Positions 1-64,000 of a stretch of DNA of 64,000 nucleotides are shown one piece after another. The notes under the pieces were generated by a model. It saw only the letters and a list, made by a program, of their open reading frames with translations, was not told the DNA's origin and did not search any database. Position 1 is the stretch's first letter. Each line of letters begins with the position of its first letter. Source of the DNA: a virus (taxonomy: Duplodnaviria > Heunggongvirae > Uroviricota > Caudoviricetes). Location of the stretch: the IMG/VR virus record IMGVR_UViG_3300017565_000001, positions 205,741 through 269,740 of that record, one strand, 5' to 3'. The position numbers were made by a program, and so were the translations under genes.

Positions 1-32
1 GAATGTGGCACCACTGTTAAGGAGAACACGTT

Positions 33-536
33 ATGTCGCAAGCACGTAATTTCAATGTTGGTGATGTTGTGATCGACTTTCAGGACATGAGTCTCTGGAA
101 CAATCCGTATCACCACAAGAAGACGTTGAATACGTTCCGCAAGTTGGTGGTAGTGGCGGCAAACGACAAATACTTCACCACTGTTCCCGGTATTGATCTG
201 GACAAGTTCAGTGGGCTTTCGGATTACCGAGAAAAGATGGTAGTGTGCGAACAGCGCAACGGTCGTGGTTTTGATGGTTCCCAGGCATTTGTGAATCTCA
301 CCACTCGCCGTCGCGATATCGAAGCGCATCTGCAAAAGTTGTTCGCTGAAGAAACTGCGCGTTTGGACAAAGAAGACGCTGCCGCGATCGCTCAGCTTGA
401 AGCTGAAATTGCTTTCAAGAAACAGCAGATCGAAATCGTCAGAGCCGGCAAGCGCAAGATTTCGTACGATACGAAGTTTGTTGCGCGTGAATTGTCGCAA
501 GAATGCATGGATGATCTCCTGAAGGTCATCCAGTAA
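33..536 (+). CDS. hypothetical phage protein
   Basis: 167-aa ORF with AAGGAG RBS. Confidence 0.8.
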   Translation: MSQARNFNVGDVVIDFQDMSLWNNPYHHKKTLNTFRKLVVVAANDKYFTTVPGIDLDKFSGLSDYREKMVVCEQRNGRGFDGSQAFVNLTTRRRDIEAHLQKLFAEETARLDKEDAAAIAQLEAEIAFKKQQIEIVRAGKRKISYDTKFVARELSQECMDDLLKVIQ

Positions 537-544
537 GAAACAAT

Positions 545-619
545 GGGCTGCTAGTGATAATGGGAGCACGGGGGCTTTGCAAGCCTTAGGTCGGAGTTCG
601 ATCCTCCGGCGGTCCACCA
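545..619 (+). tRNA. tRNA-Ala(TGC), divergent copy
   Basis: GGGCTGC/GCGGTCC acceptor with G3-U70, loop TT-TGC-AA, T-loop TTCGATC, CCA. Confidence 0.9.
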
Positions 620-625
620 AGTTTT

Positions 626-709
626 GCCTGGGTGTTGTAATGGTAGCCAAGCTGGCATGAGAGGCCAGTGCCTTCGGGCGTGAGGGTTCGAGTCCCTCTC
701 CAGGCACCA
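626..709 (+). tRNA. tRNA-Leu(GAG)
   Basis: CTGGC-ATGAGAG-GCCAG anticodon arm, long variable arm, ACCA end. Confidence 0.9.
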
Positions 710-722
710 CTTTTTATACCTT

Positions 723-798
723 GGGGGTGTAGCTCAGCTGGGAGAGCAACTGCTTTGCAAGCAGAAGGTCGTCGGTTCGATCCCGTCCACCTCCACCA
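723..798 (+). tRNA. tRNA-Ala(TGC)
   Basis: canonical cloverleaf, G3-U70, CCA. Confidence 0.95.
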
Positions 799-805
799 AG
801 TTTAT

Positions 806-921
806 GCGTCCACATCCTAGGCTCGTCCGGCGACGACAACATCGAAAGCGAGCCAATTCATGACTGGCCTTAGCTGGAAGACATGATGTTGAGAAGGGTT
901 CAACTCCCCGTGGACGCACCA
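806..921 (+). ncRNA. 116-nt tRNA-like RNA with non-canonical interior
   Basis: 8-bp GCGTCCAC/GTGGACGC stem + ACCA, GGTTCAACTCC T-loop, internal stems GGCTCG/CGAGCC and TCATG/CATGA. Confidence 0.65.
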
Positions 922-1004
922 TATAGGAACGACAAAGGTCTGTTGTTCCGCAGTTGGAGTCGAGAGAACAACCGGCGGACTGGCCGTTCCAACAAGTCAA
1001 CAAT

Positions 1005-1079
1005 GCCTGGGTAACTCAGTGGTAGAGTAGCGGCCCGATAAGCCGTTAGTCGTTGGTTCGATCCCAACTCCAGGTACCA
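1005..1079 (+). tRNA. tRNA-Ile(GAT), C33 variant
   Basis: GCGGC-CCGATAA-GCCGT arm, CCA. Confidence 0.9.
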
Positions 1080-1085
1080 AATATC

Positions 1086-1160
1086 GCTCTTGTGGTCCAA
1101 TGGCTACGACGCATCCCTGGTATGGATGAAATTAGAGTTCGATTCTCTACTTGAGCACCA
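1086..1160 (+). tRNA. tRNA-Thr(GGT)
   Basis: CATCC-CTGGTAT-GGATG arm, CCA; two U-U mismatches in acceptor stem. Confidence 0.85.
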
Positions 1161-1165
1161 GCTTT

Positions 1166-1240
1166 GCCCTATTAGTTCAATGGCCAGAATACCTGTTTCG
1201 TAATCAGGGGATAACAGTTCGATTCCGTTATAGGGCACCA
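1166..1240 (+). tRNA. tRNA-Thr(CGT)
   Basis: loop TT-CGT-AA, GCCCTAT/ATAGGGC acceptor, CCA. Confidence 0.85.
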
Positions 1241-1247
1241 TGTTTGC

Positions 1248-1276
1248 TTGACGTCATGTAGAAATGGCGTTAACAT
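1248..1276 (+). promoter_or_regulatory. sigma70-type promoter of minimal CAGCAA RNA
   Basis: TTGACG-17nt-TAACAT; predicted start near 1284. Confidence 0.6.
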
Positions 1277-1283
1277 TGGTTTT

Positions 1284-1344
1284 GGGATACCTGCAGCAAA
1301 CTCACTTACTTTTTCTTCATGCGAAAAACCCAAGTGTGTATCCC
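1284..1344 (+). ncRNA. minimal CAGCAA-stem RNA (Y-RNA-like)
   Basis: GGGATAC/GTATCCC closing stem, CTGCAGCAA, hairpin TTTTC-TTCATGC-GAAAA. Confidence 0.65.
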
Positions 1345-1464
1345 GTTATTTTCAATTTAACTTTCAGGAGAGCCTGTCATGGCAAGTGACAAATCTGGCA
1401 AACGCCTGGGAGTCATCACCTAATACCCTACTGGGGATTGTGTGGTAGACTCCCGAAACATAAT

Positions 1465-1541
1465 GGGAGTATGGCGCAATTGGTTAGCGCAAGGGACTTT
1501 TAATCCCGAGGTTCTGGGTTCGAATCCCAGTACTCCTACCA
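1465..1541 (+). tRNA. tRNA-Lys(TTT)
   Basis: loop CT-TTT-AA, CCA. Confidence 0.92.
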
Positions 1542-1547
1542 CACATC

Positions 1548-1624
1548 CCCTGTATAGCTCAATGGTTCAGAGCAACCGGCTTTTACCCGGTAGGTTGTCA
1601 GTTCGAGTCTGACTGCAGGGACCA
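1548..1624 (+). tRNA. tRNA-Lys(TTT), second copy
   Basis: ACCGG-CTTTTAC-CCGGT arm, CCA. Confidence 0.9.
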
Positions 1625-1633
1625 ATTTTTCAA

Positions 1634-1707
1634 TGCACGAAATGTCGTCTAGCGGTAAAGACACCGGGAAACCGGAGACGTGGGGTCGGCACCCACCACG
1701 TGCATCA
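1634..1707 (+). ncRNA. anticodon-less tRNA-like element
   Basis: D-arm GTCT/AGAC, CCGG-GAAA-CCGG in place of anticodon arm, GTGGG/CCCAC T-stem, TGCACG/CGTGCA ends. Confidence 0.55.
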
Positions 1708-1709
1708 AG

Positions 1710-1768
1710 TTGTATTTGCTGTACTGACTCTAACCAACGTACCGATTGAGTCAGTACAGCAAATACAA
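1710..1768. repeat. perfect 21-bp inverted repeat containing TACAGCAA
   Basis: TTGTATTTGCTGTACTGACTC ... GAGTCAGTACAGCAAATACAA. Confidence 0.85.
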
Positions 1769-1841
1769 TGAATAAACCGACCATGAACGATAGACATGGT
1801 GAGGGAACTCGTAACCCTCTAGGGCGTCAAACCCCTACTTT

Positions 1842-1916
1842 GGCCCGCTGATCTAATGGCTATGATGCCTCCCTGTCTAGGAGGTCGTCGGAGTTCGATT
1901 CTCCGGCGGGTCGCCA
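1842..1916 (+). tRNA. tRNA-Asp(GTC)
   Basis: CCTCC-CTGTCTA-GGAGG arm, GCCA end. Confidence 0.92.
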
Positions 1917-1947
1917 AAGAATTAACCAGCTAGTACCAGGAGGTATT

Positions 1948-2286
1948 ATGTCGTATAGAAAGATCACTGTTAACGACAAACAGTACGAGTACGTGATTGG
2001 GAAAACCCACACGAAGATCAAAGGCAAGGGCCTGTTCAAGAATTCCGAAGTTGGGGTTCCGCTAAAGCGCAGGGTTGGTGACGAGGTGAAAGAATCCTTC
2101 GTCGTCACCCCAGCGATTGTTGCTGACCTCATTGCCGGAAAGCCAATCAGACCCATGCACAAGTGCTATCATGGCACGGTGACTAGCAAAACGATGATCA
2201 ATCCGTATGATCATGAAGTATATGGTGAACGGAATACAATCGGCAAGTGTCATCTATGTCATGAAGCATTATCTGATGACATTTAA
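1948..2286 (+). CDS. hypothetical protein, C-terminal CxH..CxxC metal-binding motif
   Basis: AGGAGG RBS, 112 aa. Confidence 0.8.
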   Translation: MSYRKITVNDKQYEYVIGKTHTKIKGKGLFKNSEVGVPLKRRVGDEVKESFVVTPAIVADLIAGKPIRPMHKCYHGTVTSKTMINPYDHEVYGERNTIGKCHLCHEALSDDI

Positions 2287-2287
2287 T

Positions 2288-2366
2288 GGACGAGTGAAGG
2301 GAATCTGGTATACCTAGTTAGCTCAAACCTAACTGCTTGTCGGTTCGAATCCGACCTCGTCTACCA
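2288..2366 (+). tRNA. tRNA-Leu(CAA), short variable arm
   Basis: GTTAG-CTCAAAC-CTAAC arm, ACCA. Confidence 0.85.
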
Positions 2367-2374
2367 CAGCTTAT

Positions 2375-2660
2375 GGGCCCTCCCGTCTAGTGGCGCAGAC
2401 ACACCGAAAATCAATGGAGGGTGTGGCGTAATAGCCGAAGTGAAATAAAACTTGTGATAACTGGTTTGTTTCTGCATTGTGGATGATAACCTGGGAAGCA
2501 AGGATAAAATGACGTTCCACAAGGTTCTCAGAAGCACCTATAGCGGCCTCGAAAGGGGTGAGCCTCTAGCAAACAGCAAGGGAAGCGTGGTTTCCAAGGA
2601 ACGCACAGCCGAGTTTGTCGGTATCACTTTTTAGGGGTTCGATTCCCCTAGGGTCCACCA
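2375..2660 (+). ncRNA. 286-nt Ala-acceptor tmRNA-like RNA
   Basis: GGGCCCT/AGGGTCC-ACCA with G3-U70, T-arm AGGGG-TTCGATT-CCCCT, ~200-nt interior with ATAACTG resume-like motif. Confidence 0.6.
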
Positions 2661-2694
2661 ATAAATATAGCATATGACATATCTTGGAGTGTAT

Positions 2695-3057
2695 ATGCGA
2701 TATCAAGAAATTATGGAAGCACCAGCTAATCCGTTGGTGGCTATGTTCAAACCCTACAAAGCTATTCTCGCTGGTGGAAAACCTGTATTTGCAGACCAGG
2801 GTAATGGCGTAACGGCTACCCTATCCAGCAGTGGTGGTGAACCAAAGAAATGGTTCACCAATGCAAAAGCAAATGCCCAAGCTTTGGGGTTCGTTTACAA
2901 TCCAGAGAAGAGCAAAGAATTAAGTCGCGGCAGCAACCTGGGGTATTATTTTGAACACCCCAACGGTGCAGTCCTGATTACGAATGAAAATGATGGTATG
3001 GGTTACAAATATGTAGGCCGTTCTATCAAGTTGTTTGTTCCTCAAACAACTGAATAA
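2695..3057 (+). CDS. hypothetical late protein, possibly virion (MRYQEIME start)
   Basis: TAAATA upstream, GGAG RBS. Confidence 0.7.
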   Translation: MRYQEIMEAPANPLVAMFKPYKAILAGGKPVFADQGNGVTATLSSSGGEPKKWFTNAKANAQALGFVYNPEKSKELSRGSNLGYYFEHPNGAVLITNENDGMGYKYVGRSIKLFVPQTTE

Positions 3058-3067
3058 CCCTTTCAAT

Positions 3068-3146
3068 CTCTGCGTCGCCTAGTCTGGTGATGGCACTTGG
3101 CTGGGGGCCAAGAATAACGTAGGTTCGAATCCTACCGCAGAGACCA
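3068..3146 (+). tRNA. tRNA-Pro(GGG)
   Basis: CTTGG-CTGGGGG-CCAAG arm, C1-G72, CCA. Confidence 0.9.
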
Positions 3147-3155
3147 CCGTTTTAC

Positions 3156-3232
3156 GTATCTCTCAGACTAACTGGCAAGCTACTAGGCTCCAAACCTGGG
3201 TAATGTGGGTTCGAATCCTACGGGGTACGCCA
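3156..3232 (+). tRNA. tRNA-Trp(CCA), divergent copy
   Basis: CTAGG-CTCCAAA-CCTGG arm, GCCA end. Confidence 0.8.
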
Positions 3233-3300
3233 AATAACAGTTGATTCATTTGATTCATCCATGTATCATTTGGTTATACATAAAGAACATGGAGAGAAAG

Positions 3301-3621
3301 ATGGATCACAAAATATTCCATTTTCACGAAACGGTTGTGATGTCAGCTGACGAGAGTGATCCACAGGATTACGATCGTGTTATCAGCACTCACGAACTTC
3401 AAGTCAGTACCCGCAAGCTGGAGGCTTGGATCGCGGAGAACGAAGGCGAGTATCGCTATGTTCAACGCCTGATCGAAGAAGCTCTGGCTGGCAAAACTGA
3501 CCTGACAGCTTCACGGAAATATAGCTTCGGTGACACGCCGGATTGGTTCACTGGTCTGGCTCCCGATGTGGACTGCAAGGATCCCGTGGTTCAGGTTGAT
3601 ATCGAAATACGGGTGTGTTGA
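3301..3621 (+). CDS. hypothetical protein
   Basis: GGAG RBS, 106 aa. Confidence 0.75.
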   Translation: MDHKIFHFHETVVMSADESDPQDYDRVISTHELQVSTRKLEAWIAENEGEYRYVQRLIEEALAGKTDLTASRKYSFGDTPDWFTGLAPDVDCKDPVVQVDIEIRVC

Positions 3622-3625
3622 CATC

Positions 3626-3712
3626 ATGGATCTCCATAGTGCCATCATGCTCGGTGTCCTCGCCTTTGTGATCATTGGTGGGTTGATCATCGCATACCGA
3701 AGTAACAAGTAA
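3626..3712 (+). CDS. small single-pass membrane protein (28 aa)
   Basis: MDLHSAIMLGVLAFVIIGGLIIAYRSNK. Confidence 0.5.
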   Translation: MDLHSAIMLGVLAFVIIGGLIIAYRSNK

Positions 3713-3717
3713 GTTTA

Positions 3718-3796
3718 GGGCGAATGACGGGAATTTGGTATACCTCGTTGGTTTAGATTCAATGGTTTGTCGGTTCGAGTCCGACTTTGCCCACCA
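3718..3796 (+). tRNA. tRNA-Leu(TAG), short variable arm
   Basis: loop TT-TAG-AT, ACCA. Confidence 0.85.
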
Positions 3797-3804
3797 GTTT
3801 TAAT

Positions 3805-3935
3805 GCCCGGTTAGCTCAATTGGTTAGAGCGCGTAGAAGCCGAAAGGCACTATCCTGACAAGGATAGTTACAGCAATCAAACTCACATCCATGCTAAGGA
3901 CGAGGTTGGTGGTTCGAATCCATCACTGGGCACCA
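3805..3935 (+). ncRNA. tRNA body carrying an inserted CAGCAA-stem module
   Basis: normal acceptor, D-arm, T-arm and CCA; interior has ACTATCCT-GACA-AGGATAGT-TACAGCAA then TCC-ATGCTAA-GGA. Confidence 0.75.
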
Positions 3936-3948
3936 TTTTGCAAGACAA

Positions 3949-4086
3949 GTGTTATTTGATGTGGTACCTGGTGTTGGCCCAGTATGAAAGAACGTGGTCG
4001 GAGTCTACTCAACTCTAAGGCTGCCAGTATTTCGGAGCATTCGCAAAGAAGCCAGGATGTGGTAGGAGTATCACATCAAATAGCAT
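3949..4086 (+). ncRNA. structured ncRNA enclosed by long terminal stem
   Basis: GTGTTATTTGATGTGGTAC pairs with GTATCACATCAAATAGCAT; no ORF. Confidence 0.55.
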
Positions 4087-4139
4087 TTAGAATTTGACGC
4101 CATGAATGGCGATTAGTATAGTAGTGGTTCACCGGCAAT

Positions 4140-4226
4140 GCAGGGGTGAACGACGGTGCGTGTGAACAAGTTCCCGAAACGTAGGGAATGAGTTATTCGG
4201 GGTTCGACTCCCACGCCCTTGCACCA
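4140..4226 (+). ncRNA. degenerate tRNA-like RNA with CCA end
   Basis: GCAGGGG/CCCTTGC-ACCA, GGTTCGACTCC T-loop, no canonical D-arm or anticodon; own TTGACG-17-TATAGT promoter. Confidence 0.55.
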
Positions 4227-4239
4227 AAATATTAAGATC

Positions 4240-4362
4240 ATGAAACTGACACCACTAAAGCACAACAAAGACAATCGCATGTTACGAATTGGCTTTGGCA
4301 AAAACGTAGGACGATGGTTTTTCCGCATTGACCTATGGTGGTTTGGTCTCAGGATCACGTAA
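4240..4362 (+). CDS. 40-aa hypothetical protein
   Basis: MKLTPLKHNKDNRMLRIGFGK... fills the gap between RNA genes. Confidence 0.5.
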   Translation: MKLTPLKHNKDNRMLRIGFGKNVGRWFFRIDLWWFGLRIT

Positions 4363-4370
4363 GAACCAAT

Positions 4371-4447
4371 AGCTGGTTAGCTCAGTTGGTCAGAGCAGCT
4401 CTTTCATACGGAGAAGGTCACCAGTTCGAATCTGGTACCAGCTACCA
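4371..4447 (+). tRNA. tRNA-Met/Ile2(CAT)
   Basis: loop TT-CAT-AC, CCA. Confidence 0.88.
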
Positions 4448-4454
4448 TTTTATT

Positions 4455-4530
4455 GCACCCGTAGCTCAGTTGGTAGAGCGCCGCGTTGACATCGCGTAGG
4501 TCAGAGGTTCGAACCCTCTCGGATGCACCA
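4455..4530 (+). tRNA. tRNA-Val(GAC)
   Basis: CGCG-TTGACAT-CGCG, CCA. Confidence 0.93.
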
Positions 4531-4534
4531 TGTC

Positions 4535-4575
4535 TTGACCCCAGTACCAAATGAATGTAGAATGTTCTACATGGT
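4535..4575 (+). promoter_or_regulatory. promoter with CCAAATGAA and ACATGGT boxes
   Basis: TTGACC-17-TAGAAT, motif in spacer. Confidence 0.7.
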
Positions 4576-4591
4576 AACTAGGGAGAACGAT

Positions 4592-4846
4592 ATGAATCTT
4601 TTGAAGCTGAACACGGTTGATTGTGATTTTGACGCTTCAAAGGGCATTCTGAAATGTCGTTCGGGGGTGGGTAACTATCCCCAAGTTGTTGAAGTTACGT
4701 CTCATCATACAGGTAAGGTTGTTCGTTTCGTTCGTGACGAAGAGCTTGCCATTGCTAATGAAGGATGGGATGGTGAAGAGTGCTGGTACAAGCCGCAGGA
4801 GATTCTTCCGCGTGTTGATTACCTGGTTCTCTTTGCGCATTTGTGA
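4592..4846 (+). CDS. hypothetical protein
   Basis: GGAG RBS, MNLLKLNTV start. Confidence 0.75.
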   Translation: MNLLKLNTVDCDFDASKGILKCRSGVGNYPQVVEVTSHHTGKVVRFVRDEELAIANEGWDGEECWYKPQEILPRVDYLVLFAHL

Positions 4847-5037
4847 GTTTTGGTCGTTGAGTGGATGTCACGTCGGAAATATCCCCCATAGGGAGTGAGC
4901 ACTCTGATTTGATGCAGCAACGACATTTTCACCGGGATGATGTACGAGGCGCTGGTTCATGGGCGAATTCGAACAAACATGAACGTGGGGGTAAGTGGTA
5001 GAAACTGCCACAACCCTTCATGACATCATCCACCTAC

Positions 5038-5114
5038 AGGGGTGTAGTTCCAATTGGTAGAACGGCGGTCTCCAAAACCGTATGTTGGGAGTTCGAATCT
5101 CTCCACCCCTGCCA
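5038..5114 (+). tRNA. tRNA-Trp(CCA), host-like copy
   Basis: AGGGGTG acceptor, loop CT-CCA-AA, GCCA. Confidence 0.95.
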
Positions 5115-5203
5115 GAATTTATTGAATGCTTAAACATTCACTTGAGCATGTTGCCACCTTGTTGTAGACTTGGCTTTCCAAGTTTATGATAAATGGAGGC
5201 AAC

Positions 5204-5404
5204 ATGCTCTTTCTCGTTGAAGGCGAAATCTCGATCACCCAATATATGGGCGACACCAAGAAAGAAAAGGTACTCCGTATTGTTCGCGCCGACAATGCCG
5301 ACCAAGCGGAAGAAAAGTTCCGTAAACACTTTGAAGACATGACTGATGAATATTCGGTTTATTACTCCGTGGGTAACATGGAGGTAAACGAAGAAATATC
5401 CTGA
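5204..5404 (+). CDS. hypothetical protein
   Basis: GGAGG RBS. Confidence 0.75.
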   Translation: MLFLVEGEISITQYMGDTKKEKVLRIVRADNADQAEEKFRKHFEDMTDEYSVYYSVGNMEVNEEIS

Positions 5405-5445
5405 CGTAAAGTCAGTGATCCACCTATAACAAGCTGGAGGGCGAT

Positions 5446-5790
5446 ATGGTGAACTGGATCAAGAAATACATCGCATTGTGGAAAGAATCACGCTCAAGTA
5501 ATAATAGACGTGATAAGATGATAGCAATAGCACAAGCCCTCCCGACCCTTCCTACCCTATCAGCAACGCGAGCAGGGAAACGGGTGAACCGCGTATATGT
5601 GAATGACGGAACCTTCTTGGTTCGCACCTCAACCTACCCCAACTACCGTCAATGTTTGTTCATCGTTGACGACATGTTGGTGTGTTCGGTATCCAAATCA
5701 TTCACTGCTGATCTATATGTGGTTCGTATTCATGATGAAGAACGAACTACCGCATTTATCGCGTTCATGGAAACGCATTTGAAGCTCTGA
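5446..5790 (+). CDS. hypothetical protein
   Basis: GGAGG RBS. Confidence 0.7.
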   Translation: MVNWIKKYIALWKESRSSNNRRDKMIAIAQALPTLPTLSATRAGKRVNRVYVNDGTFLVRTSTYPNYRQCLFIVDDMLVCSVSKSFTADLYVVRIHDEERTTAFIAFMETHLKL

Positions 5791-5791
5791 C

Positions 5792-6031
5792 ATGGATACT
5801 TTCGTACTGATTGAAATGGGTGATTGGAATAGGGTGCAATACGTCTATGCTGCAAGAACTGCACATACTTGGTGCATCAGCAACCTAGCCAACGAAGTAA
5901 AGTTGTTGAATCGTGCCAGGACCCGCACAGATTCTGGTCCCTACTATCTGGTCTTCAAAACACCAGAAGAAGCCGTTCAGTTCAAACTGTCAGTTGATAG
6001 AACTATGATGCTGGAAGGCTACTACGACTAA
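5792..6031 (+). CDS. FxxxxxAxxFKL-motif family protein
   Basis: FKTPEEAVQFKLS. Confidence 0.7.
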   Translation: MDTFVLIEMGDWNRVQYVYAARTAHTWCISNLANEVKLLNRARTRTDSGPYYLVFKTPEEAVQFKLSVDRTMMLEGYYD

Positions 6032-6092
6032 GCCATATTCGCTTGATGCAAACCCCTTGATGTCATACAATTTGGCATCAAGGGGTTTCTTC

Positions 6093-6509
6093 ATGTTTAA
6101 TTTTATTCGTAGATGGCTTGACAAATTAGCGGAAGCTAAAGAAACCTATCGCAAATACAAGGCCGCAGAAACTCTAGTTGCCCATTATCGCAAGTTCTGT
6201 GAGGACAACCAGACAACATGCACCATGACGAGTCGATCAGGAGATGTTGGCTATTTTTCATGGATTACGGGTCCGTTTAGAATTGAACAACGAGTGTTTG
6301 AGGGTGCGGGTTTTACCGTTATCGAGGTTTTCCACCAGAACCTCGGGAACAAAATTCTTGATTACACGTACTATGATCGTAAATCACCTTTAACGGATAA
6401 ATGGTGTGTGAACGGTGGTTTTGATCAAAATAGCATAACTATGATGATTTTATCTGGTGAAGAATACGAAATGGGAGGTTACGAGAAATGGCTTTATTCC
6501 ATCGATTGA
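6093..6509 (+). CDS. hypothetical protein (tandem family)
   Basis: ORF in tightly packed run. Confidence 0.7.
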   Translation: MFNFIRRWLDKLAEAKETYRKYKAAETLVAHYRKFCEDNQTTCTMTSRSGDVGYFSWITGPFRIEQRVFEGAGFTVIEVFHQNLGNKILDYTYYDRKSPLTDKWCVNGGFDQNSITMMILSGEEYEMGGYEKWLYSID

Positions 6510-6802
6510 CTGAATGGTTGGATTTTTATCGGACCATCAAAGTCTTAAAGCAGATGACCCTAGAACAGAAGTCTTCTGCTGGCATCCTGAACCTCAAAGA
6601 ATACACGGAATATCAGTGGCTTAAAGGTAGTATCCGGTTCGTCGTCAAAGAATATAAAGATGGTACTACCTACTACCACGTCGCCACCAGCAAGAAGTCG
6701 CTACTGTTTGAGGCCACCGATCGTGGATGGTTGCGCGGCACTTCGGGCCGAATGGAAGCTGGAATGTGCCCCGATGTTCTCATCATGAAGATGTTGAGCT
6801 AA
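6488..6802 (+). CDS. hypothetical protein (tandem family)
   Basis: GGAGG RBS. Confidence 0.7.
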   Translation: MALFHRLTEWLDFYRTIKVLKQMTLEQKSSAGILNLKEYTEYQWLKGSIRFVVKEYKDGTTYYHVATSKKSLLFEATDRGWLRGTSGRMEAGMCPDVLIMKMLS

Positions 6803-7158
6803 TGAAATTCTGGCATCGTATTCATATCTGGTTTAAACATGGTTCCGTGCAGAACTACGAGCGGTGGCGAATAGCCAACTATCTGCATAAGTTTTGTCAA
6901 GAACGTAGACGAAATCCTGAACAATACGATGGCGGGTACCATACTCGAGCGTACTCTGATACTACCATTCGTAGGTGGCGCAAAGGCTATTACGAGATCG
7001 TTGATTATGATTTTGATTCATTTGACAGTTACGAACTGCATTTGCATGGTGACAAGATTTTCGATGTGATTCGTGGAGCTCATGGGTTCCACCATTTCGA
7101 AGGTGACCCCACCATGACCCTTGAAGACATTCTCATGGGTATGCTGTCAAGTGACTGA
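6802..7158 (+). CDS. hypothetical protein (tandem family)
   Basis: TAATG coupling. Confidence 0.7.
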   Translation: MKFWHRIHIWFKHGSVQNYERWRIANYLHKFCQERRRNPEQYDGGYHTRAYSDTTIRRWRKGYYEIVDYDFDSFDSYELHLHGDKIFDVIRGAHGFHHFEGDPTMTLEDILMGMLSSD

Positions 7159-7360
7159 CCCCAACTCCTATTATGTGAAAATAGATGGGCAGTGGCGCCA
7201 TCGTTCACCGCTAAAGCTCATCGTAAATCCCGTGTTGCGCGCGATTCAGTTCTGGCATCTGAAGCCATATGTGATCGCCACAGTCACTGACTTCGTGGAT
7301 GGCAAGCCTCACTTCAGAAAATATCAGTTTACCCGCATAAGATACTTGAAACGAACTTGA
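7151..7360 (+). CDS. hypothetical protein
   Basis: GTG start overlapping previous stop. Confidence 0.55.
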   Translation: MTDPNSYYVKIDGQWRHRSPLKLIVNPVLRAIQFWHLKPYVIATVTDFVDGKPHFRKYQFTRIRYLKRT

Positions 7361-7412
7361 CTCATTGTTTGCCACAATACAGAATGGCACTTTTGAACTT
7401 TTGGGAAATATA

Positions 7413-8009
7413 ATGAAGAAGATTTTGCTGGCTGTTGTTATCACTGTAGCGGTGGTTATGGGATTATGGATGGGTTCCGCTAAGGCACAATCCGCCCCAC
7501 CTGAAGTTGCGACACTTCTCGACCAATTGAGTCCGGAAGTCAAGAAGCAAATTGCGTCAGCCCTGACCAAAGATGTGGCCACTCAAGAAAAGGCCGCCAA
7601 GGCTGAAAAGGAATCCGTCAGCGGCCAAATGGCCGAATGGGGTCGAGCAATTGGTGTTGGCGTAGCAGAAGCCGCAAAAGGCGTAGGTGTTGCAGCCAGC
7701 GACTTTTTCAGCACTAGTGCCGGAACCTTCGTCGCTGTTCTGATCGCTGTAAAGGTTGTAGGGCCGTTCTTCGCCCACATCTTTGGTGGATTGTTTCTGG
7801 GTATTGTGGGTTTCATCATGATTCGCCACTTGGCTCGTCGTATGTGTAATGACTTGTACGAATATGACGAAACCTCCAAGAATGTGTTCGGCAACTATCC
7901 ACTGAAGCGCGTTAAGACTGACAATCTGTCTGAAGGCGGCGCTTTTGGTATTGGCGTCATGTCGGTGATCCTGATTGTTGCCGTGGGTCTGGTCTTCGGA
8001 ACAATCTAA
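7413..8009 (+). CDS. membrane protein with signal peptide
   Basis: MKKILLAVV signal, several hydrophobic helices. Confidence 0.8.
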   Translation: MKKILLAVVITVAVVMGLWMGSAKAQSAPPEVATLLDQLSPEVKKQIASALTKDVATQEKAAKAEKESVSGQMAEWGRAIGVGVAEAAKGVGVAASDFFSTSAGTFVAVLIAVKVVGPFFAHIFGGLFLGIVGFIMIRHLARRMCNDLYEYDETSKNVFGNYPLKRVKTDNLSEGGAFGIGVMSVILIVAVGLVFGTI

Positions 8010-8073
8010 ACCAGGTCTTGACTCCCTGTTCATTTGGTAGCAGAATACGCTATCAGATAACAGGGAGTCACAA

Positions 8074-8376
8074 ATGATCTACTTGCCCTCGAAGTTTTTC
8101 AGCTACAACGCAGCCACACATACGTTCACGGCTGAGGCGAGTGAACTCGATCATACGTCTGAGGGTGGTAACTGGATCGGACGCATTTATCCCGATTCCG
8201 CGGATGCGGGTTTCACCATGGTGAGCGGTAAGACCGGTGAACATGTTGTCTTCTGTGAGAAAGAAGTGACGCGTCAAGATGGCGACATCGTGTCCTGGGA
8301 CTTTGAGCCCACACCCGAAAGCATTCGCAAGTTTCCCCACTTGAAGGGCTGCAAGATTATTGTTTTCAATGACTAA
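8074..8376 (+). CDS. hypothetical protein
   Basis: GGAG RBS, promoter TTGACT-17-CAGAAT with TTCATTTGG. Confidence 0.8.
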   Translation: MIYLPSKFFSYNAATHTFTAEASELDHTSEGGNWIGRIYPDSADAGFTMVSGKTGEHVVFCEKEVTRQDGDIVSWDFEPTPESIRKFPHLKGCKIIVFND

Positions 8377-8442
8377 ATAATCTTGACTTGCGGTACTTGC
8401 CACAATAGATTGATGGTATGGCAACAAGCCATACCAACCCAA

Positions 8443-8517
8443 GGACTGTTATTTCAGCGGTAGAATGGGATCCTTACAAGATCTTGGTCGGCGGTTCGAA
8501 TCCGTCACAGTCCACCA
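8443..8517 (+). tRNA. tRNA-Val(TAC)
   Basis: GGATC-CTTACAA-GATCT, CCA. Confidence 0.9.
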
Positions 8518-8531
8518 CTTTCCCTACTATC

Positions 8532-8741
8532 ATGACTCTGAGCGAAACACCGTTCGAGAACTTGCAAATAGGCAACCGTGTCAAATCTCTTTTGACAGGT
8601 CGGTTAGGGACTATCGAGCGTCTCATCCCCAAGATGAAAGCAAAGCTCGCTAGAGATCACGAAATTGTAATTCGCTGGGATGAACGGGAACTACTTTCCC
8701 ACACCTGGCAGTTCGTTTACAATAACGTCGAGATCATTTAA
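8532..8741 (+). CDS. hypothetical protein (SH3/KOW-like)
   Basis: LQIGNRVKS..G..GTI pattern. Confidence 0.55.
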   Translation: MTLSETPFENLQIGNRVKSLLTGRLGTIERLIPKMKAKLARDHEIVIRWDERELLSHTWQFVYNNVEII

Positions 8742-8816
8742 ATCTCCGTAGTTCAGTGGACAGAACGGGAGCCTCCGAAGCTCCAGGCACAGGTTCGAAT
8801 CCTGTCAGAGATGCCA
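8742..8816 (+). tRNA. tRNA-Arg(CCG)
   Basis: GGAGC-CTCCGAA-GCTCC, GCCA. Confidence 0.9.
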
Positions 8817-8865
8817 AATAGTTATTGACGATCCATATCGTTGATGCCATAATGATTGTCTTGCT

Positions 8866-8952
8866 GCTCCGGTGGCGAAATTGGTAGACGCACTGGATTT
8901 AGGTTCCAGCGGTAGAAATACTGTGTCGGTTCGACTCCGACCCGGAGCACCA
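8866..8952 (+). tRNA. tRNA-Leu(TAG), long variable arm
   Basis: canonical class II cloverleaf, CCA. Confidence 0.95.
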
Positions 8953-8980
8953 CAAAGTTTTGAATTTTTCACAAAAGTTG

Positions 8981-9049
8981 TTGACTAACTGAAATGGTTG
9001 TCCTACAATTGATGTCCGTTAAGAAACTAACGGAAACGCTCTTTAAAAA
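8981..9049 (+). promoter_or_regulatory. rrn-like promoter + hairpin + boxA
   Basis: TTGACT-17-TACAAT, TCCGTT/AACGGA hairpin, CGCTCTTTAAAAA. Confidence 0.75.
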
Positions 9050-9376
9050 TTAGTTTTGGTGTATAGTACCTGGGCTGCAAGCACTGTCGGATGTGCAAGC
9101 TAGGTGATCCTAGATCATCGAACCTCTCAGCGAAACTAAGGTTTGGATAGAAAGCCAAACACTCTAGATCATGGATTAACACCGTGATGTGGTCAATCCG
9201 CCTTAAAGAGATTGACCTCAAGCTTCACTATTGAGGCCTAGCCACAGTAGCAGGAGAACAGTGAGATGATAACGTGGGGTAACGCCCTAATGGTCATCTC
9301 AGGGGTAACCAATGGTTCCTAGTGAACCGCCTGAGACCTTGAAAGCAGGTTGGAGGCACCAAAACTAATTTTTAAA
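9042..9376 (+). ncRNA. ~300-nt unidentified structured ncRNA within 21-bp terminal stem
   Basis: TTTAAAAATTAGTTTTGGTGT pairs with GCACCAAAACTAATTTTTAAA; many internal hairpins, no credible ORF. Confidence 0.7.
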
Positions 9377-9393
9377 ATGTTTGAAAAAAGTTG

Positions 9394-9464
9394 TTGACTG
9401 TATGGCAAAACAGGTTTACAATACTGTTCTGTTGTGTAGCAAAGCAACAACCGTTCTTTAAAAA
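9394..9464 (+). promoter_or_regulatory. second rrn-like promoter + boxA
   Basis: TTGACT-17-TACAAT, CGTTCTTTAAAAA. Confidence 0.75.
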
Positions 9465-9490
9465 CTGATTCAAAAGAGTCCTTATACTAA

Positions 9491-9578
9491 GCGCACTAAG
9501 GCGTAGGCCACGCTAAGTGAGGTCACAGCCGCACTCCTAATAAGAGTGGGGTTGCAGGTTCGAATCCTGTGGTGTGCC
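9491..9578 (+). ncRNA. tRNA-Ile(AAT)-like RNA with expanded D region, no CCA
   Basis: CACTC-CTAATAA-GAGTG arm, GCAGG-TTCGAAT-CCTGT T-arm, inside long stem 9476-9593. Confidence 0.6.
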
Positions 9579-9595
9579 TTAGTATAGGGATTCAA

Positions 9596-9697
9596 GAGTC
9601 CTTATTATTTGACTCATAGCACTAGACCCGTGATGAAGACGCTTGAAACAAGTGGTCCAGATCGGAAGTCGGGAAAGTGAGTCAAATAATAAGGATT
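9596..9697 (+). ncRNA. small ncRNA in long terminal stem
   Basis: AGTCCTTATTATTTGACTCA / TGAGTCAAATAATAAGGATT. Confidence 0.55.
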
Positions 9698-9699
9698 AT

Positions 9700-10594
9700 G
9701 GGACGTCTAAGTTCCAGTTGGTGGCTTCGGTCGCTGACAAAAAGGATAAGTGAGGTAACTCACCCAACGCGGGTAATCCTACATAACCGCGCCATGCTTG
9801 CATGGTCCATTTAGACAAGCCTGCTCACTACCGAAAGGTAGCCATCACTTCCCAACGGGTGGTGGTAATTGTGAAGCAAGTGAAGTGGAAAGAATTGTCG
9901 TTTACACGCCTGTTTTGACTTCGGTCATTACGGGGAACGTGAGCAACAAGAGAGTAACAGGTGGTGCTGACCTCACTTCAAAACCAACTTGCCAACTTGT
10001 ATGAGAAAGGGTAGCTAATTGTTCCGAGGTGTTGCAACCAAGGGGTAGTTAGCAGTTCTAATGGTTGACGGGCATATGCACGTTAATCGTGAAGAACGAC
10101 TGAGTAGTCCGCAAGACGAAAGGTACATGGTGTGTTGTATTTCGTGGCTCAAAAGGTCATGAAGCAACTGAGGCAGCACATCATAGTAGGTTGCAATATA
10201 GCTCATTTGGTAGAGCAATTCCATGTTAAGGAATCGGCGGTGGGTTCAAACCCCACTATTGATAAAAATGCAAAGTCTGCCTCGGTATGTTGTGAAAGTC
10301 ATCTAATGCTCAGAGCTTCGGCTAACTGAGTCCAGGAAAGCTCGCAAGGCCTACTTGGTTTATGTTTAGATTTTCGTAAGTGGTTAGCGCTGCTGAATGG
10401 CCCGCAAGGTCAGCGTAATGAAGAACGTAGAATAGCAACATGCGACAAGCCTACTGCCTGGCTTTAAAAACGGCGATGACGCTAGTGGACAGTATGAGAC
10501 GAAAGTCCGTATTGTGGATGTCGAGAGAAAGTTGCCCGCAAGGTGACCAATAATGCTCGAGGCACTAGTAGGAACCATGTAATCTCAGTGGTCC
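9700..10594 (+). ncRNA. probable GOLLD RNA
   Basis: ~900 nt non-coding, dense GNRA/UUCG hairpins (GCAA, GAAA, TTCG), GGTGGTGCTG and terminal GTAATCTCAG motifs recalled from GOLLD, in a tRNA cluster, followed by hairpin 10602-10620. Confidence 0.7.
10192..10263 (+). tRNA. tRNA-Asn(GTT)-like module embedded in the large ncRNA
   Basis: TAGCTCATTTGGTAGAGC D-arm, TTCC-ATGTTAA-GGAA, GTGGG-TTCAAAC-CCCAC; short acceptor, no CCA. Confidence 0.65.
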
Positions 10595-10696
10595 AAACGA
10601 CAGAACCCGAAAGGGTTCTTCGCCATATCTGGTCGAAAACCAACATCTTTCTGGCAATCTCCGCTATAATGAACAATCATATAGGAGAACATTGAC

Positions 10697-10870
10697 ATGA
10701 AAATCGTACCCAATGACGACGAGAAGGGCCTGGAATGCGAACATTGCGGTAATCACACCGTGTACATGTACCGCTTCACGGGTTGCATGGGTTGCGGGGC
10801 ACCGATCTGCTGCTCGTTCTGTTGCTCAGAAACCACCAAAGCTATGTTCCCCAAGGACGAAGACGAATGA
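10697..10870 (+). CDS. 57-aa Cys-rich (zinc-binding) protein
   Basis: AGGAG RBS; CEHC..CMGC..CCSFCC; not in ORF track. Confidence 0.7.
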   Translation: MKIVPNDDEKGLECEHCGNHTVYMYRFTGCMGCGAPICCSFCCSETTKAMFPKDEDE

Positions 10871-11088
10871 TTCGTTGCATTCGCTCCAGGTGGCGATGGT
10901 GGCGAGAAAAGAAGCGTCTTGAAGATGATGCGCTCTTTCTGGGCATTGAAGAAATGATGCGAGGAACTGGGCGTCCTTCGAGGGATCCATACGTGATCAA
11001 CATGGCTCGGAATTTCCAGCGCAAGTATGCGAAGATGGAAATGTTCCAGATCTATCGAAAAATGAGAAAGCAAGGATTACTCAAGTAA
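10867..11088 (+). CDS. hypothetical protein
   Basis: ATGA coupling. Confidence 0.55.
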   Translation: MIRCIRSRWRWWREKKRLEDDALFLGIEEMMRGTGRPSRDPYVINMARNFQRKYAKMEMFQIYRKMRKQGLLK

Positions 11089-11119
11089 ATAGAATCTGAA
11101 CCATCTTTCGGATTCTATC

Positions 11120-11374
11120 ATGTCCTTTACTCTGCTTTGCTTCATTTCCTTTCTGGCCCTGTTCGTCACTGACCTTTGCTGGGCCTTCTATATTAGTCGT
11201 GTCAAAGACCACCAGCCATTCCGTTCCGCTCTATGGTCAGTTGGATTGTTCTTGACTGGCGCAATTGGCACTATATCATATGTGAACGATCCCTGGTTGC
11301 TGATACCGGCAACTCTAGGGGCTTTTTCTGGAACATATTTGGCTGTCGTCCTGGAGAAACGGAAGGCAGCATAG
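11120..11374 (+). CDS. small 3-TM membrane protein
   Basis: hydrophobic; GAFSGTYLAV motif. Confidence 0.75.
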   Translation: MSFTLLCFISFLALFVTDLCWAFYISRVKDHQPFRSALWSVGLFLTGAIGTISYVNDPWLLIPATLGAFSGTYLAVVLEKRKAA

Positions 11375-11382
11375 GGGGTTAG

Positions 11383-11685
11383 ATGGGTTGGTTCAGTCTT
11401 GCTAAGAAAAACTTCAAGGCGAAGTTTTCCAAGATGGAGGTATGGGATCGTTTTGGTACGATCGCGGCCATCTGGTTCGTTTTCTGGAGTGCATTCAGCA
11501 TCTTTGTTTGGACGCCACTTGCTACTCTGGTTTTTGCTCCGATGTTGTTTGAAGCATTCTCCTTCCGAGTCGCCGGATTCCTGAATATCTGGTTGTTCAT
11601 GTGGCCCATGCTTGTTGCTGTTGCTGGTCTCGTGTGTGGTTTGTTCTATATGACGCTCTTGCGCTCTGAAAACAAGGAATGCTGA
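11383..11685 (+). CDS. membrane protein
   Basis: hydrophobic helices. Confidence 0.7.
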   Translation: MGWFSLAKKNFKAKFSKMEVWDRFGTIAAIWFVFWSAFSIFVWTPLATLVFAPMLFEAFSFRVAGFLNIWLFMWPMLVAVAGLVCGLFYMTLLRSENKEC

Positions 11686-12059
11686 TGGACGTCAAACGAA
11701 ACTTCAGTGACTGGTGCGATCGTAGATACCAAAAGAAAGTTGAACGTCGCGCTGTGATGGCTAAGAAGATCGCCAATGCAAAGCAGCGCTGGGCCCAAAT
11801 ACCAGCGCCGATCAATTACTTCAGCATAATTGGTGTATTTGCTGTGCTGGCATTTATGTTCCAGATCTTTTTCTGGAGTGCATTTGTTGCCGGTGTGATC
11901 GAACCCTGGATCAAAGCATATGATTGGAATTTTGAAGCTACCTGGTACACGTTGCGGGGCTTCAGGAATATTCCATTGTTGTTCATTATCATCCCAGCCC
12001 TTGTGTGCTTGTGGAAGGGAATGACAGCGCCCCTAGACTCCGCGAACAAATCCTCATAA
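11685..12059 (+). CDS. membrane protein
   Basis: TGATG coupling, two TM helices. Confidence 0.7.
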   Translation: MDVKRNFSDWCDRRYQKKVERRAVMAKKIANAKQRWAQIPAPINYFSIIGVFAVLAFMFQIFFWSAFVAGVIEPWIKAYDWNFEATWYTLRGFRNIPLLFIIIPALVCLWKGMTAPLDSANKSS

Positions 12060-12079
12060 AGAACGCCCCAGAGGCGATG

Positions 12080-12104
12080 AAAAGGGCCCCAATGGGGCCC
12101 TTTT
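12080..12104. terminator. bidirectional intrinsic terminator
   Basis: AAAAGGGCCCC-AAT-GGGGCCCTTTT between convergent genes. Confidence 0.85.
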
Positions 12105-12110
12105 GCTTAC

Positions 12111-13169
12111 TTACACACCGTCATCTACTGGTGGTTCTTCATCACCACCAACGTCGGGTTCAGGCTCTTGTGGAGGAGCAGGTTCATCACCTGCTTGATT
12201 CACAACAATGGCCACGCTCAACACATCTTCACCGTCCTGTTGGGCGGTCAGTGTGATGTTGAACGAACCCAATTCGGTTCTCCAGTCAGCCGAGATACCT
12301 TCAGGACGGAAAGCATCCAGGGAAGCCCAGCCCAGATTGAAGATGTTCTGTTCAACCTTGGTGATATCAGCACCCTTTGACGCCAAACCTGGATCCAGTT
12401 CCATGATTTCGGTACCGGAAATAGTCCAAGAACCGTCACCTTGGTGCAACATGTCAACAGGTTCGCCCTCAGCTGTTGGGTCCAAGTTCAGGCTGATCTT
12501 GAAATCATAATCAGCCAACTTGGTGTTAGCACCATTCAAACCAGCCAACAGGCTGAATGCCACTACCCAATCCAGATCACCAGTTGAAGTGTTTTCTGGA
12601 ACGGCAATTGCCAATCCGCCTTCGATGCTTTCAGCCTTATAGTCAGTGTTGACATTGCGCTTATGCACCTTCAGACCAATTTCCAGACCTTGATCTTCGT
12701 CTCGAGCAATTTGATAGTTGACACCGTAGTTACCAGTGCCCATGTACATACGACGAGTCGCTGGTTCAGCGAAAGCGGCAGCATTCAGAATCGAATTCAT
12801 GTATGCACCAACTACTGGACGAGTTACGATGGTCATTGCACTGTCTGATTCTGGATCATCAGACCACGTTACTGTTTCACCCGAGGCAGTACGAGCAGTC
12901 ACGCTTTGCAGAGTTGTGACATATGACACGTTGCCCTCACCGTCTTGAACGGCGATGGTAGCTGAACCTTCGACCAGGTTTTCTGCCTGTTCAACTGTTT
13001 CAGCCAAAGTTACTTCTTTGATGTTGACACCGTCGGCAGTCACTTGATAGCGACGGGTTCCTGTTTGCTTGACGATATAACCGTCAACAACATTGTCACC
13101 GTCGTGAAAAGTAATGACGATCTTGCCAGCACCGGGGCCGAAATTTCGGCTATTGAGTGGACGTCCCAT
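12111..13169 (-). CDS. probable virion structural protein
   Basis: MGRPLNSRNFG N-terminus typical of large-myovirus structural proteins; AGGAGG RBS; TAAATA upstream. Confidence 0.7.
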   Translation of the reverse strand: MGRPLNSRNFGPGAGKIVITFHDGDNVVDGYIVKQTGTRRYQVTADGVNIKEVTLAETVEQAENLVEGSATIAVQDGEGNVSYVTTLQSVTARTASGETVTWSDDPESDSAMTIVTRPVVGAYMNSILNAAAFAEPATRRMYMGTGNYGVNYQIARDEDQGLEIGLKVHKRNVNTDYKAESIEGGLAIAVPENTSTGDLDWVVAFSLLAGLNGANTKLADYDFKISLNLDPTAEGEPVDMLHQGDGSWTISGTEIMELDPGLASKGADITKVEQNIFNLGWASLDAFRPEGISADWRTELGSFNITLTAQQDGEDVLSVAIVVNQAGDEPAPPQEPEPDVGGDEEPPVDDGV

Positions 13170-13288
13170 GTTAATCCTCCTTTTTAGAGATGGTCAAAAT
13201 ATTTAGTGCCAGGTAAAAGTGGTTAAGCCTTGCTATTTGGCAACCGCGCCATTAACCTTTTGGCATCAATAACAGGCGGGGTGCCGAA

Positions 13289-13834
13289 GTGATCGTGCTG
13301 GAAAATTTGACTGACAAGTCGAAAGATAATTTCGAGTGGGAAGGTAAGGGGCTGTTGAAGGGTAATCCCACCAATATCATTGAATTTGGTGATCTCACAT
13401 TGAAGTGCTATGAGAAATACTCAAGTGACTTTGTGTTGATTGAACGTGACGAAGCCCCCTTGGGGTATTTGGCTCTGAACAAGATCAATTTCTACATCAC
13501 TGGGTTTCAAGAGGGTCTCGAAGATCGTACGATCTTCGCATATGTCCCTCATATGCATTTGGAGCCTGAGCTCAGGGGTAAGGGTTTGGGGCCACGACTC
13601 TATCGTTGGATCAACGAAAAAGTTCCCCTCGTGTCCAATTATCAACATAGCAAAATGGCAAGTGGCATGTGGCATAAGCTGATTGAAACGCAGCCCACGC
13701 GAGTTCTGCATAGCCAATGGGTGCATGACAACAGTTACACGATGGAATTGAAACATGACATCGACCCACATGAAATCATGCTTGAGCCTGGCTTTCATGT
13801 CATGCTAAACTATAAATCACCGGAGGGTATATGA
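13289..13834 (+). CDS. GNAT-like acetyltransferase
   Basis: PELRGKGLG acetyl-CoA-binding motif. Confidence 0.55.
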   Translation: MIVLENLTDKSKDNFEWEGKGLLKGNPTNIIEFGDLTLKCYEKYSSDFVLIERDEAPLGYLALNKINFYITGFQEGLEDRTIFAYVPHMHLEPELRGKGLGPRLYRWINEKVPLVSNYQHSKMASGMWHKLIETQPTRVLHSQWVHDNSYTMELKHDIDPHEIMLEPGFHVMLNYKSPEGI

Positions 13835-14034
13835 TGGAACCAGGAACTCGAATGAACGAAGGCGACGTGCCTCACAATCACTTCTACAAATTCTGGGGTA
13901 AGTTGTTCAAGAACATCGGTCCTACTACCGCCATTCCAGTTGATGAAAGTGGCGAACAAAATGGGCCGGCCGAAACCATTCATCCCTTCGATCAAGTAAC
14001 GTATTTGGGGCCCACACCCAAAGCGTAAAGCAAT

Positions 14035-14109
14035 CTCTGATTCGTCTAATGGATAAGACGCGTTCCTCCTAAGAATGAAATAGTGGTTCGATTCCACTAT
14101 CAGAGGCCA
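14035..14109 (+). tRNA. tRNA-Arg(CCT)
   Basis: CGTTC-CTCCTAA-GAATG, GCCA. Confidence 0.9.
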
Positions 14110-14186
14110 TATTCATTCTTCACTTGATTCTTAGACCAGAGTGGTTATATACTGGCAAGGTTAAAAGAGAAAAGAGAGAAGATACG

Positions 14187-14450
14187 ATGTTTATGGTGTA
14201 TTGGTCGGAAGTTGGTGCTTCTGGCGCGACCCCCGAGTCGAAGGATTTCGCAAAGGGTCAACTGAATGAAGTTATGTCCTTCATGGAAGGTTTGCGAAAG
14301 CGTCAGCGTGAAGATGGGACTGTCGCATTCATTGCGATGTCCAGTGAAAATCCTGACTGTGTTTCGTTGCGCGGTGTGGACGTAACGGGTCCCGATTACA
14401 ACTGGACGAAGCGGCGTGATACCCGCTTGAAGAAGGACATGAATCCGTAG
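14187..14450 (+). CDS. hypothetical protein
   Basis: MFMVYWSE start after promoter; followed by terminator 14471-14497. Confidence 0.75.
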   Translation: MFMVYWSEVGASGATPESKDFAKGQLNEVMSFMEGLRKRQREDGTVAFIAMSSENPDCVSLRGVDVTGPDYNWTKRRDTRLKKDMNP

Positions 14451-14579
14451 GAGCTACAAGCTCCCAAATAAGGAAAGGGCCCCAGGGGCCCTTTCCTGCT
14501 ATCCAAACTACATTTTGACGAGTGGTCGAAAAAGTTCTAAACTGGTGAGCGAATTTCGCATCTTTAGAACAACAATAAT

Positions 14580-14909
14580 ATGATCCATTCGTTTGATAAA
14601 ATCAACGGCACCGTAGTTGCCGACAATGAGCGTTACTTGCTGGTTGACAATACAGATCTGAAGAACTTGGTGTTGAGTAAGACCAGCCTTCACGCCGATC
14701 AAGCAACCAGGGGCCACAGTCATCCAGGCCAGGAAGAGGTCTACTTCTTTGTGGCTGGTTTTGGTACTATGGTTGTTGGCGAGGAAACCTTCGCCGTGCA
14801 GGCAGGATCCGTCGTTACTATCCCGGATGGCGCATTCCATCGCGTAATAAACCAGGGGCGGTCTGACCTGGAATTCATCTGCGTTTTTGACGGTAATCGA
14901 AACCACTAA
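14580..14909 (+). CDS. cupin domain protein
   Basis: HSH..QEEVYF..G.G ... IPDGAFHRV.N cupin motifs. Confidence 0.85.
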   Translation: MIHSFDKINGTVVADNERYLLVDNTDLKNLVLSKTSLHADQATRGHSHPGQEEVYFFVAGFGTMVVGEETFAVQAGSVVTIPDGAFHRVINQGRSDLEFICVFDGNRNH

Positions 14910-15001
14910 TCGGTTAATAAGGCGATTTTACATCTGAGGATTTCCCCATAAATAAAAATGAACAATGGCATTTCAGTCATTGTTTTAGTGAGGAAATTCT
15001 T

Positions 15002-15391
15002 ATGAAGACTCTGATCGCTGCAATCATGATGGTGTTCGCATCGTCGGCTATGGCCTGCGACGCCGTTCCAGCTAAGTCCCGTGCCGAAGTTAAGGCCGAA
15101 CTGGCTGCATTCAAGAAGGCATTCCCTCTGAGTGGTCTGACTGAGTCGGGCTACCCAGGTGACTCCATGCCTGCTTTCGTGTCCACAAAGACACGCGCCG
15201 AAGTCAAGGCTGAACTGGCTGCTGCTAAGGCTGCTGGTCTGGTTCAATTCGGTGAAGAAACGCTGGTCCCAGCTGGTGAAAAGAGCACGGTTACTCGTGC
15301 TGAAGTCAAGGCTGAACTGAAGGATGCCAAGGCCAATGGCCAATATTCCTTCGGCGAACTGGACTACCCAGTTCAACTCGGCTGCAAGTAA
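15002..15391 (+). CDS. DUF4148-type exported protein
   Basis: signal peptide + three (S/T)RAEVKAEL repeats. Confidence 0.8.
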   Translation: MKTLIAAIMMVFASSAMACDAVPAKSRAEVKAELAAFKKAFPLSGLTESGYPGDSMPAFVSTKTRAEVKAELAAAKAAGLVQFGEETLVPAGEKSTVTRAEVKAELKDAKANGQYSFGELDYPVQLGCK

Positions 15392-15535
15392 TTTGACGTT
15401 GGTCTGACGCTCCTGGACCAAAGTTGAATAATTAGCAGGTCAGAGCCCAGTAGACCCTGGGCTCTTTCCATGGGCCAAATATCTATTGACACGGTTGCCA
15501 GTTTGCCGTATCTTAATGGCTTAGCGAAACCCGTT

Positions 15536-15620
15536 GCCCGGGTGGTGTAAGAGGTAGATGCAGGGGACTCAAAATCCCCCGCCGAAAGGCGTGTCGGTTC
15601 GAATCCGACCCCGGGCACCA
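15536..15620 (+). tRNA. tRNA-Leu(CAA), long variable arm
   Basis: GGGGA-CTCAAAA-TCCCC, CCA. Confidence 0.95.
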
Positions 15621-15626
15621 TTCAAA

Positions 15627-16214
15627 ATGACTACTCAATATCAATGGATTGAACATTCTGATGCTGTGTTTTCTGTTCCTGGATTCTTTGATCCAGTTGA
15701 AGCAGAAGCTCTTGCACACTTGTCAGAAAGACATGGTTTTGAACCCGCTCAAGTTCGAGTCGGTGCTTTCACGGACCATAACACCCAATCCCTTCCCAAT
15801 ATCCGCAACAATGAGAAGTGTATTATCGAGCTTCCTGGCATCGTCTCGGATATTTGGAAACGTTTGCAAGAACTGCCACTCCCAGAGATAGAAAATCAGA
15901 TTCCGGTTGGTCTCCCGTCATCTCTGCGATTCTACAAATATAGCCCGGGTCAGCGGTTCAAGATGCACAAGGATGGTGCATGGCAGGAAAATGGTTTGTG
16001 GAGCCGCCTCACATTGCTCATTTATTTGAACGACTGGGTGGAGGGTGGCGAAACGGATTTTAAGACATTCAGGATTCAACCCCAAGCTGGTACCTTGGTA
16101 CTATTCAAACATAAAACCTGGCATGAAGGAACGGAAGTGAAAGCGGGGACTAAGCTCGTTCTCAGATCAGATGTTCTTTACGGCCCCAAACAGGAAAAGG
16201 ATTCAAATGAGTAA
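15627..16214 (+). CDS. 2OG-Fe(II) oxygenase (prolyl-hydroxylase-like)
   Basis: FKMHKDG, LIYLND..EGGET.F, HEG, K.VLRSD. Confidence 0.85.
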   Translation: MTTQYQWIEHSDAVFSVPGFFDPVEAEALAHLSERHGFEPAQVRVGAFTDHNTQSLPNIRNNEKCIIELPGIVSDIWKRLQELPLPEIENQIPVGLPSSLRFYKYSPGQRFKMHKDGAWQENGLWSRLTLLIYLNDWVEGGETDFKTFRIQPQAGTLVLFKHKTWHEGTEVKAGTKLVLRSDVLYGPKQEKDSNE

Positions 16215-16467
16215 AACCCTGTATGTTCTCATCAAAGATGGTGGTGATGGTAGCTCATATCCCTGCTACACGCTGGATTCGGATCTGATCGCCAAGTTGC
16301 AGGAAGCTCACGATAACGATCGAATGGATTATGAAAACGGCATCGGTGTTGATGGTGATGGTTTTCATTACGACACCATTCAAGTCCCTGATGATGCCAC
16401 TCCGGAATCCCTGGGAATCAGTGTGATCGATTCGAGTCGCTATTCACATCTGTTTGAAGATCAATAA
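16207..16467 (+). CDS. hypothetical protein
   Basis: AAGGA RBS. Confidence 0.75.
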   Translation: MSKTLYVLIKDGGDGSSYPCYTLDSDLIAKLQEAHDNDRMDYENGIGVDGDGFHYDTIQVPDDATPESLGISVIDSSRYSHLFEDQ

Positions 16468-16475
16468 ATACCCCT

Positions 16476-16571
16476 GGTAGCGAGCATTGGTATGCGGCTG
16501 GAGCTTATACCTCCGGGAGACTGGTCAGATGGGCTGGAACGATGAGGGTTCGATTCCCCACGCTACTACCA
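16476..16571 (+). tRNA. atypical tRNA-Ile(TAT)
   Basis: TGGAG-CTTATAC-CTCCG arm, tiny D-arm, long variable region, ACCA. Confidence 0.65.
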
Positions 16572-16658
16572 TGATTTACCAAGTTTGACAACCAGATGAT
16601 TTGTGTTATCATCTGGCATGTTTCGCGCAATGCGACCGTCAAATACTTGGAGATCGAT

Positions 16659-17057
16659 ATGGAAAAGCTTTTCATCATCACTGAAACTTGGGGTCGCTAC
16701 GAGGAGGCCACTGTGACAAATGTGGGTGTGGCACTCACTGAAGAGCGAGCCCAACAAGAAGTTGAGCGGCTCACACAACTCCAATCCAACGCAATAAAAG
16801 AATACCAGGATTTCGAACAAGAGATCGTGGGCCCGTTGCGAGCAACGCCAGAATATCGTTCGTACGTTTACGGGCCTGGCAAGATCACCATAGACGAACT
16901 CCTTGAGTTTGCTGTGAAGCAGTTGGGCGACAAATGGCGCGAATTTCACGAGAAGTGGGGTCACGAAGTTCCTGAGATCACCTACAATGCGATCTTTATT
17001 CGCCGCCGCCCGAACGATTACGTTTTTGAATATGAAGAGGTGCCAGTAATTGATTAG
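16659..17057 (+). CDS. hypothetical protein
   Basis: GGAG RBS. Confidence 0.75.
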   Translation: MEKLFIITETWGRYEEATVTNVGVALTEERAQQEVERLTQLQSNAIKEYQDFEQEIVGPLRATPEYRSYVYGPGKITIDELLEFAVKQLGDKWREFHEKWGHEVPEITYNAIFIRRRPNDYVFEYEEVPVID

Positions 17058-17448
17058 TGGGCTATTTTCCCTGGTCGAACACGACAGTGATTACGAATGG
17101 TCAACATCACAAGTAATCGCTGTATCGGAATCTTACGAACGGCTTGAGGCTTATAAGGCCGAGAAGGAGGCGTGGCTGGCAATTGAGCGAGCATTTAAGG
17201 ATGAGCTCTACGATGTCGCAAATCAATGCCGTAAAGAAGAGCCCAGTTATGACATTTCAGATTCAGATGAATTTATGTATCAGTTGACGTTGTGGGCCCA
17301 CAACATTCTGAAGCCTGCCTATTTGGAGATTTACGCAAAGTATGGCAAGGAGTTCCCAGTAGAATGGGATTGGATAAATGAAACTCATATTCGTCGATTG
17401 CACAATATGAGATATGAAATCACACAAAACGAAATCATTTTGGTATAG
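17050..17448 (+). CDS. hypothetical protein
   Basis: GAGG RBS, TTG start. Confidence 0.65.
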   Translation: MISGLFSLVEHDSDYEWSTSQVIAVSESYERLEAYKAEKEAWLAIERAFKDELYDVANQCRKEEPSYDISDSDEFMYQLTLWAHNILKPAYLEIYAKYGKEFPVEWDWINETHIRRLHNMRYEITQNEIILV

Positions 17449-17457
17449 GAGAAAATC

Positions 17458-17673
17458 ATGATTGGTGATACGAACAACACGATGGCTGGTCTGATGATTG
17501 GCGGCCCCAATGCCACCATTTATGTGTCGGCTGATATGCATGGACGCGATATCGAGGCCATCATCTACGGCATCTGCAGGCAAAACGGTGATGAACCCGA
17601 CGAATACACGGTCACTGAAGTGAATCTCACAGTTGAGGTATCACCGCAAGCAGTTGTTACTGACGGCGCATAA
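17458..17673 (+). CDS. hypothetical protein
   Basis: AGGAG RBS. Confidence 0.75.
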   Translation: MIGDTNNTMAGLMIGGPNATIYVSADMHGRDIEAIIYGICRQNGDEPDEYTVTEVNLTVEVSPQAVVTDGA

Positions 17674-17747
17674 TTCCGCCATGTAACCTTGACGAGTTGC
17701 TTGAGCTCAATGTACTGTCATTACGGTACTAACCCAAGGAGCTTCAC

Positions 17748-18188
17748 ATGGCAGCTACGCAGGAACGAAAGACCAAGGCATCACCACCCAAGACCATCGA
17801 CCGAGATTCGATTCCGGCCCGAATAGCAACGGGTGTTGGTGATCTGAAAATCCCCTTCCCATCGAAAGCATATTTCGGTGATGCGACGGGGTTTTCGTTT
17901 GATGGATGCAAGAAGCTGCATCGTCAGTTGACTGACATTCTGACCCGCAATAACGTTCATCTTCGTATTGTGGGGGCTGAAGCTGACGGGTCGTTCGTCG
18001 CTGTCCTGGGTGACATTGATCACCCTATCCTGTTGTGGGAAAACTACGTTCAGGACGGGAGGAGTGAACACACCTTGTATTTTGACAAGATGTCCATGCC
18101 CTTGCTTCCTTTCTTGGAAAAGCCTGAGAATGAGCAGGACATTCTACTCAGACCCATCATCCTGCAGGCGTGGGTCCTCCCAGATTGA
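17748..18188 (+). CDS. hypothetical protein (paralog of next)
   Basis: PILLWENY..LYFD motif. Confidence 0.75.
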   Translation: MAATQERKTKASPPKTIDRDSIPARIATGVGDLKIPFPSKAYFGDATGFSFDGCKKLHRQLTDILTRNNVHLRIVGAEADGSFVAVLGDIDHPILLWENYVQDGRSEHTLYFDKMSMPLLPFLEKPENEQDILLRPIILQAWVLPD

Positions 18189-18242
18189 CGCCATGTGAAA
18201 CCTTCAGTATCATCTGGCCTCTAGATCCCTGGAGGTTTCACA

Positions 18243-18683
18243 ATGTTGTATCCCGCTCGCCTGAACGTAAACACTAAAACTAAGAAATCGATAGCGTTCT
18301 ATCAAGCGGAAGTATATGACCCCAAAGAGTTTGACTTTCAGCGTCAAACTACCAACTATGAAAACATTCAAGCCGCATTGGCTCTGATTGGTACCAAGTT
18401 GTCGGTTGTGGGGATCGAATATTTTGATTCTTATACCCGCACTTGGGGTCACCGCGCCGAGATGCGCAAGCAGCGTTTTCGTTTCGTTGCATTTGCTGGG
18501 CCAGCCAGCAACCCCTTCTTTATCTGGCAGAAGTACGAAGGTGCGAATCCCGCAGGTGCTCAAAATATGATTTATTTTGATGGGCAGGAATATCGTTTGT
18601 CTGACTTCCTCAGCCAGATTAATCGAGATGGCGATGCTATACTGGAATGCGTACGGTTCAAAGCCATTATTTGGGAGTCATAG
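18243..18683 (+). CDS. hypothetical protein (paralog of previous)
   Basis: PFFIWQKY..IYFD motif, GGAGG RBS. Confidence 0.75.
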   Translation: MLYPARLNVNTKTKKSIAFYQAEVYDPKEFDFQRQTTNYENIQAALALIGTKLSVVGIEYFDSYTRTWGHRAEMRKQRFRFVAFAGPASNPFFIWQKYEGANPAGAQNMIYFDGQEYRLSDFLSQINRDGDAILECVRFKAIIWES

Positions 18684-18934
18684 TGCCGCCTGATTATTTG
18701 AAGTGGGTTTTCTTTACCATAGTCGCATTCGTGATTGTCTTCACGCAACTGCGAGCAAGACACTACCGTGATAATGGCCCAAAATGGAAGATGCATTCAC
18801 TGCTGTGGGGTGGATACGCTGCCGTATATTTGTCCCTGACCGGTATTATGTGGGTGCAGGGATGGACCAACGGTTATGACCTCCTATGGATCGTTGACGG
18901 GTTCCAAGCCATGTATCACGTATTCACGGCATAA
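18683..18934 (+). CDS. membrane protein
   Basis: GTG start, hydrophobic. Confidence 0.55.
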   Translation: MPPDYLKWVFFTIVAFVIVFTQLRARHYRDNGPKWKMHSLLWGGYAAVYLSLTGIMWVQGWTNGYDLLWIVDGFQAMYHVFTA

Positions 18935-18937
18935 CAA

Positions 18938-19222
18938 ATGAGATTTCGCAACATCTGGTTGGCCTTCAAAGATCAACTACCACTCAGCCGGTTGATCAGA
19001 AACATTCGCAAGGGCCATTTGATTGGTTTGTTGAGTCAACGTTCACACCTGACTGCAAATGGCGCCCCAAAGATCGCCTATTCTTCCAAGGCTAGTGCCA
19101 CGAAGGCCGCTGAAAAGATGAAACAGAAAACTGGCAACTATTTCAGCAACTACAAATGCCTGCATTGTGACGGCTATCATATTGGTAAGAACAGTGAGAA
19201 CAAAGGTATTGATCCCAAGTAA
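18938..19222 (+). CDS. hypothetical protein with YKCxxCxGYHIG motif
   Basis: C-terminal metal-binding motif. Confidence 0.7.
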   Translation: MRFRNIWLAFKDQLPLSRLIRNIRKGHLIGLLSQRSHLTANGAPKIAYSSKASATKAAEKMKQKTGNYFSNYKCLHCDGYHIGKNSENKGIDPK

Positions 19223-19398
19223 ATAATATGCCACACTGATGGCATATAGGGAGCGAGGAAATGAAGGAATTCAAGACGCAGTTGAAGTACATGTGGACCT
19301 TTTTCATGGTCGACGTGAAACTGTACTTTCGCCCCCTGACATGGCTTTATGGTCGTTTACGAGCATTGATTACTCGTAAGTGATCAACCAGAATCCCA

Positions 19399-19513
19399 GG
19401 TTGGTTTCAGCAAACAAAACTTACTCTTCTGCAAAAAGAAAGGCCCAGGTTCGAATCCTGGCGTGGGGTTGGGATCCTACGTGGTGTAGTGGATAGCACA
19501 AAACATACCAACC
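19399..19513 (+). ncRNA. permuted tRNA-like CAGCAA RNA (YrlA-like topology)
   Basis: GGTTGGT/ACCAACC stem, TTCAGCAA, TCTT-CTGCAAA-AAGA hairpin, T-arm CCAGG-TTCGAAT-CCTGG, looped acceptor, D-arm; promoter TTGATT-17-CAGAAT. Confidence 0.8.
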
Positions 19514-19592
19514 AGTTATTAGGAAAACCTTGCTTTGTTCACCAAATGAATGTATTATTTGATACATGGTAAACAACAGCAAGGAGCACAAC

Positions 19593-19901
19593 ATGGCTAA
19601 GAACGTAATCGTCGAATCGGTGTCGAAGACCGATCAAGATGTGTGTTTGCACATTATCGAAGTCATCGAAGGCAAGAAGATCAAGTTCGACATTCGTTCG
19701 AATTCCATCAAGCTGCAATGCCATGCCCGCGTTCACGTGTGGAATGACGTGGCCCAGAACTGGAATCTCATCCACTATATCTTCCCGCAAGTAATGCAAA
19801 CGAGCAAAAGCCTTTGCTACGGTCCTGACGTCTGCACCGTGGAAGACTTCGCAACCGACCTGGCTGAACTGCGTCGTGTTGCTCTTGCGGTGTTATCGTA
19901 A
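19593..19901 (+). CDS. hypothetical protein
   Basis: AAGGAG RBS, CCAAATGAA-type promoter. Confidence 0.8.
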   Translation: MAKNVIVESVSKTDQDVCLHIIEVIEGKKIKFDIRSNSIKLQCHARVHVWNDVAQNWNLIHYIFPQVMQTSKSLCYGPDVCTVEDFATDLAELRRVALAVLS

Positions 19902-19908
19902 TAATCAA

Positions 19909-20000
19909 GCGGGCGTGGCGAAGCTGGTTGAAACGCATGGGACTTAAAATCCCACACTGATAAGGTCACACCGTGGGTTCGATTCCCACCGCCCGCACCA
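19909..20000 (+). tRNA. tRNA-Leu(TAA)
   Basis: TGGGA-CTTAAAA-TCCCA, long variable arm, CCA; terminator 20005-20031. Confidence 0.93.
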
Positions 20001-20090
20001 TTACAAAGGCCAGTCATATGACTGGCCTTTTCTATTGACTCAAAGATGTGAAACGCCATACAATGTGGCAACTATATTTGGAGAACAACA

Positions 20091-20498
20091 ATGAAAATTG
20101 GTTTCAGCTTCGGACGTTGCATTCGTGACATCGTAAACGGTACGGTGAACATCGATGATGTGATGTGCGTCATCGCCCGCACACAAGTCACCCGAGAACA
20201 ACTGGGCTGGCTGGTTGATGAGTACCTGTTCCGTCCAGGTTATCTGGATGGTCTCGAGCGCGAAGCATGTGTGAAGGTGGCGGAAGAGCTTATGGATCGA
20301 GGTTTGATTCATCAACCGCGAGTTTCGGGTTCGTATCGTTCGATGGTGTCTCCGAAGTTTGTGTGGATGGATCTTGTCCCAACTGACGCGGCAAATAACT
20401 ATCCGGCCGTTCAAGAGGCCTGGGAGAGTTATCAGACAGTTCTGCGACTGGCTATTGATGGGCAACTTCCTGATGCCTCCCACGCTCCCAGGAATTGA
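20091..20498 (+). CDS. phage hypothetical protein
   Basis: MKIGFSFGRCIRDIV, GGAG RBS. Confidence 0.8.
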   Translation: MKIGFSFGRCIRDIVNGTVNIDDVMCVIARTQVTREQLGWLVDEYLFRPGYLDGLEREACVKVAEELMDRGLIHQPRVSGSYRSMVSPKFVWMDLVPTDAANNYPAVQEAWESYQTVLRLAIDGQLPDASHAPRN

Positions 20499-20710
20499 TG
20501 CCAACTCCACAAGAAAAGGTGCGAGTCTATGAGCAATTGCTCCATGACTTGCACTTTCATCGCACCGTGACTATGAACCACCAAAAGGTGGTCGAGCTCT
20601 TGGATGCGATTAGCGCCTGGTCTATGGCTCACAGTGATGGTAATGGTGAGCGCTCACAAGGCGAAATAAGAAGAAAAATAAATTCAGCTTTTGAGGCACT
20701 GAAGAAATGA
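20498..20710 (+). CDS. hypothetical protein
   Basis: TGATG coupling. Confidence 0.7.
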   Translation: MPTPQEKVRVYEQLLHDLHFHRTVTMNHQKVVELLDAISAWSMAHSDGNGERSQGEIRRKINSAFEALKK

Positions 20711-20928
20711 CAGCAAGAAATGATATCACGGGCGATCTTATCGCCACTAAGGGTGTGACTGATGCATACCGGGACAATTGGGACCGCATCTTTGGTAAGA
20801 AGGAAGTTCAACAACCAGATGACCAAGGTCCAGAATTCTCAGACGGTTGTGATCACGAGGGATTTCCTGGTGGCTGCCAACGTTTTGGGCATACTGTTGA
20901 AACTTGCCCACACAAAGATACCAAGTAA
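20707..20928 (+). CDS. phage hypothetical protein
   Basis: NDITGD...Y..NWDRIFGKK motif. Confidence 0.75.
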   Translation: MTARNDITGDLIATKGVTDAYRDNWDRIFGKKEVQQPDDQGPEFSDGCDHEGFPGGCQRFGHTVETCPHKDTK

Positions 20929-21000
20929 GCATTGATCTTTGTATCATTTGGTAATAGAGTGGTGATCTGATAGGTCACCATTTTTATAGGAGAACGTTTC

Positions 21001-21444
21001 ATGACGACACTCGCAGAAATCAAATCCCGCCAACTCGCTGCCCGCAAGGCTGGCCTCGATACCGAAAAGAACCTGCTCACGACGCTGATCGGTGAAATCG
21101 AAACCGAACTGCGCAAGCCGGCCGCCAAACCCGAAGCGGAAGTCGTGACATCCACGATCAAGAGCTTCTTGAAGAAGGTCAACGAATTCACGGCCAGCGG
21201 TGTCACGGGTGATCGTCTTGACGCTCTGGTGGCCGAAAAGGCCATCCTGGAGTCCTTCCTGCCTCAGCAACTGGATCGCGATGGTCTGTTCACCAAGCTG
21301 TCGGAACTGGCTGACCAACAGACCGAACTGGGCCCCAAGTTCAAGGGTGTGGCGATGAAGTACCTGAAGGACAACTTCGCCAACCAGTACGACGGCAAGG
21401 AAGCCTCCGGCATCATCGACGAGATCATCAAGGCTGGCGCATGA
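21001..21444 (+). CDS. YqeY/GatB-domain protein
   Basis: AARKA..LLTTLIGEIE..E..ILESFLPQQL..G.AMKYLK. Confidence 0.8.
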   Translation: MTTLAEIKSRQLAARKAGLDTEKNLLTTLIGEIETELRKPAAKPEAEVVTSTIKSFLKKVNEFTASGVTGDRLDALVAEKAILESFLPQQLDRDGLFTKLSELADQQTELGPKFKGVAMKYLKDNFANQYDGKEASGIIDEIIKAGA

Positions 21445-21899
21445 GTAACTGGGTCAATTGCCCCATGTGTGGTGAATCTGATATGCTGAAGGATGGCGAT
21501 CAGGTCCACTGCACGAACATGAACTGCGGTTCGAAGGGTGGAACGAATTTCAAAGGAGTGAAGCCCATGACCCTGTTTCAAGCAGTAAAGACAGCAAGTC
21601 GGAAGGGAGACTTGATTGTTCCGCAGCGTTCGCCCTATGCTGTATTGGCTGCCGCTCAGGCCGAACTCGGTGAAACCGCTGAAGAAATTGCCATCTTGAT
21701 GGGCGACAGCTACAAGGAACCAGGCTACGATGGTCCTTTGGGTGAAGCCCTCGACACCATCATCAGTTTGTTGGATCTCATTCATGTGCTGGAACCCAAC
21801 ATGACGGAAGCAGAGCTGATGATGATCGCTAGTTCCAAGCTCAACAAATGGACTAGCAAACTGGAAGAAAACAAACACAAGTTCAAGAAGCTGCCATGA
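21441..21899 (+). CDS. MazG-like NTP pyrophosphatase with N-terminal Zn ribbon
   Basis: CPMC..C..C; ELGETAEE...EALD. Confidence 0.65.
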   Translation: MSNWVNCPMCGESDMLKDGDQVHCTNMNCGSKGGTNFKGVKPMTLFQAVKTASRKGDLIVPQRSPYAVLAAAQAELGETAEEIAILMGDSYKEPGYDGPLGEALDTIISLLDLIHVLEPNMTEAELMMIASSKLNKWTSKLEENKHKFKKLP

Positions 21900-22285
21900 A
21901 ATCATTCCTCAACAAACTGGAATTGTGGTGGATTCTCAAGTGGAATCCATCACTGAAGCTGAGTGGCATTCATACCAAAGAGTGCGACAAGGTCAACAAA
22001 CACGCACTTGCTGTTCTTTGCACCAAAGAGCAAATGCAATATGCTGGCAAAACCTACGCGCTGACGATGTTGATCGAAGTCAGAATCACGAACGATGGGG
22101 TGGGCCTTGACTGTGCTGGATTTGAATGGATGTGCGTGGATTGGCCGGGAACTGACACAATGCCAGTGTGCATGACCCCCGAACTTGATCGAAAGGCCGA
22201 GCTCCTTATGTACATTCATCTAGAACTTTTTGGAGCTGAAACCGCGGCCGACATTGTCCACCTGTGTGGATTTGAACTTCAGTAA
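21896..22285 (+). CDS. hypothetical protein
   Basis: ATGA coupling. Confidence 0.7.
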   Translation: MKSFLNKLELWWILKWNPSLKLSGIHTKECDKVNKHALAVLCTKEQMQYAGKTYALTMLIEVRITNDGVGLDCAGFEWMCVDWPGTDTMPVCMTPELDRKAELLMYIHLELFGAETAADIVHLCGFELQ

Positions 22286-22296
22286 GGAGAACAATC

Positions 22297-22857
22297 ATGG
22301 AAGCACCCATCATTTACATTCCGAAATTTGTTGCTGATCCTGATGTTGCTTTTCAGCAACTGTGGGATGAACTCGCGTGGGTGCGCCATGACAAGGTTCC
22401 CCGTCGCGAGTACTACTCCAACGACGTACCACAGCCCTACACTTACGGGTTGAAGGATTATGCTCGCACGTACGAGCCGCAGCCCTGGCACCCAGTCATG
22501 AAGACCCTACAGGTCATGCTGAAGGCAGAAACCGGCCATGACTTTGAAGTCTGTTTCTTGAACGGATATGAAGATCAGTCCGATCAGCTGGGTTGGCACT
22601 CCGACGATTCGCCGGAGATGGATGACAACCGTCCCATCGCAATCATCAGCCTGGGTGTTGAGCGTGAAATCCACTTCCGTGAAATCGGCAACAAGAGCAA
22701 CCAGAATGACATTCACAAGGTCAAGCTGGGACACGGCAGTCTGTGCTTGATGAATGCCGGAATGCAGGACACGCATCAGCACCGCATTCCCAAAGCATCG
22801 TTCATGTGCGGTGCTCGTATCAGTTTGACCTTCCGCGGTTACGTACCCAATAACTGA
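22297..22857 (+). CDS. AlkB-family 2OG-Fe(II) dioxygenase
   Basis: LNGY..GWHSDD..SLG.ER..HRIPK..RISLTFR. Confidence 0.9.
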   Translation: MEAPIIYIPKFVADPDVAFQQLWDELAWVRHDKVPRREYYSNDVPQPYTYGLKDYARTYEPQPWHPVMKTLQVMLKAETGHDFEVCFLNGYEDQSDQLGWHSDDSPEMDDNRPIAIISLGVEREIHFREIGNKSNQNDIHKVKLGHGSLCLMNAGMQDTHQHRIPKASFMCGARISLTFRGYVPNN

Positions 22858-22864
22858 GAATAGT

Positions 22865-23059
22865 ATGTCACAAATCGATACGGAACGGTACATTGACAAA
22901 TTCTATCCCGATGGGATTCCGGATAGTGTTCTCATATCCTTGTACTCGTACTACCAGCCTTTCACGGATCATTCCGAAGGTGCTGCGCGAAACATCTGCA
23001 TCTTGATTGAAGAAATCGCCAGGACCCGCGGTGTGATCCTACCCAAGTTGAATACTTGA
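22865..23059 (+). CDS. hypothetical protein (paralog of next)
   Basis: YPDGI..LY.YYQP..IEEIARTRG. Confidence 0.7.
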   Translation: MSQIDTERYIDKFYPDGIPDSVLISLYSYYQPFTDHSEGAARNICILIEEIARTRGVILPKLNT

Positions 23060-23072
23060 TGCGGAGAACCAC

Positions 23073-23291
23073 ATGAGCAAGAAGAACAAGGTACCGTATG
23101 AGCGTCACATTGACAGCATGTTCCCCGATGGCATTGTGGACGAGGCGCTTATCTATTTGTACACCCAATATCAACCTGTGGGGTCAGGACCGCTTGGCCC
23201 CATGAAAATGGTGTGCGTGATGATCGAAGAGATCGCGAAGACTCGTGGCATCGAATTGCCGGCCGCCAAGGGGACAGGATTCAAGGAATGA
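23073..23291 (+). CDS. hypothetical protein (paralog of previous)
   Basis: FPDGI..LY.QYQP..IEEIAKTRG. Confidence 0.75.
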   Translation: MSKKNKVPYERHIDSMFPDGIVDEALIYLYTQYQPVGSGPLGPMKMVCVMIEEIAKTRGIELPAAKGTGFKE

Positions 23292-23329
23292 TTCACACTT
23301 GGGATAAATCGTCGTAACTGGAGAACGTT

Positions 23330-23764
23330 ATGGCGACCCTTGTGGAAATCAATGATGCGGTAAACAGGCTCATAAAGGGCCTGCTTGAACCTGTGGGTGA
23401 AGACTTGTGGCAGACACCGCAAGAAACAATTCAACTTGGTACTGGTGACTGCGAAGACCTGGCTATCCTCAAATATATTCTTGCTCGTAGGGCAGGATAT
23501 GACGCCAAAGTTTTGGCGGTGCAAGTCGCTGGCTATGGTGCCCACGTTGTGTGTTTGATACAAAGCGGGAAGCACAAGTGGATACTAGACAACCTGGCTA
23601 CTGAGATCGTGGAGCTTGATGCCAGACTAGGCGTAGATATCCTGAAGTTGATCTCAGTCTCAAGCGAAGGTATGCCACATAATGATCCACGGTTTGATGA
23701 CATGATGGCTAGGGGTGTTGACCACCAGATCGTTGGTGAGTTCGAAAAGAAAGCCGGCCTATAA
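23330..23764 (+). CDS. transglutaminase-like cysteine peptidase (C93/BTLCP, LapG-like)
   Basis: WQTPQET..G.GDCEDLAILKY, H, ILDN triad motifs. Confidence 0.85.
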   Translation: MATLVEINDAVNRLIKGLLEPVGEDLWQTPQETIQLGTGDCEDLAILKYILARRAGYDAKVLAVQVAGYGAHVVCLIQSGKHKWILDNLATEIVELDARLGVDILKLISVSSEGMPHNDPRFDDMMARGVDHQIVGEFEKKAGL

Positions 23765-23844
23765 TCACCTTCTGAAGTATTGCCACTCCTTTCGTGCTAT
23801 CGTGTACGATATGAGTGGCAATCGCCATATCCAAAAGGACAACA

Positions 23845-25359
23845 ATGACAATCAAGACCGGTGACTATATTGAAATCCCCAAAGGCACTGATGTGTGGCA
23901 TGGTCCATATTTCAATGACTTCCCCATTCCATCGGGAAGAAAGATAGTAACCGAAGTGGTGAAAGTCACATCAGTGACGATCTATCAATACGAGGACCAC
24001 CAGAGCTATTGTGGACGGAATGCATCATCAAATAGTTTTCCTTTGCGGCGCAGTACGTCAAAACCTAGTGGCCACTGCCATTATGGTGCGCTACCCCACA
24101 ACTCCAGCCAAGTAAGTGACTATCCAACTGAGGCGGCGGCAAGAGCGGCATGGCCAAGCAACAGCAATAGCATAAAGGATTGGATGGAAGAATGGCATGC
24201 TTGGCAGGCCGAAGTCGCGTCATGCGTGATTGCTGAACAGTGCGACTTCGTGGAAATCAGTAAGAATCGTTTCGTTCGAGCATCTGATGTAGCTGTAGTG
24301 CCAGCCCCAGAAGTCAAAGCCAAGGAAGTAAAAGTCACCAACTACCAGAAGATGCAACCCAAGTCCGTGTGGAAGAGTGACACTGACATTCAACTGGTGA
24401 CATATGACTGGCGCGCGTTTAATGCGCCAGGTTCTCAGGTTGTTGAAAATAAACTCACACCCATCCCTGCAGGGACTCACTTCACAATCACTGGTAAGGC
24501 CAAGAAGCTCTTTCATCCCAACGGCACAACCGATTCCATATGGTCACAAATGCAGAACGCATTCCCTATCGAATTCGTGGCAGTGACCGGAAAGAAGGTC
24601 AAGTCGTGGGCATTTTATCGACTGATCGAGAATGCGGAAATGGTGAAAGGTCCCGAAGTTGTTCCCGAGTTCGTATTGCTTGATACTGCGACTGGAAAGT
24701 TCTATACCGGTAATCCGTATGGATACGATACCACTCAAGAAATGTGGACAAATGCAGGCCTTTCGTATTCGGATCGCTACTCCAAGGCCAAGAAATTCAA
24801 ACGCCTTTCTGATGTCAGGGCCCACCTGTTGATTCAGAGTGGTTATTATTACGACCTCCATGAAAGCTGGGGAGCCGTTCCTGACTGGATGTGCCAATCC
24901 AAATCATTCGATGTTCCTGATACCTGGGTCATAGTCAAGTACGACAAGCTGACCAAGGTTGAAATGGAACGCATCGAAGCCCTCGACACGTTCAATCGAG
25001 CATGGAAACTTCGTGATCTGACCGTAAAGTATGGTAGTGCGGTCCGAAAGCTATACGGCGACTTGGACAAGAAGGGTGAGGTCGACAAATGGTCGGCTGC
25101 GATGTTCTATGTGGGTAAGAAGGAAGACACCACGTGGAATAGCATTTGGTACGAGGAGTTCTCTGACGAAAAGAAAAAAGAATTCCGAGAACTCACCAAG
25201 CAATTCGACAAGGATACGGCAAAGCTGGTTATGGGTAAGACTTCGGCCGCCATTGCTATCAAGGATCTGGAAACGGCGGTGATGCTCAGGCTTACGATGG
25301 ACACTAGTGAGTGGCTAGTCGTAGATTTCAAAACAATGACAGAGGTAGTGGAAAAGTAA
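23845..25359 (+). CDS. large hypothetical protein (504 aa)
   Basis: long ORF, AAGGA RBS. Confidence 0.85.
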   Translation: MTIKTGDYIEIPKGTDVWHGPYFNDFPIPSGRKIVTEVVKVTSVTIYQYEDHQSYCGRNASSNSFPLRRSTSKPSGHCHYGALPHNSSQVSDYPTEAAARAAWPSNSNSIKDWMEEWHAWQAEVASCVIAEQCDFVEISKNRFVRASDVAVVPAPEVKAKEVKVTNYQKMQPKSVWKSDTDIQLVTYDWRAFNAPGSQVVENKLTPIPAGTHFTITGKAKKLFHPNGTTDSIWSQMQNAFPIEFVAVTGKKVKSWAFYRLIENAEMVKGPEVVPEFVLLDTATGKFYTGNPYGYDTTQEMWTNAGLSYSDRYSKAKKFKRLSDVRAHLLIQSGYYYDLHESWGAVPDWMCQSKSFDVPDTWVIVKYDKLTKVEMERIEALDTFNRAWKLRDLTVKYGSAVRKLYGDLDKKGEVDKWSAAMFYVGKKEDTTWNSIWYEEFSDEKKKEFRELTKQFDKDTAKLVMGKTSAAIAIKDLETAVMLRLTMDTSEWLVVDFKTMTEVVEK

Positions 25360-25872
25360 ATGTTCACATTGAAAATTGGTGGTAAGTTGGATCGCTTCAT
25401 GAAAGAATGCGATGCATGGAAGCAAGCGTCGGCCGACGAAAAGGTAAACGGTTGTTTATTCCTGCGTTCTTTCCTGATCGCTAGTCTCAAGTACCTGATT
25501 GGCATTGCGATCATAGCGATAATGATTGTGGCTTTTTGGGCATTCTTTCGCTTCGCCGGTGAAGCAGTAGTCGCCTTGTGGCTACACTTTGTTCAAGGCA
25601 TGGAAAAAGAACAGATCGATAGCTTCGTGGAAAAACACGTGATATGGTTTTGGTTCGTGCCTCATATATTGGCGGCTGTGTGGTCAGTGATCTATCAAGC
25701 CATAAGAAAATGGCGGGATAATACTCGAAGTGCCCGTATCCGACAAAAGGAACTCCAAGAAGATTTGCGGAAATCCTTGCCACCTCCGCCACCCAGACAG
25801 CCCAATAAGGTGATCTTGATTCTTAAGGCTTTGGCTGGTAGAGCTTGCTTTAAGATCAACGTGGTGAAATAA
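25360..25872 (+). CDS. membrane protein
   Basis: two hydrophobic helices. Confidence 0.75.
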   Translation: MFTLKIGGKLDRFMKECDAWKQASADEKVNGCLFLRSFLIASLKYLIGIAIIAIMIVAFWAFFRFAGEAVVALWLHFVQGMEKEQIDSFVEKHVIWFWFVPHILAAVWSVIYQAIRKWRDNTRSARIRQKELQEDLRKSLPPPPPRQPNKVILILKALAGRACFKINVVK

Positions 25873-26618
25873 TGTCGTACATTGATTGTTTTGATCACTC
25901 GGACGTGGGCTCGTTCCTGGGCCTACGGCTTTATCACCCCCTTGAAATGTTGGACGACGAAGCGTGGCTCGCCGACCAAACTTGCTTGGTGCTGGGTGGT
26001 GGTGGCATTTATGGTAGTGGTGAACATCCGTCAATCGTGTTCAAAAGCCTGGACGAAGTCGTTTACTGGTACCTGGATTTTCTGGTTGACAACAAGCTAC
26101 TGGGTGATATCGATATGGATGACCCCGAGTACAAGACTTTGGAAGCGTTGCAGGATCTCATCCCAACTTTTACGGATAGAGAGTTCCCAGAATGTCAGAT
26201 CCATCACGCCTTATGTATGGGCCATATTGTTGAACTGGCCAAAGAAATTGACAAGGTGTTCGTATTTGACAATCCAGAGGGAAACAATTATCTGGAACCC
26301 AGATATGAACGAAAGCTCGCCATTCTGATGGGTGAGGTTGTATATCACTTGGGTCGCAGATTGTTGACAGCGCCTTTCCTGCAGGCTTTGGATAGGTTTG
26401 AACAGACTATTAGGCACAAGCGGCCATTCATGCGGCGACATTTTGACGTTTTGCAGCCAGCAATCTTGGGCTGGTCCTGTAGTGGACGCATCACGTACAC
26501 GGATGTCAATGGCAGAAAGAACGTCCATCATGGCGTGAGTTTCATAGACGAGGAAGCTATAATCAATATGGCACAAGACTTTCATATTAAGAGGGATAGT
26601 GATGTTAGAAAGGATTAA
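25872..26618 (+). CDS. hypothetical protein
   Basis: TAATG coupling, 248 aa. Confidence 0.8.
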   Translation: MSYIDCFDHSDVGSFLGLRLYHPLEMLDDEAWLADQTCLVLGGGGIYGSGEHPSIVFKSLDEVVYWYLDFLVDNKLLGDIDMDDPEYKTLEALQDLIPTFTDREFPECQIHHALCMGHIVELAKEIDKVFVFDNPEGNNYLEPRYERKLAILMGEVVYHLGRRLLTAPFLQALDRFEQTIRHKRPFMRRHFDVLQPAILGWSCSGRITYTDVNGRKNVHHGVSFIDEEAIINMAQDFHIKRDSDVRKD

Positions 26619-26813
26619 GAGGCCTGGTCGTCAACCAACCAGGTATGAACAACTGGAATTGATTCGCCATATTCCCAAGAGGGCTCCAGATGAGCGAATC
26701 ACAGTGCATCACATCACCGAACATGGCGTCAATACCCTACAACTTGAAATAGTTAGAAATTCCCCAACTTTGGGTCTTGCTTTTGAAAGAATCTTTCTGT
26801 AAACTGTTTTCTG

Positions 26814-26986
26814 TGGTTAGATACAGCAATGTACTCTGAAAATCCGACAAGTGGCGCAAGCCCAGAAGCATTTGAGTCGGTCGCTTGAATGCTTCTTTGA
26901 GGGTTCGACTCCCTCCACTGCTAAGGGTAAAACCTCTGTAGTGTGGTGAAATTGGTAGACACATCGGACTTAGACTCAACTAACCA
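26814..26986 (+). ncRNA. permuted tRNA-Leu-like CAGCAA RNA
   Basis: TGGTTAG/CTAACCA stem, ATACAGCAA, TCCGA..TCGGA stem, long variable arm, GAGGG-TTCGACT-CCCTC, looped acceptor, GGTGAAATTGGTAGACAC D-arm; promoter TTGCTT-17-TAAACT. Confidence 0.8.
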
Positions 26987-27076
26987 GTTTGTTCTCCTTA
27001 TTGGGCTCTGTTTGAAAGAGCAGAGCCCAATTCATAATGTGTTTTGGTATCAGATCACATTATGAATTGCAGTTTT

Positions 27077-27197
27077 GGGTTCGTTACAGCAAACAAACTA
27101 TCCTACTGGAATCAGCTTACCGTGGGTTCGAATCCCACCTGGAGTTTACACTCCAGTAGCCAAGTTGGTAAGGCAGCTGACGGAAAAACACGAACCC
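27077..27197 (+). ncRNA. permuted tRNA-like CAGCAA RNA
   Basis: GGGTTCGT/ACGAACCC stem, TACAGCAA, GTGGG-TTCGAAT-CCCAC, CTGGAGT-TTAC-ACTCCAG acceptor, GCCAAGTTGGTAAGGC D-arm. Confidence 0.85.
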
Positions 27198-27206
27198 GTT
27201 AATTTT

Positions 27207-27338
27207 TGGATCATTACAGCAACATACGATACCTCAAGCTCCGGACACGGGTTCGATTCCCGTAGACCATTAATTTGGTTTTCGTCTAGCGGCAGGATAG
27301 GAGCCTCGCATCGGTGGTAAGGCCCACCGGATGATCCA
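27207..27338 (+). ncRNA. permuted tRNA-Glu-like CAGCAA RNA
   Basis: TGGATCAT/ATGATCCA stem, TACAGCAA, CTCAA-GCTCC..GGAGC, ACGGG-TTCGATT-CCCGT, TCGTCTAGCGGCAGGA D-arm. Confidence 0.85.
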
Positions 27339-27346
27339 GTCATAAG

Positions 27347-27374
27347 TGAAAGCCAGGATTGCTCCTGGCTTTCA
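27347..27374 (+). terminator. terminator closing the permuted-RNA array
   Basis: TGAAAGCCAGGA-TTGC-TCCTGGCTTTCA. Confidence 0.65.
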
Positions 27375-27500
27375 TGCTTTCTGGCTTTCACAAACCAGAT
27401 TCGTCACACAAGATTGTAAAAGTCGTGCCAAATGCTTTGGCACCTCGACATCTTTGCCATTTCTTATCGTATAATTGTGTTCCTTAGTAGCGAACACAGG

Positions 27501-28124
27501 ATGTACGGAAACATGAATGAATTGGTAAAGCGCTTCACTGAAAAATACGGCAACATCGTTGGTGAGGCAACCAATGGTAGCGATGTGGCACCCATCGGCT
27601 TTATCGAAGCAAGCCAAACCTATATTGTGTTTTACCCAGACGCAATGGATCGGCAGGAATATTCCAGGGGTGGCCAAGTCAAATATCGCCCTGGGTATCA
27701 GGGGCCTGCCCTTACCTTCCAATCTCAGGAAGAAATCGACGAAGAAGAGGATGCGATCGATCGCATCCTGCGGGCAAGCCAAACTCTCCGTAAACGGAAG
27801 GGCAGGGAGGTTAAGGCTGCCAACACTCGCGATGTCAAGGAAGCAGTGTGGGACCGCCAAAAGGAATACCGGAATATCGAAATCCCTGATTTCCTGGAAG
27901 AGTTCATCACCAGAGCTGAACTGGCATTTCAAGAAATCATGAGCGCTGTTCAGGGCGACTTCCGAGTCTTTGATACGGCCCAGGCAGCTTTCAACGGCAT
28001 TCTGGACTGTGGCTTCTTCCTGAATGTGGTGTCGGATTTCACAGAAGACGACGTTCGCCAACTGCGCGATCTCCCGGAGAAGTATCATCTGTATCTGGGG
28101 GCAGACTACGTGGGACCTCAATGA
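27501..28124 (+). CDS. hypothetical protein
   Basis: 207-aa ORF. Confidence 0.75.
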   Translation: MYGNMNELVKRFTEKYGNIVGEATNGSDVAPIGFIEASQTYIVFYPDAMDRQEYSRGGQVKYRPGYQGPALTFQSQEEIDEEEDAIDRILRASQTLRKRKGREVKAANTRDVKEAVWDRQKEYRNIEIPDFLEEFITRAELAFQEIMSAVQGDFRVFDTAQAAFNGILDCGFFLNVVSDFTEDDVRQLRDLPEKYHLYLGADYVGPQ

Positions 28125-28501
28125 GCAAAACAGTGGACAGTGGAATCATAGAGAGTATCAAGCACTACGTGATGCACGGCCTTCACCCAGGATCATGTGG
28201 CAGAGCCATCATTCTGGGTGACTACGAATTGGCTAAAGGAACGGCTCATGCTTTGATCCGAAGAATGATGCAATCTTACCCAGAGGATGATCTGATTCAG
28301 AATATGATTGACTGGGTGAATAACACCTTGCCAGAGTTCATGCGATCCTCAGAAGAGAACTTCATCAACTGGGTGGATCATGCTGGTCTTGATGGAGCAG
28401 GAGATGAGATCAGAATGTTCATAAAGTTGAATCCTATCAGGAATATGGATAAGTGGGACTTGAGGTCTGTATGGGTGGAGGAAGGGAAGAAAGTAGTATA
28501 G
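28121..28501 (+). CDS. hypothetical protein
   Basis: ATGA coupling; HYV.HGL.PGS motif. Confidence 0.75.
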   Translation: MSKTVDSGIIESIKHYVMHGLHPGSCGRAIILGDYELAKGTAHALIRRMMQSYPEDDLIQNMIDWVNNTLPEFMRSSEENFINWVDHAGLDGAGDEIRMFIKLNPIRNMDKWDLRSVWVEEGKKVV

Positions 28502-28683
28502 ACATGTTTCACGAATATGTCGTAGATGCTATCACGAACCTTCTGTATGTCGTAGAACTCCAGGTAAGAATATCACAGATTCATGACGAGATTTGGTAAT
28601 CACTCATTGATGATGTGTCAATCTCCAGGTAGACTTCTGCAAACTCAAGCAATGGCAGCTTCAAAACAATAACAGGTTGAATA

Positions 28684-29298
28684 ATGGCAATTGGTTTCAA
28701 TGTAATTCGTTTGGCATCTGGTGGTTGGTTCAACTTTGATGAGCCCGAAAACAACAGGGTTCAGATCCAGGATGTGGCCCATGGTCTGGCGTTTATCTGC
28801 CGATATGGCGCGCAATGTCCTCGTTTCTATTCAGTAGCCAGCCACTCTGTCCTCGTCAGCCAAATTCTGTACCACATGGGTGAATCCATTCATGTACAAT
28901 ACGAAGGATTGATGCATGACTCCAGTGAAGCGTTCATGGGCGATATGGTGACCCCGCTGAAGCGGCTCTGTCCCGAATATGCTGGTATTGAAGGACGAGT
29001 GCTTGCCAACTTGGCTGAGACTTTCGGCTTCAACCATGAGTTTCACTCCAGCATGGACCAGGCTGACAAGACTGCTCTGGCTATGGAGAAATGGACGTTC
29101 TGGCCCGATTCTGAACCATGGGAAATTCTGATCAAATACGGTCTGGAAACTAGGGATGGTGGTCGAAACCAAAAGTGGGCGGCTTTGATGGAAGACCCAA
29201 GCATCAAGCGAGCATTGGTGACTGGTAGCTACGATGAGGCCAGCTATTTTCTGGATCATTACAACAAACTTCGCAAAGAGATTGATAATGGAAATTGA
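28684..29298 (+). CDS. HD-domain phosphohydrolase (YfdR/YfbR-like)
   Basis: DVAHGLA..CRY..YSVASHS..LMHDSSEAFMGDM. Confidence 0.88.
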   Translation: MAIGFNVIRLASGGWFNFDEPENNRVQIQDVAHGLAFICRYGAQCPRFYSVASHSVLVSQILYHMGESIHVQYEGLMHDSSEAFMGDMVTPLKRLCPEYAGIEGRVLANLAETFGFNHEFHSSMDQADKTALAMEKWTFWPDSEPWEILIKYGLETRDGGRNQKWAALMEDPSIKRALVTGSYDEASYFLDHYNKLRKEIDNGN

Positions 29299-29692
29299 AT
29301 CAAAACAAGTCATCGTGGTCCGTAAGGATCTGGGGATGCGCAAAGGCAAGATGATTGCGCAAGGAGCTCACGCCAGCATGGCGGCTGTAATCAACCAAGG
29401 CCACATCACCGAAGGGCAAGATCCCAATACCCATTATCTGGTCATCCCCATGGATCCAGAAATGCATGTGTGGATCAACGGTCGCTTCAAGAAGATTGCC
29501 GTATCGGTAAACAGCGAAGCAGAATTGCTGGCAATTCACCAGAAGGCCCTGGACGCTGGCCTTTACAGTGCCCTGATACAAGACGCAGGTCTGACGGAGT
29601 TTGGGGGCCAGGCGACCTATACGGCGGTGGCAGTCGGTCCCAATAGGGCTGATAAAGTCGACGCGATCACCGGCTCTCTGCCACTGCTCTGA
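29288..29692 (+). CDS. pth2: peptidyl-tRNA hydrolase, Pth2 type
   Basis: KQVIVVRKDL.M.KGK.IAQGAHA..DAGLTEF..T..AVGP..VD.ITG.LPLL. Confidence 0.92.
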   Translation: MEIESKQVIVVRKDLGMRKGKMIAQGAHASMAAVINQGHITEGQDPNTHYLVIPMDPEMHVWINGRFKKIAVSVNSEAELLAIHQKALDAGLYSALIQDAGLTEFGGQATYTAVAVGPNRADKVDAITGSLPLL

Positions 29693-29696
29693 TCAC

Positions 29697-30080
29697 ATGT
29701 TCGGCCGCTTCAAGCTGAATAGAAAGCGACGGCTTGCCCGTCGTATAGCTATCTGGCTTCTTGCTGACCACAAACTGGAGAAGCATTCTTCTCAGCTAAC
29801 AGCTTGGCATTTTCTTCATGAGAATGCGGACTTGTTGTGGACGAGTTTCTCTTCTGGGCGTCTATGGTTGCGGCGAATCAAACACAACAAAGATTTGAGT
29901 GCATCTGATCTGTTGATGAACAACATAAATCTCTGTCATATTCGTGACGGCTTACTATTCAACGACTGTGTTGAATCATCATCTTTTAGTTGGCGCATTC
30001 TGTTCCTTAGGGTGTATATAGGCTTTTTGATTTTCTTTATCTGCGCCCAAATAGCCAATATGATCTTCAACTTCATCTAG
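29697..30080 (+). CDS. hypothetical membrane-anchored protein
   Basis: C-terminal TM helix. Confidence 0.55.
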   Translation: MFGRFKLNRKRRLARRIAIWLLADHKLEKHSSQLTAWHFLHENADLLWTSFSSGRLWLRRIKHNKDLSASDLLMNNINLCHIRDGLLFNDCVESSSFSWRILFLRVYIGFLIFFICAQIANMIFNFI

Positions 30081-30159
30081 GTCAGGTGAATTAAACAACA
30101 CATTTACGAAACCCTGTTCGGCGATAAATACCATTGCTTTAGCTTTGGAGGACACGAAC

Positions 30160-30765
30160 ATGGCTACTCTAGTAGGGCGCTCGCCCAAAGACACGCTGGC
30201 AGAACTGCTCACATACAATAACGCAGCTGGCATCGGGTCAACACTCAACGCAATTGGTGATGGCGTAGGAAACGTCTCTCCATTGCAGCTTTCCACGACC
30301 CAAGTATCAATCAACAACCTGGTGTGGCCCACGACAGGCGCAAACCAAAACCGAGTTCTGGCTATTGGTGCATCCAATCAGCTGGAATGGCGTGATGGTT
30401 ATGTGACCACTACTGGTACCACCTTTACAGGTAATGTGAAGTTCTATACCACGACTGAGACTGTTGTGGCAATTCCTGGTACGACTGGCACTCGCACTAT
30501 TCCAGTCATGACTGGTACATACTTCACCGCAACTATCAGCGGTGCCACCACATTTGCATTCAGTGGCACACCAACTTCTGGTGATGCATACAGCATCACG
30601 ATCGAGATCACCAATGGTGGCTCGGCAAACCTGAACTGGCCCGCCTCAGTTGTGTGGCCAGCCGCCACGGCTCCAGTTTTGAGCACAAGCGGCGTTGACT
30701 ATGTGGTTCTGATCACCCGTAATGGTGGTACAACCTGGTATGGTCGTTCGAGCCTGGGTACTTGA
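30160..30765 (+). CDS. tail fiber-associated structural protein
   Basis: Thr/Gly-rich, ITNGG...WPA...P.L..SGVD...T..GGTTWYG C-terminal domain; TAAATA promoter. Confidence 0.7.
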   Translation: MATLVGRSPKDTLAELLTYNNAAGIGSTLNAIGDGVGNVSPLQLSTTQVSINNLVWPTTGANQNRVLAIGASNQLEWRDGYVTTTGTTFTGNVKFYTTTETVVAIPGTTGTRTIPVMTGTYFTATISGATTFAFSGTPTSGDAYSITIEITNGGSANLNWPASVVWPAATAPVLSTSGVDYVVLITRNGGTTWYGRSSLGT

Positions 30766-30790
30766 TTAAATAGTAGAACAGGAGATAGGA

Positions 30791-31402
30791 ATGTATATCA
30801 AACTTAATGAATCAGGACTTCCAACCGGTGACGTCGTGTCAATCGACGGTATCCGTATGGCAAATCCTTCGACCTCGGTCCCATCAAACCCAACTGACGA
30901 ACATTTGGTAGAATTGGGCTATGGGCGTTTCAAATACGTGGAATACCCAGCAGTTGACGAATTCACAGTCGTCACCGTTGGTGATTACGAACAAGATCAA
31001 GATGGTGTGTGGTTTCAGGACTACGTGCAGAACGACATTTCTCTGGAGACCGCTAAGGCTATCCTGAAGAAGCGCGTTGGTGAACGTCGTTGGGCTGTCG
31101 AAAGCGGTGGTATCACTGTTGGTGGCATTCTGGTTGACACTACCATCGAAGCACAAAACCGTATCAGCAGTGTTGTCCTTAACGGCACTCGTGTTGGTAT
31201 GGAAAGCATCAACTTCAAGTCACCAGATGGTGCATTCAATACCATCACTATGACACAAATGACAGCTATTGCCGACGCTATCGCTGCTCATGTGCAGAAT
31301 TGCTTCACCGCCGAAGCAACTCACTGCGCTGAAGTTGAAGCTCTGACTAGCTTGGCTGAAGTTCGCGAATATATGACTGGTGGCCTGCTGGCAAACTGGT
31401 AA
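30791..31402 (+). CDS. tail fiber assembly-like protein (DUF4376-type)
   Basis: RW..ESGGITV.G..VDT...Q..I..AI..HVQ.CF.AE. Confidence 0.7.
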   Translation: MYIKLNESGLPTGDVVSIDGIRMANPSTSVPSNPTDEHLVELGYGRFKYVEYPAVDEFTVVTVGDYEQDQDGVWFQDYVQNDISLETAKAILKKRVGERRWAVESGGITVGGILVDTTIEAQNRISSVVLNGTRVGMESINFKSPDGAFNTITMTQMTAIADAIAAHVQNCFTAEATHCAEVEALTSLAEVREYMTGGLLANW

Positions 31403-31535
31403 TATATTTCACTTAATGATGGGGAGCAATTGCTCCCCATCATTTTGAATGGTGAACATGAATAAGTGTTTGACGTTTTGAAATGGCGCAATCTATACTG
31501 GTGCCAATTAGCAATTGTCAACACGGACAAAGATC

Positions 31536-32093
31536 ATGAAGATTTCATATCGTATCGGGAACCTGCTCAATCATCCCGACAAATTTATCGCACAAGGATG
31601 CAACGCCCAGGGCCAGATGGGCTCTGGAGTAGCCGCAGCAATCAGGGGTCGATATCCTAAGGCATATGATGTGTATGCCGCCCACCATGAACGTTTTGGG
31701 TTGATCCTGGGCAACGTCATTGTCGCAGACTGTGTCCCCCACACGATACTGAACTGTATCACTCAAGAATTCTTTGGACGTGATGGCGGCCTTTATGTGA
31801 GCTACGACGCAATCGAGCGAGCAATTCAAACGGTCGATGAACTGATGCGTGTGGAGCGCAGCAAAATCTACACCAGCTGTGACATGCAGGGCGACCCCAG
31901 CCTGATCCCCAGGGTTGGTTATCCTCTCATTGGTGGCGATCTGGGTGGTGGTGATTGGGCCGTGATCAGCAAGATCATCGAAGACTTTTCGGATCACCAT
32001 CAACCAATAGTGTACTTGCTGGACCGAAAAGTCATTCAGGACAAGAATATCCCCGTCGAACAAGTTGACGAAACCTATCAGGAAAAGGCTTGA
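31536..32093 (+). CDS. macrodomain (ADP-ribose processing) protein
   Basis: GCNAQGQMGSGVA.AI..P.IGGDLGGGDW. Confidence 0.88.
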   Translation: MKISYRIGNLLNHPDKFIAQGCNAQGQMGSGVAAAIRGRYPKAYDVYAAHHERFGLILGNVIVADCVPHTILNCITQEFFGRDGGLYVSYDAIERAIQTVDELMRVERSKIYTSCDMQGDPSLIPRVGYPLIGGDLGGGDWAVISKIIEDFSDHHQPIVYLLDRKVIQDKNIPVEQVDETYQEKA

Positions 32094-32151
32094 CAAATGG
32101 CAAACCTAGCATAATACTGAAGATAACCCGGCGAACTATTACCAAGCCGGA

Positions 32152-32241
32152 TGGATCAAGACAGCAAAGTTATTTGGCACTTTCCAGCTACAGGCTGGAA
32201 AACAACAAAGATTGCCTAATCTCAAAATAGGCATTGATCCA
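32152..32241 (+). ncRNA. CAGCAA-stem RNA immediately upstream of DUF2828 gene
   Basis: TGGATCAA/TTGATCCA stem, GACAGCAA, two internal hairpins. Confidence 0.7.
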
Positions 32242-32365
32242 GAACGACAAACACACTTATACTATAGATTGAATATTTGAAATGAACTTGGGTGTGTAGA
32301 CCGTTTGTGGCTCATATTAGAGAATAGCCACAAACAACCACCCGTTAACCAAGGAGTAACACACG

Positions 32366-33781
32366 ATGTCCACTTTCGCTCAAGCAGTTGCCGCTCAAAC
32401 CACGACCACCACCAACGGTGCCAAGGCTTACACCTCCACCCTGAGTGCGGCGGTTGATCTGTTCTTCAAGATCGGCGCCAGCCGTGGCAAGAACATCATC
32501 TCGGATTTCACCGCCGCTTATGTGGAGAATCCGGATGTCGCTCTGCGTATCGCGCAATGGGCTCGTGACGTGCGTGGTGGCTCGGGAGAACGCCAAATCT
32601 TCCGTGACATCCTGCAACACCTGGAGAACTCGGCTCCGGCCGACGCCCAGCGTCTGATCAACAACATTCCGGAGATCGGACGCTGGGATGACCTCCTGGT
32701 CCTGACCAACCCCCTGCTGAAGCAACATGCTTTCGGCCTGATCAAGGTTGCGCTGGAAGCCGGCAACGGCCTCTGCGCAAAGTGGATGCCGCGCAAGGGT
32801 AAGGTCGCCGAAGAACTTCGCGCGTTCCTGGGCTATTCGCCCAAGCGTTACCGCAAGACTCTGGTGACGCTGACCCAAGTGGTCGAAACGCAGATGTGCG
32901 CCCAGCAATGGGATGAAATCGAATTCGGTAAGGTGCCCTCGGTCGCCGCTGCTCGTTACAAGAAGGCGTTCAACCGTAACGCGCCGGAAACTTTCGCCGC
33001 TTACGCGGACGCGCTGAGCAAGGGTGAAGCCAAGGTCAACGCTGGTGCGGTGTTCCCGTACGATGTGCTGAAGGGCGCATTCTCGCAGTATGGCCGTAAC
33101 TCCATGCCTCTGCCGGAACGTCAACACGCTATCGCCCAGTGGGCCGCTCTGGAAAACTTCGTGGGCGATGCATCGGTTCTGCCGATGGTCGACGTGTCGG
33201 GTTCCATGTACTGCCCGGCCGGTGGTCACAACTCCAAGTCGAACGTGACTTGTATGCAGGTCGCCGTTTCGCTTGGTCTGTATCTGGCGGAAAAGAACAC
33301 GGGCGCGTTCAAGGACACGTTCCTGACGTTTACCGATCAGCCCAAGCTGTACAACCTGAAGGGTGACGTCTTCCAGAAGATGGATCAGATGACCGGTAAG
33401 GTTGGCTACAGCACCAACATCCAAGCCGCTTTCCGTGAAGTTCTGCGTGTGGCGGTGGAAGGTAAGGTTGCTCAAGCTGACATGCCGGCAAACATCGTGA
33501 TCCTGAGCGATATGCAGTTCGACCAGGTGTCGCGTGACGACGCTACGGCGTTCGACATGATTCGCGAAGAGTACAAGGCCGCCGGCTACGACGCTCCGCG
33601 TATTGTGTTCTGGAACCTGAACGCGCATGGCAACGTTCCGACCCGCTTCAACCAGTCGGGTGTTGCACTGGTTTCGGGCTTCTCGCCCGCGATCGCGAAG
33701 ACCGTTCTGAAGGCCGAGAACTTCGACCCGATGAACATCATGCTGCAAGCTGTGATGGTTGACCGCTACACGCTGGCGTAA
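32366..33781 (+). CDS. DUF2828 family TROVE/Ro60-like RNA-binding protein with vWA domain
   Basis: TNG..ST..VDLFF..GASRG, RDVRGG.GER, GRWDDL, AKWMPR, YRK, VPS.A, vWA MIDAS DVSGSM, ILSDMQFD, FWNL, VSGFSP; strongly biased codons. Confidence 0.85.
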   Translation: MSTFAQAVAAQTTTTTNGAKAYTSTLSAAVDLFFKIGASRGKNIISDFTAAYVENPDVALRIAQWARDVRGGSGERQIFRDILQHLENSAPADAQRLINNIPEIGRWDDLLVLTNPLLKQHAFGLIKVALEAGNGLCAKWMPRKGKVAEELRAFLGYSPKRYRKTLVTLTQVVETQMCAQQWDEIEFGKVPSVAAARYKKAFNRNAPETFAAYADALSKGEAKVNAGAVFPYDVLKGAFSQYGRNSMPLPERQHAIAQWAALENFVGDASVLPMVDVSGSMYCPAGGHNSKSNVTCMQVAVSLGLYLAEKNTGAFKDTFLTFTDQPKLYNLKGDVFQKMDQMTGKVGYSTNIQAAFREVLRVAVEGKVAQADMPANIVILSDMQFDQVSRDDATAFDMIREEYKAAGYDAPRIVFWNLNAHGNVPTRFNQSGVALVSGFSPAIAKTVLKAENFDPMNIMLQAVMVDRYTLA

Positions 33782-33864
33782 GCTGGTTCCCTAGGGCGAT
33801 GGATAATCCATCGCCCTACCTTTGCCCAAAAGAATAACGTCCCAATCAATTTGAAGGTAACAAT

Positions 33865-35142
33865 ATGAATGCAGCATTTGATAGTCTGTACAAGAAAGCC
33901 GTTCTGAAGAACGTGGTGTCATGGGATGTGGCCACCAACCCGTTGTCTGACGCGCAGTCGTTGGAGGAGCAACTTGACGTTGAATACAACGATCAATTGG
34001 TGGCATTCATTGCTGCGAATCCAGATCATCCGGTGTCAAAGTTTGTTGGGCAGAATACCCTGAACAGTGACTTGATTGCTCGTAGCAGCACTATTACGAA
34101 TCGTCTCAGCAACAAGTACAAGGAGATGAAGAAGACCAGGGCTCCTGCTGACGCTGAATATTTCCGTCTCTTCCAGGATGCAATCGAGATCAGCAAGGAG
34201 GCATTGGCTTATTTGGGCCGAACCTCTGGTGATGCATTTACATTTCAGGATCCCATCCTGGGTACCAAGAAGCAAGTTTACGACTTGGTTCGTGGTATGG
34301 CTGACATCAGTAGGGAGTTCATGCAGAGTGGTCGCACGAATGTGAACGAGCAAAAGCTTACGAAAACGTTCCAGGATGGTCTCCAATACATGGATGCCAT
34401 TCAGGGTATCTCCTACAAGATCTCCGATGAAAACGGGTCGTTCATGACAGCTTTGGACAAGAACAATTCTCGGATCCACATTGCGAAGACTGACAAGAGC
34501 GATTTCGAGAAACTGTCGAGTGTCACCCACGAAGTCGGCCACGCTCTTTACCAGAATATGTTCTTGAACAAGCTACCCATCGGCCAATTGGGTGACTGTC
34601 TGTCCCTGTCATTGCATGAGAGCTCGTCCATCTTCAACGAGATTTCTCTGAGCGGCATCAATCCTGAGATCAAACTGGAACCCGCCTCCCTGTATCGCCT
34701 GGGTTCCAACAAACTGGCCTACATCATCCACATCTTCATCCGTATGGAAGTTGAACGGATGTTGTTCGAGGAGAATATGCCAGCAAGCGATATCCCGCAA
34801 GCATGGAACAAGCTGGTTGAGTCATACATCGGGTTGACTCCCAGTAACGACTGGGAAGGCTTCCTGCAGGATGTTCACTGGAATCACGGCATGTTTGGTT
34901 ACTTCCACAGCTATGCCATCGGATTCCTGAATGCCACTCTGATGTATAGTGACGTGAAAGACCAACTGACTGGTGACATGTTGCGCGACACTATGGAAGT
35001 GGTGATGCCCAAGATCGGCAAGGAATATGGTGATCGTTTTGACGAAATGTCATCTAACATCCTGTCGACCGTTCACCCTGACATCCAGGAAACTTTGACT
35101 CGTTATCGTGCATTTGTCTTTGATACCTTCTCAAACGCCTAA
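33865..35142 (+). CDS. M32 family metallocarboxypeptidase
   Basis: HEVGHALY, LHESSS, LQDVHW..G.FGYF.SY. Confidence 0.88.
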   Translation: MNAAFDSLYKKAVLKNVVSWDVATNPLSDAQSLEEQLDVEYNDQLVAFIAANPDHPVSKFVGQNTLNSDLIARSSTITNRLSNKYKEMKKTRAPADAEYFRLFQDAIEISKEALAYLGRTSGDAFTFQDPILGTKKQVYDLVRGMADISREFMQSGRTNVNEQKLTKTFQDGLQYMDAIQGISYKISDENGSFMTALDKNNSRIHIAKTDKSDFEKLSSVTHEVGHALYQNMFLNKLPIGQLGDCLSLSLHESSSIFNEISLSGINPEIKLEPASLYRLGSNKLAYIIHIFIRMEVERMLFEENMPASDIPQAWNKLVESYIGLTPSNDWEGFLQDVHWNHGMFGYFHSYAIGFLNATLMYSDVKDQLTGDMLRDTMEVVMPKIGKEYGDRFDEMSSNILSTVHPDIQETLTRYRAFVFDTFSNA

Positions 35143-35175
35143 CTAAATACCGGCGTCATTTTGAAGGAGATTTAA

Positions 35176-35415
35176 ATGGCAAAGAAGATCGATGAATCGA
35201 AGGTAGTACCAGGTTTCACTGGGCCCTTCCATCCTGTTGACGAAGGCAAGGCAGGCGGCTTCTGCGGCGTATGGTATAAGCGTGATGATGGCAAGTGGTC
35301 ACACATTTGCTCTGGTCTCGCCCCAGAAAACGCGAAGGCAATTGCTGGTGCTCTGAATAAACGCGGATTGTTTGGTGGACTCAATGAGTTTGCCAAGAGC
35401 GTAAAGCTCGTGTAA
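35176..35415 (+). CDS. hypothetical late protein
   Basis: TAAATA, AAGGAG; terminator 35433-35460. Confidence 0.75.
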   Translation: MAKKIDESKVVPGFTGPFHPVDEGKAGGFCGVWYKRDDGKWSHICSGLAPENAKAIAGALNKRGLFGGLNEFAKSVKLV

Positions 35416-35574
35416 AGGCTACTGGCCTCTGAGAAAGGTGATCTTCGGATCACCTTTTTTGTAACCATGTGAAATATTTCTTCATTTGGTGTTGACTTGT
35501 CCAACCACGTATGTACAATGTGATACATGGCGGTAACGCACAAACAACTGAAGCAAACACAAGAAGAGTTAAAC

Positions 35575-35988
35575 ATGGCAAACGCACAAACGGTCGAAAT
35601 CCTGAAGGTTGGTCACGCTCTGGTCGCTGGCACCCGTGGTGAAAATGGCGGCGCTCCTAGCAAGGACAGCATCTGGGGTTTGGCGCGTATCCAAGGCAAC
35701 CTGGTCAAGTTCTACGGTCGTCGCGGTGGTGTGCTGCGCTACAAGACGGCTCGTAAGGTCGATCTGGAACTGGTCCTCGCGCAATACGACAGCAAGCTGA
35801 ACGGCACCGACGGCAAGGGCATCCAATACAAGGACCTCACGGCCGACGAACAAGCGATCGTGGTCCCCGGTCTGCAAGACTTCGTGAAGAAGGGCTTCTA
35901 CAAGGCCATGGGCTGCGGCAAGCTGAACAACCGTGACACCAAGAAGCCGGCCAAGGCTGCTCCGGTGGCAGACGCTGCGACGGCCTAA
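35575..35988 (+). CDS. hypothetical protein, highly expressed codon bias
   Basis: TTCATTTGG promoter; terminator 36008-36032. Confidence 0.8.
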   Translation: MANAQTVEILKVGHALVAGTRGENGGAPSKDSIWGLARIQGNLVKFYGRRGGVLRYKTARKVDLELVLAQYDSKLNGTDGKGIQYKDLTADEQAIVVPGLQDFVKKGFYKAMGCGKLNNRDTKKPAKAAPVADAATA

Positions 35989-36049
35989 ACAAACAGGATA
36001 CAAACAACAAAGGGACCCCTGGGGTCCCTTTTCGTTGTATAATGGCACC

Positions 36050-36343
36050 ATGCAAAAGACCATCTCCAACGGTGTCATTACCGATCGGGCAAGTTATCAC
36101 ATTGTCAACCAATATGGTTGGGAGCCTCGTGCTTGTTTTGAAATCCTCTATACACTTCCAGGATTTGGTGCCAACGAGTCTGCCGCGCTCGCTGACATCG
36201 AGGCTACGTTGTGGCAAACTGTAAATGGGCGAGTCTATCACTACTACGAAACCCTTTTGCGCGACTACGAGTTCTGTATAACATTCACCATTTACTTTGA
36301 ACACCAGGAAGATGCCCTATTGTTCAAATTGGCAGCCGCCTGA
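36050..36343 (+). CDS. FExxEDAxxFKL family protein
   Basis: FEHQEDALLFKL. Confidence 0.75.
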   Translation: MQKTISNGVITDRASYHIVNQYGWEPRACFEILYTLPGFGANESAALADIEATLWQTVNGRVYHYYETLLRDYEFCITFTIYFEHQEDALLFKLAAA

Positions 36344-36642
36344 TGGACCAACGTGATATCGTTATGAGCGACATGGTGCTACCGTCGTCGCCTATCTATA
36401 TGGTTGGTAATGAACAAGTCACTATGGTGGCCGGACTTGTTATCGACTGTCATTGTGACTTCATGCAAGCACTCGACTATCGTCTTGAAATGGAAACGTG
36501 GCTCAAAAATAATGGCCAAGCCAGATTTAACGTCATTATGAATTCAGCTCATAAAGAATACGATAGACCTTGCTATCGTGTTCGAATATTATTCGAAAGC
36601 ATCGAAGACGCCATCTATATCAAGTTGAAATACGGTGGGTGA
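36343..36642 (+). CDS. FExxEDAxxFKL family protein
   Basis: FESIEDAIYIKLKY. Confidence 0.75.
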   Translation: MDQRDIVMSDMVLPSSPIYMVGNEQVTMVAGLVIDCHCDFMQALDYRLEMETWLKNNGQARFNVIMNSAHKEYDRPCYRVRILFESIEDAIYIKLKYGG

Positions 36643-36717
36643 ACTGAAGTTTGATTGGTGTTGATCCAAACGAATTTTCATGTAGAATGAATACTTCATC
36701 AAACAAGGAGGATCACC

Positions 36718-37104
36718 ATGCACGCTCGCGTCACCGCCTACAAGGGCCATATTGTCATCGAACTGTTGACGCTGGTTTCCATCCCCAACGAAACCTCCGT
36801 GTCGATGGACAACCCCGGCAACTTCGGTCAAGTCATCATGAACACCGAAAAGAACCTGGGCGTGTCCCAAGAAGCCATCGAACTCCTGAAAACCGTCAAA
36901 AGTGGTCCTGACGGCATTGGTGCTGTTGACTGGTTCGCCACTGAAACTGCCGCAGGCAAGGGCCATGCGTTTTCGTGGATCGGTGGACAATATGCGTTGG
37001 TTCTCGCAGCCGAGGCTGTCGCTAGCCGTCAATGGGAAATGGGCAAGTATGTGTCTATCCCCAACGACGTGCCACAAGGTGCAATGGAAGCTATCGACGG
37101 CTGA
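36718..37104 (+). CDS. hypothetical protein
   Basis: AGGAGG RBS. Confidence 0.8.
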   Translation: MHARVTAYKGHIVIELLTLVSIPNETSVSMDNPGNFGQVIMNTEKNLGVSQEAIELLKTVKSGPDGIGAVDWFATETAAGKGHAFSWIGGQYALVLAAEAVASRQWEMGKYVSIPNDVPQGAMEAIDG

Positions 37105-37409
37105 TGTTGAAACCAACAACGATCAAGACAGTTGAACCCAGTTGTGTTCCGGCTGGGTTGATCAACCTCTATGCCAAGACTTTGCGGCCCAGCTCTTGTG
37201 TGTACATGCAATTTAAGAAGAATTCTTCGCCAAAAGCCAAGGATCAATATCACGACTACAAGAAGCAGTTGAAGAAGTGGCTTCAGGCTAACATCTCTGG
37301 CAAGAATTGTTGCATCACATCAACGGGCGGTCGATCTATTCAAATGTGGATTTTATTTGAAAGCGATAGTGATGCAATGGTGTTCAGACTGTCGTGGGAA
37401 ACGTCATGA
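37104..37409 (+). CDS. FExxEDAxxFKL family protein
   Basis: FESDSDAMVFRLSW. Confidence 0.75.
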   Translation: MLKPTTIKTVEPSCVPAGLINLYAKTLRPSSCVYMQFKKNSSPKAKDQYHDYKKQLKKWLQANISGKNCCITSTGGRSIQMWILFESDSDAMVFRLSWETS

Positions 37410-37705
37410 TTCTAGTTCCCAAAAAGATTAAGATAGTTGATCCAAAGGACGTCCATAAAGGCTTCTGGATGCGGCGTGGGCTGACGACCTTGGAGTATTG
37501 CCTATACATGAAAGTCACCAGAACAGTCAGCATTGTGGGTGATGACAGTTTTCATGTCTACAAGAAGGCTTTGAAAAAATGGTTGCGGACCAACCCATCA
37601 GGGCGGGCAAACTATGTATCAGGTACCTACAACAAAAATTATCGCATCTGGGTGCTGTTTGAAAAAGAAGAAGATGGTATGATGTTCAGACTTTCTTGGG
37701 GCTGA
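37406..37705 (+). CDS. FExxEDAxxFKL family protein
   Basis: FEKEEDGMMFRLSW. Confidence 0.75.
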   Translation: MILVPKKIKIVDPKDVHKGFWMRRGLTTLEYCLYMKVTRTVSIVGDDSFHVYKKALKKWLRTNPSGRANYVSGTYNKNYRIWVLFEKEEDGMMFRLSWG

Positions 37706-37708
37706 CTT

Positions 37709-38008
37709 ATGAAGCCTGGATTCACTTGTTCAATCAATACCTATTGTAGAGGCCAGGTATTATTCCTACCTGACGGGCGGCGAAAAACGCCCCGAGCCAC
37801 TATGCAGCTTTCTTGGAGGGCGAAATCTCCCAGCGAACATTTTGCGTTCAAGGACGAGATCATGCGGTGGGCAAAAGACAGTTGTCTGGGGGCTATCAAT
37901 TTTTATGGAGGCAGTGCCACGCCACAATCCAATGGTTTCTGGTGTACGCTTCGGTTTCGCTTTGAACTGCTGGAAGACGTGGCAACTTTTAAGCTGGCTT
38001 GGTGTTGA
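37709..38008 (+). CDS. FExxEDAxxFKL family protein
   Basis: FELLEDVATFKLAW. Confidence 0.75.
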   Translation: MKPGFTCSINTYCRGQVLFLPDGRRKTPRATMQLSWRAKSPSEHFAFKDEIMRWAKDSCLGAINFYGGSATPQSNGFWCTLRFRFELLEDVATFKLAWC

Positions 38009-38102
38009 CTTTAAACCAAACTGGCATTATCATTTGCCTTGTAGTAACTCAATGGTAGCGGATGGGGCTCGAAAATCCATTCACAACTATTGGGAGATTT
38101 AC

Positions 38103-38675
38103 ATGAAGAAGATTGTTTCGCTGTTCGTGCGTGACTTTACTGGTAATCGCAAGGTCATGGACCAGGTTTCGCCTGGAGCGGAATGGGTAGCTGATGGAGA
38201 AGGCGTTGCCACTCGTAAATGGGATGGTATCGCCGTAATGGTGAGGGGAGGCCAATATTTCCGGCGTTACGACGCCAAGACCGGTCGAACCCCTCCCCAG
38301 GACTTCATCCCGGCCCAACCGCAACCTGACCCGAAGAGTGGGCATTGGCCTGGTTGGGTCCCTGCTGTTCTACCCGAGTCCAAGTACATCTTGGCAGGAA
38401 TCGAGTGGGGCAAGCGGAATCTGTTCCAGGACGGCGCGATCCCTGATGGGACCTACGAAGTTTGTGGGCCTCGTATCGGAACCCGCCATGGTGCCAACCC
38501 TGAGGGACTGACTGAGCACATCTTGGTTCGTCATGGCCAAGATGAACTGGCTGATTGCCCGCGAGACTTTCAAGGCTTGATGACTTACTTGTCTGATAAG
38601 TGCATTGAAGGAATTGTGTGGCACCATCCAGATGGTCGTATGGTGAAGATCAAGAAAGCTGACTTCCCATACTAA
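38103..38675 (+). CDS. ATP-dependent RNA ligase-like protein (DUF5565/RLIG1-type)
   Basis: ATRKWDG (KxDG), HWPGWVP, GTYEVCG, EGIVW, KIK nucleotidyltransferase motifs. Confidence 0.75.
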   Translation: MKKIVSLFVRDFTGNRKVMDQVSPGAEWVADGEGVATRKWDGIAVMVRGGQYFRRYDAKTGRTPPQDFIPAQPQPDPKSGHWPGWVPAVLPESKYILAGIEWGKRNLFQDGAIPDGTYEVCGPRIGTRHGANPEGLTEHILVRHGQDELADCPRDFQGLMTYLSDKCIEGIVWHHPDGRMVKIKKADFPY

Positions 38676-38723
38676 TATTGGTGGTTGAGATTTCTCTCAA
38701 CCACCATTTTCATAGGACAAAAT

Positions 38724-39020
38724 ATGACCGAGAATCAAATTGACCAACCTTCCAACGAAGCCCTTGCGGAAGCGGAGTACCTGATCGTCAAGATCAAGAA
38801 GCTGAACGGCAATGATTATTCGGGTCTGAGGGCCGAGATCGCCCTGTTCTTCGACAATTTCCTGTGGCAAGGCAATTGGGACTGCACCCTGGCTATCGAT
38901 ACGGAGCTCCCCAATCTGCGCTTCATCCAAGAAGATGAATACGATCAACACATGGATGAAAGTGATGACAAGCCCGATTATGACCTGTACGCTTGCGGTC
39001 ATTACGTCATCTTTGTCTGA
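38724..39020 (+). CDS. hypothetical protein
   Basis: AGGA RBS. Confidence 0.7.
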   Translation: MTENQIDQPSNEALAEAEYLIVKIKKLNGNDYSGLRAEIALFFDNFLWQGNWDCTLAIDTELPNLRFIQEDEYDQHMDESDDKPDYDLYACGHYVIFV

Positions 39021-39098
39021 TCATTCATTTGGTGCTTGACTCTGAGTGAAACCATGTTTATCATTTGATACATGGTAAGCAAACACAAGGAGCAGTAA

Positions 39099-39389
39099 AT
39101 GAATGTGACTTTCATCAAGCGCGACAAGGACCAAGTTGAAGCTGATCTGAAAGCAAAGGCTGCTGTCTATGCCCGTGAAGCATTGGGTAAGTCACTCACC
39201 ATTCGTCTCGCTGCTCAGAACCGCCCCTCGCGTGCTGCCGTGTCCACTGCCACGGGCATCATCGTTGAATGCGAGTTTGGGCGCTTCGACTACACCCTGG
39301 CGAAGGCTACGGTGGTCTTCCGCGTGGTGATGGAATGTGGCCCCAACAAAGTGCGCCGCGAAACGTTCGTGAAGAACTTGCCGGCATAA
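39099..39389 (+). CDS. hypothetical protein
   Basis: AAGGAG RBS, TTCATTTGG promoter. Confidence 0.8.
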   Translation: MNVTFIKRDKDQVEADLKAKAAVYAREALGKSLTIRLAAQNRPSRAAVSTATGIIVECEFGRFDYTLAKATVVFRVVMECGPNKVRRETFVKNLPA

Positions 39390-39398
39390 GGTGAGCAA

Positions 39399-39722
39399 GT
39401 GTTCGACGTGTCATTACCCTGGCTAGACCAAATAACGGATTACGATCCAATTTGGTGGGAGTGGGAAAACTACAGTTTCAAAATCAGGGCAGTCTTCATG
39501 TTGGCATCAACACATGAAATGAATCTCGCCTTGGATGAAGTTGAGCGGGCCATGATTCATATTGATGCGACGAAATACAGCATCAATCAACATCCGAGTT
39601 TCGCTTCGATTGTGGTTTACTTTGATGCGGACGACCTGGACTGGTTGACGATTCTCAGGCTGCAAACCAGTTCTGATGATCCAGTGCAAAAACATTTGAT
39701 GCAGATCGAGAAATTAGCTTGA
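39399..39722 (+). CDS. hypothetical protein
   Basis: GTG start, AAGGTG RBS. Confidence 0.65.
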   Translation: MFDVSLPWLDQITDYDPIWWEWENYSFKIRAVFMLASTHEMNLALDEVERAMIHIDATKYSINQHPSFASIVVYFDADDLDWLTILRLQTSSDDPVQKHLMQIEKLA

Positions 39723-39781
39723 CGCCAAATGAATCCATGTTTATCATTTGATACATGGTAAACAACACGCAGGAGAAACAA

Positions 39782-40096
39782 ATGGCCCGTAAACAAATGT
39801 CCGAAGCTGAACAAGTCGATGCGTTCTTCGCCAAGATCGAAAAGCAGAACCAGGAACGTGATGCCAAGGTCAAGGTCACCCAGGAAGATGTGGTGAAGGA
39901 AGCCAAGTTTCTGCTGGACTGGGCCAAGAGCAAGGAAGTCGTGATCGATCTCAACATGACCAACTACTACCGTTGCGGTAAGTACATGTCCAAGATCTTG
40001 CCCAAGGTGGTTGATGCTATGCTGGAACAGGGCCTGATCACCGGTTCCAAGACCCGCTTCAAGATGAACAAAGCCGCCGTCAAAGCTCTGGGTTAA
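39782..40096 (+). CDS. hypothetical protein
   Basis: AGGAG RBS, CCAAATGAA promoter. Confidence 0.8.
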   Translation: MARKQMSEAEQVDAFFAKIEKQNQERDAKVKVTQEDVVKEAKFLLDWAKSKEVVIDLNMTNYYRCGKYMSKILPKVVDAMLEQGLITGSKTRFKMNKAAVKALG

Positions 40097-40106
40097 GGAG
40101 AAACAC

Positions 40107-40400
40107 ATGGAACTCAAAGTCACCAGAATCGAAGAACAAGCCACGTACTGCGGTTTCAAGTTCAAGGTGATCACTGACGGTAACGGTGAAGTGACCGTGT
40201 TCCGCGTCACTGCTGACCGTCCCTGGATCCCACCCAGCACCTTCGTCCTGACCCTTCGGGATGGTGAAGTTGCTTGGGCGCATTCGTTCAAGGTCAATAC
40301 CCCGTTCAAGTTCAACAGCAAGGTCGAGGCCATGGATTGGCTGACCCGCACTGGCCCTGATGGCATCAAGAATGCCGTGATGGCTGCGATTGTTCTGTAA
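40107..40400 (+). CDS. hypothetical protein
   Basis: AAGGAG RBS. Confidence 0.8.
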   Translation: MELKVTRIEEQATYCGFKFKVITDGNGEVTVFRVTADRPWIPPSTFVLTLRDGEVAWAHSFKVNTPFKFNSKVEAMDWLTRTGPDGIKNAVMAAIVL

Positions 40401-40410
40401 GGAGAGCATC

Positions 40411-40602
40411 ATGCCTGAAATCACCGAAGACGAAACCTATTTCGGTCGTGGAGTCTACGTTTACTGCGATCAACATATGCGTCCGCATTCCACGGGCTGG
40501 TGTACGGTCGGTCTGAAGCACAAACAGAAGCTGGATGCCGATAACATCCAGGACGCCTACGTGGAATGCGAAGCCAAAGAACTGAAAGTTTTCAAGGGGT
40601 AA
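40411..40602 (+). CDS. hypothetical protein, CxxHxxPHxTGWC motif
   Basis: AAGGAG RBS. Confidence 0.75.
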   Translation: MPEITEDETYFGRGVYVYCDQHMRPHSTGWCTVGLKHKQKLDADNIQDAYVECEAKELKVFKG

Positions 40603-40605
40603 AAC

Positions 40606-40908
40606 ATGGAAGATAAGATCATCATTCGTGAAAACGAAAAACTGCTGGAAGCTGCCAAGAATCTGTTCGGCCCGGAACTCGTGGCCAATGCGTGGCTGTG
40701 TACTGATTGTGAAGATTTCTACACGGTCGCCGACTACAAGGAACAGTTGGACAATCGCGAAACTTATCTGCGCACCGACGACACCAAGATCGACCTGGAT
40801 GCAATTTCGTTCATCATCAAACTGGTAAACGGCAATTGTCTGGAGTTCACGGCTTCGGAATGGGGAGCTATCACCAAGATTCCGGAAGCCAACCTGCAAA
40901 GGGAGTGA
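40606..40908 (+). CDS. hypothetical protein
   Basis: operonic ORF. Confidence 0.75.
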   Translation: MEDKIIIRENEKLLEAAKNLFGPELVANAWLCTDCEDFYTVADYKEQLDNRETYLRTDDTKIDLDAISFIIKLVNGNCLEFTASEWGAITKIPEANLQRE

Positions 40909-41096
40909 TTTGCGCTTGATTGCCAATTGTTCTATAATTGGCAATATGCAAAACGTAGATTACATCGTCCAAGCAGCGGGATATTTTGGTGTTGGTGCCG
41001 TGATCGGCATGTTCACTTACCTGCTGGTTGAGTACACCCGTGTCGCCATTCGATACTTCAAGCGGCGCTTGCCGCAAGATCACAAGGAGTAACTCC

Positions 41097-41330
41097 ATGC
41101 AAGCTCAACAAGTCCTGAACCAAGCCCTGAACCTTCTGCAGACTGGTGAGCAACTGTTCGCCGAAGAAGCGGTGAAGTGTGTGGAACTCCGTCACGCGGT
41201 TTCCACCAACGCCCTGCAAATCCTAGCTCTGGCTCCCGGCAACGAGCAAGAACGCATCCAGAACGCAATCAACATGGCTCCGTACACCATTGCTGTTGGT
41301 GAACCTGGTCCGGTAGCAGTCGCAGCCTAA
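41097..41330 (+). CDS. hypothetical protein
   Basis: AAGGAG RBS. Confidence 0.7.
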   Translation: MQAQQVLNQALNLLQTGEQLFAEEAVKCVELRHAVSTNALQILALAPGNEQERIQNAINMAPYTIAVGEPGPVAVAA

Positions 41331-41376
41331 ATGAATAGCGATGATCAAAAGTCATCGCTATTCATTTGAATAGATC

Positions 41377-41673
41377 ATGGAACTAAAAGAAATCTCATTG
41401 ATTTCGTTGATCTCACACGATTGTTCAAATGGCTTTGGGTACTATGATTTCAATAGATCAGGAACGCGCTGGCTGATAGCAAAGTACATTGAACTGACTG
41501 ACGCTGTACATTACCGTGTGGACGACAGATTGGCAGTTATATTTGCCGATCAACACGACCAATGGTGGATTGGCGCGTATTGGCAAGACGATCAAGAATG
41601 GTTTGATATCATGGGCCCGTACGATACCAGCGCTGACGCTTATGTCATGTTGACCCTAGTCGGAAGTAAATAA
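41377..41673 (+). CDS. W..A...DxGPF family protein
   Basis: WWIGA..DIMGPYDT. Confidence 0.7.
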   Translation: MELKEISLISLISHDCSNGFGYYDFNRSGTRWLIAKYIELTDAVHYRVDDRLAVIFADQHDQWWIGAYWQDDQEWFDIMGPYDTSADAYVMLTLVGSK

Positions 41674-41743
41674 AGCAGCACACAACAGGCTCATTTGGCG
41701 TTTTAAATAAGAACAGTATTTGATGTTCTTATGGTGAAAGGCT

Positions 41744-42370
41744 ATGAGCTGGTTGTTCTGTTATTACGTGGAAACTCGATACGGTTGCATTTATCGCTTC
41801 CCAAATCCGTGGTTCAACCAAGAAGCCATTCTGGATGCCTGTCCAGGAGCCATCTTTCACTGCTCTGAATCCCACCAAATCCACGCTATCGGCGGTTTCC
41901 TGAAAAACTTCGGTCTGCGAACATGCATGATTATTGAAGTCAAGAGCGACGCTGAGGCAATGATTCTTCGTTTGATGGATGATCAGGTTGTTTCAATGAA
42001 TCATAGCATGAAGAGTAAACCACCTTCCTTGCAGTTGATTCTTGAGAACCCTGATATGAAAACACTAGACGAACTATCCCAACCCCTCATAGAGTACAAG
42101 AAAGGGGACACCAAGCGACGTTCTGACAATAGGGCTTGTCAGACCCTTCAGAAACAAGTTGATCGCGTGGTGATGACCTTAGAGGACCTGGAGGGGTCTA
42201 TCAGTACTGAGTTCATTGAGAAAGCTTCTGCATTCGTTGATGACAGCCTTCAGGAAATTGAACGCATCCGCAATGAAGGTCGAGTTGAATCCCGTAAAGC
42301 CACCGCCGCCCGAAAGGCGCTTCAAAAGAAACTCTTAAGTTTCTCCACATATATCAAACCAGCCCCTTGA
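41744..42370 (+). CDS. hypothetical protein
   Basis: 208-aa ORF. Confidence 0.75.
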   Translation: MSWLFCYYVETRYGCIYRFPNPWFNQEAILDACPGAIFHCSESHQIHAIGGFLKNFGLRTCMIIEVKSDAEAMILRLMDDQVVSMNHSMKSKPPSLQLILENPDMKTLDELSQPLIEYKKGDTKRRSDNRACQTLQKQVDRVVMTLEDLEGSISTEFIEKASAFVDDSLQEIERIRNEGRVESRKATAARKALQKKLLSFSTYIKPAP

Positions 42371-42786
42371 TTGCCAGTTTGCCATACTCTATACTGATGT
42401 GGCAAATACAGGCCAAGCATGTGACTGACATCGATTCAAAACCCATCACCGTAAACTGTCCAACTGACAAGTTATCTTCAGCAGACCATGAAGTCGTTAC
42501 TCTGCGCCTGCTTGGTGAGCAGAAAACGATCCTGGACATAGATTGGCGATTCAAGCATCGAAGTCATCACATCAAATACGTGATATCAGGCAATGAACCA
42601 CACTGGTATGTAAATGGCTTCCGCACCTTGGTGGCCTTCATCAGTACGGGTCAGTGGTGGATCGTTGCTGACGATCCATTGTATGACTTGATGTTTAAAG
42701 ACATTGGACCATTCGTCACCGCCACGGCTGCCTTAGATTTCTTGAAAGCAGAACACGAACATCGTTTGGATGGACAAATCGAATGA
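42367..42786 (+). CDS. W..A...DxGPF family protein (start uncertain)
   Basis: WWIVA..DIGPF. Confidence 0.65.
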   Translation: MIASLPYSILMWQIQAKHVTDIDSKPITVNCPTDKLSSADHEVVTLRLLGEQKTILDIDWRFKHRSHHIKYVISGNEPHWYVNGFRTLVAFISTGQWWIVADDPLYDLMFKDIGPFVTATAALDFLKAEHEHRLDGQIE

Positions 42787-43094
42787 ATCCATATACCATT
42801 GCGGAAGTAAAAGAACAATTCGATACATTGCCTGAGGGTGTTTATTCCTTAGTTACCGCGTTCAACATTGAGCGGCATCGAGGCAATAAGATGCTTGCGG
42901 TTGTAAGTCCCACGCATCGATCATTTTACATTGATGGTATGGCCTGTGTGGTTCTCTCCCTAGTGGACAAGCCAGGATGGCTCATCGTGGCCAATTACTA
43001 TGGCGATGATGCGAAATTTACAGACATCGGTCCCTTCAACGACTTGCACGAAGCTTTGACTTATGTGCATCTGCGCAAGGATGTACTGGAATGA
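42783..43094 (+). CDS. W..A...DxGPF family protein
   Basis: WLIVAN..DIGPFNDLHEA. Confidence 0.75.
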   Translation: MNPYTIAEVKEQFDTLPEGVYSLVTAFNIERHRGNKMLAVVSPTHRSFYIDGMACVVLSLVDKPGWLIVANYYGDDAKFTDIGPFNDLHEALTYVHLRKDVLE

Positions 43095-43447
43095 CTGTGA
43101 TCGACCAAACGATTTTGGATCTTCATGATCAATTGGAGCAAGATATCATATGGTTCAAATTGCTCGATTCCGACCAATTGACGATGGATTCATATCCTGG
43201 GCGTCGTCACCGCCAGTATTTGTTTGACTACACGGTCGCTCATAGTGGAAATAATTCGTTTTGGGTGAAGCAGGAGATTGAATTCATAATCGTGCATTTG
43301 ACTGATCTAGAAGTCACCGGATGGTGGCTGGTCGCCAATTCTCGAAATGAGGATGAGTTGTTTGACGATCAAGGGCCATTCACAAACCTGCATGACGCTA
43401 TTGTGGCTGCGAACGAATATTCAGACATGGATGTACCCAATGAGTGA
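43091..43447 (+). CDS. W..A...DxGPF family protein
   Basis: WWLVAN..DQGPFTNLHDA. Confidence 0.75.
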   Translation: MTVIDQTILDLHDQLEQDIIWFKLLDSDQLTMDSYPGRRHRQYLFDYTVAHSGNNSFWVKQEIEFIIVHLTDLEVTGWWLVANSRNEDELFDDQGPFTNLHDAIVAANEYSDMDVPNE

Positions 43448-43763
43448 GCCACTATTGACTCAACTGTTGTGGCTCAAGAAGCACACTAATTGGGAATATG
43501 ACATTGTTCTTGATGATGAAAGCAAAAACAAACATCGAGAAACCATGACAGCTTTGGTGTTCCTGATACCGTACACGGATCAAGATGAAATGCTGAACAT
43601 CATGATTGGTGATGTTCCCATGAATGCAGTAATTCTTGAACACGATCCTCATAAGTGGTATCTGATTCCGGCTGAACCATCAGATGATTGTCGTCAAGAT
43701 GATGTGGGTCCGTTTGATACAATTCAAGACATAATCTTTCACTCCAGCTTGCTATTCGCTTGA
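43440..43763 (+). CDS. W..A...DxGPF family protein
   Basis: WYLIPA..DVGPFDT. Confidence 0.7.
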   Translation: MSEPLLTQLLWLKKHTNWEYDIVLDDESKNKHRETMTALVFLIPYTDQDEMLNIMIGDVPMNAVILEHDPHKWYLIPAEPSDDCRQDDVGPFDTIQDIIFHSSLLFA

Positions 43764-43816
43764 CTTGGTAGCCAAATGAATTTACCATCACAACATGGTA
43801 AAGACAGGAGAGCTAA

Positions 43817-44989
43817 ATGGAAGCGATTGAAAGCAATGGCACGTTTCTGATCCCGGAAGCGAACTTCCCCAAGTTTGAGGCCGAGATGGCCAAGCTCAAC
43901 AAGCGGTCCCTGAAGCTTACTGGTGATGATATCACCTATGTGGTCTTTGGCTACGAGATGAAGGAGTTCGAGAAGGGTCAAGCAGTCAAGTGCTTCAATG
44001 TGCTGCTTACCGCCGAGGCTCCCAAGCTGAATGGCTGGACATTCCTGGCTCGCATCGACCATGCCAACAAAGAAGTTGGCAACATCGTTCACGTGGTACC
44101 CGGTCAAGTCCTGGATACCAAATATCGTGACGCTGGTAGCGTTTGCGAACATTGCAACGTGAATCGTTTCCGTCGTGATACGTTCGTGGTTCACAACGAA
44201 ACCACCCAGGAAACCAAGCAAGTGGGTCGAACCTGCTTGAAGGACTTCCTGGGTCACGAAAATCCCGAAGCCATGGCAAAGCGTGCCGAATTCCTGGGCT
44301 TTGCCGCTCAGCTGGGCCAAGTTCACAGCTACTCGAAGCCTGGTGAAGGATTCGTCCTGTACTTGAACATTCCTACCTTGCTGGAAAAGTTTGCCTACAC
44401 GGCCCGCGTTGAAGGTTACGTGAGCCGCAAGATGGCCATGGCGAATGAGAACCTGGAGACCACTGGTGGCCGTGCTTTTACGAGCAAGGATCTCCCAGTC
44501 GAAGAACAGGACGTATTGCTTGCGGAGCAGGCTCTGGAATGGGCAAAGAACCTGGGTGATGACGGCAGGGAGCTCTCGGATTACGAGCACAATATCAAGA
44601 CCCTGGCTGTCAGTGGTTACTGCACTCTGCGCTCAGTCAACTACGTGATGTCCATTATCCCCGCGTGGAGCCGTGCAACCGGCAATCTGTTTGCCAAGGG
44701 TCAAGCAAACGTCCCCCGCTATGTGAGCCAGTTTGTGGGTGCTGAGAAGGACAAGATCGAATTCCAGGGTACGATCGGCCGTATCACAGTCTGCGAAACG
44801 CAGTTTGGTTCTTCCCTGCGTGTTGCACTCAAGGACCTTACTGGTAACGAGTTTGTGTGGTTTACGGGCTCTGAAGTGAAAGCCAGTGAAGGCCAGAGCG
44901 TCAAGGTTCGTGCAACGGTTAAGGGGCACGAAGAATTCAACAACGTGCGTCGTACCCAGCTGACGCGCTGCAAGATCGAAATCGTCTAA
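43817..44989 (+). CDS. phage protein with CxxC..R.R..C motif and C-terminal OB-fold
   Basis: CEHCNVNR.R..QVG.TCL.DF; ATVK.H..F...TQLTR. Confidence 0.8.
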   Translation: MEAIESNGTFLIPEANFPKFEAEMAKLNKRSLKLTGDDITYVVFGYEMKEFEKGQAVKCFNVLLTAEAPKLNGWTFLARIDHANKEVGNIVHVVPGQVLDTKYRDAGSVCEHCNVNRFRRDTFVVHNETTQETKQVGRTCLKDFLGHENPEAMAKRAEFLGFAAQLGQVHSYSKPGEGFVLYLNIPTLLEKFAYTARVEGYVSRKMAMANENLETTGGRAFTSKDLPVEEQDVLLAEQALEWAKNLGDDGRELSDYEHNIKTLAVSGYCTLRSVNYVMSIIPAWSRATGNLFAKGQANVPRYVSQFVGAEKDKIEFQGTIGRITVCETQFGSSLRVALKDLTGNEFVWFTGSEVKASEGQSVKVRATVKGHEEFNNVRRTQLTRCKIEIV

Positions 44990-45000
44990 GGAGATCAACA

Positions 45001-45210
45001 ATGAATACTTTTATCGCCGCAGCTTTCCTGGTCATCAATTTTGGTGGCTACCAAAATGCCGCTGCTGTTCAAATTCCCATGCCGTCCTTGCTGGCATGTC
45101 AGACACGTCTTGCTGAGATTTACAAGGTGAATCCCACACCCATCCGCTACGCCATGTGCATTTCGACTGACATCAACGCACCCATCGTACCGTCCAAGAA
45201 TCTCTGGTAA
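45001..45210 (+). CDS. small exported protein
   Basis: hydrophobic N-terminus, two Cys, AAGGAG. Confidence 0.65.
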   Translation: MNTFIAAAFLVINFGGYQNAAAVQIPMPSLLACQTRLAEIYKVNPTPIRYAMCISTDINAPIVPSKNLW

Positions 45211-45258
45211 AACGTAACAGTCAGTTGATTATGGCGCTGAAAGGCGCCATAATGCTTT

Positions 45259-45849
45259 ATGGAATCAATGGGAGGAAGGATGACGTTCGATTTTGCGCCC
45301 ACATATGTTGCGAGCATCGATGCCGCCAGCCAAGCTACGACACGAAGCCGTAGCGCCTTGGGCTGTGAAGTTCTTACTCCAGAACTGCAACAGGCATTGG
45401 TACCTTTCCTGAACTTCATCAATGACAATATGGTCATCAATGAAGGCTATATGGGCCTGGAGCGGTCACGTCGTCAAGATATTCCAGAGTATATGCGCCA
45501 GCGTCTTGCCTTGATTTTCCATAAACGATCAAATCTCATCACAGTCAGTTGGATGTGGGAGCATATGGGTACGACTTATATGGTCGATGAATATGCGGCT
45601 GGTTCCCCTGGAGAATCTACGGATGTGGTGATCCGGGTCTCAACCGAAGACTGGATGATCTCCTTCTCCACCTCTAAATTCCTGGGATTCTGGCGTGATT
45701 CTGAACCCCGGGTTACCCTTTACACTGGTTGGGTTGATAACGAGCCTTTCTTCAAGAGGCGCCGTGTCAACGACACCATCGACTTCAAAATTCACAACGG
45801 TGAAGAAGCATTCTATCGCGACCTCATCATGCTGAAACTTTCCCTCTAA
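45259..45849 (+). CDS. hypothetical protein
   Basis: 196-aa ORF ending LKLSL. Confidence 0.7.
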   Translation: MESMGGRMTFDFAPTYVASIDAASQATTRSRSALGCEVLTPELQQALVPFLNFINDNMVINEGYMGLERSRRQDIPEYMRQRLALIFHKRSNLITVSWMWEHMGTTYMVDEYAAGSPGESTDVVIRVSTEDWMISFSTSKFLGFWRDSEPRVTLYTGWVDNEPFFKRRRVNDTIDFKIHNGEEAFYRDLIMLKLSL

Positions 45850-45858
45850 AGGAGCTTT

Positions 45859-47115
45859 ATGCAAACCAAAGTAGTAACCATCGCCAATGGCATTCGTGTC
45901 CTGATCGTCAACAATCCCAACGTCCAGAGCGTGACTGTTGGGGCCTTCACCAACGTTGGTGCCCGAAATGAAACCAAGAAGCTCAACGGCATCAGCCACT
46001 TCCTGGAGCATATGGCGTTCAAGGGTACGACCACTCGTGACTACCTGAAGATCGCCACTGATGCCGAGCGCCTGGGTGCCAGCATGAACGCCTACACGAG
46101 TCGCGATCGCACTGCCTACCATATGGGTGGGTTGGCCAAGCATCTGCCCACTTTCGTAGAAATCATCGGTGACATTCTGAGCAATTCAGTGTTGCCCGAA
46201 GATGAAATCGAACGTGAACGCGGCGTCATCGTACAAGAGTTCGAACGCTACCAGGACAATCCCTCGGCCATCGCGTACTACCAGTTCGAGAAGGCTCGCT
46301 ACGGTGACAGCTCGTACGGTCGCACTATCCTGGGTCCCAAGGCTAACATCCTGCGTTTCACCCGCGATGACTTCAAGGGGTACATGGACAAGCATTACAC
46401 TGGTCGAAACATCATCGTTGCCATCGCCGGCAATGTTGACGAAGACCAGGCAGTGAAGCTCGTCGAACAACACTTCGGCAGCATTCCGGAAGGTCAGGAA
46501 GCTGTGGTCGAACTGCCCAAGTTCGTGGGTGGCATTCAACCCCTGAAGCGTTCATTCAAGCAAAGCCACGTGGTGATCGGCTTCGAAGCCGCTAACCTGC
46601 AGGAAGACTTCTACGCCGATTTGGTGGCTGGTGAACTTCTGGGTGGTGGTATGAGCTCCCCGCTGTTCGTTGAAGTCCGCGAAAAGCGTGGCCTGGCATA
46701 TAGCATCGCCAGTAGCACGGATTTCTCGGACAACAATGGCCAGATGTACATGTTCGCAGGCACCACGGAAGAACATCTGGATCAAATGTTCGACACCATC
46801 GGCGACGTACTGTTGAGCCACACCCAGACGATCACTCCCATGGATCTGGAACGCGCCATCAACTCCCTGCTGGTTTACGAGATCCGCAAGACTGAGCGTC
46901 CTTTCGCAGTTGCCACCAATGCTGCTGAGGATCTGTTCACTCACGGTAAAATCAGCGACGCGAGCGAATTCGTTCGTCGCGTTGAGGCAGTCACCGCTGA
47001 AGACGTGAAGGCTAGTATTGCCCGCATGATCGCCTCACCCGCCAGCGTTGCGGTTGTGGGTAAGGGTGCAGACGATCGCTTCCTGGCAAGCCTGGAAACC
47101 AAGCTGAAGGGTTAA
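45859..47115 (+). CDS. M16 (pitrilysin/insulinase-family) zinc peptidase
   Basis: GISHFLEHMAFKGT, NAYTS, LGGGMSS.LF.EVREKRGLAY. Confidence 0.93.
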   Translation: MQTKVVTIANGIRVLIVNNPNVQSVTVGAFTNVGARNETKKLNGISHFLEHMAFKGTTTRDYLKIATDAERLGASMNAYTSRDRTAYHMGGLAKHLPTFVEIIGDILSNSVLPEDEIERERGVIVQEFERYQDNPSAIAYYQFEKARYGDSSYGRTILGPKANILRFTRDDFKGYMDKHYTGRNIIVAIAGNVDEDQAVKLVEQHFGSIPEGQEAVVELPKFVGGIQPLKRSFKQSHVVIGFEAANLQEDFYADLVAGELLGGGMSSPLFVEVREKRGLAYSIASSTDFSDNNGQMYMFAGTTEEHLDQMFDTIGDVLLSHTQTITPMDLERAINSLLVYEIRKTERPFAVATNAAEDLFTHGKISDASEFVRRVEAVTAEDVKASIARMIASPASVAVVGKGADDRFLASLETKLKG

Positions 47116-47255
47116 TCCTTAGCTACATGACCGGGAGCCCACTTCGGTGGGCTTTTTCTTGAGTTCATGATTCGTCCAGCCATAGAAAAGGCCCCTTGCT
47201 GACTTAGGGGCCTGAGGGATGGGTATCAGCGGGGGTTGCTGATACCCTTGCCCGA

Positions 47256-47738
47256 TTAGGCTGCGGCTTGGGCCGCTTGGCTTTTGCCGCGACGGGCACC
47301 GGTGGTCTTCTTGGCGACGGCCTTGGTCTTCGTGGCGCGGGAAGCACGGGGAGCCTTCTTGGGAGCATCTGCGGCCATGGAGCCTGCTTCGTCGCGAACG
47401 CGCCAGAGGCGAGCGGTCGGGATGATCTTGCTGGGCTTCTCGCCCGGTTCGCCGTGGACGTCTGCCGCCAACCACTTGTAGCTGGTGGGTTCCAGGGTCA
47501 GGTGGGTGCCACGTTGCAGGCCGGCGTCGTTCAGGAAAGCTTCGGCCATGCGACCGTTCACGGTCACGCCGACACCACCACGGGTGCGCGACGACAGGGG
47601 GAACGTGTCACGTCCGCCTTCGGAAGCGACGGGCTTGATCATCAGTTTGCCGTCCACGATCTTCAGCTTCAGGGCCTTGGTGGTGCCGTCGATGAAGTTG
47701 GTGACAGCGGGCTTGTTCAGGGTCAGGTTGAATTGCAT
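47256..47738 (-). CDS. probable DNA-binding protein with basic Lys/Ala tail
   Basis: AAGGAG RBS, extreme codon bias, APKKAPRASRATKTKAVAKK tail. Confidence 0.75.
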   Translation of the reverse strand: MQFNLTLNKPAVTNFIDGTTKALKLKIVDGKLMIKPVASEGGRDTFPLSSRTRGGVGVTVNGRMAEAFLNDAGLQRGTHLTLEPTSYKWLAADVHGEPGEKPSKIIPTARLWRVRDEAGSMAADAPKKAPRASRATKTKAVAKKTTGARRGKSQAAQAAA

Positions 47739-48087
47739 GTTGGTGCTCCTTCAAAAGTTTATCGAGAGTGCTACAAAGGTGAATGGAGTTGCTTACCACA
47801 TCACAAAGTTGTTTTGTCTTTGCGTACAACCATAATAGTTGCGAACTACGTGCCAAGTCAACCTTTATGGCGATCTCTGGTAGTCAGAAGAATACCTAGA
47901 TAAAACAAGAACCTACGTAGTTCTATGAATATTCTGGTTGAAATTATTTGACTTTTTCAAGACAAATTTTTCATCAAATGTTGTTTGTGCCACACGAAAT
48001 CGAAGAATAAAATGTTGACTTCAAACAAACTGTAAAAAGTGTATGAATAAATACCACTTATAACGATGGCACTTTACAGGCAAATTG

Positions 48088-48414
48088 ATGGCAATAATTT
48101 CATTTACTGACGCAGCAAGGCGGCAACTCATCTCCTATATGGAGCAGAATGATATCACTGCATTGCGTCTGAGTGTTCGAAACTCAGGATGCAGTGGATG
48201 GCGATGCTCATTTGAGCACTTTGTTGGTGATTCATCCTCTATGGCATCCGTTCCGGTGATTGAAGGCCGGCATGTCGTAATGTCTGAACATGACCTGTTT
48301 GTTCTAGATGGTATGACTGTGGATTACGAACGCAATGGTTTGTCATCTCAATATAAGTTCAATACCAGAACGCCCCAAACATATTGTGGATGTGGTGAGA
48401 GCTTTACTTTCTAA
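48088..48414 (+). CDS. A-type Fe-S carrier (IscA/HesB family)
   Basis: I.FT.AA, SGCSG, CGCGESF. Confidence 0.9.
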   Translation: MAIISFTDAARRQLISYMEQNDITALRLSVRNSGCSGWRCSFEHFVGDSSSMASVPVIEGRHVVMSEHDLFVLDGMTVDYERNGLSSQYKFNTRTPQTYCGCGESFTF

Positions 48415-48417
48415 TCC

Positions 48418-48636
48418 ATGTTTGATCATCTACCCTTTAAAACCCATCGGGTTGTCACTGGAGAGCAGCTATTTCTAGCGGAATTCTGGGACGAACCAAT
48501 AAGAGAATGGTGTGCAAATAATTGTGAAGGAGCCTGGGAAACTTCCCTGGAATCCGTTGAGTCATTGCACTCCGTCATGATTGCTATTCATTTTGAAGAA
48601 GAGGATGACGCGCTGTTGTTTCAGCTGTCATATTGA
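48418..48636 (+). CDS. FExxEDAxxFKL family protein
   Basis: WCANNC.G.W..FEEEDDALLFQLSY. Confidence 0.75.
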   Translation: MFDHLPFKTHRVVTGEQLFLAEFWDEPIREWCANNCEGAWETSLESVESLHSVMIAIHFEEEDDALLFQLSY

Positions 48637-48639
48637 AAT

Positions 48640-48861
48640 ATGAGCAAAGATTACGAATATCAGGTTTCAATTGATTTTGACGTAAATCGATCCGTTCAGG
48701 AAGAAGAAGGGATGGCGTCTGCTATTCATAGTTGGTGCAATTCCTATTGCAGTGGTGAATGGGCGTGCTCATTCAATTTCAGCAACACTAGACACCTGGG
48801 CTCTGTCAACATGAGCTTCAGGGAAGAAATGGATGCTTGTCTGTTCAAGCTTTCATTTTAA
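48640..48861 (+). CDS. FExxEDAxxFKL family protein
   Basis: WCNSYC.G.W..FREEMDACLFKLSF. Confidence 0.75.
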   Translation: MSKDYEYQVSIDFDVNRSVQEEEGMASAIHSWCNSYCSGEWACSFNFSNTRHLGSVNMSFREEMDACLFKLSF

Positions 48862-48925
48862 ATGAGTATTTTGCCTACTGAGGCTCACAAATAAATATTT
48901 GGACTAGGGAACCTTGGAGGCGATT

Positions 48926-49168
48926 GTGAGCAATGTTATTAAATTCCCAAGAAGCGAAGAACGTAAAGCTCTGTTGAAGGAGCAAACAGAACAAAATTCA
49001 ATGTTCATGGGAGCGTTCAGCTTTACTTGTCCATGTGGTACTGTGGCGCATATTCAGCCACAGAATATGATATTCAGGACTATGGAGTTCTACTGCAAGG
49101 ACTGTGGTACAGCTCACAAGGTTACAAACCCAGCCTTCACCCCACCCAAACCTACAAAATCTCGTTAA
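48926..49168 (+). CDS. zinc-ribbon protein
   Basis: CPCG..CKDCG, GGAGG RBS. Confidence 0.7.
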   Translation: MSNVIKFPRSEERKALLKEQTEQNSMFMGAFSFTCPCGTVAHIQPQNMIFRTMEFYCKDCGTAHKVTNPAFTPPKPTKSR

Positions 49169-49256
49169 TCTTGTTGCCAATTTTTGCGCTAAAGCGTGAT
49201 GGCGTTTAATATATGTCATCACGTTTAGCCTTAAATAGAGGCAAGGAGATTTACGC

Positions 49257-49715
49257 ATGTCAGCAGTAAAAGTTCGAGTGTTGGACGCTCGTATTCAGGA
49301 ACATCTTCCCAAGTATCAAACACCAGGTTCAGCAGGCTTTGATCTGCGTGCCGCCATCGATGCTCCCCTAGTCATCGAAGCAGGCCAAACGGTTCTGGTC
49401 CCAACTGGTTTGTCAATCTATCTGCAGGATCCAAACCTTGTTGGTATCATTGCTCCTCGCTCTGGTCTGGGCCACAAGAATGGCATTGTGTTGGGTAACT
49501 TGGTTGGTGTGATCGACTCCGACTATCAAGGTCAGCTCATGGTTTCGGTGTGGAATCGAAACGCAAAGGGATCTGAACCTTTCACAATTAACCCGCTTGA
49601 TCGCATTGCTCAATATTTGGTTATGCCAGTCGTTCAAGCAACTTTTGAAGTGGTTGACGAATTCCAAGCTACTGAACGTGGCGAAGGTGGATTCGGCTCC
49701 ACGGGCAAACAATAA
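49257..49715 (+). CDS. dut: dUTPase
   Basis: [36 protein letters not shown]. Confidence 0.97.
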
Positions 49716-50069
49716 ATGGACTACCCAGGACTTGACGCTTCTAAATTAACAGACGACCAGTTGATGAATAAGATTGCCGAAATTCACGGCAAACTTATCT
49801 ACGCTTATAACTTCAGCAACGCCCAGGAATTCGTTGAACAACTTCAATGGATTCTGGAGACTTTGCAATTTGAACAGAGCGATAGAGCGAACCGCCGAGC
49901 CTGGGATCTGATGTCCAGAAAGCAACCACAAGTGATTGAAACTGAACCCGATTTGGTCGTCAAGCAGAAAGATGATTCCCTTCCAAGCAAAAAGAAGGGT
50001 GGTGTTTCTGGTGGCGGCAGCCTACTCAAACGCTCAAGAAGCTCCACTGCTGGAACTACGGACCTTTAA
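49716..50069 (+). CDS. hypothetical protein
   Basis: adjacent to dut. Confidence 0.75.
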   Translation: MDYPGLDASKLTDDQLMNKIAEIHGKLIYAYNFSNAQEFVEQLQWILETLQFEQSDRANRRAWDLMSRKQPQVIETEPDLVVKQKDDSLPSKKKGGVSGGGSLLKRSRSSTAGTTDL

Positions 50070-50191
50070 CCTGAGTGTTAATAAATAAAGTTGGTAGCTT
50101 GGTGGGGATCCTTAATAAGGCCGCTCAAACCCACCAAGCGAAGTCGGGCCCGGCTACCATTTGCTTGCAATGAAGTATCAATCAAAGGTGT

Positions 50192-50902
50192 ATGATGAGT
50201 GAAGTTAACGATGATATTTTGGGTGAAAGTTACACCTGGGTAAACTTCAAGTTCAAGACTATCCGTATAGTTGGCAATACGATCACTAGTCACAATAGTT
50301 CCATCAAGGCAGAAATGCTCGTTGATGACGATGCATCAGATCAAGATGTAATGATTGCATTGGAGAAAATTCATTTCTGGTTCGACCAGATTGTTCCATT
50401 GAGCGTATTGTTTTGCCGAGACAATGAATTTGCGTTCAATGTTATGTTTGGTGCTGACGGTACCCTGCAGTCAGCAAACTTCCCTATGGCCATCCCAGAA
50501 GAGCCCACAGACGATTATTTGGCATTGGTGTTCCACAGCAAGCTGAATGCTCTAGCGGGTGATTCCTTGGCCTTTGGTATGATTGAAATTCAAAGTGATA
50601 CCAGGGAACAACTTACCTGTACCTTCACTGGATATGGTGAATTGTTCTTACCTGATATGGACGAATGGGTGGGTGAACGCGCATTTCATTCAAAGCCCTG
50701 GTGGGCGCGCAATGACGGGTCAACCCTAGATATTGTGCCACCTGAGGATGCGGATCTCAAACATCCGCCACTCGTTGGTGTTGACTTGTCTTTTATTGAA
50801 CAAAGATTTAGGCAACCTGAGTCCGGAACTGCTATCGTAATCAGACCTGAAAAATTCAAGCCTGAGGTCATTATCGGTGGAAAGGACAAACCAGAGAATT
50901 GA
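50192..50902 (+). CDS. phage hypothetical protein
   Basis: 236 aa, KPWW.R.D motif. Confidence 0.8.
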   Translation: MMSEVNDDILGESYTWVNFKFKTIRIVGNTITSHNSSIKAEMLVDDDASDQDVMIALEKIHFWFDQIVPLSVLFCRDNEFAFNVMFGADGTLQSANFPMAIPEEPTDDYLALVFHSKLNALAGDSLAFGMIEIQSDTREQLTCTFTGYGELFLPDMDEWVGERAFHSKPWWARNDGSTLDIVPPEDADLKHPPLVGVDLSFIEQRFRQPESGTAIVIRPEKFKPEVIIGGKDKPEN

Positions 50903-51413
50903 TAATTGGGGTCGAGTGGTCCTTGACGAACAAGGGCTACTTGAACTCTTTTATAAGGGGATTGAAAATCCCCAGGATGTTCTTATTGAAAGAACTCCAG
51001 AAGTTGAAGCATACAATCAGTGGTGTCAAACATTTGATGCCGCGGATAAGAAAGTGATCATTTTCCAGGATATGGACAAATCTCCTGAAGAATATCACGC
51101 AGAACGACAAGCCAATTGGCTGATTCCTCAAGAATATTTGGATCTGGATGTGGAATCATGGCTCTATGCCAAATGCAACAACCAGATCCAGATTGATCGA
51201 GTCAAGACTGAACTGGAATTGTTCAACAAACATCAGATGTACGACGTATTGCGTTTGTTCATCTACATTACTGAAACACTTCGAACCAACAACGTATGGT
51301 GGGGAGTGGGGCGTGGTAGTAGCGTCTCCAGTTATTGTTTATTCCTGATAGGTGTCCATAAGATTGATTCAATCAAATATGATCTCGATATCAAAGAGTT
51401 CATAAGGGACTGA
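50877..51413 (+). CDS. stand-alone fragment of DNA polymerase III alpha (DnaE-like)
   Basis: RV..EL..F...WGVGRGSSVSS..L.LIGVH.ID.IKYDL. Confidence 0.8.
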   Translation: MERTNQRIDNWGRVVLDEQGLLELFYKGIENPQDVLIERTPEVEAYNQWCQTFDAADKKVIIFQDMDKSPEEYHAERQANWLIPQEYLDLDVESWLYAKCNNQIQIDRVKTELELFNKHQMYDVLRLFIYITETLRTNNVWWGVGRGSSVSSYCLFLIGVHKIDSIKYDLDIKEFIRD

Positions 51414-51453
51414 AAATTAAGTGCATAAATAATGCATGAACGGAGGGATTTCA

Positions 51454-51777
51454 ATGAAACTCAAAACTATGCGTGGTAAGGTGCTTGATATCACTCAAGT
51501 CTATGCGCAGAACGAAACGTCAATTGCCATTGGTAATGCAAACATGAACGCCCGTGGCGATATCGTGGGGCCTGGCGGTAAGGTTGTGAAGCGCAAGGAA
51601 CAAGTGGCTCAAGAATATCATAAGAGCAACCCCAATGCCGTGAAACGTACGAGCATCAAGGAAGTTCAACCCGATGTGTTCTTGACACCACAAGAAGTTA
51701 TGGCCGAACTCAACAATCAAGCTCCCCAGGCAGCAACACCAGCTCCTAAGGGTCGCCGCATTGTAGACAAGCCCTAA
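51454..51777 (+). CDS. phage protein, probably late
   Basis: TMRGKVLD..AIGN.NMNARGD..G.GG; TAAATA. Confidence 0.8.
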   Translation: MKLKTMRGKVLDITQVYAQNETSIAIGNANMNARGDIVGPGGKVVKRKEQVAQEYHKSNPNAVKRTSIKEVQPDVFLTPQEVMAELNNQAPQAATPAPKGRRIVDKP

Positions 51778-51909
51778 ACTCCAGTCACCTTCCATTAAAA
51801 GGCCACCATGTTTTGGTGGCCTTTTATTTTGAGTAAATCATGTCATTTCTATTTTGACGACAATAAGACTGGCAAATACAATGATATGACTTTAAGGAGT
51901 TTTCAAAAC

Positions 51910-52254
51910 ATGATGGCAGTTACAGGAAAGCTGAAGCCGATGCCTGGGAAGGTATTTGTTGAACAGCTGGAAAATGGTCAAAGAGTGTCGATGGGTGGTA
52001 TTTTGATCCCTGATGACAACATGAAGAACCATGGTATCCGCCCACGCTGGGGTAAGGTTTGGGCAGTTGGTAATGGGGTTGAGGGTATCGAAGTCGGTGA
52101 ATGGATTCTGATCGAACATGGTCGTTGGTCTTTCGGTGTTGACATTCGGGGCGAAGACGGCGAAACGTTCAAGGTCTGGATGGTCGAATATCCCAAGAGT
52201 GTTTTGCTGGCAAGCGACGTATTCCCCTCCGAACTCAAGCCCACAGGAAAGTAA
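51910..52254 (+). CDS. groES: GroES-like co-chaperonin
   Basis: LKP...V.V....GGILIPD...GKVWAVG.G...IEVGE. Confidence 0.8.
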   Translation: MMAVTGKLKPMPGKVFVEQLENGQRVSMGGILIPDDNMKNHGIRPRWGKVWAVGNGVEGIEVGEWILIEHGRWSFGVDIRGEDGETFKVWMVEYPKSVLLASDVFPSELKPTGK

Positions 52255-53193
52255 ATGGCAATCGATCTATGGACTGAAAAGTATCGCCCTACCACTCTTG
52301 ATGAGTATGTATGGCGGGAACCCGCACAGAGGGCTCAGGTAGAGTCCTGGCTGCAAGATAAGGTGTTGCCTCACCTCTTGCTGTCTGGTGTGCAAGGTAG
52401 TGGCAAAACGTCTTTGGCGAAGCTCATGCTACGTCTTCTAAACGTTAATCCAGGTGACATTTTGGAAGTGAATGCCAGTCGCGAACGTAAGGTCGAAGAT
52501 GTTCAGACTAAGATCCTGAACTTTGTCAGCACTTGGCCTATTGGTGACTTCAAGTATGTGTTGCTGGACGAAGCTGATTCCATGAGTCAGTTGGCTCAAC
52601 GGATGCTGCGTGGTGAAATGGAGAAGTATGCTGATTCATGTCGCTTCATCCTGACTTGCAACTATCCCAACAAGATCATTCCAGCTCTCCATAGTCGTTG
52701 CCAGGGTTTCCACTTTGATGCCTTGGATCAAAACGAATTCATGGTACGTTGCGCAACCATTCTTTCGAATGAGGGTGTGGCTATGGAAACTGAGGAAGAC
52801 ATTATGGTCTTGAACGAGTTCGTGGAGATGACCCATCCCGACTTGCGCAAGTGTATCAACCTCATGCAACAAAACGTTCTGGGTGGCAAACTTCGCAAAC
52901 CAGAAGTCCGTGATAGTGGTGGCAAGGACTATCTGTTGGAAATGGTTGGGTTGTTCCAACAAGGTCAATATCTGGCAGCCAGAAAGTTGATCGTTGGGCA
53001 AGCACAACCCGAAGAATACGAAGAGATTTACCGCTTCATGTATCAAAACTTGCAGGTTTGGGGAGATACTGAGGAACAACAGAACGAAGCTCTGTTGATT
53101 ATTCGTAAGGGTTTGGTAAATCACGGGCTGGTGGCCGATGTTGAGATTAACTTGGCTGCAACTATTGTTGAACTTACCCAGCTGAAGAAATGA
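52255..53193 (+). CDS. sliding-clamp loader AAA+ subunit (RFC small / T4 gp44-like)
   Basis: WTEKYRP, G..GSGKT, NAS, LDEAD, SRC, DLRK.IN. Confidence 0.93.
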   Translation: MAIDLWTEKYRPTTLDEYVWREPAQRAQVESWLQDKVLPHLLLSGVQGSGKTSLAKLMLRLLNVNPGDILEVNASRERKVEDVQTKILNFVSTWPIGDFKYVLLDEADSMSQLAQRMLRGEMEKYADSCRFILTCNYPNKIIPALHSRCQGFHFDALDQNEFMVRCATILSNEGVAMETEEDIMVLNEFVEMTHPDLRKCINLMQQNVLGGKLRKPEVRDSGGKDYLLEMVGLFQQGQYLAARKLIVGQAQPEEYEEIYRFMYQNLQVWGDTEEQQNEALLIIRKGLVNHGLVADVEINLAATIVELTQLKK

Positions 53194-53438
53194 GCAAGAA
53201 GTTCGTGGATAAGGTGGCAACAAGCGCCATATTGGATTTCATAACCTATATGTCGGCGTCGGATCAACCATTGTCAATTTCTCGCAATCATGAGATTCCT
53301 GCGGCACTAAATCGTGTCAAAGAATTCTTGGAGTTGCGGGATTGTGCTAAGGCTTATGATGATGGTGATCCGGATTATTGGCGATTCCTTAATCCAGAAC
53401 GCAAGCACAACAAAAAGAAAAATAAACGAAGGAAATAA
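53190..53438 (+). CDS. hypothetical protein
   Basis: ATGA coupling. Confidence 0.65.
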   Translation: MSKKFVDKVATSAILDFITYMSASDQPLSISRNHEIPAALNRVKEFLELRDCAKAYDDGDPDYWRFLNPERKHNKKKNKRRK

Positions 53439-53440
53439 TC

Positions 53441-53848
53441 ATGTACAACAAGCAATATCTGGCGAAGCGTCCTTTCATGGTCATCACCGCCTCTTACAAG
53501 CCTGCTCCTGGTGCTCGCACTGAAAAGGCTGGTTGGTCGGAAGTTTCTGGCTGGGAAGTCAACGAGCAACTGTCACTGGTTGATCGCGTCACTCACAAGC
53601 ATCTGGTGAATGCCACCGTCATTGTTGACGTTCTGGAAGCCAGCATTGTCGTGAATCGCCTGCGTGGCGCCTCGGATGAGGAAGCTCTGCAGCACTTCAT
53701 GACCAAGTACAAGGATCAGGTTTCTCAAGCTCTGGGCATCTGGATGGAAGGCGAGGCCCGTAAGCGTGCTTCGACTCTGACCGTTGACCCGGTTGCTGAA
53801 GCTGTGACTGAAGTCACAGAAACCACCGTGGAAAATGAAACGGCCTAA
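53441..53848 (+). CDS. hypothetical protein
   Basis: AAGGA RBS. Confidence 0.8.
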   Translation: MYNKQYLAKRPFMVITASYKPAPGARTEKAGWSEVSGWEVNEQLSLVDRVTHKHLVNATVIVDVLEASIVVNRLRGASDEEALQHFMTKYKDQVSQALGIWMEGEARKRASTLTVDPVAEAVTEVTETTVENETA

Positions 53849-54059
53849 GAATCTTCCCGGCGCACCTGACCCCAAGAAGCTCGCAGAGCTTAGGGCTAGG
53901 CTACCACGTCCAGTCTCTCCAGAAATCCTAGATGGAGTGAAGCGAACTATAGCAAAGCTGGACAAGATTCGCGCCAGATTCGAAACCGACGAAGAATTTC
54001 GCGAATATATGAAACGTAGAAGCGAACGAGAATTCGAACGCCTCAACCGTTTTCGTTAA
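53835..54059 (+). CDS. basic hypothetical protein
   Basis: operonic ORF. Confidence 0.55.
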   Translation: MKRPKNLPGAPDPKKLAELRARLPRPVSPEILDGVKRTIAKLDKIRARFETDEEFREYMKRRSEREFERLNRFR

Positions 54060-54172
54060 AGAAGGCAAATGGTGGTGAACTCAAGACCACCATTTGTCGG
54101 TAGCACCAGGCCCAACTGAACATAAATATTGTCGAGCGGCCTGTTTATAAAAGTCCTTATTGGAGACTGAAA

Positions 54173-54991
54173 TTGGGTAACAAAAGAAACTCCTCGCGTC
54201 GCGATGGTCAAGGTCAACGCAGCGAGCGCGGCAATTTTCACGGCAATTCAAACCCTTCTCAATTCAGAGAGCAACGTAATCAACAACAATTTCCCCAAGA
54301 TCAAGGCCATGAACCGCCAAAGCGTCCCCGCAAACGCATTGATCTGATCCCCAGAAACCTAACACAAGAGCAATACGTCAAGGCTCTTTCCAAATCTGAC
54401 CAGTACATCGTTTTTGCGATGGGCCCTGCAGGATGCGGCAAAACCCTTCTAGCTACCCAATACGCCATTAAGGCGCTGATTGAAGGCACGTTTGACAAGA
54501 TTGTTATCACTCGACCAGCAGTAAGTGTTGATGAGCAACACGGATTCCTGCCTGGTTCTCTGTATCAAAAGATGGAACCCTGGATCCTTCCTATCCTGGA
54601 CGTATTCAAAGAACATTTCATGCCATACCAGATTGAAAAGATGATCGCTGATGGCGTAATCGAAATCAGTCCCCTGGCCTATATGCGTGGTCGCACATTC
54701 AAGAATGCTATCGTCATCGCGGACGAAATGCAGAACAGCACGATTTCGCAAACCAAGATGGTCCTAACTCGTATCGGTGAAAACTCCCGTATTGTGATGA
54801 CTGGTGACTTGAACCAGCACGATCGTGGTTTCAACGACAACGGTCTCAAGGACTTTGTTGCTCGTTTCTCTGCGGCGCCCAGCCGTTGCGAGAATATCAG
54901 CGTGATCAACTTCGCACAAGGCGATGTTGAACGTCACCCCGTCATCGAACAGATCCTGAGTCTGTACGAAGACGATCAATCGGGCGAGTAA
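54173..54991 (+). CDS. phoH: PhoH-family ATPase
   Basis: GPAGCGKT, TRPAV, GFLPG, YMRGRTF, DEMQN, GD..Q.D, RHP. Confidence 0.95.
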   Translation: MGNKRNSSRRDGQGQRSERGNFHGNSNPSQFREQRNQQQFPQDQGHEPPKRPRKRIDLIPRNLTQEQYVKALSKSDQYIVFAMGPAGCGKTLLATQYAIKALIEGTFDKIVITRPAVSVDEQHGFLPGSLYQKMEPWILPILDVFKEHFMPYQIEKMIADGVIEISPLAYMRGRTFKNAIVIADEMQNSTISQTKMVLTRIGENSRIVMTGDLNQHDRGFNDNGLKDFVARFSAAPSRCENISVINFAQGDVERHPVIEQILSLYEDDQSGE

Positions 54992-55051
54992 CCTGATAGT
55001 GGGGTGGCAAGTCCACCCCACTATAAATACACTGAAATTATAGGTGTAGTT

Positions 55052-55531
55052 ATGGAACTCGACATCAAAAATATCGAAGAAACCCCTCATCTGCTGGAAT
55101 TGCTTCTGGAAGTGGAAGACGTCTTGGATTCCCTGGATGTCTACGTATTCAGAAACTGGTTTGACGGAGAAGTCGTAAGCGGCCCATCAGTCAAGCGTTA
55201 TTGGGTTTCAATCAAGCTCAAATTCGAAGAGCATAAAATGCCCGATCCGAGGGCAGCCAAACGTCTGTTGAAACATGGCGTTATGGTCGAATATCAGAAA
55301 GAACAAGAAGAAGATATAAGTGAACACGGCCAGGAAGGCGACACCAAAACCGTTTGGATCGTAACCATTGACGTCCCTCGCAAACTACTGAATGGTATGA
55401 ACGATTCAGGTACCGACTTCTATGATGATGAAATCGACATAGAAGACATCGAAAGTGCCAAAGATCTGGGCGTGGATCAAGAATCTGGTTACGACCAGAG
55501 TGGTGATACTGGAGCACAATCCAATGCATAA
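55052..55531 (+). CDS. phage protein, probably late
   Basis: TATAAATA promoter; LD.YVF.NW..GE...GP...RYW..MPDP. Confidence 0.8.
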   Translation: MELDIKNIEETPHLLELLLEVEDVLDSLDVYVFRNWFDGEVVSGPSVKRYWVSIKLKFEEHKMPDPRAAKRLLKHGVMVEYQKEQEEDISEHGQEGDTKTVWIVTIDVPRKLLNGMNDSGTDFYDDEIDIEDIESAKDLGVDQESGYDQSGDTGAQSNA

Positions 55532-56228
55532 GTTGATGGAAGGTCTACGCCCCCATGATCTAAAGGGGATGCTAGACAATTACGTGAGTGTAGATGAATA
55601 CGAGAGCAAGATTGATGAAGCTGCTCTTGTTATCGCCTTCTACGTTTCTGACCGACACGCCGCCCAAGATGTTAGTCGCTTCATCCAGAAGAGTTTTGTT
55701 GAGCTTCTGGATTCGGAGGTGAGTGCTTCACCTGATCAGAACGGTCGATACCTAGTGTTCGTTGAACTTCCAATGAACAGTAAGGTAGGTGCGGAGATTG
55801 CAGAGCTATGCGATGACCTGTCCTCTTTGGGTGACATTGACACTTGGAGAGTGAAGGTTAGGGGTGAACCCGAAACGAAGGGTATCCCAGCGAAAGAGAT
55901 TCAAAAGATCGTTGACCAAGGGCTTTCTGATGCCCTGCGTGAATATTTTAAAGACACGACTGCGACGAACATCTTGGTTGAGGGACGTTGCACGGTTCAT
56001 TTCGACGCGCAGGAGATGCAATTTTCTGTAACCGACCACGGTCCACTAGAAGATGTTGCAAGGCGTAAGAATTTAGATGAGCGCGCAGTGGACTTATGTA
56101 TTGTTTCGCAAAGAACTTGTAGAAATATCAACAATTTGCTGGGGATACACTGGACCGTAGAGAAGCTAGGTGAACAATACTTGCTTGTGAATACCCAAAC
56201 AGACCGAGCTATCCTTATTGAACCCTAA
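55524..56228 (+). CDS. phage protein
   Basis: EGL...DL..VSVDEY.SK..A.D..RFI..LD.EVS. Confidence 0.8.
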   Translation: MHKLMEGLRPHDLKGMLDNYVSVDEYESKIDEAALVIAFYVSDRHAAQDVSRFIQKSFVELLDSEVSASPDQNGRYLVFVELPMNSKVGAEIAELCDDLSSLGDIDTWRVKVRGEPETKGIPAKEIQKIVDQGLSDALREYFKDTTATNILVEGRCTVHFDAQEMQFSVTDHGPLEDVARRKNLDERAVDLCIVSQRTCRNINNLLGIHWTVEKLGEQYLLVNTQTDRAILIEP

Positions 56229-56567
56229 ACAAAAGCTCTGAGAAGTCTCAGAGCTTTTCTTGCTTTTGGGGTAGATGAATGTGTTGTAATTTCGCGTACA
56301 TAAAATTTTTCTATCGTGGCTATTGTGAAAGCTCATCGTTACGTTTAATATTATCCTGCCATCGCAAATTTGTTAGCTGTTCATGCGTGGTGCCCTGCTT
56401 TACTCCCCAGCAAGTCCTAATAGGAGCCTGATTTTGAGCAAGAAAGTAACTTTGTTCTGCGTGGTACTTGCAGGACTTTACCAACAGTAAGCAGGCCTTC
56501 ATTTGCTACACCTCCGCAATACAAACCAACAAGAAGCATCGCAAACCGTCTTCATCATGGAGTCGAA

Positions 56568-56861
56568 ATGAGGGTCAAAGTTCCGTTCAATTGGCGCCAA
56601 GCGTCGTCCACTAAATTCAACCAAGATGCGGTACGACGTGACGGGCTGCCCTATCGCACAAAACGCCTCAAGGGGTTCATTAGCAAAAAATCCGAAAGCG
56701 ACATGAATGTCGTGAAGCAATGGATTGAGGACAACGGTATTGTCCTGAAACGGCTCTTGGGTGTGTTCATTGTCCACCCTGACCGTGTGTATTACGATGG
56801 TGTCGCACTGGAATTCACTAACGACGACGATATGCTGATGTTTAAGCTGCGTTTCGACTGA
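56568..56861 (+). CDS. FExxEDAxxFKL family protein
   Basis: FTNDDDMLMFKLRF; terminator 56882-56907. Confidence 0.75.
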   Translation: MRVKVPFNWRQASSTKFNQDAVRRDGLPYRTKRLKGFISKKSESDMNVVKQWIEDNGIVLKRLLGVFIVHPDRVYYDGVALEFTNDDDMLMFKLRFD

Positions 56862-56977
56862 ATCCTCCTCACATAAACAAGAAAAGGCCCGGGAAACCGG
56901 GCCTTTTCGCCATTAAAAGCAAGTAGTTTAAACCTTCATCTGCGCCAATAAATACCAGGTACGTGAGGGTACCTACC

Positions 56978-57223
56978 GTGGATTCTGTAATTGAACAACT
57001 TCTATTGGCGCTGGTAAGTGGCGGACCTAACGCAATCATTGCGGTTCTGGTCCTAGTCATCATCATGCTGGTGCTTGAGCGCCGCCGCCTGCTGAAAAAG
57101 CTGGACAAGAACGAAGAAAAGATCGACAAGATCATTGATGATTACTATAAGGGCAACATGACGTTAAGCGAAGCCCTTAATAGCTTGAAACTGGTTCTGT
57201 ATGAAATCAAGGGTAAGCTATAA
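56978..57223 (+). CDS. small membrane protein with coiled coil (holin-like candidate)
   Basis: TM helix then charged coil; TAAATA promoter. Confidence 0.65.
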   Translation: MDSVIEQLLLALVSGGPNAIIAVLVLVIIMLVLERRRLLKKLDKNEEKIDKIIDDYYKGNMTLSEALNSLKLVLYEIKGKL

Positions 57224-58152
57224 TGAAATTCAGATGGTGGCGCAAAGATAAGCCACTCGACCCTCGCGAAGAAGAACGTATGCGCAAGGTTCAGGAGAGT
57301 CAGTTTGCTCTCCTGAATGCCGCCACCACTACGGCCGATGTAGCGCAAGACGTTACCCTCAAACTCAAGGCGCGCCTGGATGACAGTCTTCGCCAACTAG
57401 AACTCACCAGCAATCTGCTGAGTGACGCTCTAATTACTTGCACCAGCTCTGGTGTTATCACCACATTCAATCCAGCAGCAGAACGAATCTTCAATTGGAC
57501 TGCTCAAGATATCGTTGGCAAAGATCTGTCCATACTGTTCAGGGACCAGACGGGTAAGAAGAAAACGAACGACGAGATCATTGATTGTCTGAATTCAGAA
57601 CCAAGCGAACTTGATTCTATGACACGCATCGAATGTGTTCGTGGACGCCGCCGTTCGGGCGAACCGTTTTATGTGGACGGGGATCTTACGTTCTTGGAAC
57701 GCCAAGATGGAACAACCATTGTGATGATTCTCATCAAGGATATCACCACTCGAGTTGAACTCCAGAAACAATTACAGTTGAGTGAAACTCGCTACCGTGG
57801 CATTTTTGAAAGCTCCTTTGACGGGATTCTTGTAGTTCAGAATTTCTATGTTGTGGCAGCTAATCCAGCCGTTGGAAGTATGCTGGGATACGAAACAGAT
57901 GAAATGATCGCAAAGCCGGCCACTTCATTCTTTCATCAAGATTCACAACAGAAACTCAACACACTCATCATGCAATATCTGAACGGTGACGTCAGCAGCC
58001 ATTGCTCGGTGGTAGGGGCCATAGCGTCAAACGGCCAAACAGTAGACTTACTACTCAGTTGCGCTCCCATGCAGTGGGAAGGGAAACCAGCCAGCCTTAT
58101 AGGGCTCAAGGACATAACTGAGATCATGAAAACGATTTCAGCAGCCAAATAG
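57223..58152 (+). CDS. tandem PAS-domain protein without output domain
   Basis: DALI...G.I..FNPAAERIF.W..DITTR; FESSFDGI...NPA...LGY...DITE. Confidence 0.88.
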   Translation: MKFRWWRKDKPLDPREEERMRKVQESQFALLNAATTTADVAQDVTLKLKARLDDSLRQLELTSNLLSDALITCTSSGVITTFNPAAERIFNWTAQDIVGKDLSILFRDQTGKKKTNDEIIDCLNSEPSELDSMTRIECVRGRRRSGEPFYVDGDLTFLERQDGTTIVMILIKDITTRVELQKQLQLSETRYRGIFESSFDGILVVQNFYVVAANPAVGSMLGYETDEMIAKPATSFFHQDSQQKLNTLIMQYLNGDVSSHCSVVGAIASNGQTVDLLLSCAPMQWEGKPASLIGLKDITEIMKTISAAK

Positions 58153-58180
58153 AAAAGGCCCCGAATATTCGGGGCCTTTT
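58153..58180. terminator. bidirectional intrinsic terminator
   Basis: AAAAGGCCCCGAAT-ATTCGGGGCCTTTT. Confidence 0.85.
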
Positions 58181-58194
58181 GCTGAGTGGTGACC

Positions 58195-59685
58195 TTACTT
58201 GATCAGCGTGTACCAGGTGAAGCCATCACGCATGACAGGCTTGACCTTACCTGCGCGAATAGCCGCATCCACTGCCGCAAAGTTGGCACTATTTCCACCA
58301 ATCAATGATGCCATTTGGCTCTTGGAAAGCAGGACTTCGCTAGGAAGCGTAGTGTCAGCAACCGCTTCCTTCACAACAGGCTTGGTGACTTTCGACGCAG
58401 TACCAGTGGGGAAAGGCCATGTTGTGTCCACGGGGTTGGTGGCAGGAATATGCGGTGCCGTGGGAGCCCTATAGGCCGGATTGCGCGACTCACTCATAAT
58501 CTGACCGTCCGAGCAACGAACAATCCTTGAAGAGTAAATGTGGCTGGGAACACCGGCCTTGATTTCGTTCTTCAGATCGTCAAAGTCATAATCCATACCA
58601 GCGTATTCATAATCAGCATCGGCTGAAGTACGTTGCTCCAAAGTGTATTGCGCATCCACTACCGTGGGACGATTTTCCTCCCACGTAAGGTTTTCAGCTT
58701 CGTACACGGTAGCACCGGTCTCGGAATTGATAACACAAACCGAGAACACGTTGTCCTCTTCCAGAAGATCTTCTGCCATTTCAAGAGCCGAATCCTTGTC
58801 CAGATAATCTGATTCTAGACGGTATTCAGCATCGGGCGAATTGCGATAACAAACCTTGAAGTCATCTTCATCACAAGTGTGATCTCCAAATGCATCAAAG
58901 CCCTCTTCGTCATCAAATTCAGGATCGTCGGGATCCTGGGTATTGTAAACGACGCGGTTCTTACCCAGATCTAGATCGTCAACTGGTACTTCACCAATGA
59001 CTTCGTACTTGCAAGTACGCCCCTTGGCATTGTTGTAGTCAGTCGGAATGGCTACCACATCGGCGGGGTTGATCTTCACCAACACAACACGAACATGTTC
59101 GGGATCAGACGAGCCATAATAGGGCAGGTACGACATGGAGCAGAAGTGTAGGCCGGCCGAACAAGTGCGGGACTTTTCTTCGTCAACCAGATTACGGCGC
59201 ATCGTAACTACCTGTCCGATTGCATTGCTAATCTTTCCAGTGTAGATGTCCGTGTAATCAGCGTTTACCTTCTTGTATGCCACAAAGTGACCATCATCTG
59301 TGATTGGCAGATCACACGCTTCCAGGAAGCCATACAGTTCATCAACTGCTCGCTTGCTGGGGTTCAGCATCAAGTTATCCAGGAACGCAACCATGGGCTT
59401 GATGTCGAAGCCTTCAGCTTGCATCTCCAGAATGCGTTGAGTCAGAGTGTTGTGTACTGCGAAGTCATCGTAATAGACAACACCATCCGCGACACGGATG
59501 AGGCCTTGAGAAAAGCTCACGATCGCGCGGCTGATATTGATGAGTTCTTCAACCAGATCAAAATCACCAACCTTCAGTGCTTCACGAATTTCGTGATACT
59601 TTTGGTGGGAATCTTCCGTGATTGTGTATGTCTTGCCCTTCAACATCACATTGATGGACGTGGGAGTTAGTCGATATGGAATCAT
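58195..59685 (-). CDS. rIIB: RIIB-like protein
   Basis: NPS.RAV.ELYGFL...ITDDG.F.AYK.V..CS.GLH.C..P.DVV.IP.DY...K.R.C.Y. Confidence 0.92.
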   Translation of the reverse strand: MIPYRLTPTSINVMLKGKTYTITEDSHQKYHEIREALKVGDFDLVEELINISRAIVSFSQGLIRVADGVVYYDDFAVHNTLTQRILEMQAEGFDIKPMVAFLDNLMLNPSKRAVDELYGFLEACDLPITDDGHFVAYKKVNADYTDIYTGKISNAIGQVVTMRRNLVDEEKSRTCSAGLHFCSMSYLPYYGSSDPEHVRVVLVKINPADVVAIPTDYNNAKGRTCKYEVIGEVPVDDLDLGKNRVVYNTQDPDDPEFDDEEGFDAFGDHTCDEDDFKVCYRNSPDAEYRLESDYLDKDSALEMAEDLLEEDNVFSVCVINSETGATVYEAENLTWEENRPTVVDAQYTLEQRTSADADYEYAGMDYDFDDLKNEIKAGVPSHIYSSRIVRCSDGQIMSESRNPAYRAPTAPHIPATNPVDTTWPFPTGTASKVTKPVVKEAVADTTLPSEVLLSKSQMASLIGGNSANFAAVDAAIRAGKVKPVMRDGFTWYTLIK

Positions 59686-59733
59686 GTTTGATCCTGTTAT
59701 TGTTTATTGTTGTTCTGGTGCTTTGTTGCCATT

Positions 59734-61926
59734 TTACAACGAACTGTCATCACTCTGCAATGCTTGTTCATCAACACTCTTAACATAGTTGATGACCGTC
59801 ATACGATCTTTCTGATCATACGAATATTTCGTCAAGAGCTTCAACATGGGATAATTGTCAGTGATGGCATTCCACTCACTCACAAAGTCGATTTCAACCA
59901 AAGTCTGCGAATCTTCTTTGAAATTAAGGAGTTTGGCCAGTTGATGCAATTCGACCTGGGTAGCTGTCTGAATTTGATTTGCTTCTTCGATCCGTTCACG
60001 GAACTTGCGAATTGGGTGGTCTTCAGACAACTCATTTACTGCCACAGCAGCCCATGAAGAGTAATGTGACTCGGACGAATGGCGCCAGGCTTGATATGCT
60101 TGACGACGTACAACCGCGCCTGCCACATCAACCTTACTGAGCTTCTTCTTCAAACGATCTTTGATATCGTCGTAAAAATTAATCCACTTGTCACTTTCGT
60201 CAAATTCTTTGGTCTTGGAACGCAATACGCCAAGCACCACTTCATTATCGGCATATAGACCAGTTGACCTCGCCATAGTCAACACATCAGCAAATCGTTG
60301 ATCCTTACGATCGCCATCGCACGGGTAATTACGCAGAATTGGCAAGTAAACGCCACCATCTTCAAAATCCAAATCGTCCGGTTCGAGGTCAGAACTGCCG
60401 TAATGTGGATTCAAGAATTCCTGATAAATCGTGCGCTTGCCACCGCTGGACGGAGTGCTACGCGATGGCAATGGATCAAGCGTTGACGTGTTGGTAGTTT
60501 GCGGGTCACCAAGCGCATTCAACAGTTTCTTGACATCAGCATCAGAACCCTTGATGGTGTATCCTGATGCCAGCGTTCCGCTCTTCTTGATGTGTTGTTT
60601 GACTCGAGTGGCGCCACCGCGCTTCAAGTCATCAATGAAGATTCCCACCGTGCCACTGGGGCTAACAGCATAGGTTTCTTTGACGTTAGCAGTGGCAAAG
60701 GTTGCCCGACGATTCGCACGGTAACTAGTCGACAGTGTTACTTCGACTGATGGATAGTTAGCCATGGACAATTTAATGACATTGTCGTATGGCAAAAACC
60801 GTTTGTTCTTCCACATGAACGGATTGTCATTTGTGATGACAGAACTCAATACTGAAACCTGGCTGAGGATTGCGCTAAACTTGCAACGAGCTTCCCATTC
60901 AGTCGTGCAAGCATCAATCACGTCCTTGAACTTCAGGGGGAGTTCAGCCGCAACAACCTTCAGAGCATTCTTGATATTCTGAATTGTGGGGCCCTTGTAG
61001 CTGAGGGTTTCGCGCGAAGCGGTTACGTCCAGATCACCGATGGGAAATTGGATAACCAAGTGCGAACGCAGCAGGTTCCAATAAAGTTGACCTTCAGTGG
61101 TGCTATGATCCAAATCCAGAGCGTATGCATCAATGGGGTAGGCAACCTTGCCTTGAATGGCCATGGCACCGTGCGAACCATACGGTGATGCGGTGTTTAG
61201 CACCCAGTTGGAGCCTGAGACCTTGGGGTTCAGAGTAGCCACTTGCCAGTTGTGGGCACCAGTGACAACAGGTTGCGGGTCAAACCATTGCAGGACCAGC
61301 TTGGCCTTCTCAGCAAACACGTGATAATCGTTCTTCTTGACGGGCATGGACACTTCAAGGCCATTGCCTTCATCCGTGGGTTCACGACCCAGCTCAACAA
61401 TTTCAGGTTCATCCTGTTCGTTGATGTAAGCGGTGAAGCTATACTTCATGCCATCTTTACGGCTGATTACCGTGAAGCTGTCCACATAGCTGAAAGGAGA
61501 CTTTGAGCCCAGACCCAATGCACCGATGAAATCGTTGCTGGTGGTCTTGGTGGATTTGAAGAACGTATTGTAGATACCACCAACAAAGACTCGTTCTTCC
61601 TTACCATCCTCATTCGTGACCGTCTTCCAGTAACCACACATTTCTTCTGGAGTGAGGCCAATACCGTAATCACGGATGGTCAGCCAGGGTTCCAGAGCTG
61701 TGGGGAGATGTACAGAGAAGGGCTTGTCAGGGCATCCCGCGGCGATGTGAGCATCGTACGCATTGCAGGACAATTCACGCAGAATTGCCTTGGGCTTATC
61801 GGGATACAGGGAGTCACTGAGGACGCGAAAGGCTTTGCCGTTTGCTTCAATGGTGAACTTGCTTTCGTTCAACCCGCCACTTCTTTCGATGGCGTTTACT
61901 TTACCTTCAATGATCATGCTGGGCAC
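59734..61926 (-). CDS. rIIA: RIIA-like protein (GHKL ATPase N-terminus)
   Basis: LY..K..A.LRELSCNAYDAH, IRDYGIGL, STK, G.LGLGSKSPF.Y; adjacent to rIIB. Confidence 0.92.
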   Translation of the reverse strand: MPSMIIEGKVNAIERSGGLNESKFTIEANGKAFRVLSDSLYPDKPKAILRELSCNAYDAHIAAGCPDKPFSVHLPTALEPWLTIRDYGIGLTPEEMCGYWKTVTNEDGKEERVFVGGIYNTFFKSTKTTSNDFIGALGLGSKSPFSYVDSFTVISRKDGMKYSFTAYINEQDEPEIVELGREPTDEGNGLEVSMPVKKNDYHVFAEKAKLVLQWFDPQPVVTGAHNWQVATLNPKVSGSNWVLNTASPYGSHGAMAIQGKVAYPIDAYALDLDHSTTEGQLYWNLLRSHLVIQFPIGDLDVTASRETLSYKGPTIQNIKNALKVVAAELPLKFKDVIDACTTEWEARCKFSAILSQVSVLSSVITNDNPFMWKNKRFLPYDNVIKLSMANYPSVEVTLSTSYRANRRATFATANVKETYAVSPSGTVGIFIDDLKRGGATRVKQHIKKSGTLASGYTIKGSDADVKKLLNALGDPQTTNTSTLDPLPSRSTPSSGGKRTIYQEFLNPHYGSSDLEPDDLDFEDGGVYLPILRNYPCDGDRKDQRFADVLTMARSTGLYADNEVVLGVLRSKTKEFDESDKWINFYDDIKDRLKKKLSKVDVAGAVVRRQAYQAWRHSSESHYSSWAAVAVNELSEDHPIRKFRERIEEANQIQTATQVELHQLAKLLNFKEDSQTLVEIDFVSEWNAITDNYPMLKLLTKYSYDQKDRMTVINYVKSVDEQALQSDDSSL

Positions 61927-62022
61927 TCAATGTTTTTATGGTTTATGCCCATCATACTAAATGGCAAGATGGCTAGTGTCAAGCACTAGCCATCTTTTAT
62001 TTTGAAACCTGGTTGTTTCGTG

Positions 62023-62325
62023 TTACTTACTCATGCGCTGTTCGTTGATTTCACGAACCGTATCGATGATTTTCTGCAGGGTTTCTTCACCCGTCCCTTC
62101 AACTTTGCGATTTGCACCATAGAACGTGTAGTGCGTAACCTCTTGTTCAGCGTCTGTGTGAACTTCGAAGTGGCTAATGCAAGCAAGATTCTTGTGCAGC
62201 AGGCCAACCTTGGGCACATACTCAGCAATGAAGTACAGACCACGCGAGCCACCGCTCTTGTATTTGTAGCCCAGCTTGCTGATCTCTTTGCCGAATTCCA
62301 TTTGCTTCTCCGTTTGTTTTACCAT
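62023..62325 (-). CDS. hypothetical protein
   Basis: TTCATTTGG promoter upstream; true start may be the downstream ATG after GGAG. Confidence 0.7.
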   Translation of the reverse strand: MVKQTEKQMEFGKEISKLGYKYKSGGSRGLYFIAEYVPKVGLLHKNLACISHFEVHTDAEQEVTHYTFYGANRKVEGTGEETLQKIIDTVREINEQRMSK

Positions 62326-62357
62326 GTTTCACATTATGGTACCAAATGAACTAGGAG

Positions 62358-62930
62358 TCAAGGCTTCGACACTACTCGTATGGCTTCTCGCAATTGCTTG
62401 ATGGAATGCTCCAGGCCGCAAGAGCAATACAGGTCTTGCTTAACTACGAGACCCGTGGGATGAATGGCGCAGAATTCTGAATGTTCGCCTCGAGTCTGGA
62501 GGATTTCCTGAGCGTCTTTCATTACATCTAGGACAGTGACATTGGTGTTCGTTTGCATTGATCGCAAAAACGAATTATAGATGATGCTGAACCATCCGAC
62601 CTGATAACCAACTAGCAACGATATGAGGACCACCGCATACACGGGGATATCCAAGCTGACATTCAGAAAAATCATCCCCATGGCACTGAATAACAGTAGT
62701 GGAGAAGCATAGGTGGCTGCTCGATTGAATTTGTATGGGCGATCATACAAATGAAGCATGTCTTGGGTTGTATGCGCCATTACGACCCCAGTCACAGCCG
62801 CAAGCACGTAACCCAATTGGCCGGTATCACCAGGTAGCAAATACGCTAGTATGATTGATACTATCAACATCACAACCGCAAATGCAATCGTTCCATTGAC
62901 TTTGGCAAGAACAGCCTTGAAAACCTTCAT
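62358..62930 (-). CDS. 4-TM membrane protein with C-terminal HxxxC..CxCG motif
   Basis: hydrophobic helices, GGAG RBS. Confidence 0.7.
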   Translation of the reverse strand: MKVFKAVLAKVNGTIAFAVVMLIVSIILAYLLPGDTGQLGYVLAAVTGVVMAHTTQDMLHLYDRPYKFNRAATYASPLLLFSAMGMIFLNVSLDIPVYAVVLISLLVGYQVGWFSIIYNSFLRSMQTNTNVTVLDVMKDAQEILQTRGEHSEFCAIHPTGLVVKQDLYCSCGLEHSIKQLREAIRVVSKP

Positions 62931-62983
62931 TCAACTCTCCATAGAATAGATTGTTGAATATTACACATTATGGCATCTAGTAG

Positions 62984-63526
62984 TCAATTGCCATGTGATC
63001 CACAACATACGGTCATCAGGAGTGGTGTGGGATCCAGTAAGGTAGCGGGTCGCTCTTCCATAACGTCCCAGGGAGGGCATGACCTAGTTCCAGGTTGGTG
63101 CAACTCCACGTGAAGCATTGACATAGGACGACCTTTGAAATTCTTCAGCACTCGTTTGACTGACCCAATGCGATCACCCGTCTGCAGGACTTTGCCTACC
63201 TCTACGCATGAAATGATTTCACCGTATGCGACGACACCGCTTTCGCCTTCAACTAGGACTACTTGGGTGTCTTCCCACCACGGAAGACCAGCCAGAGGCC
63301 CTGTAAAGGGGAGTACGGCGACAACCGTACCCGACTCTACGGCGAATACCTTGGAATATTCAGGACAATAAAGGTCGACGCCTTCGTGTACGTGATGAGT
63401 ACGTTGGACGCCAAAGGCACCGCAATGGTCACCGACCGGTAGGCCCGTATAACCACATGGCATTGTTTTGAACGATTCACTGTCATCTGTAGATAACAGT
63501 TTCAGTTCAAGAGGATTGGACCACAT
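62984..63526 (-). CDS. M23 family peptidase
   Basis: HEGVDL, V.AV..G.V, LHVE. Confidence 0.85.
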   Translation of the reverse strand: MWSNPLELKLLSTDDSESFKTMPCGYTGLPVGDHCGAFGVQRTHHVHEGVDLYCPEYSKVFAVESGTVVAVLPFTGPLAGLPWWEDTQVVLVEGESGVVAYGEIISCVEVGKVLQTGDRIGSVKRVLKNFKGRPMSMLHVELHQPGTRSCPPWDVMEERPATLLDPTPLLMTVCCGSHGN

Positions 63527-63610
63527 AACGTGATTTCTCTCAGTGAAGACTACACTTCATCTATTTACGTCCATCATATTACAGGATGGTTACCATTCAT
63601 GCAAATGGCA

Positions 63611-64000
63611 TTAGATGTCGTATAAGCCAACAGCTTCACGTATCTTCTGAACCCGCTCAGACACTAGGTTTCTTGCTCTGGATGCACCAGCCAGAAGAAT
63701 GTCACGGACCTTGCTGGGTGCGGCCATGTAATATTCATACTTGTCACGCATAGGGCTGAGCTCGCGTTCCAACAAGGCAACGAGATCTTTCTTGGCGTCT
63801 CCCCATCCCAACCCATTATCAAGGCTGTCTTTGAATGCTTGAGCTTCGTCATCTGTGGAGAATGCACGATAGATTTTGTAAACGTTTGAATTCAACGCAT
63901 CTTTTGGTTCTCCTGGTAACAAAGAATCGGTGACAATCCGCATCACGTTTTTCTTCAATGCCTTACTACCACCAGCAAACAACGGGATGGTGTTGTTGTA
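63611..64000 (-). CDS. trpS: tryptophanyl-tRNA synthetase, C-terminal part (5' end beyond window)
   Basis: YNNTIPLF, I.TDS..PGEPKD, G.GWGDAKK.L, L..GA..AR, IREAVGL. Confidence 0.88.
   Translation of the reverse strand, partial: YNNTIPLFAGGSKALKKNVMRIVTDSLLPGEPKDALNSNVYKIYRAFSTDDEAQAFKDSLDNGLGWGDAKKDLVALLERELSPMRDKYEYYMAAPSKVRDILLAGASRARNLVSERVQKIREAVGLYDI

What the first reader, a model, noticed from the sequence alone, without database searches (positions are those of the whole stretch)
26777..27374. Operon of three circularly permuted tRNA mimics derived from different tRNAs
A promoter (TTGCTT-17-TAAACT) is followed by three elements and a terminator. Each reads 5' stem, CAGCAA, 3' half of anticodon stem, T-arm, acceptor stem closed by a loop, D-arm, 5' half of anticodon stem, 3' stem. 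The bodies resemble Leu (GGTGAAATTGGTAGACAC, extended variable arm), a GCCAAGTTGGTAAGGC-type tRNA, and Glu (TCGTCTAGCGG, CTC-AA-GCTCC). They cannot be aminoacylated as transcribed. This implies repeated recruitment of different tRNAs into one scaffold. Two long hairpins (27000-27069) separate the first two units and may be processing signals.
Basis: seen in the sequence. Interest (0 to 1): 0.88.

Follow-up and report, generated by a model that had tools for sequence, protein, structure and literature searches.

The report
Phage tRNA-mimic RNAs for Ro60-like protein
A 424-kb phage encodes three neighbouring small RNAs that are tRNAs "written inside-out" and share one short terminal handle; they are most likely partner RNAs (Y-RNA-like) of a Ro60-shaped protein encoded 5 kb downstream, a widespread phage RNA-protein pair that I did not find described.

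Summary
Window 26814-26986, 27077-27197 and 27207-27338 each read: closing-stem 5' strand, ACAGCAA, anticodon-stem 3' strand, T-arm, acceptor stem closed by a loop, D-arm, anticodon-stem 5' strand, closing-stem 3' strand.

Joined back in normal order, units 2 and 3 are called tRNAs by ARAGORN. A covariance model built only from other phages finds them (E 2e-11 and 6e-6).

The shared scaffold is a "handle": a 7-10 bp stem plus (A/G/U)CAGCAA. It recurs at least four more times in this window and in hundreds of phage contigs.

The handle travels with one protein family (Pfam DUF2828+DUF7788). The copy here, at 32366-33781, folds as a full-length Ro60 ring plus vWA domain (Z 17). In 79 loci chosen by the protein alone, 148 handles lie on the gene strand against 13 on the other, and two thirds lie within 1 kb upstream.

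The units encode no CCA, whereas 48 of 56 ARAGORN tRNA calls in this phage do.

Best reading: Y-RNA-like tRNA mimics of a divergent phage Ro60, a new variant of the YrlA/Ro60 kind. A permuted-intron tRNA gene remains a minority rival. No RNA data could be obtained. This scan reached the same reading on other genomes.

The parts
26777..26805 (+). Candidate sigma-70-like promoter, TTGCTT-17 nt-TAAACT. It would place the start about 26812, just before the unit 1 stem.
   Evidence: Read from the sequence. It is weak and the consensus scan did not call it. Inference only.
26814..26986 (+). Unit 1: a handle (stem 26814-26820 / 26980-26986 plus ACAGCAA 26823-26829) enclosing a permuted class-II (Leu-like) tRNA mimic. 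It has a 51-nt variable region and a 16-nt hairpin insert closing the acceptor stem.
   Evidence: Model R1 gives a partial match at 26899-26974 (20.3 bits, E 0.036). ARAGORN does not call the re-permuted form.
27001..27068 (+). Two abutting long hairpins between units 1 and 2: a 12-bp GC-rich one, then a 12-bp AU-rich one followed by UUUU. They could be a terminator for unit 1 or processing sites.
   Evidence: MFE -37.6 kcal/mol, z -7.06. Their role was not tested.
27077..27197 (+). Unit 2: a handle (27077-27084 / 27190-27197 plus ACAGCAA 27086-27092) enclosing a permuted tRNA mimic. The 7-bp acceptor stem is closed by UUAC and the anticodon-like heptamer is ACUGGAA.
   Evidence: Rfam YrlA matches the core only, at 35.5 bits against a gathering score of 69. 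Model R1 gives 69.6 bits, E 1.7e-11, over the full model. ARAGORN calls the re-permuted form a tRNA.
27207..27338 (+). Unit 3: a handle (27207-27214 / 27331-27338 plus ACAGCAA 27216-27222) enclosing a permuted Glu-like tRNA mimic with heptamer ACCUCAA. An extra hairpin at 27312-27329 lies next to the handle.
   Evidence: Model R1 gives 40.5 bits, E 5.5e-6. ARAGORN calls the re-permuted form a tRNA. Its nearest phage tRNA is Glu(UUC) at 76%.
27346..27375 (+). 13-bp hairpin after unit 3, a possible terminator without a clean U-tract.
   Evidence: z -4.48. The terminator scan did not call it.
32366..33781 (+). Gene for the proposed partner: a 471-aa Ro60-fold protein with a helical-repeat ring and a C-terminal vWA domain carrying an invariant DxSGS MIDAS motif.
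   Evidence: Pfam DUF2828 (6e-29) and DUF7788 (3e-44), with no TROVE hit. AlphaFold2 mean pLDDT 84. The top 13 Foldseek hits are all Ro60/TROVE. VIA-align gives Z 17.0-11.9 over 382-412 residues to Ro60 entries, against at most 8.5 for the next fold. Invariant D276, S278, G279, S280.
32152..32241 (+). Fourth handle RNA, with a non-tRNA payload of two hairpins, 125 nt upstream of the Ro60-like gene and behind a TTGACA promoter.
19399..19513 (+). Another permuted tRNA-mimic handle RNA (variant word UCAGCAA). ARAGORN mis-calls part of it as tRNA-Cys.
   Evidence: Model R1 gives 50.8 bits, E 6e-8. Fold.
3805..3932 (+). Normal-order, CCA-ending tRNA-shaped gene that carries the same handle, as a closed hairpin plus UACAGCAA, as a roughly 55-nt branch in its anticodon arm.
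   Evidence: Rfam tRNA gives 45.5 bits spanning 128 nt. Sequence, fold.
1284..1344 (+). Mini handle RNA (GCAGCAA variant, hairpin payload). A TTGACG-17-TAACAT promoter is placed so that transcription would start at the first base of the stem.

Best explanation
The three units are genes for small non-coding RNAs of the Y-RNA type.

Each RNA pairs its own 5' and 3' ends into a 7-10 bp helix that runs into single-stranded ACAGCAA. I propose that this 'handle' is the docking site for the phage's own Ro60-like ring protein (32366-33781). It would play the part that the end-paired stem plus GGUCCGA / GNCGAA plays in animal and bacterial Y RNAs.

The rest of each RNA is an L-shaped tRNA mimic whose acceptor end is sealed by a loop, so it cannot be charged. 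It displays an elbow, a variable region and an anticodon-like heptamer of a particular tRNA type (Leu/class-II-like, an unassigned type, Glu-like).

The RNP would then bring a tRNA-recognising factor to the Ro60-like protein, or keep it away from its target. That factor could be a host nuclease, a processing or modification enzyme, or a defence protein. The likely purpose is RNA surveillance or repair, or counter-defence during infection.

Shown here: the RNA architecture, its recurrence, the strand- and position-specific linkage of the handle with this protein family, and the Ro60 fold of the protein.

Inferred: transcription and RNA ends, direct binding, and the downstream effector.
For: (1) Architecture and family membership. 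Searches show the parts. Model R1, built from 39 elements of other phages, finds unit 2 (69.6 bits), unit 3 (40.5 bits) and a further unit at 19398 (50.8 bits). RNAalifold independently predicts the T-arm, the closed acceptor stem and the D-arm, and 14 of 16 pairs show compensatory changes. The acceptor pairing was a selection criterion for that set; the T and D stems were not.

(2) Partner protein. Of 116 loci fetched by the RNA pattern alone, 32 encode one roughly 490-aa protein family, and its only homologue in this genome is at window 32366-33781. Its model matches Ro60 over its full length.

(3) Reciprocal test. In 79 loci chosen by the protein alone, there are 148 stemmed ACAGCAA handles on the gene strand against 13 on the opposite strand and 9-12 in reversed-sequence controls. 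Fifty-nine of the 79 loci have at least one, and 99 of the 148 lie within 1 kb upstream of the gene. A handle RNA also sits 125 nt upstream of the gene here.

(4) Many handles enclose only 31-65 nt, far too short to hold a tRNA. The attachment point on tRNA bodies also varies: 26/27, inside the anticodon stem, at the loop, or in the variable arm.

(5) Units 1-3 encode no CCA, whereas 48 of the 56 ARAGORN tRNA calls in this phage do. The phage already has tRNAs for all 20 amino acids, including Pro(UGG), Glu, Phe and Leu. The anticodon-like heptamers of units 2 and 3 have C where U33 is expected.

(6) Bridge to known Y RNAs. In mycobacteriophage LeBron, three handle RNAs follow gp53, which is annotated 'Ro-like RNA binding protein' and is 31% identical to the protein here. 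The permuted tRNA-like one aligns over the whole Rfam YrlA model at 39.8 bits, below threshold.

(7) Literature. YrlA Y RNAs are tRNA mimics with a sealed acceptor stem, encoded beside Ro60 on the same strand, in bacteria and phages (PMC4201824). A phage Ro60 binds phage Y-like RNAs and host PNPase (PMC12135203). In Felixounavirus Bas63, a Ro60-like gp130 counters the Ppl defence, and the authors guessed that some neighbouring 'tRNA genes' are Y RNAs (PMC11482910). Felixounavirus Andreotti has four handle RNAs in the tRNA array just downstream of its homologue.
Against: No binding or expression data were available.

The three units lie 5.0-5.5 kb from the Ro60-like gene with about ten ORFs between them, not directly beside it.

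The protein has no Pfam TROVE match. The RNAs fail Rfam YrlA's gathering score and lack the GNCGAA motif.

The handle-protein linkage could partly reflect that both sit in phage tRNA-gene regions, although the peak within 1 kb upstream argues for more than that.

Some relatives keep N-CCA plus a spacer at the sealed acceptor end (12 of 68), and in several the two halves would rebuild a perfect anticodon arm. That would also suit a splicing model.
Confidence: 0.64

Rival explanations
1. These are true permuted tRNA genes in a permuted intron-exon layout. The handle would be a new kind of protein-dependent tRNA intron. Cutting at both handle junctions and ligation (for example by the phage RtcB) would give a circular pre-tRNA. 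RNase P and 3' trimming plus CCA addition would then open it into a working tRNA, as in Cyanidioschyzon merolae.
For: The same handle sits as a closed hairpin inside a normal-order, CCA-ending tRNA gene at 3805-3932, so the units are its exact circular permutation.

In several relatives the two halves would rebuild a perfect 5-bp anticodon stem with a canonical 7-nt loop, and 12 of 68 keep N-CCA plus a spacer.

The phage encodes RtcB and Rnl2-type ligases and an RLIG1-like protein at 37842-38675.

Unit 1 has a canonical CUGAAAA heptamer.
Against: Many handle RNAs have payloads of 31-65 nt that are far too short to hold a tRNA, including two minis in this genome whose payload is a single hairpin.

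The junction positions and linker lengths vary and show no conserved cut-site motif or bulge-helix-bulge.

Units 1-3 have no CCA, while 48 of the 56 ARAGORN tRNA calls in this phage encode it.

Units 2 and 3 would have C33, and relatives show 6-nt loops.

All 20 amino acids are already served by normal tRNAs.

The handle is linked to a Ro60-fold RNA-binding protein rather than to an endonuclease.
Confidence: 0.12
2. The handle RNAs are real, but their partner or role is something other than the Ro60-like protein: another phage or host protein, or a cis or ribozyme function of the stem-ACAGCAA module. The gene linkage would then be a by-product of shared residence in tRNA-gene islands.
For: Binding was not tested. 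Both the handles and the Ro60-like gene lie in tRNA-rich regions. The three units here are 5 kb from the gene.
Against: Handles peak within 1 kb upstream of the gene and on its strand, and are rare across the rest of the tRNA-rich flanks.

The same pairing recurs in hosts as distant as Mycobacterium, Escherichia and Cronobacter, the last with a variant word.

No known ribozyme or other Rfam family matches.
Confidence: 0.15
3. They are ordinary YrlA RNAs that work with a host Rsr/Ro60 rather than with a phage protein.
For: The unit 2 core matches Rfam YrlA at E 7e-6.
Against: The match is at half the gathering score and covers only the tRNA-like core.

The GNCGAA motif is absent.

No YrlA hit reached threshold in 150 kb of related loci.

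The phage brings its own Ro60-fold protein.
Confidence: 0.04
4. They are decayed or rearranged tRNA pseudogenes without function.
For: There is no CCA, the loops are non-canonical, and unit 1 carries large inserts.
Against: All tertiary-contact residues and all helices are intact.

The same scaffold recurs with compensatory changes in many unrelated phages.

The occurrence is strand-specific.
Confidence: 0.03

Closest known systems
YrlA-type Y RNAs with Ro60/Rsr in bacteria and mycobacteriophages (Rfam RF02553; Chen et al. 2014, PMC4201824)
   Same: Both have 5' and 3' ends paired into a stem followed by a short conserved single-stranded word. Both have a tRNA-like module in the order T-arm, sealed acceptor stem, D-arm. 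Both are encoded on the same strand as a Ro60-fold protein gene, often with several per locus.
   Different: The word is (A/G/U)CAGCAA instead of GNCGAA(N)G. The units score 35.5 bits or nothing against the Rfam model (gathering score 69). The protein is the DUF2828/DUF7788 branch with no TROVE Pfam hit.

The payload is modular: different tRNA types, bare anticodon-arm-like hairpins, large non-tRNA folds, and a normal-order tRNA with the handle as a side branch.
Thermus phage phiLo Ro60 with Yrl1/Yrl2 (PMC12135203; PDB 9KOP, 9L5Y)
   Same: A phage-encoded Ro60 ring with phage-encoded partner RNAs upstream of the gene. It is the best structural match to the protein here (Z 17.0).
   Different: The phiLo RNAs are stem-bulge-stem Y RNAs with a CGAA motif and are not described as tRNA mimics. 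Sequence identity between the proteins is about 16%.
Bas63 (Felixounavirus) gp130, a Ro60-like counter of the Ppl defence (PhageMaP preprint, PMC11482910)
   Same: It is very probably the same protein family. Felixounavirus homologues are about 40% identical to the protein here and sit directly upstream of the tRNA array. The authors proposed that some neighbouring tRNA genes may be Y RNAs.
   Different: No partner RNAs were identified there. I did not fetch Bas63 itself, so the identity of gp130 with this family is inferred from its genus and gene position.
Circularly permuted tRNA genes of Cyanidioschyzon merolae and other algae and archaea (my own knowledge; Soma et al. 2007)
   Same: The 3' half of the tRNA precedes the 5' half, with the acceptor ends joined by a short linker.
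   Different: Those genes are processed through a circular intermediate by the bulge-helix-bulge splicing endonuclease into working tRNAs. Here I see no such motif and no CCA. The loops are non-canonical, there is a conserved terminal handle, and a Ro60-like partner is present.

Membership tests
YrlA / Y RNA (Rfam RF02553) | tRNA-like domain in the order T-arm, sealed 'acceptor' stem-loop, D-arm, with elbow residues kept | tested here: met
   U8, A14, G18G19, the T-loop and the 15:48 pair are present in all three units.
YrlA / Y RNA (Rfam RF02553) | 5' and 3' ends paired into a terminal stem | tested here: met
   7-8 bp (up to 10 bp in MFE folds) in all three units. The true RNA ends are unknown.
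YrlA / Y RNA (Rfam RF02553) | GNCGAA(N)G motif near the 5' end (Chen et al. 2014) | tested here: not met
   ACAGCAA occupies that place.
YrlA / Y RNA (Rfam RF02553) | Reaches Rfam's gathering score (69 bits) | tested here: not met
   Unit 2 scores 35.5 bits over the core only. Units 1 and 3 have no YrlA match at E up to 10. No hit in 16 related loci.
YrlA / Y RNA (Rfam RF02553) | Encoded within about 4 kb of a Ro60 gene on the same strand | tested here: inconclusive
   The strand is the same, but the distance is 5.0-5.5 kb. A fourth handle RNA lies 125 nt upstream of the gene. Across the family, 99 of 148 handles lie within 1 kb upstream.
YrlA / Y RNA (Rfam RF02553) | Bound by Ro60 | not testable with these tools
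   The complex predictor takes proteins only, and no RNA data were available.
ACAGCAA-handle RNAs of phage Ro60-like (DUF2828/DUF7788) proteins (operational family; not found in Rfam or in the papers searched) | Closing stem of at least 7 bp, then 0-3 nt, then (A/G/U)CAGCAA | tested here: met
   All three units meet it.
ACAGCAA-handle RNAs of phage Ro60-like (DUF2828/DUF7788) proteins (operational family; not found in Rfam or in the papers searched) | Same genome and same strand as a DUF2828/DUF7788 Ro60-fold gene | tested here: met
ACAGCAA-handle RNAs of phage Ro60-like (DUF2828/DUF7788) proteins (operational family; not found in Rfam or in the papers searched) | Recognised by a covariance model built from other phages' permuted tRNA-type members | tested here: met
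   Unit 2 scores 69.6 bits and unit 3 scores 40.5 bits. Unit 1 gets only a partial match (20.3 bits, E 0.036).
Permuted tRNA genes (processed to working tRNAs) | 3' half upstream of the 5' half of the same tRNA | tested here: met
Permuted tRNA genes (processed to working tRNAs) | Canonical anticodon loop (U33, purine 37) after joining | tested here: not met
   Units 2 and 3 give AC-NNN-AA, with C at position 33. Unit 1 has CUGAAAA, but ARAGORN does not call it a tRNA.
Permuted tRNA genes (processed to working tRNAs) | A 3' end that can mature: discriminator plus CCA, as in the phage's own tRNAs | tested here: not met
   The closing loops are UUAC, UUAAUU (the six bases between the acceptor strands 27264-27269 and 27276-27281) and a 16-nt hairpin. 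By contrast, 48 of the 56 ARAGORN tRNA calls in this phage encode CCA. CCA addition after trimming cannot be excluded.
Permuted tRNA genes (processed to working tRNAs) | A splice signal at the junction (bulge-helix-bulge) or evidence of a joined product | tested here: inconclusive
   No bulge-helix-bulge is seen by inspection of the folds. No RNA reads were obtainable.
Ro60 / TROVE proteins (for the partner at 32366-33781) | Helical-repeat ring plus a C-terminal vWA domain with a MIDAS motif | tested here: met
   VIA-align gives Z 17.0-11.9, rmsd 4.4-6.3 A, 382-412 residues aligned to ten Ro60 entries, against at most 8.5 for the next fold. DxSGS is invariant.
Ro60 / TROVE proteins (for the partner at 32366-33781) | Pfam TROVE (PF05731) match | tested here: not met
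   There were no candidates in the whole genome. Pfam assigns DUF2828 and DUF7788 instead.

The most novel reading that the evidence does not exclude
The handle is a new kind of protein-assisted tRNA intron, and the three units are bacterial-virus permuted intron-exon tRNA genes. The Ro60-like ring would hold the handle while the halves are cut and joined by a phage ligase such as RtcB, giving circular pre-tRNAs that are then opened into working or defence-resistant tRNAs.
Probability: 0.1. Interest if true: 0.9.

Novelty: new variant of a known kind. Interest (0 to 1): 0.62.

Why it matters
Ro60 with Y RNAs is a conserved but still poorly understood RNA-surveillance particle.

This finding suggests a second, very widespread phage branch of it. 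The protein occurs in 711 GenBank phage records, including Felix O1-like, T4-like, Listeria, Staphylococcus, Campylobacter and mycobacterial phages.

The partner RNAs of this branch are modular. One short handle is attached to interchangeable cargo, often mimics of specific tRNAs, in either gene order.

If this is right, many 'odd tRNA genes' and unannotated gaps in phage tRNA arrays are Y-like RNAs.

A published phenotype, in which Bas63 gp130 counters the Ppl defence, would also gain candidate RNA cofactors that can be tested in E. coli K-12 phages.

Tried and rejected
1. My first reading, that these are permuted intron-exon tRNA genes, came from finding the same module inside a normal tRNA. 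I downgraded it after the partner-protein tests, the short non-tRNA payloads and the CCA comparison.

2. The 514-aa ORF just upstream (23815-25359) was considered as a partner. It has no Pfam match and its N-terminal part did not look helical by eye. It has 35 hits at E up to 0.001 in the protein database, none with a Pfam domain or an informative name, and no close copies in the viral contigs. I dropped it and did not fold it.

3. Orthologous operons for covariation of these exact units were not found.

5. A naive genome-wide scan with 6-bp stems was too noisy to use.

6. A 22-bp palindromic hairpin at window about 1709-1770 contains ACAGCAA on both strands, but it is not a handle.

7. ACAGCAA inside a roughly 290-nt tRNA-like gene at 2376-2660 is probably a chance match within a long intron; I did not resolve it.

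8. Literature searches for 'permuted tRNA' with phage, for DUF2828 and for ACAGCAA with tRNA found no description of this RNA family. The 2026 tRNA-mimic preprint concerns other motifs.
Full report
**Context.** The window is bases 205741-269740 of a 424.5-kb phage genome with terminal repeats. Its first 20 kb hold 25 ARAGORN tRNA calls and a GOLLD RNA. ARAGORN makes 56 tRNA calls in the whole genome, covering all 20 amino acids.

**Observation.**
- The units span 26814-26986, 27077-27197 and 27207-27338.
- Each reads: closing-stem 5' strand, 0-2 nt, ACAGCAA, a linker ending in an anticodon-like heptamer, anticodon-stem 3' strand, variable region, T-arm, acceptor 3' strand, closing loop, acceptor 5' strand, D-arm, anticodon-stem 5' strand, linker, closing-stem 3' strand.
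- Residues that build the tRNA elbow are kept in all three.
- Minimum-energy folds recover the main helices (z -3.3, -3.8, -2.1).
- Joined back into normal order in a script, units 2 and 3 are called cloverleaf tRNAs by ARAGORN. Unit 1 is not, because of its 51-nt variable region and a 16-nt insert in the acceptor loop.
- The two hairpins at 27001-27068 and the hairpin at 27346-27375 are real.
- The proposed promoter is weak and the last hairpin lacks a U-tract, so the 'operon' is not established.

**The scaffold is a family.**
- The pattern ACAGCAA...GGTTCRANTCC occurs five times on the + strand of this genome, never on the - strand and never in the reversed control.
- Of the 161 pattern matches in these loci and this window, 68 have both a sealed acceptor stem and a flanking closing stem.
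- One of the five matches in this genome lies inside a normal-order, CCA-ending tRNA-shaped gene (3805-3932). There the handle is a closed hairpin plus UACAGCAA branching from the anticodon arm. The three units are therefore exact circular permutations of that layout.
- A MAFFT alignment of 39 permuted elements from other phages gave an RNAalifold consensus of T-arm, sealed acceptor stem and D-arm. Fourteen of its 16 pairs show compensatory changes. The acceptor pairing had been a selection criterion for that set; the T and D stems had not.
- The covariance model built from that alignment finds unit 2 (69.6 bits, E 1.7e-11), unit 3 (40.5 bits, E 5.5e-6), a further unit at 19398-19520 (50.8 bits) and part of unit 1.
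- Further handles in the window are a mini RNA at 1284-1344 and a non-tRNA one at 32152-32241. Elsewhere in the genome there is a mini at 181164-181221 and a roughly 250-nt one at 202363-202611.

**The partner.** I first read the units as permuted intron-exon tRNA genes. Notes from earlier runs of this scan on other genomes pointed to a Ro60-shaped protein, and I tested that here from scratch.
- Clustering all ORFs of at least 200 aa in the 116 loci fetched by the RNA pattern alone gave one dominant family, present in 32 loci with a median length of 488 aa.
- The only homologue of that family in this genome is window 32366-33781, on the same strand.
- Pfam calls it DUF2828 plus DUF7788. There is no TROVE match anywhere in the genome.
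- An AlphaFold2 model from 29 sequences has mean pLDDT 84.
- The top 13 Foldseek matches are all Ro60/TROVE structures.
- VIA-align gives Z 17.0-11.9 over 382-412 residues to ten Ro60 entries, while the next fold (vWA domains alone) reaches only 8.5.
- The MIDAS motif DxSGS is invariant.

**Reciprocal test.** I fetched 79 loci by the protein alone (805 kb).
- They hold 148 stemmed ACAGCAA handles on the gene strand, 13 on the other strand, and 9-12 in reversed-sequence controls.
- Fifty-nine of the 79 loci have at least one handle.
- Ninety-nine of the 148 handles lie within 1 kb upstream of the gene.
- These loci are rich in tRNA genes, but the handles peak next to the gene rather than across the arrays.

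**Handle or intron?** Several results argue against a spliced intron.
- Many handles enclose only 31-65 nt, too short to hold a tRNA.
- The point at which the handle joins a tRNA body varies, and no conserved junction motif is seen.
- Most sealed acceptor stems end in 3-7 nt loops; only 12 of 68 keep N-CCA.
- In this phage 48 of the 56 ARAGORN tRNA calls encode CCA, but units 1-3 do not.
- Units 2 and 3 have C where U33 should be.
- Normal tRNAs for Pro(UGG), Glu, Phe and Leu already exist.

Some points favour splicing.
- In several relatives the halves would rebuild a perfect anticodon arm.
- The phage has RtcB and Rnl2-type ligases and an RLIG1-like gene at 37842-38675.
- However, the anticodon helix can equally form in the unspliced RNA, with the handle as a side branch.

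Without RNA data I keep the splicing model at about 0.12.

**Relation to what is known.**
- YrlA Y RNAs are tRNA mimics with a sealed acceptor stem and paired ends. They are encoded beside Ro60 in more than 250 bacteria and 22 phages, and they carry GNCGAA(N)G near the 5' end (PMC4201824).
- Unit 2 matches the Rfam YrlA model only in its tRNA-like core, at half the gathering score. No related locus reaches threshold.
- A bridge exists in mycobacteriophage LeBron. The gene annotated 'Ro-like RNA binding protein' (31% identical to the protein here) is followed by three handle RNAs. The permuted tRNA-like one aligns to the whole YrlA model at 39.8 bits.
- The protein family occurs in 711 GenBank phage records.
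- Felixounavirus Andreotti has four handle RNAs, one of them a permuted tRNA mimic, in unannotated gaps of the tRNA array just downstream of the gene.
- Cronobacter phage S13 and Aeromonas phage Aeh1 have 113-122 nt 'tRNA genes' carrying a hairpin plus UAUUCAGCA or ACCGCAA.
- A 2024 preprint reports that the Ro60-like gp130 of the Felixounavirus Bas63 counters the Ppl defence. Its authors guessed that some neighbouring tRNA genes are Y RNAs (PMC11482910).
- A Thermus phage Ro60 binds its own Y-like RNAs and host PNPase (PMC12135203).
- I found no paper or Rfam family that describes the ACAGCAA handle RNAs.

**Verdict.** The three units are real. They are best explained as Y-RNA-like tRNA mimics that dock, through a shared terminal handle, onto a divergent phage Ro60, which makes them a new variant of a known kind.
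- Shown: the RNA architecture, the gene linkage and the protein fold.
- Inferred: transcription, RNA ends, binding and function.

Earlier runs of this scan reached the same reading on other genomes and on other elements of this genome. The tests reported here were done independently on this window.

Noticed in passing
window 19399-19513: A further permuted tRNA-mimic handle RNA with the variant word UCAGCAA and a free CUGCAAA hairpin. ARAGORN mis-calls part of it as tRNA-Cys at 19393-19470.
   Followed up: partly
window 3805-3932: A normal-order, CCA-ending tRNA-shaped gene with the handle (hairpin plus UACAGCAA) as a roughly 55-nt branch in the anticodon arm. Rfam calls it a tRNA spanning 128 nt; ARAGORN misses it.
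   Followed up: partly
window 1284-1344 and genome 181164-181221: Two mini handle RNAs with nearly the same stem (GGGAUAC / GUAUCCC) and a single-hairpin payload. The first sits exactly at the predicted start of a TTGACG-17-TAACAT promoter.
   Followed up: partly
genome 202363-202611 (3.1-3.4 kb before the window): A roughly 250-nt highly structured RNA enclosed by a handle (AGGAUUG...ACAGCAA / CAAUCCU). Its payload is not tRNA-like and is of unknown kind.
   Followed up: no
window 2376-2660: A tRNA-shaped gene (GGGCCCU...AGGGUCCACCA) interrupted by about 210 nt between the D-arm side and the T-arm side. It may be a group-I-type or other long intron. Neither Rfam nor ARAGORN calls it.
   Followed up: no
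window 10127-10591: A GOLLD RNA (Rfam 199.9 bits) with an embedded tRNA-Asn-like domain at 10191-10265. A GOLLD also lies near the Ro60-like gene in related locus L135.
   Followed up: no
window 21001-38675: A cluster of translation and RNA-care genes surrounds the RNAs: YqeY-like (21001-21444), AlkB-like 2OG oxygenase (22297-22857), HD YfbR-like (28684-29298), Pth2 peptidyl-tRNA hydrolase (29234-29692), M32 carboxypeptidase (33865-35142) and a weak RLIG1-like RNA ligase (37842-38675).
   Followed up: partly
L211 4824-4944 and 4954-5066 (Cronobacter phage S13); L210 7109-7230 (Aeromonas phage Aeh1): Annotated 113-122 nt 'tRNA' genes beside the Ro60-like gene carry a hairpin plus UAUUCAGCA or ACCGCAA in the anticodon arm. 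These look like variants of the handle word in T4-like phages.
   Followed up: partly
L212 6668-6759, 6836-6913 and 7618-8047 (Escherichia phage Andreotti, Felixounavirus): Four unannotated handle RNAs (stem AGACC... / ...GGUCU) sit in gaps of the tRNA array downstream of the Ro60-like 'vWFA protein' gene. One is a permuted tRNA mimic.
   Followed up: partly
L213 3860-4125 (mycobacteriophage LeBron): Three handle RNAs lie directly downstream of gp53, annotated 'Ro-like RNA binding protein'. The middle one gives a sub-threshold, full-length match to Rfam YrlA.
   Followed up: partly
genome 41648-42040: ARAGORN calls a tmRNA with tag peptide ANDNVYAAAA in the phage genome.
   Followed up: no
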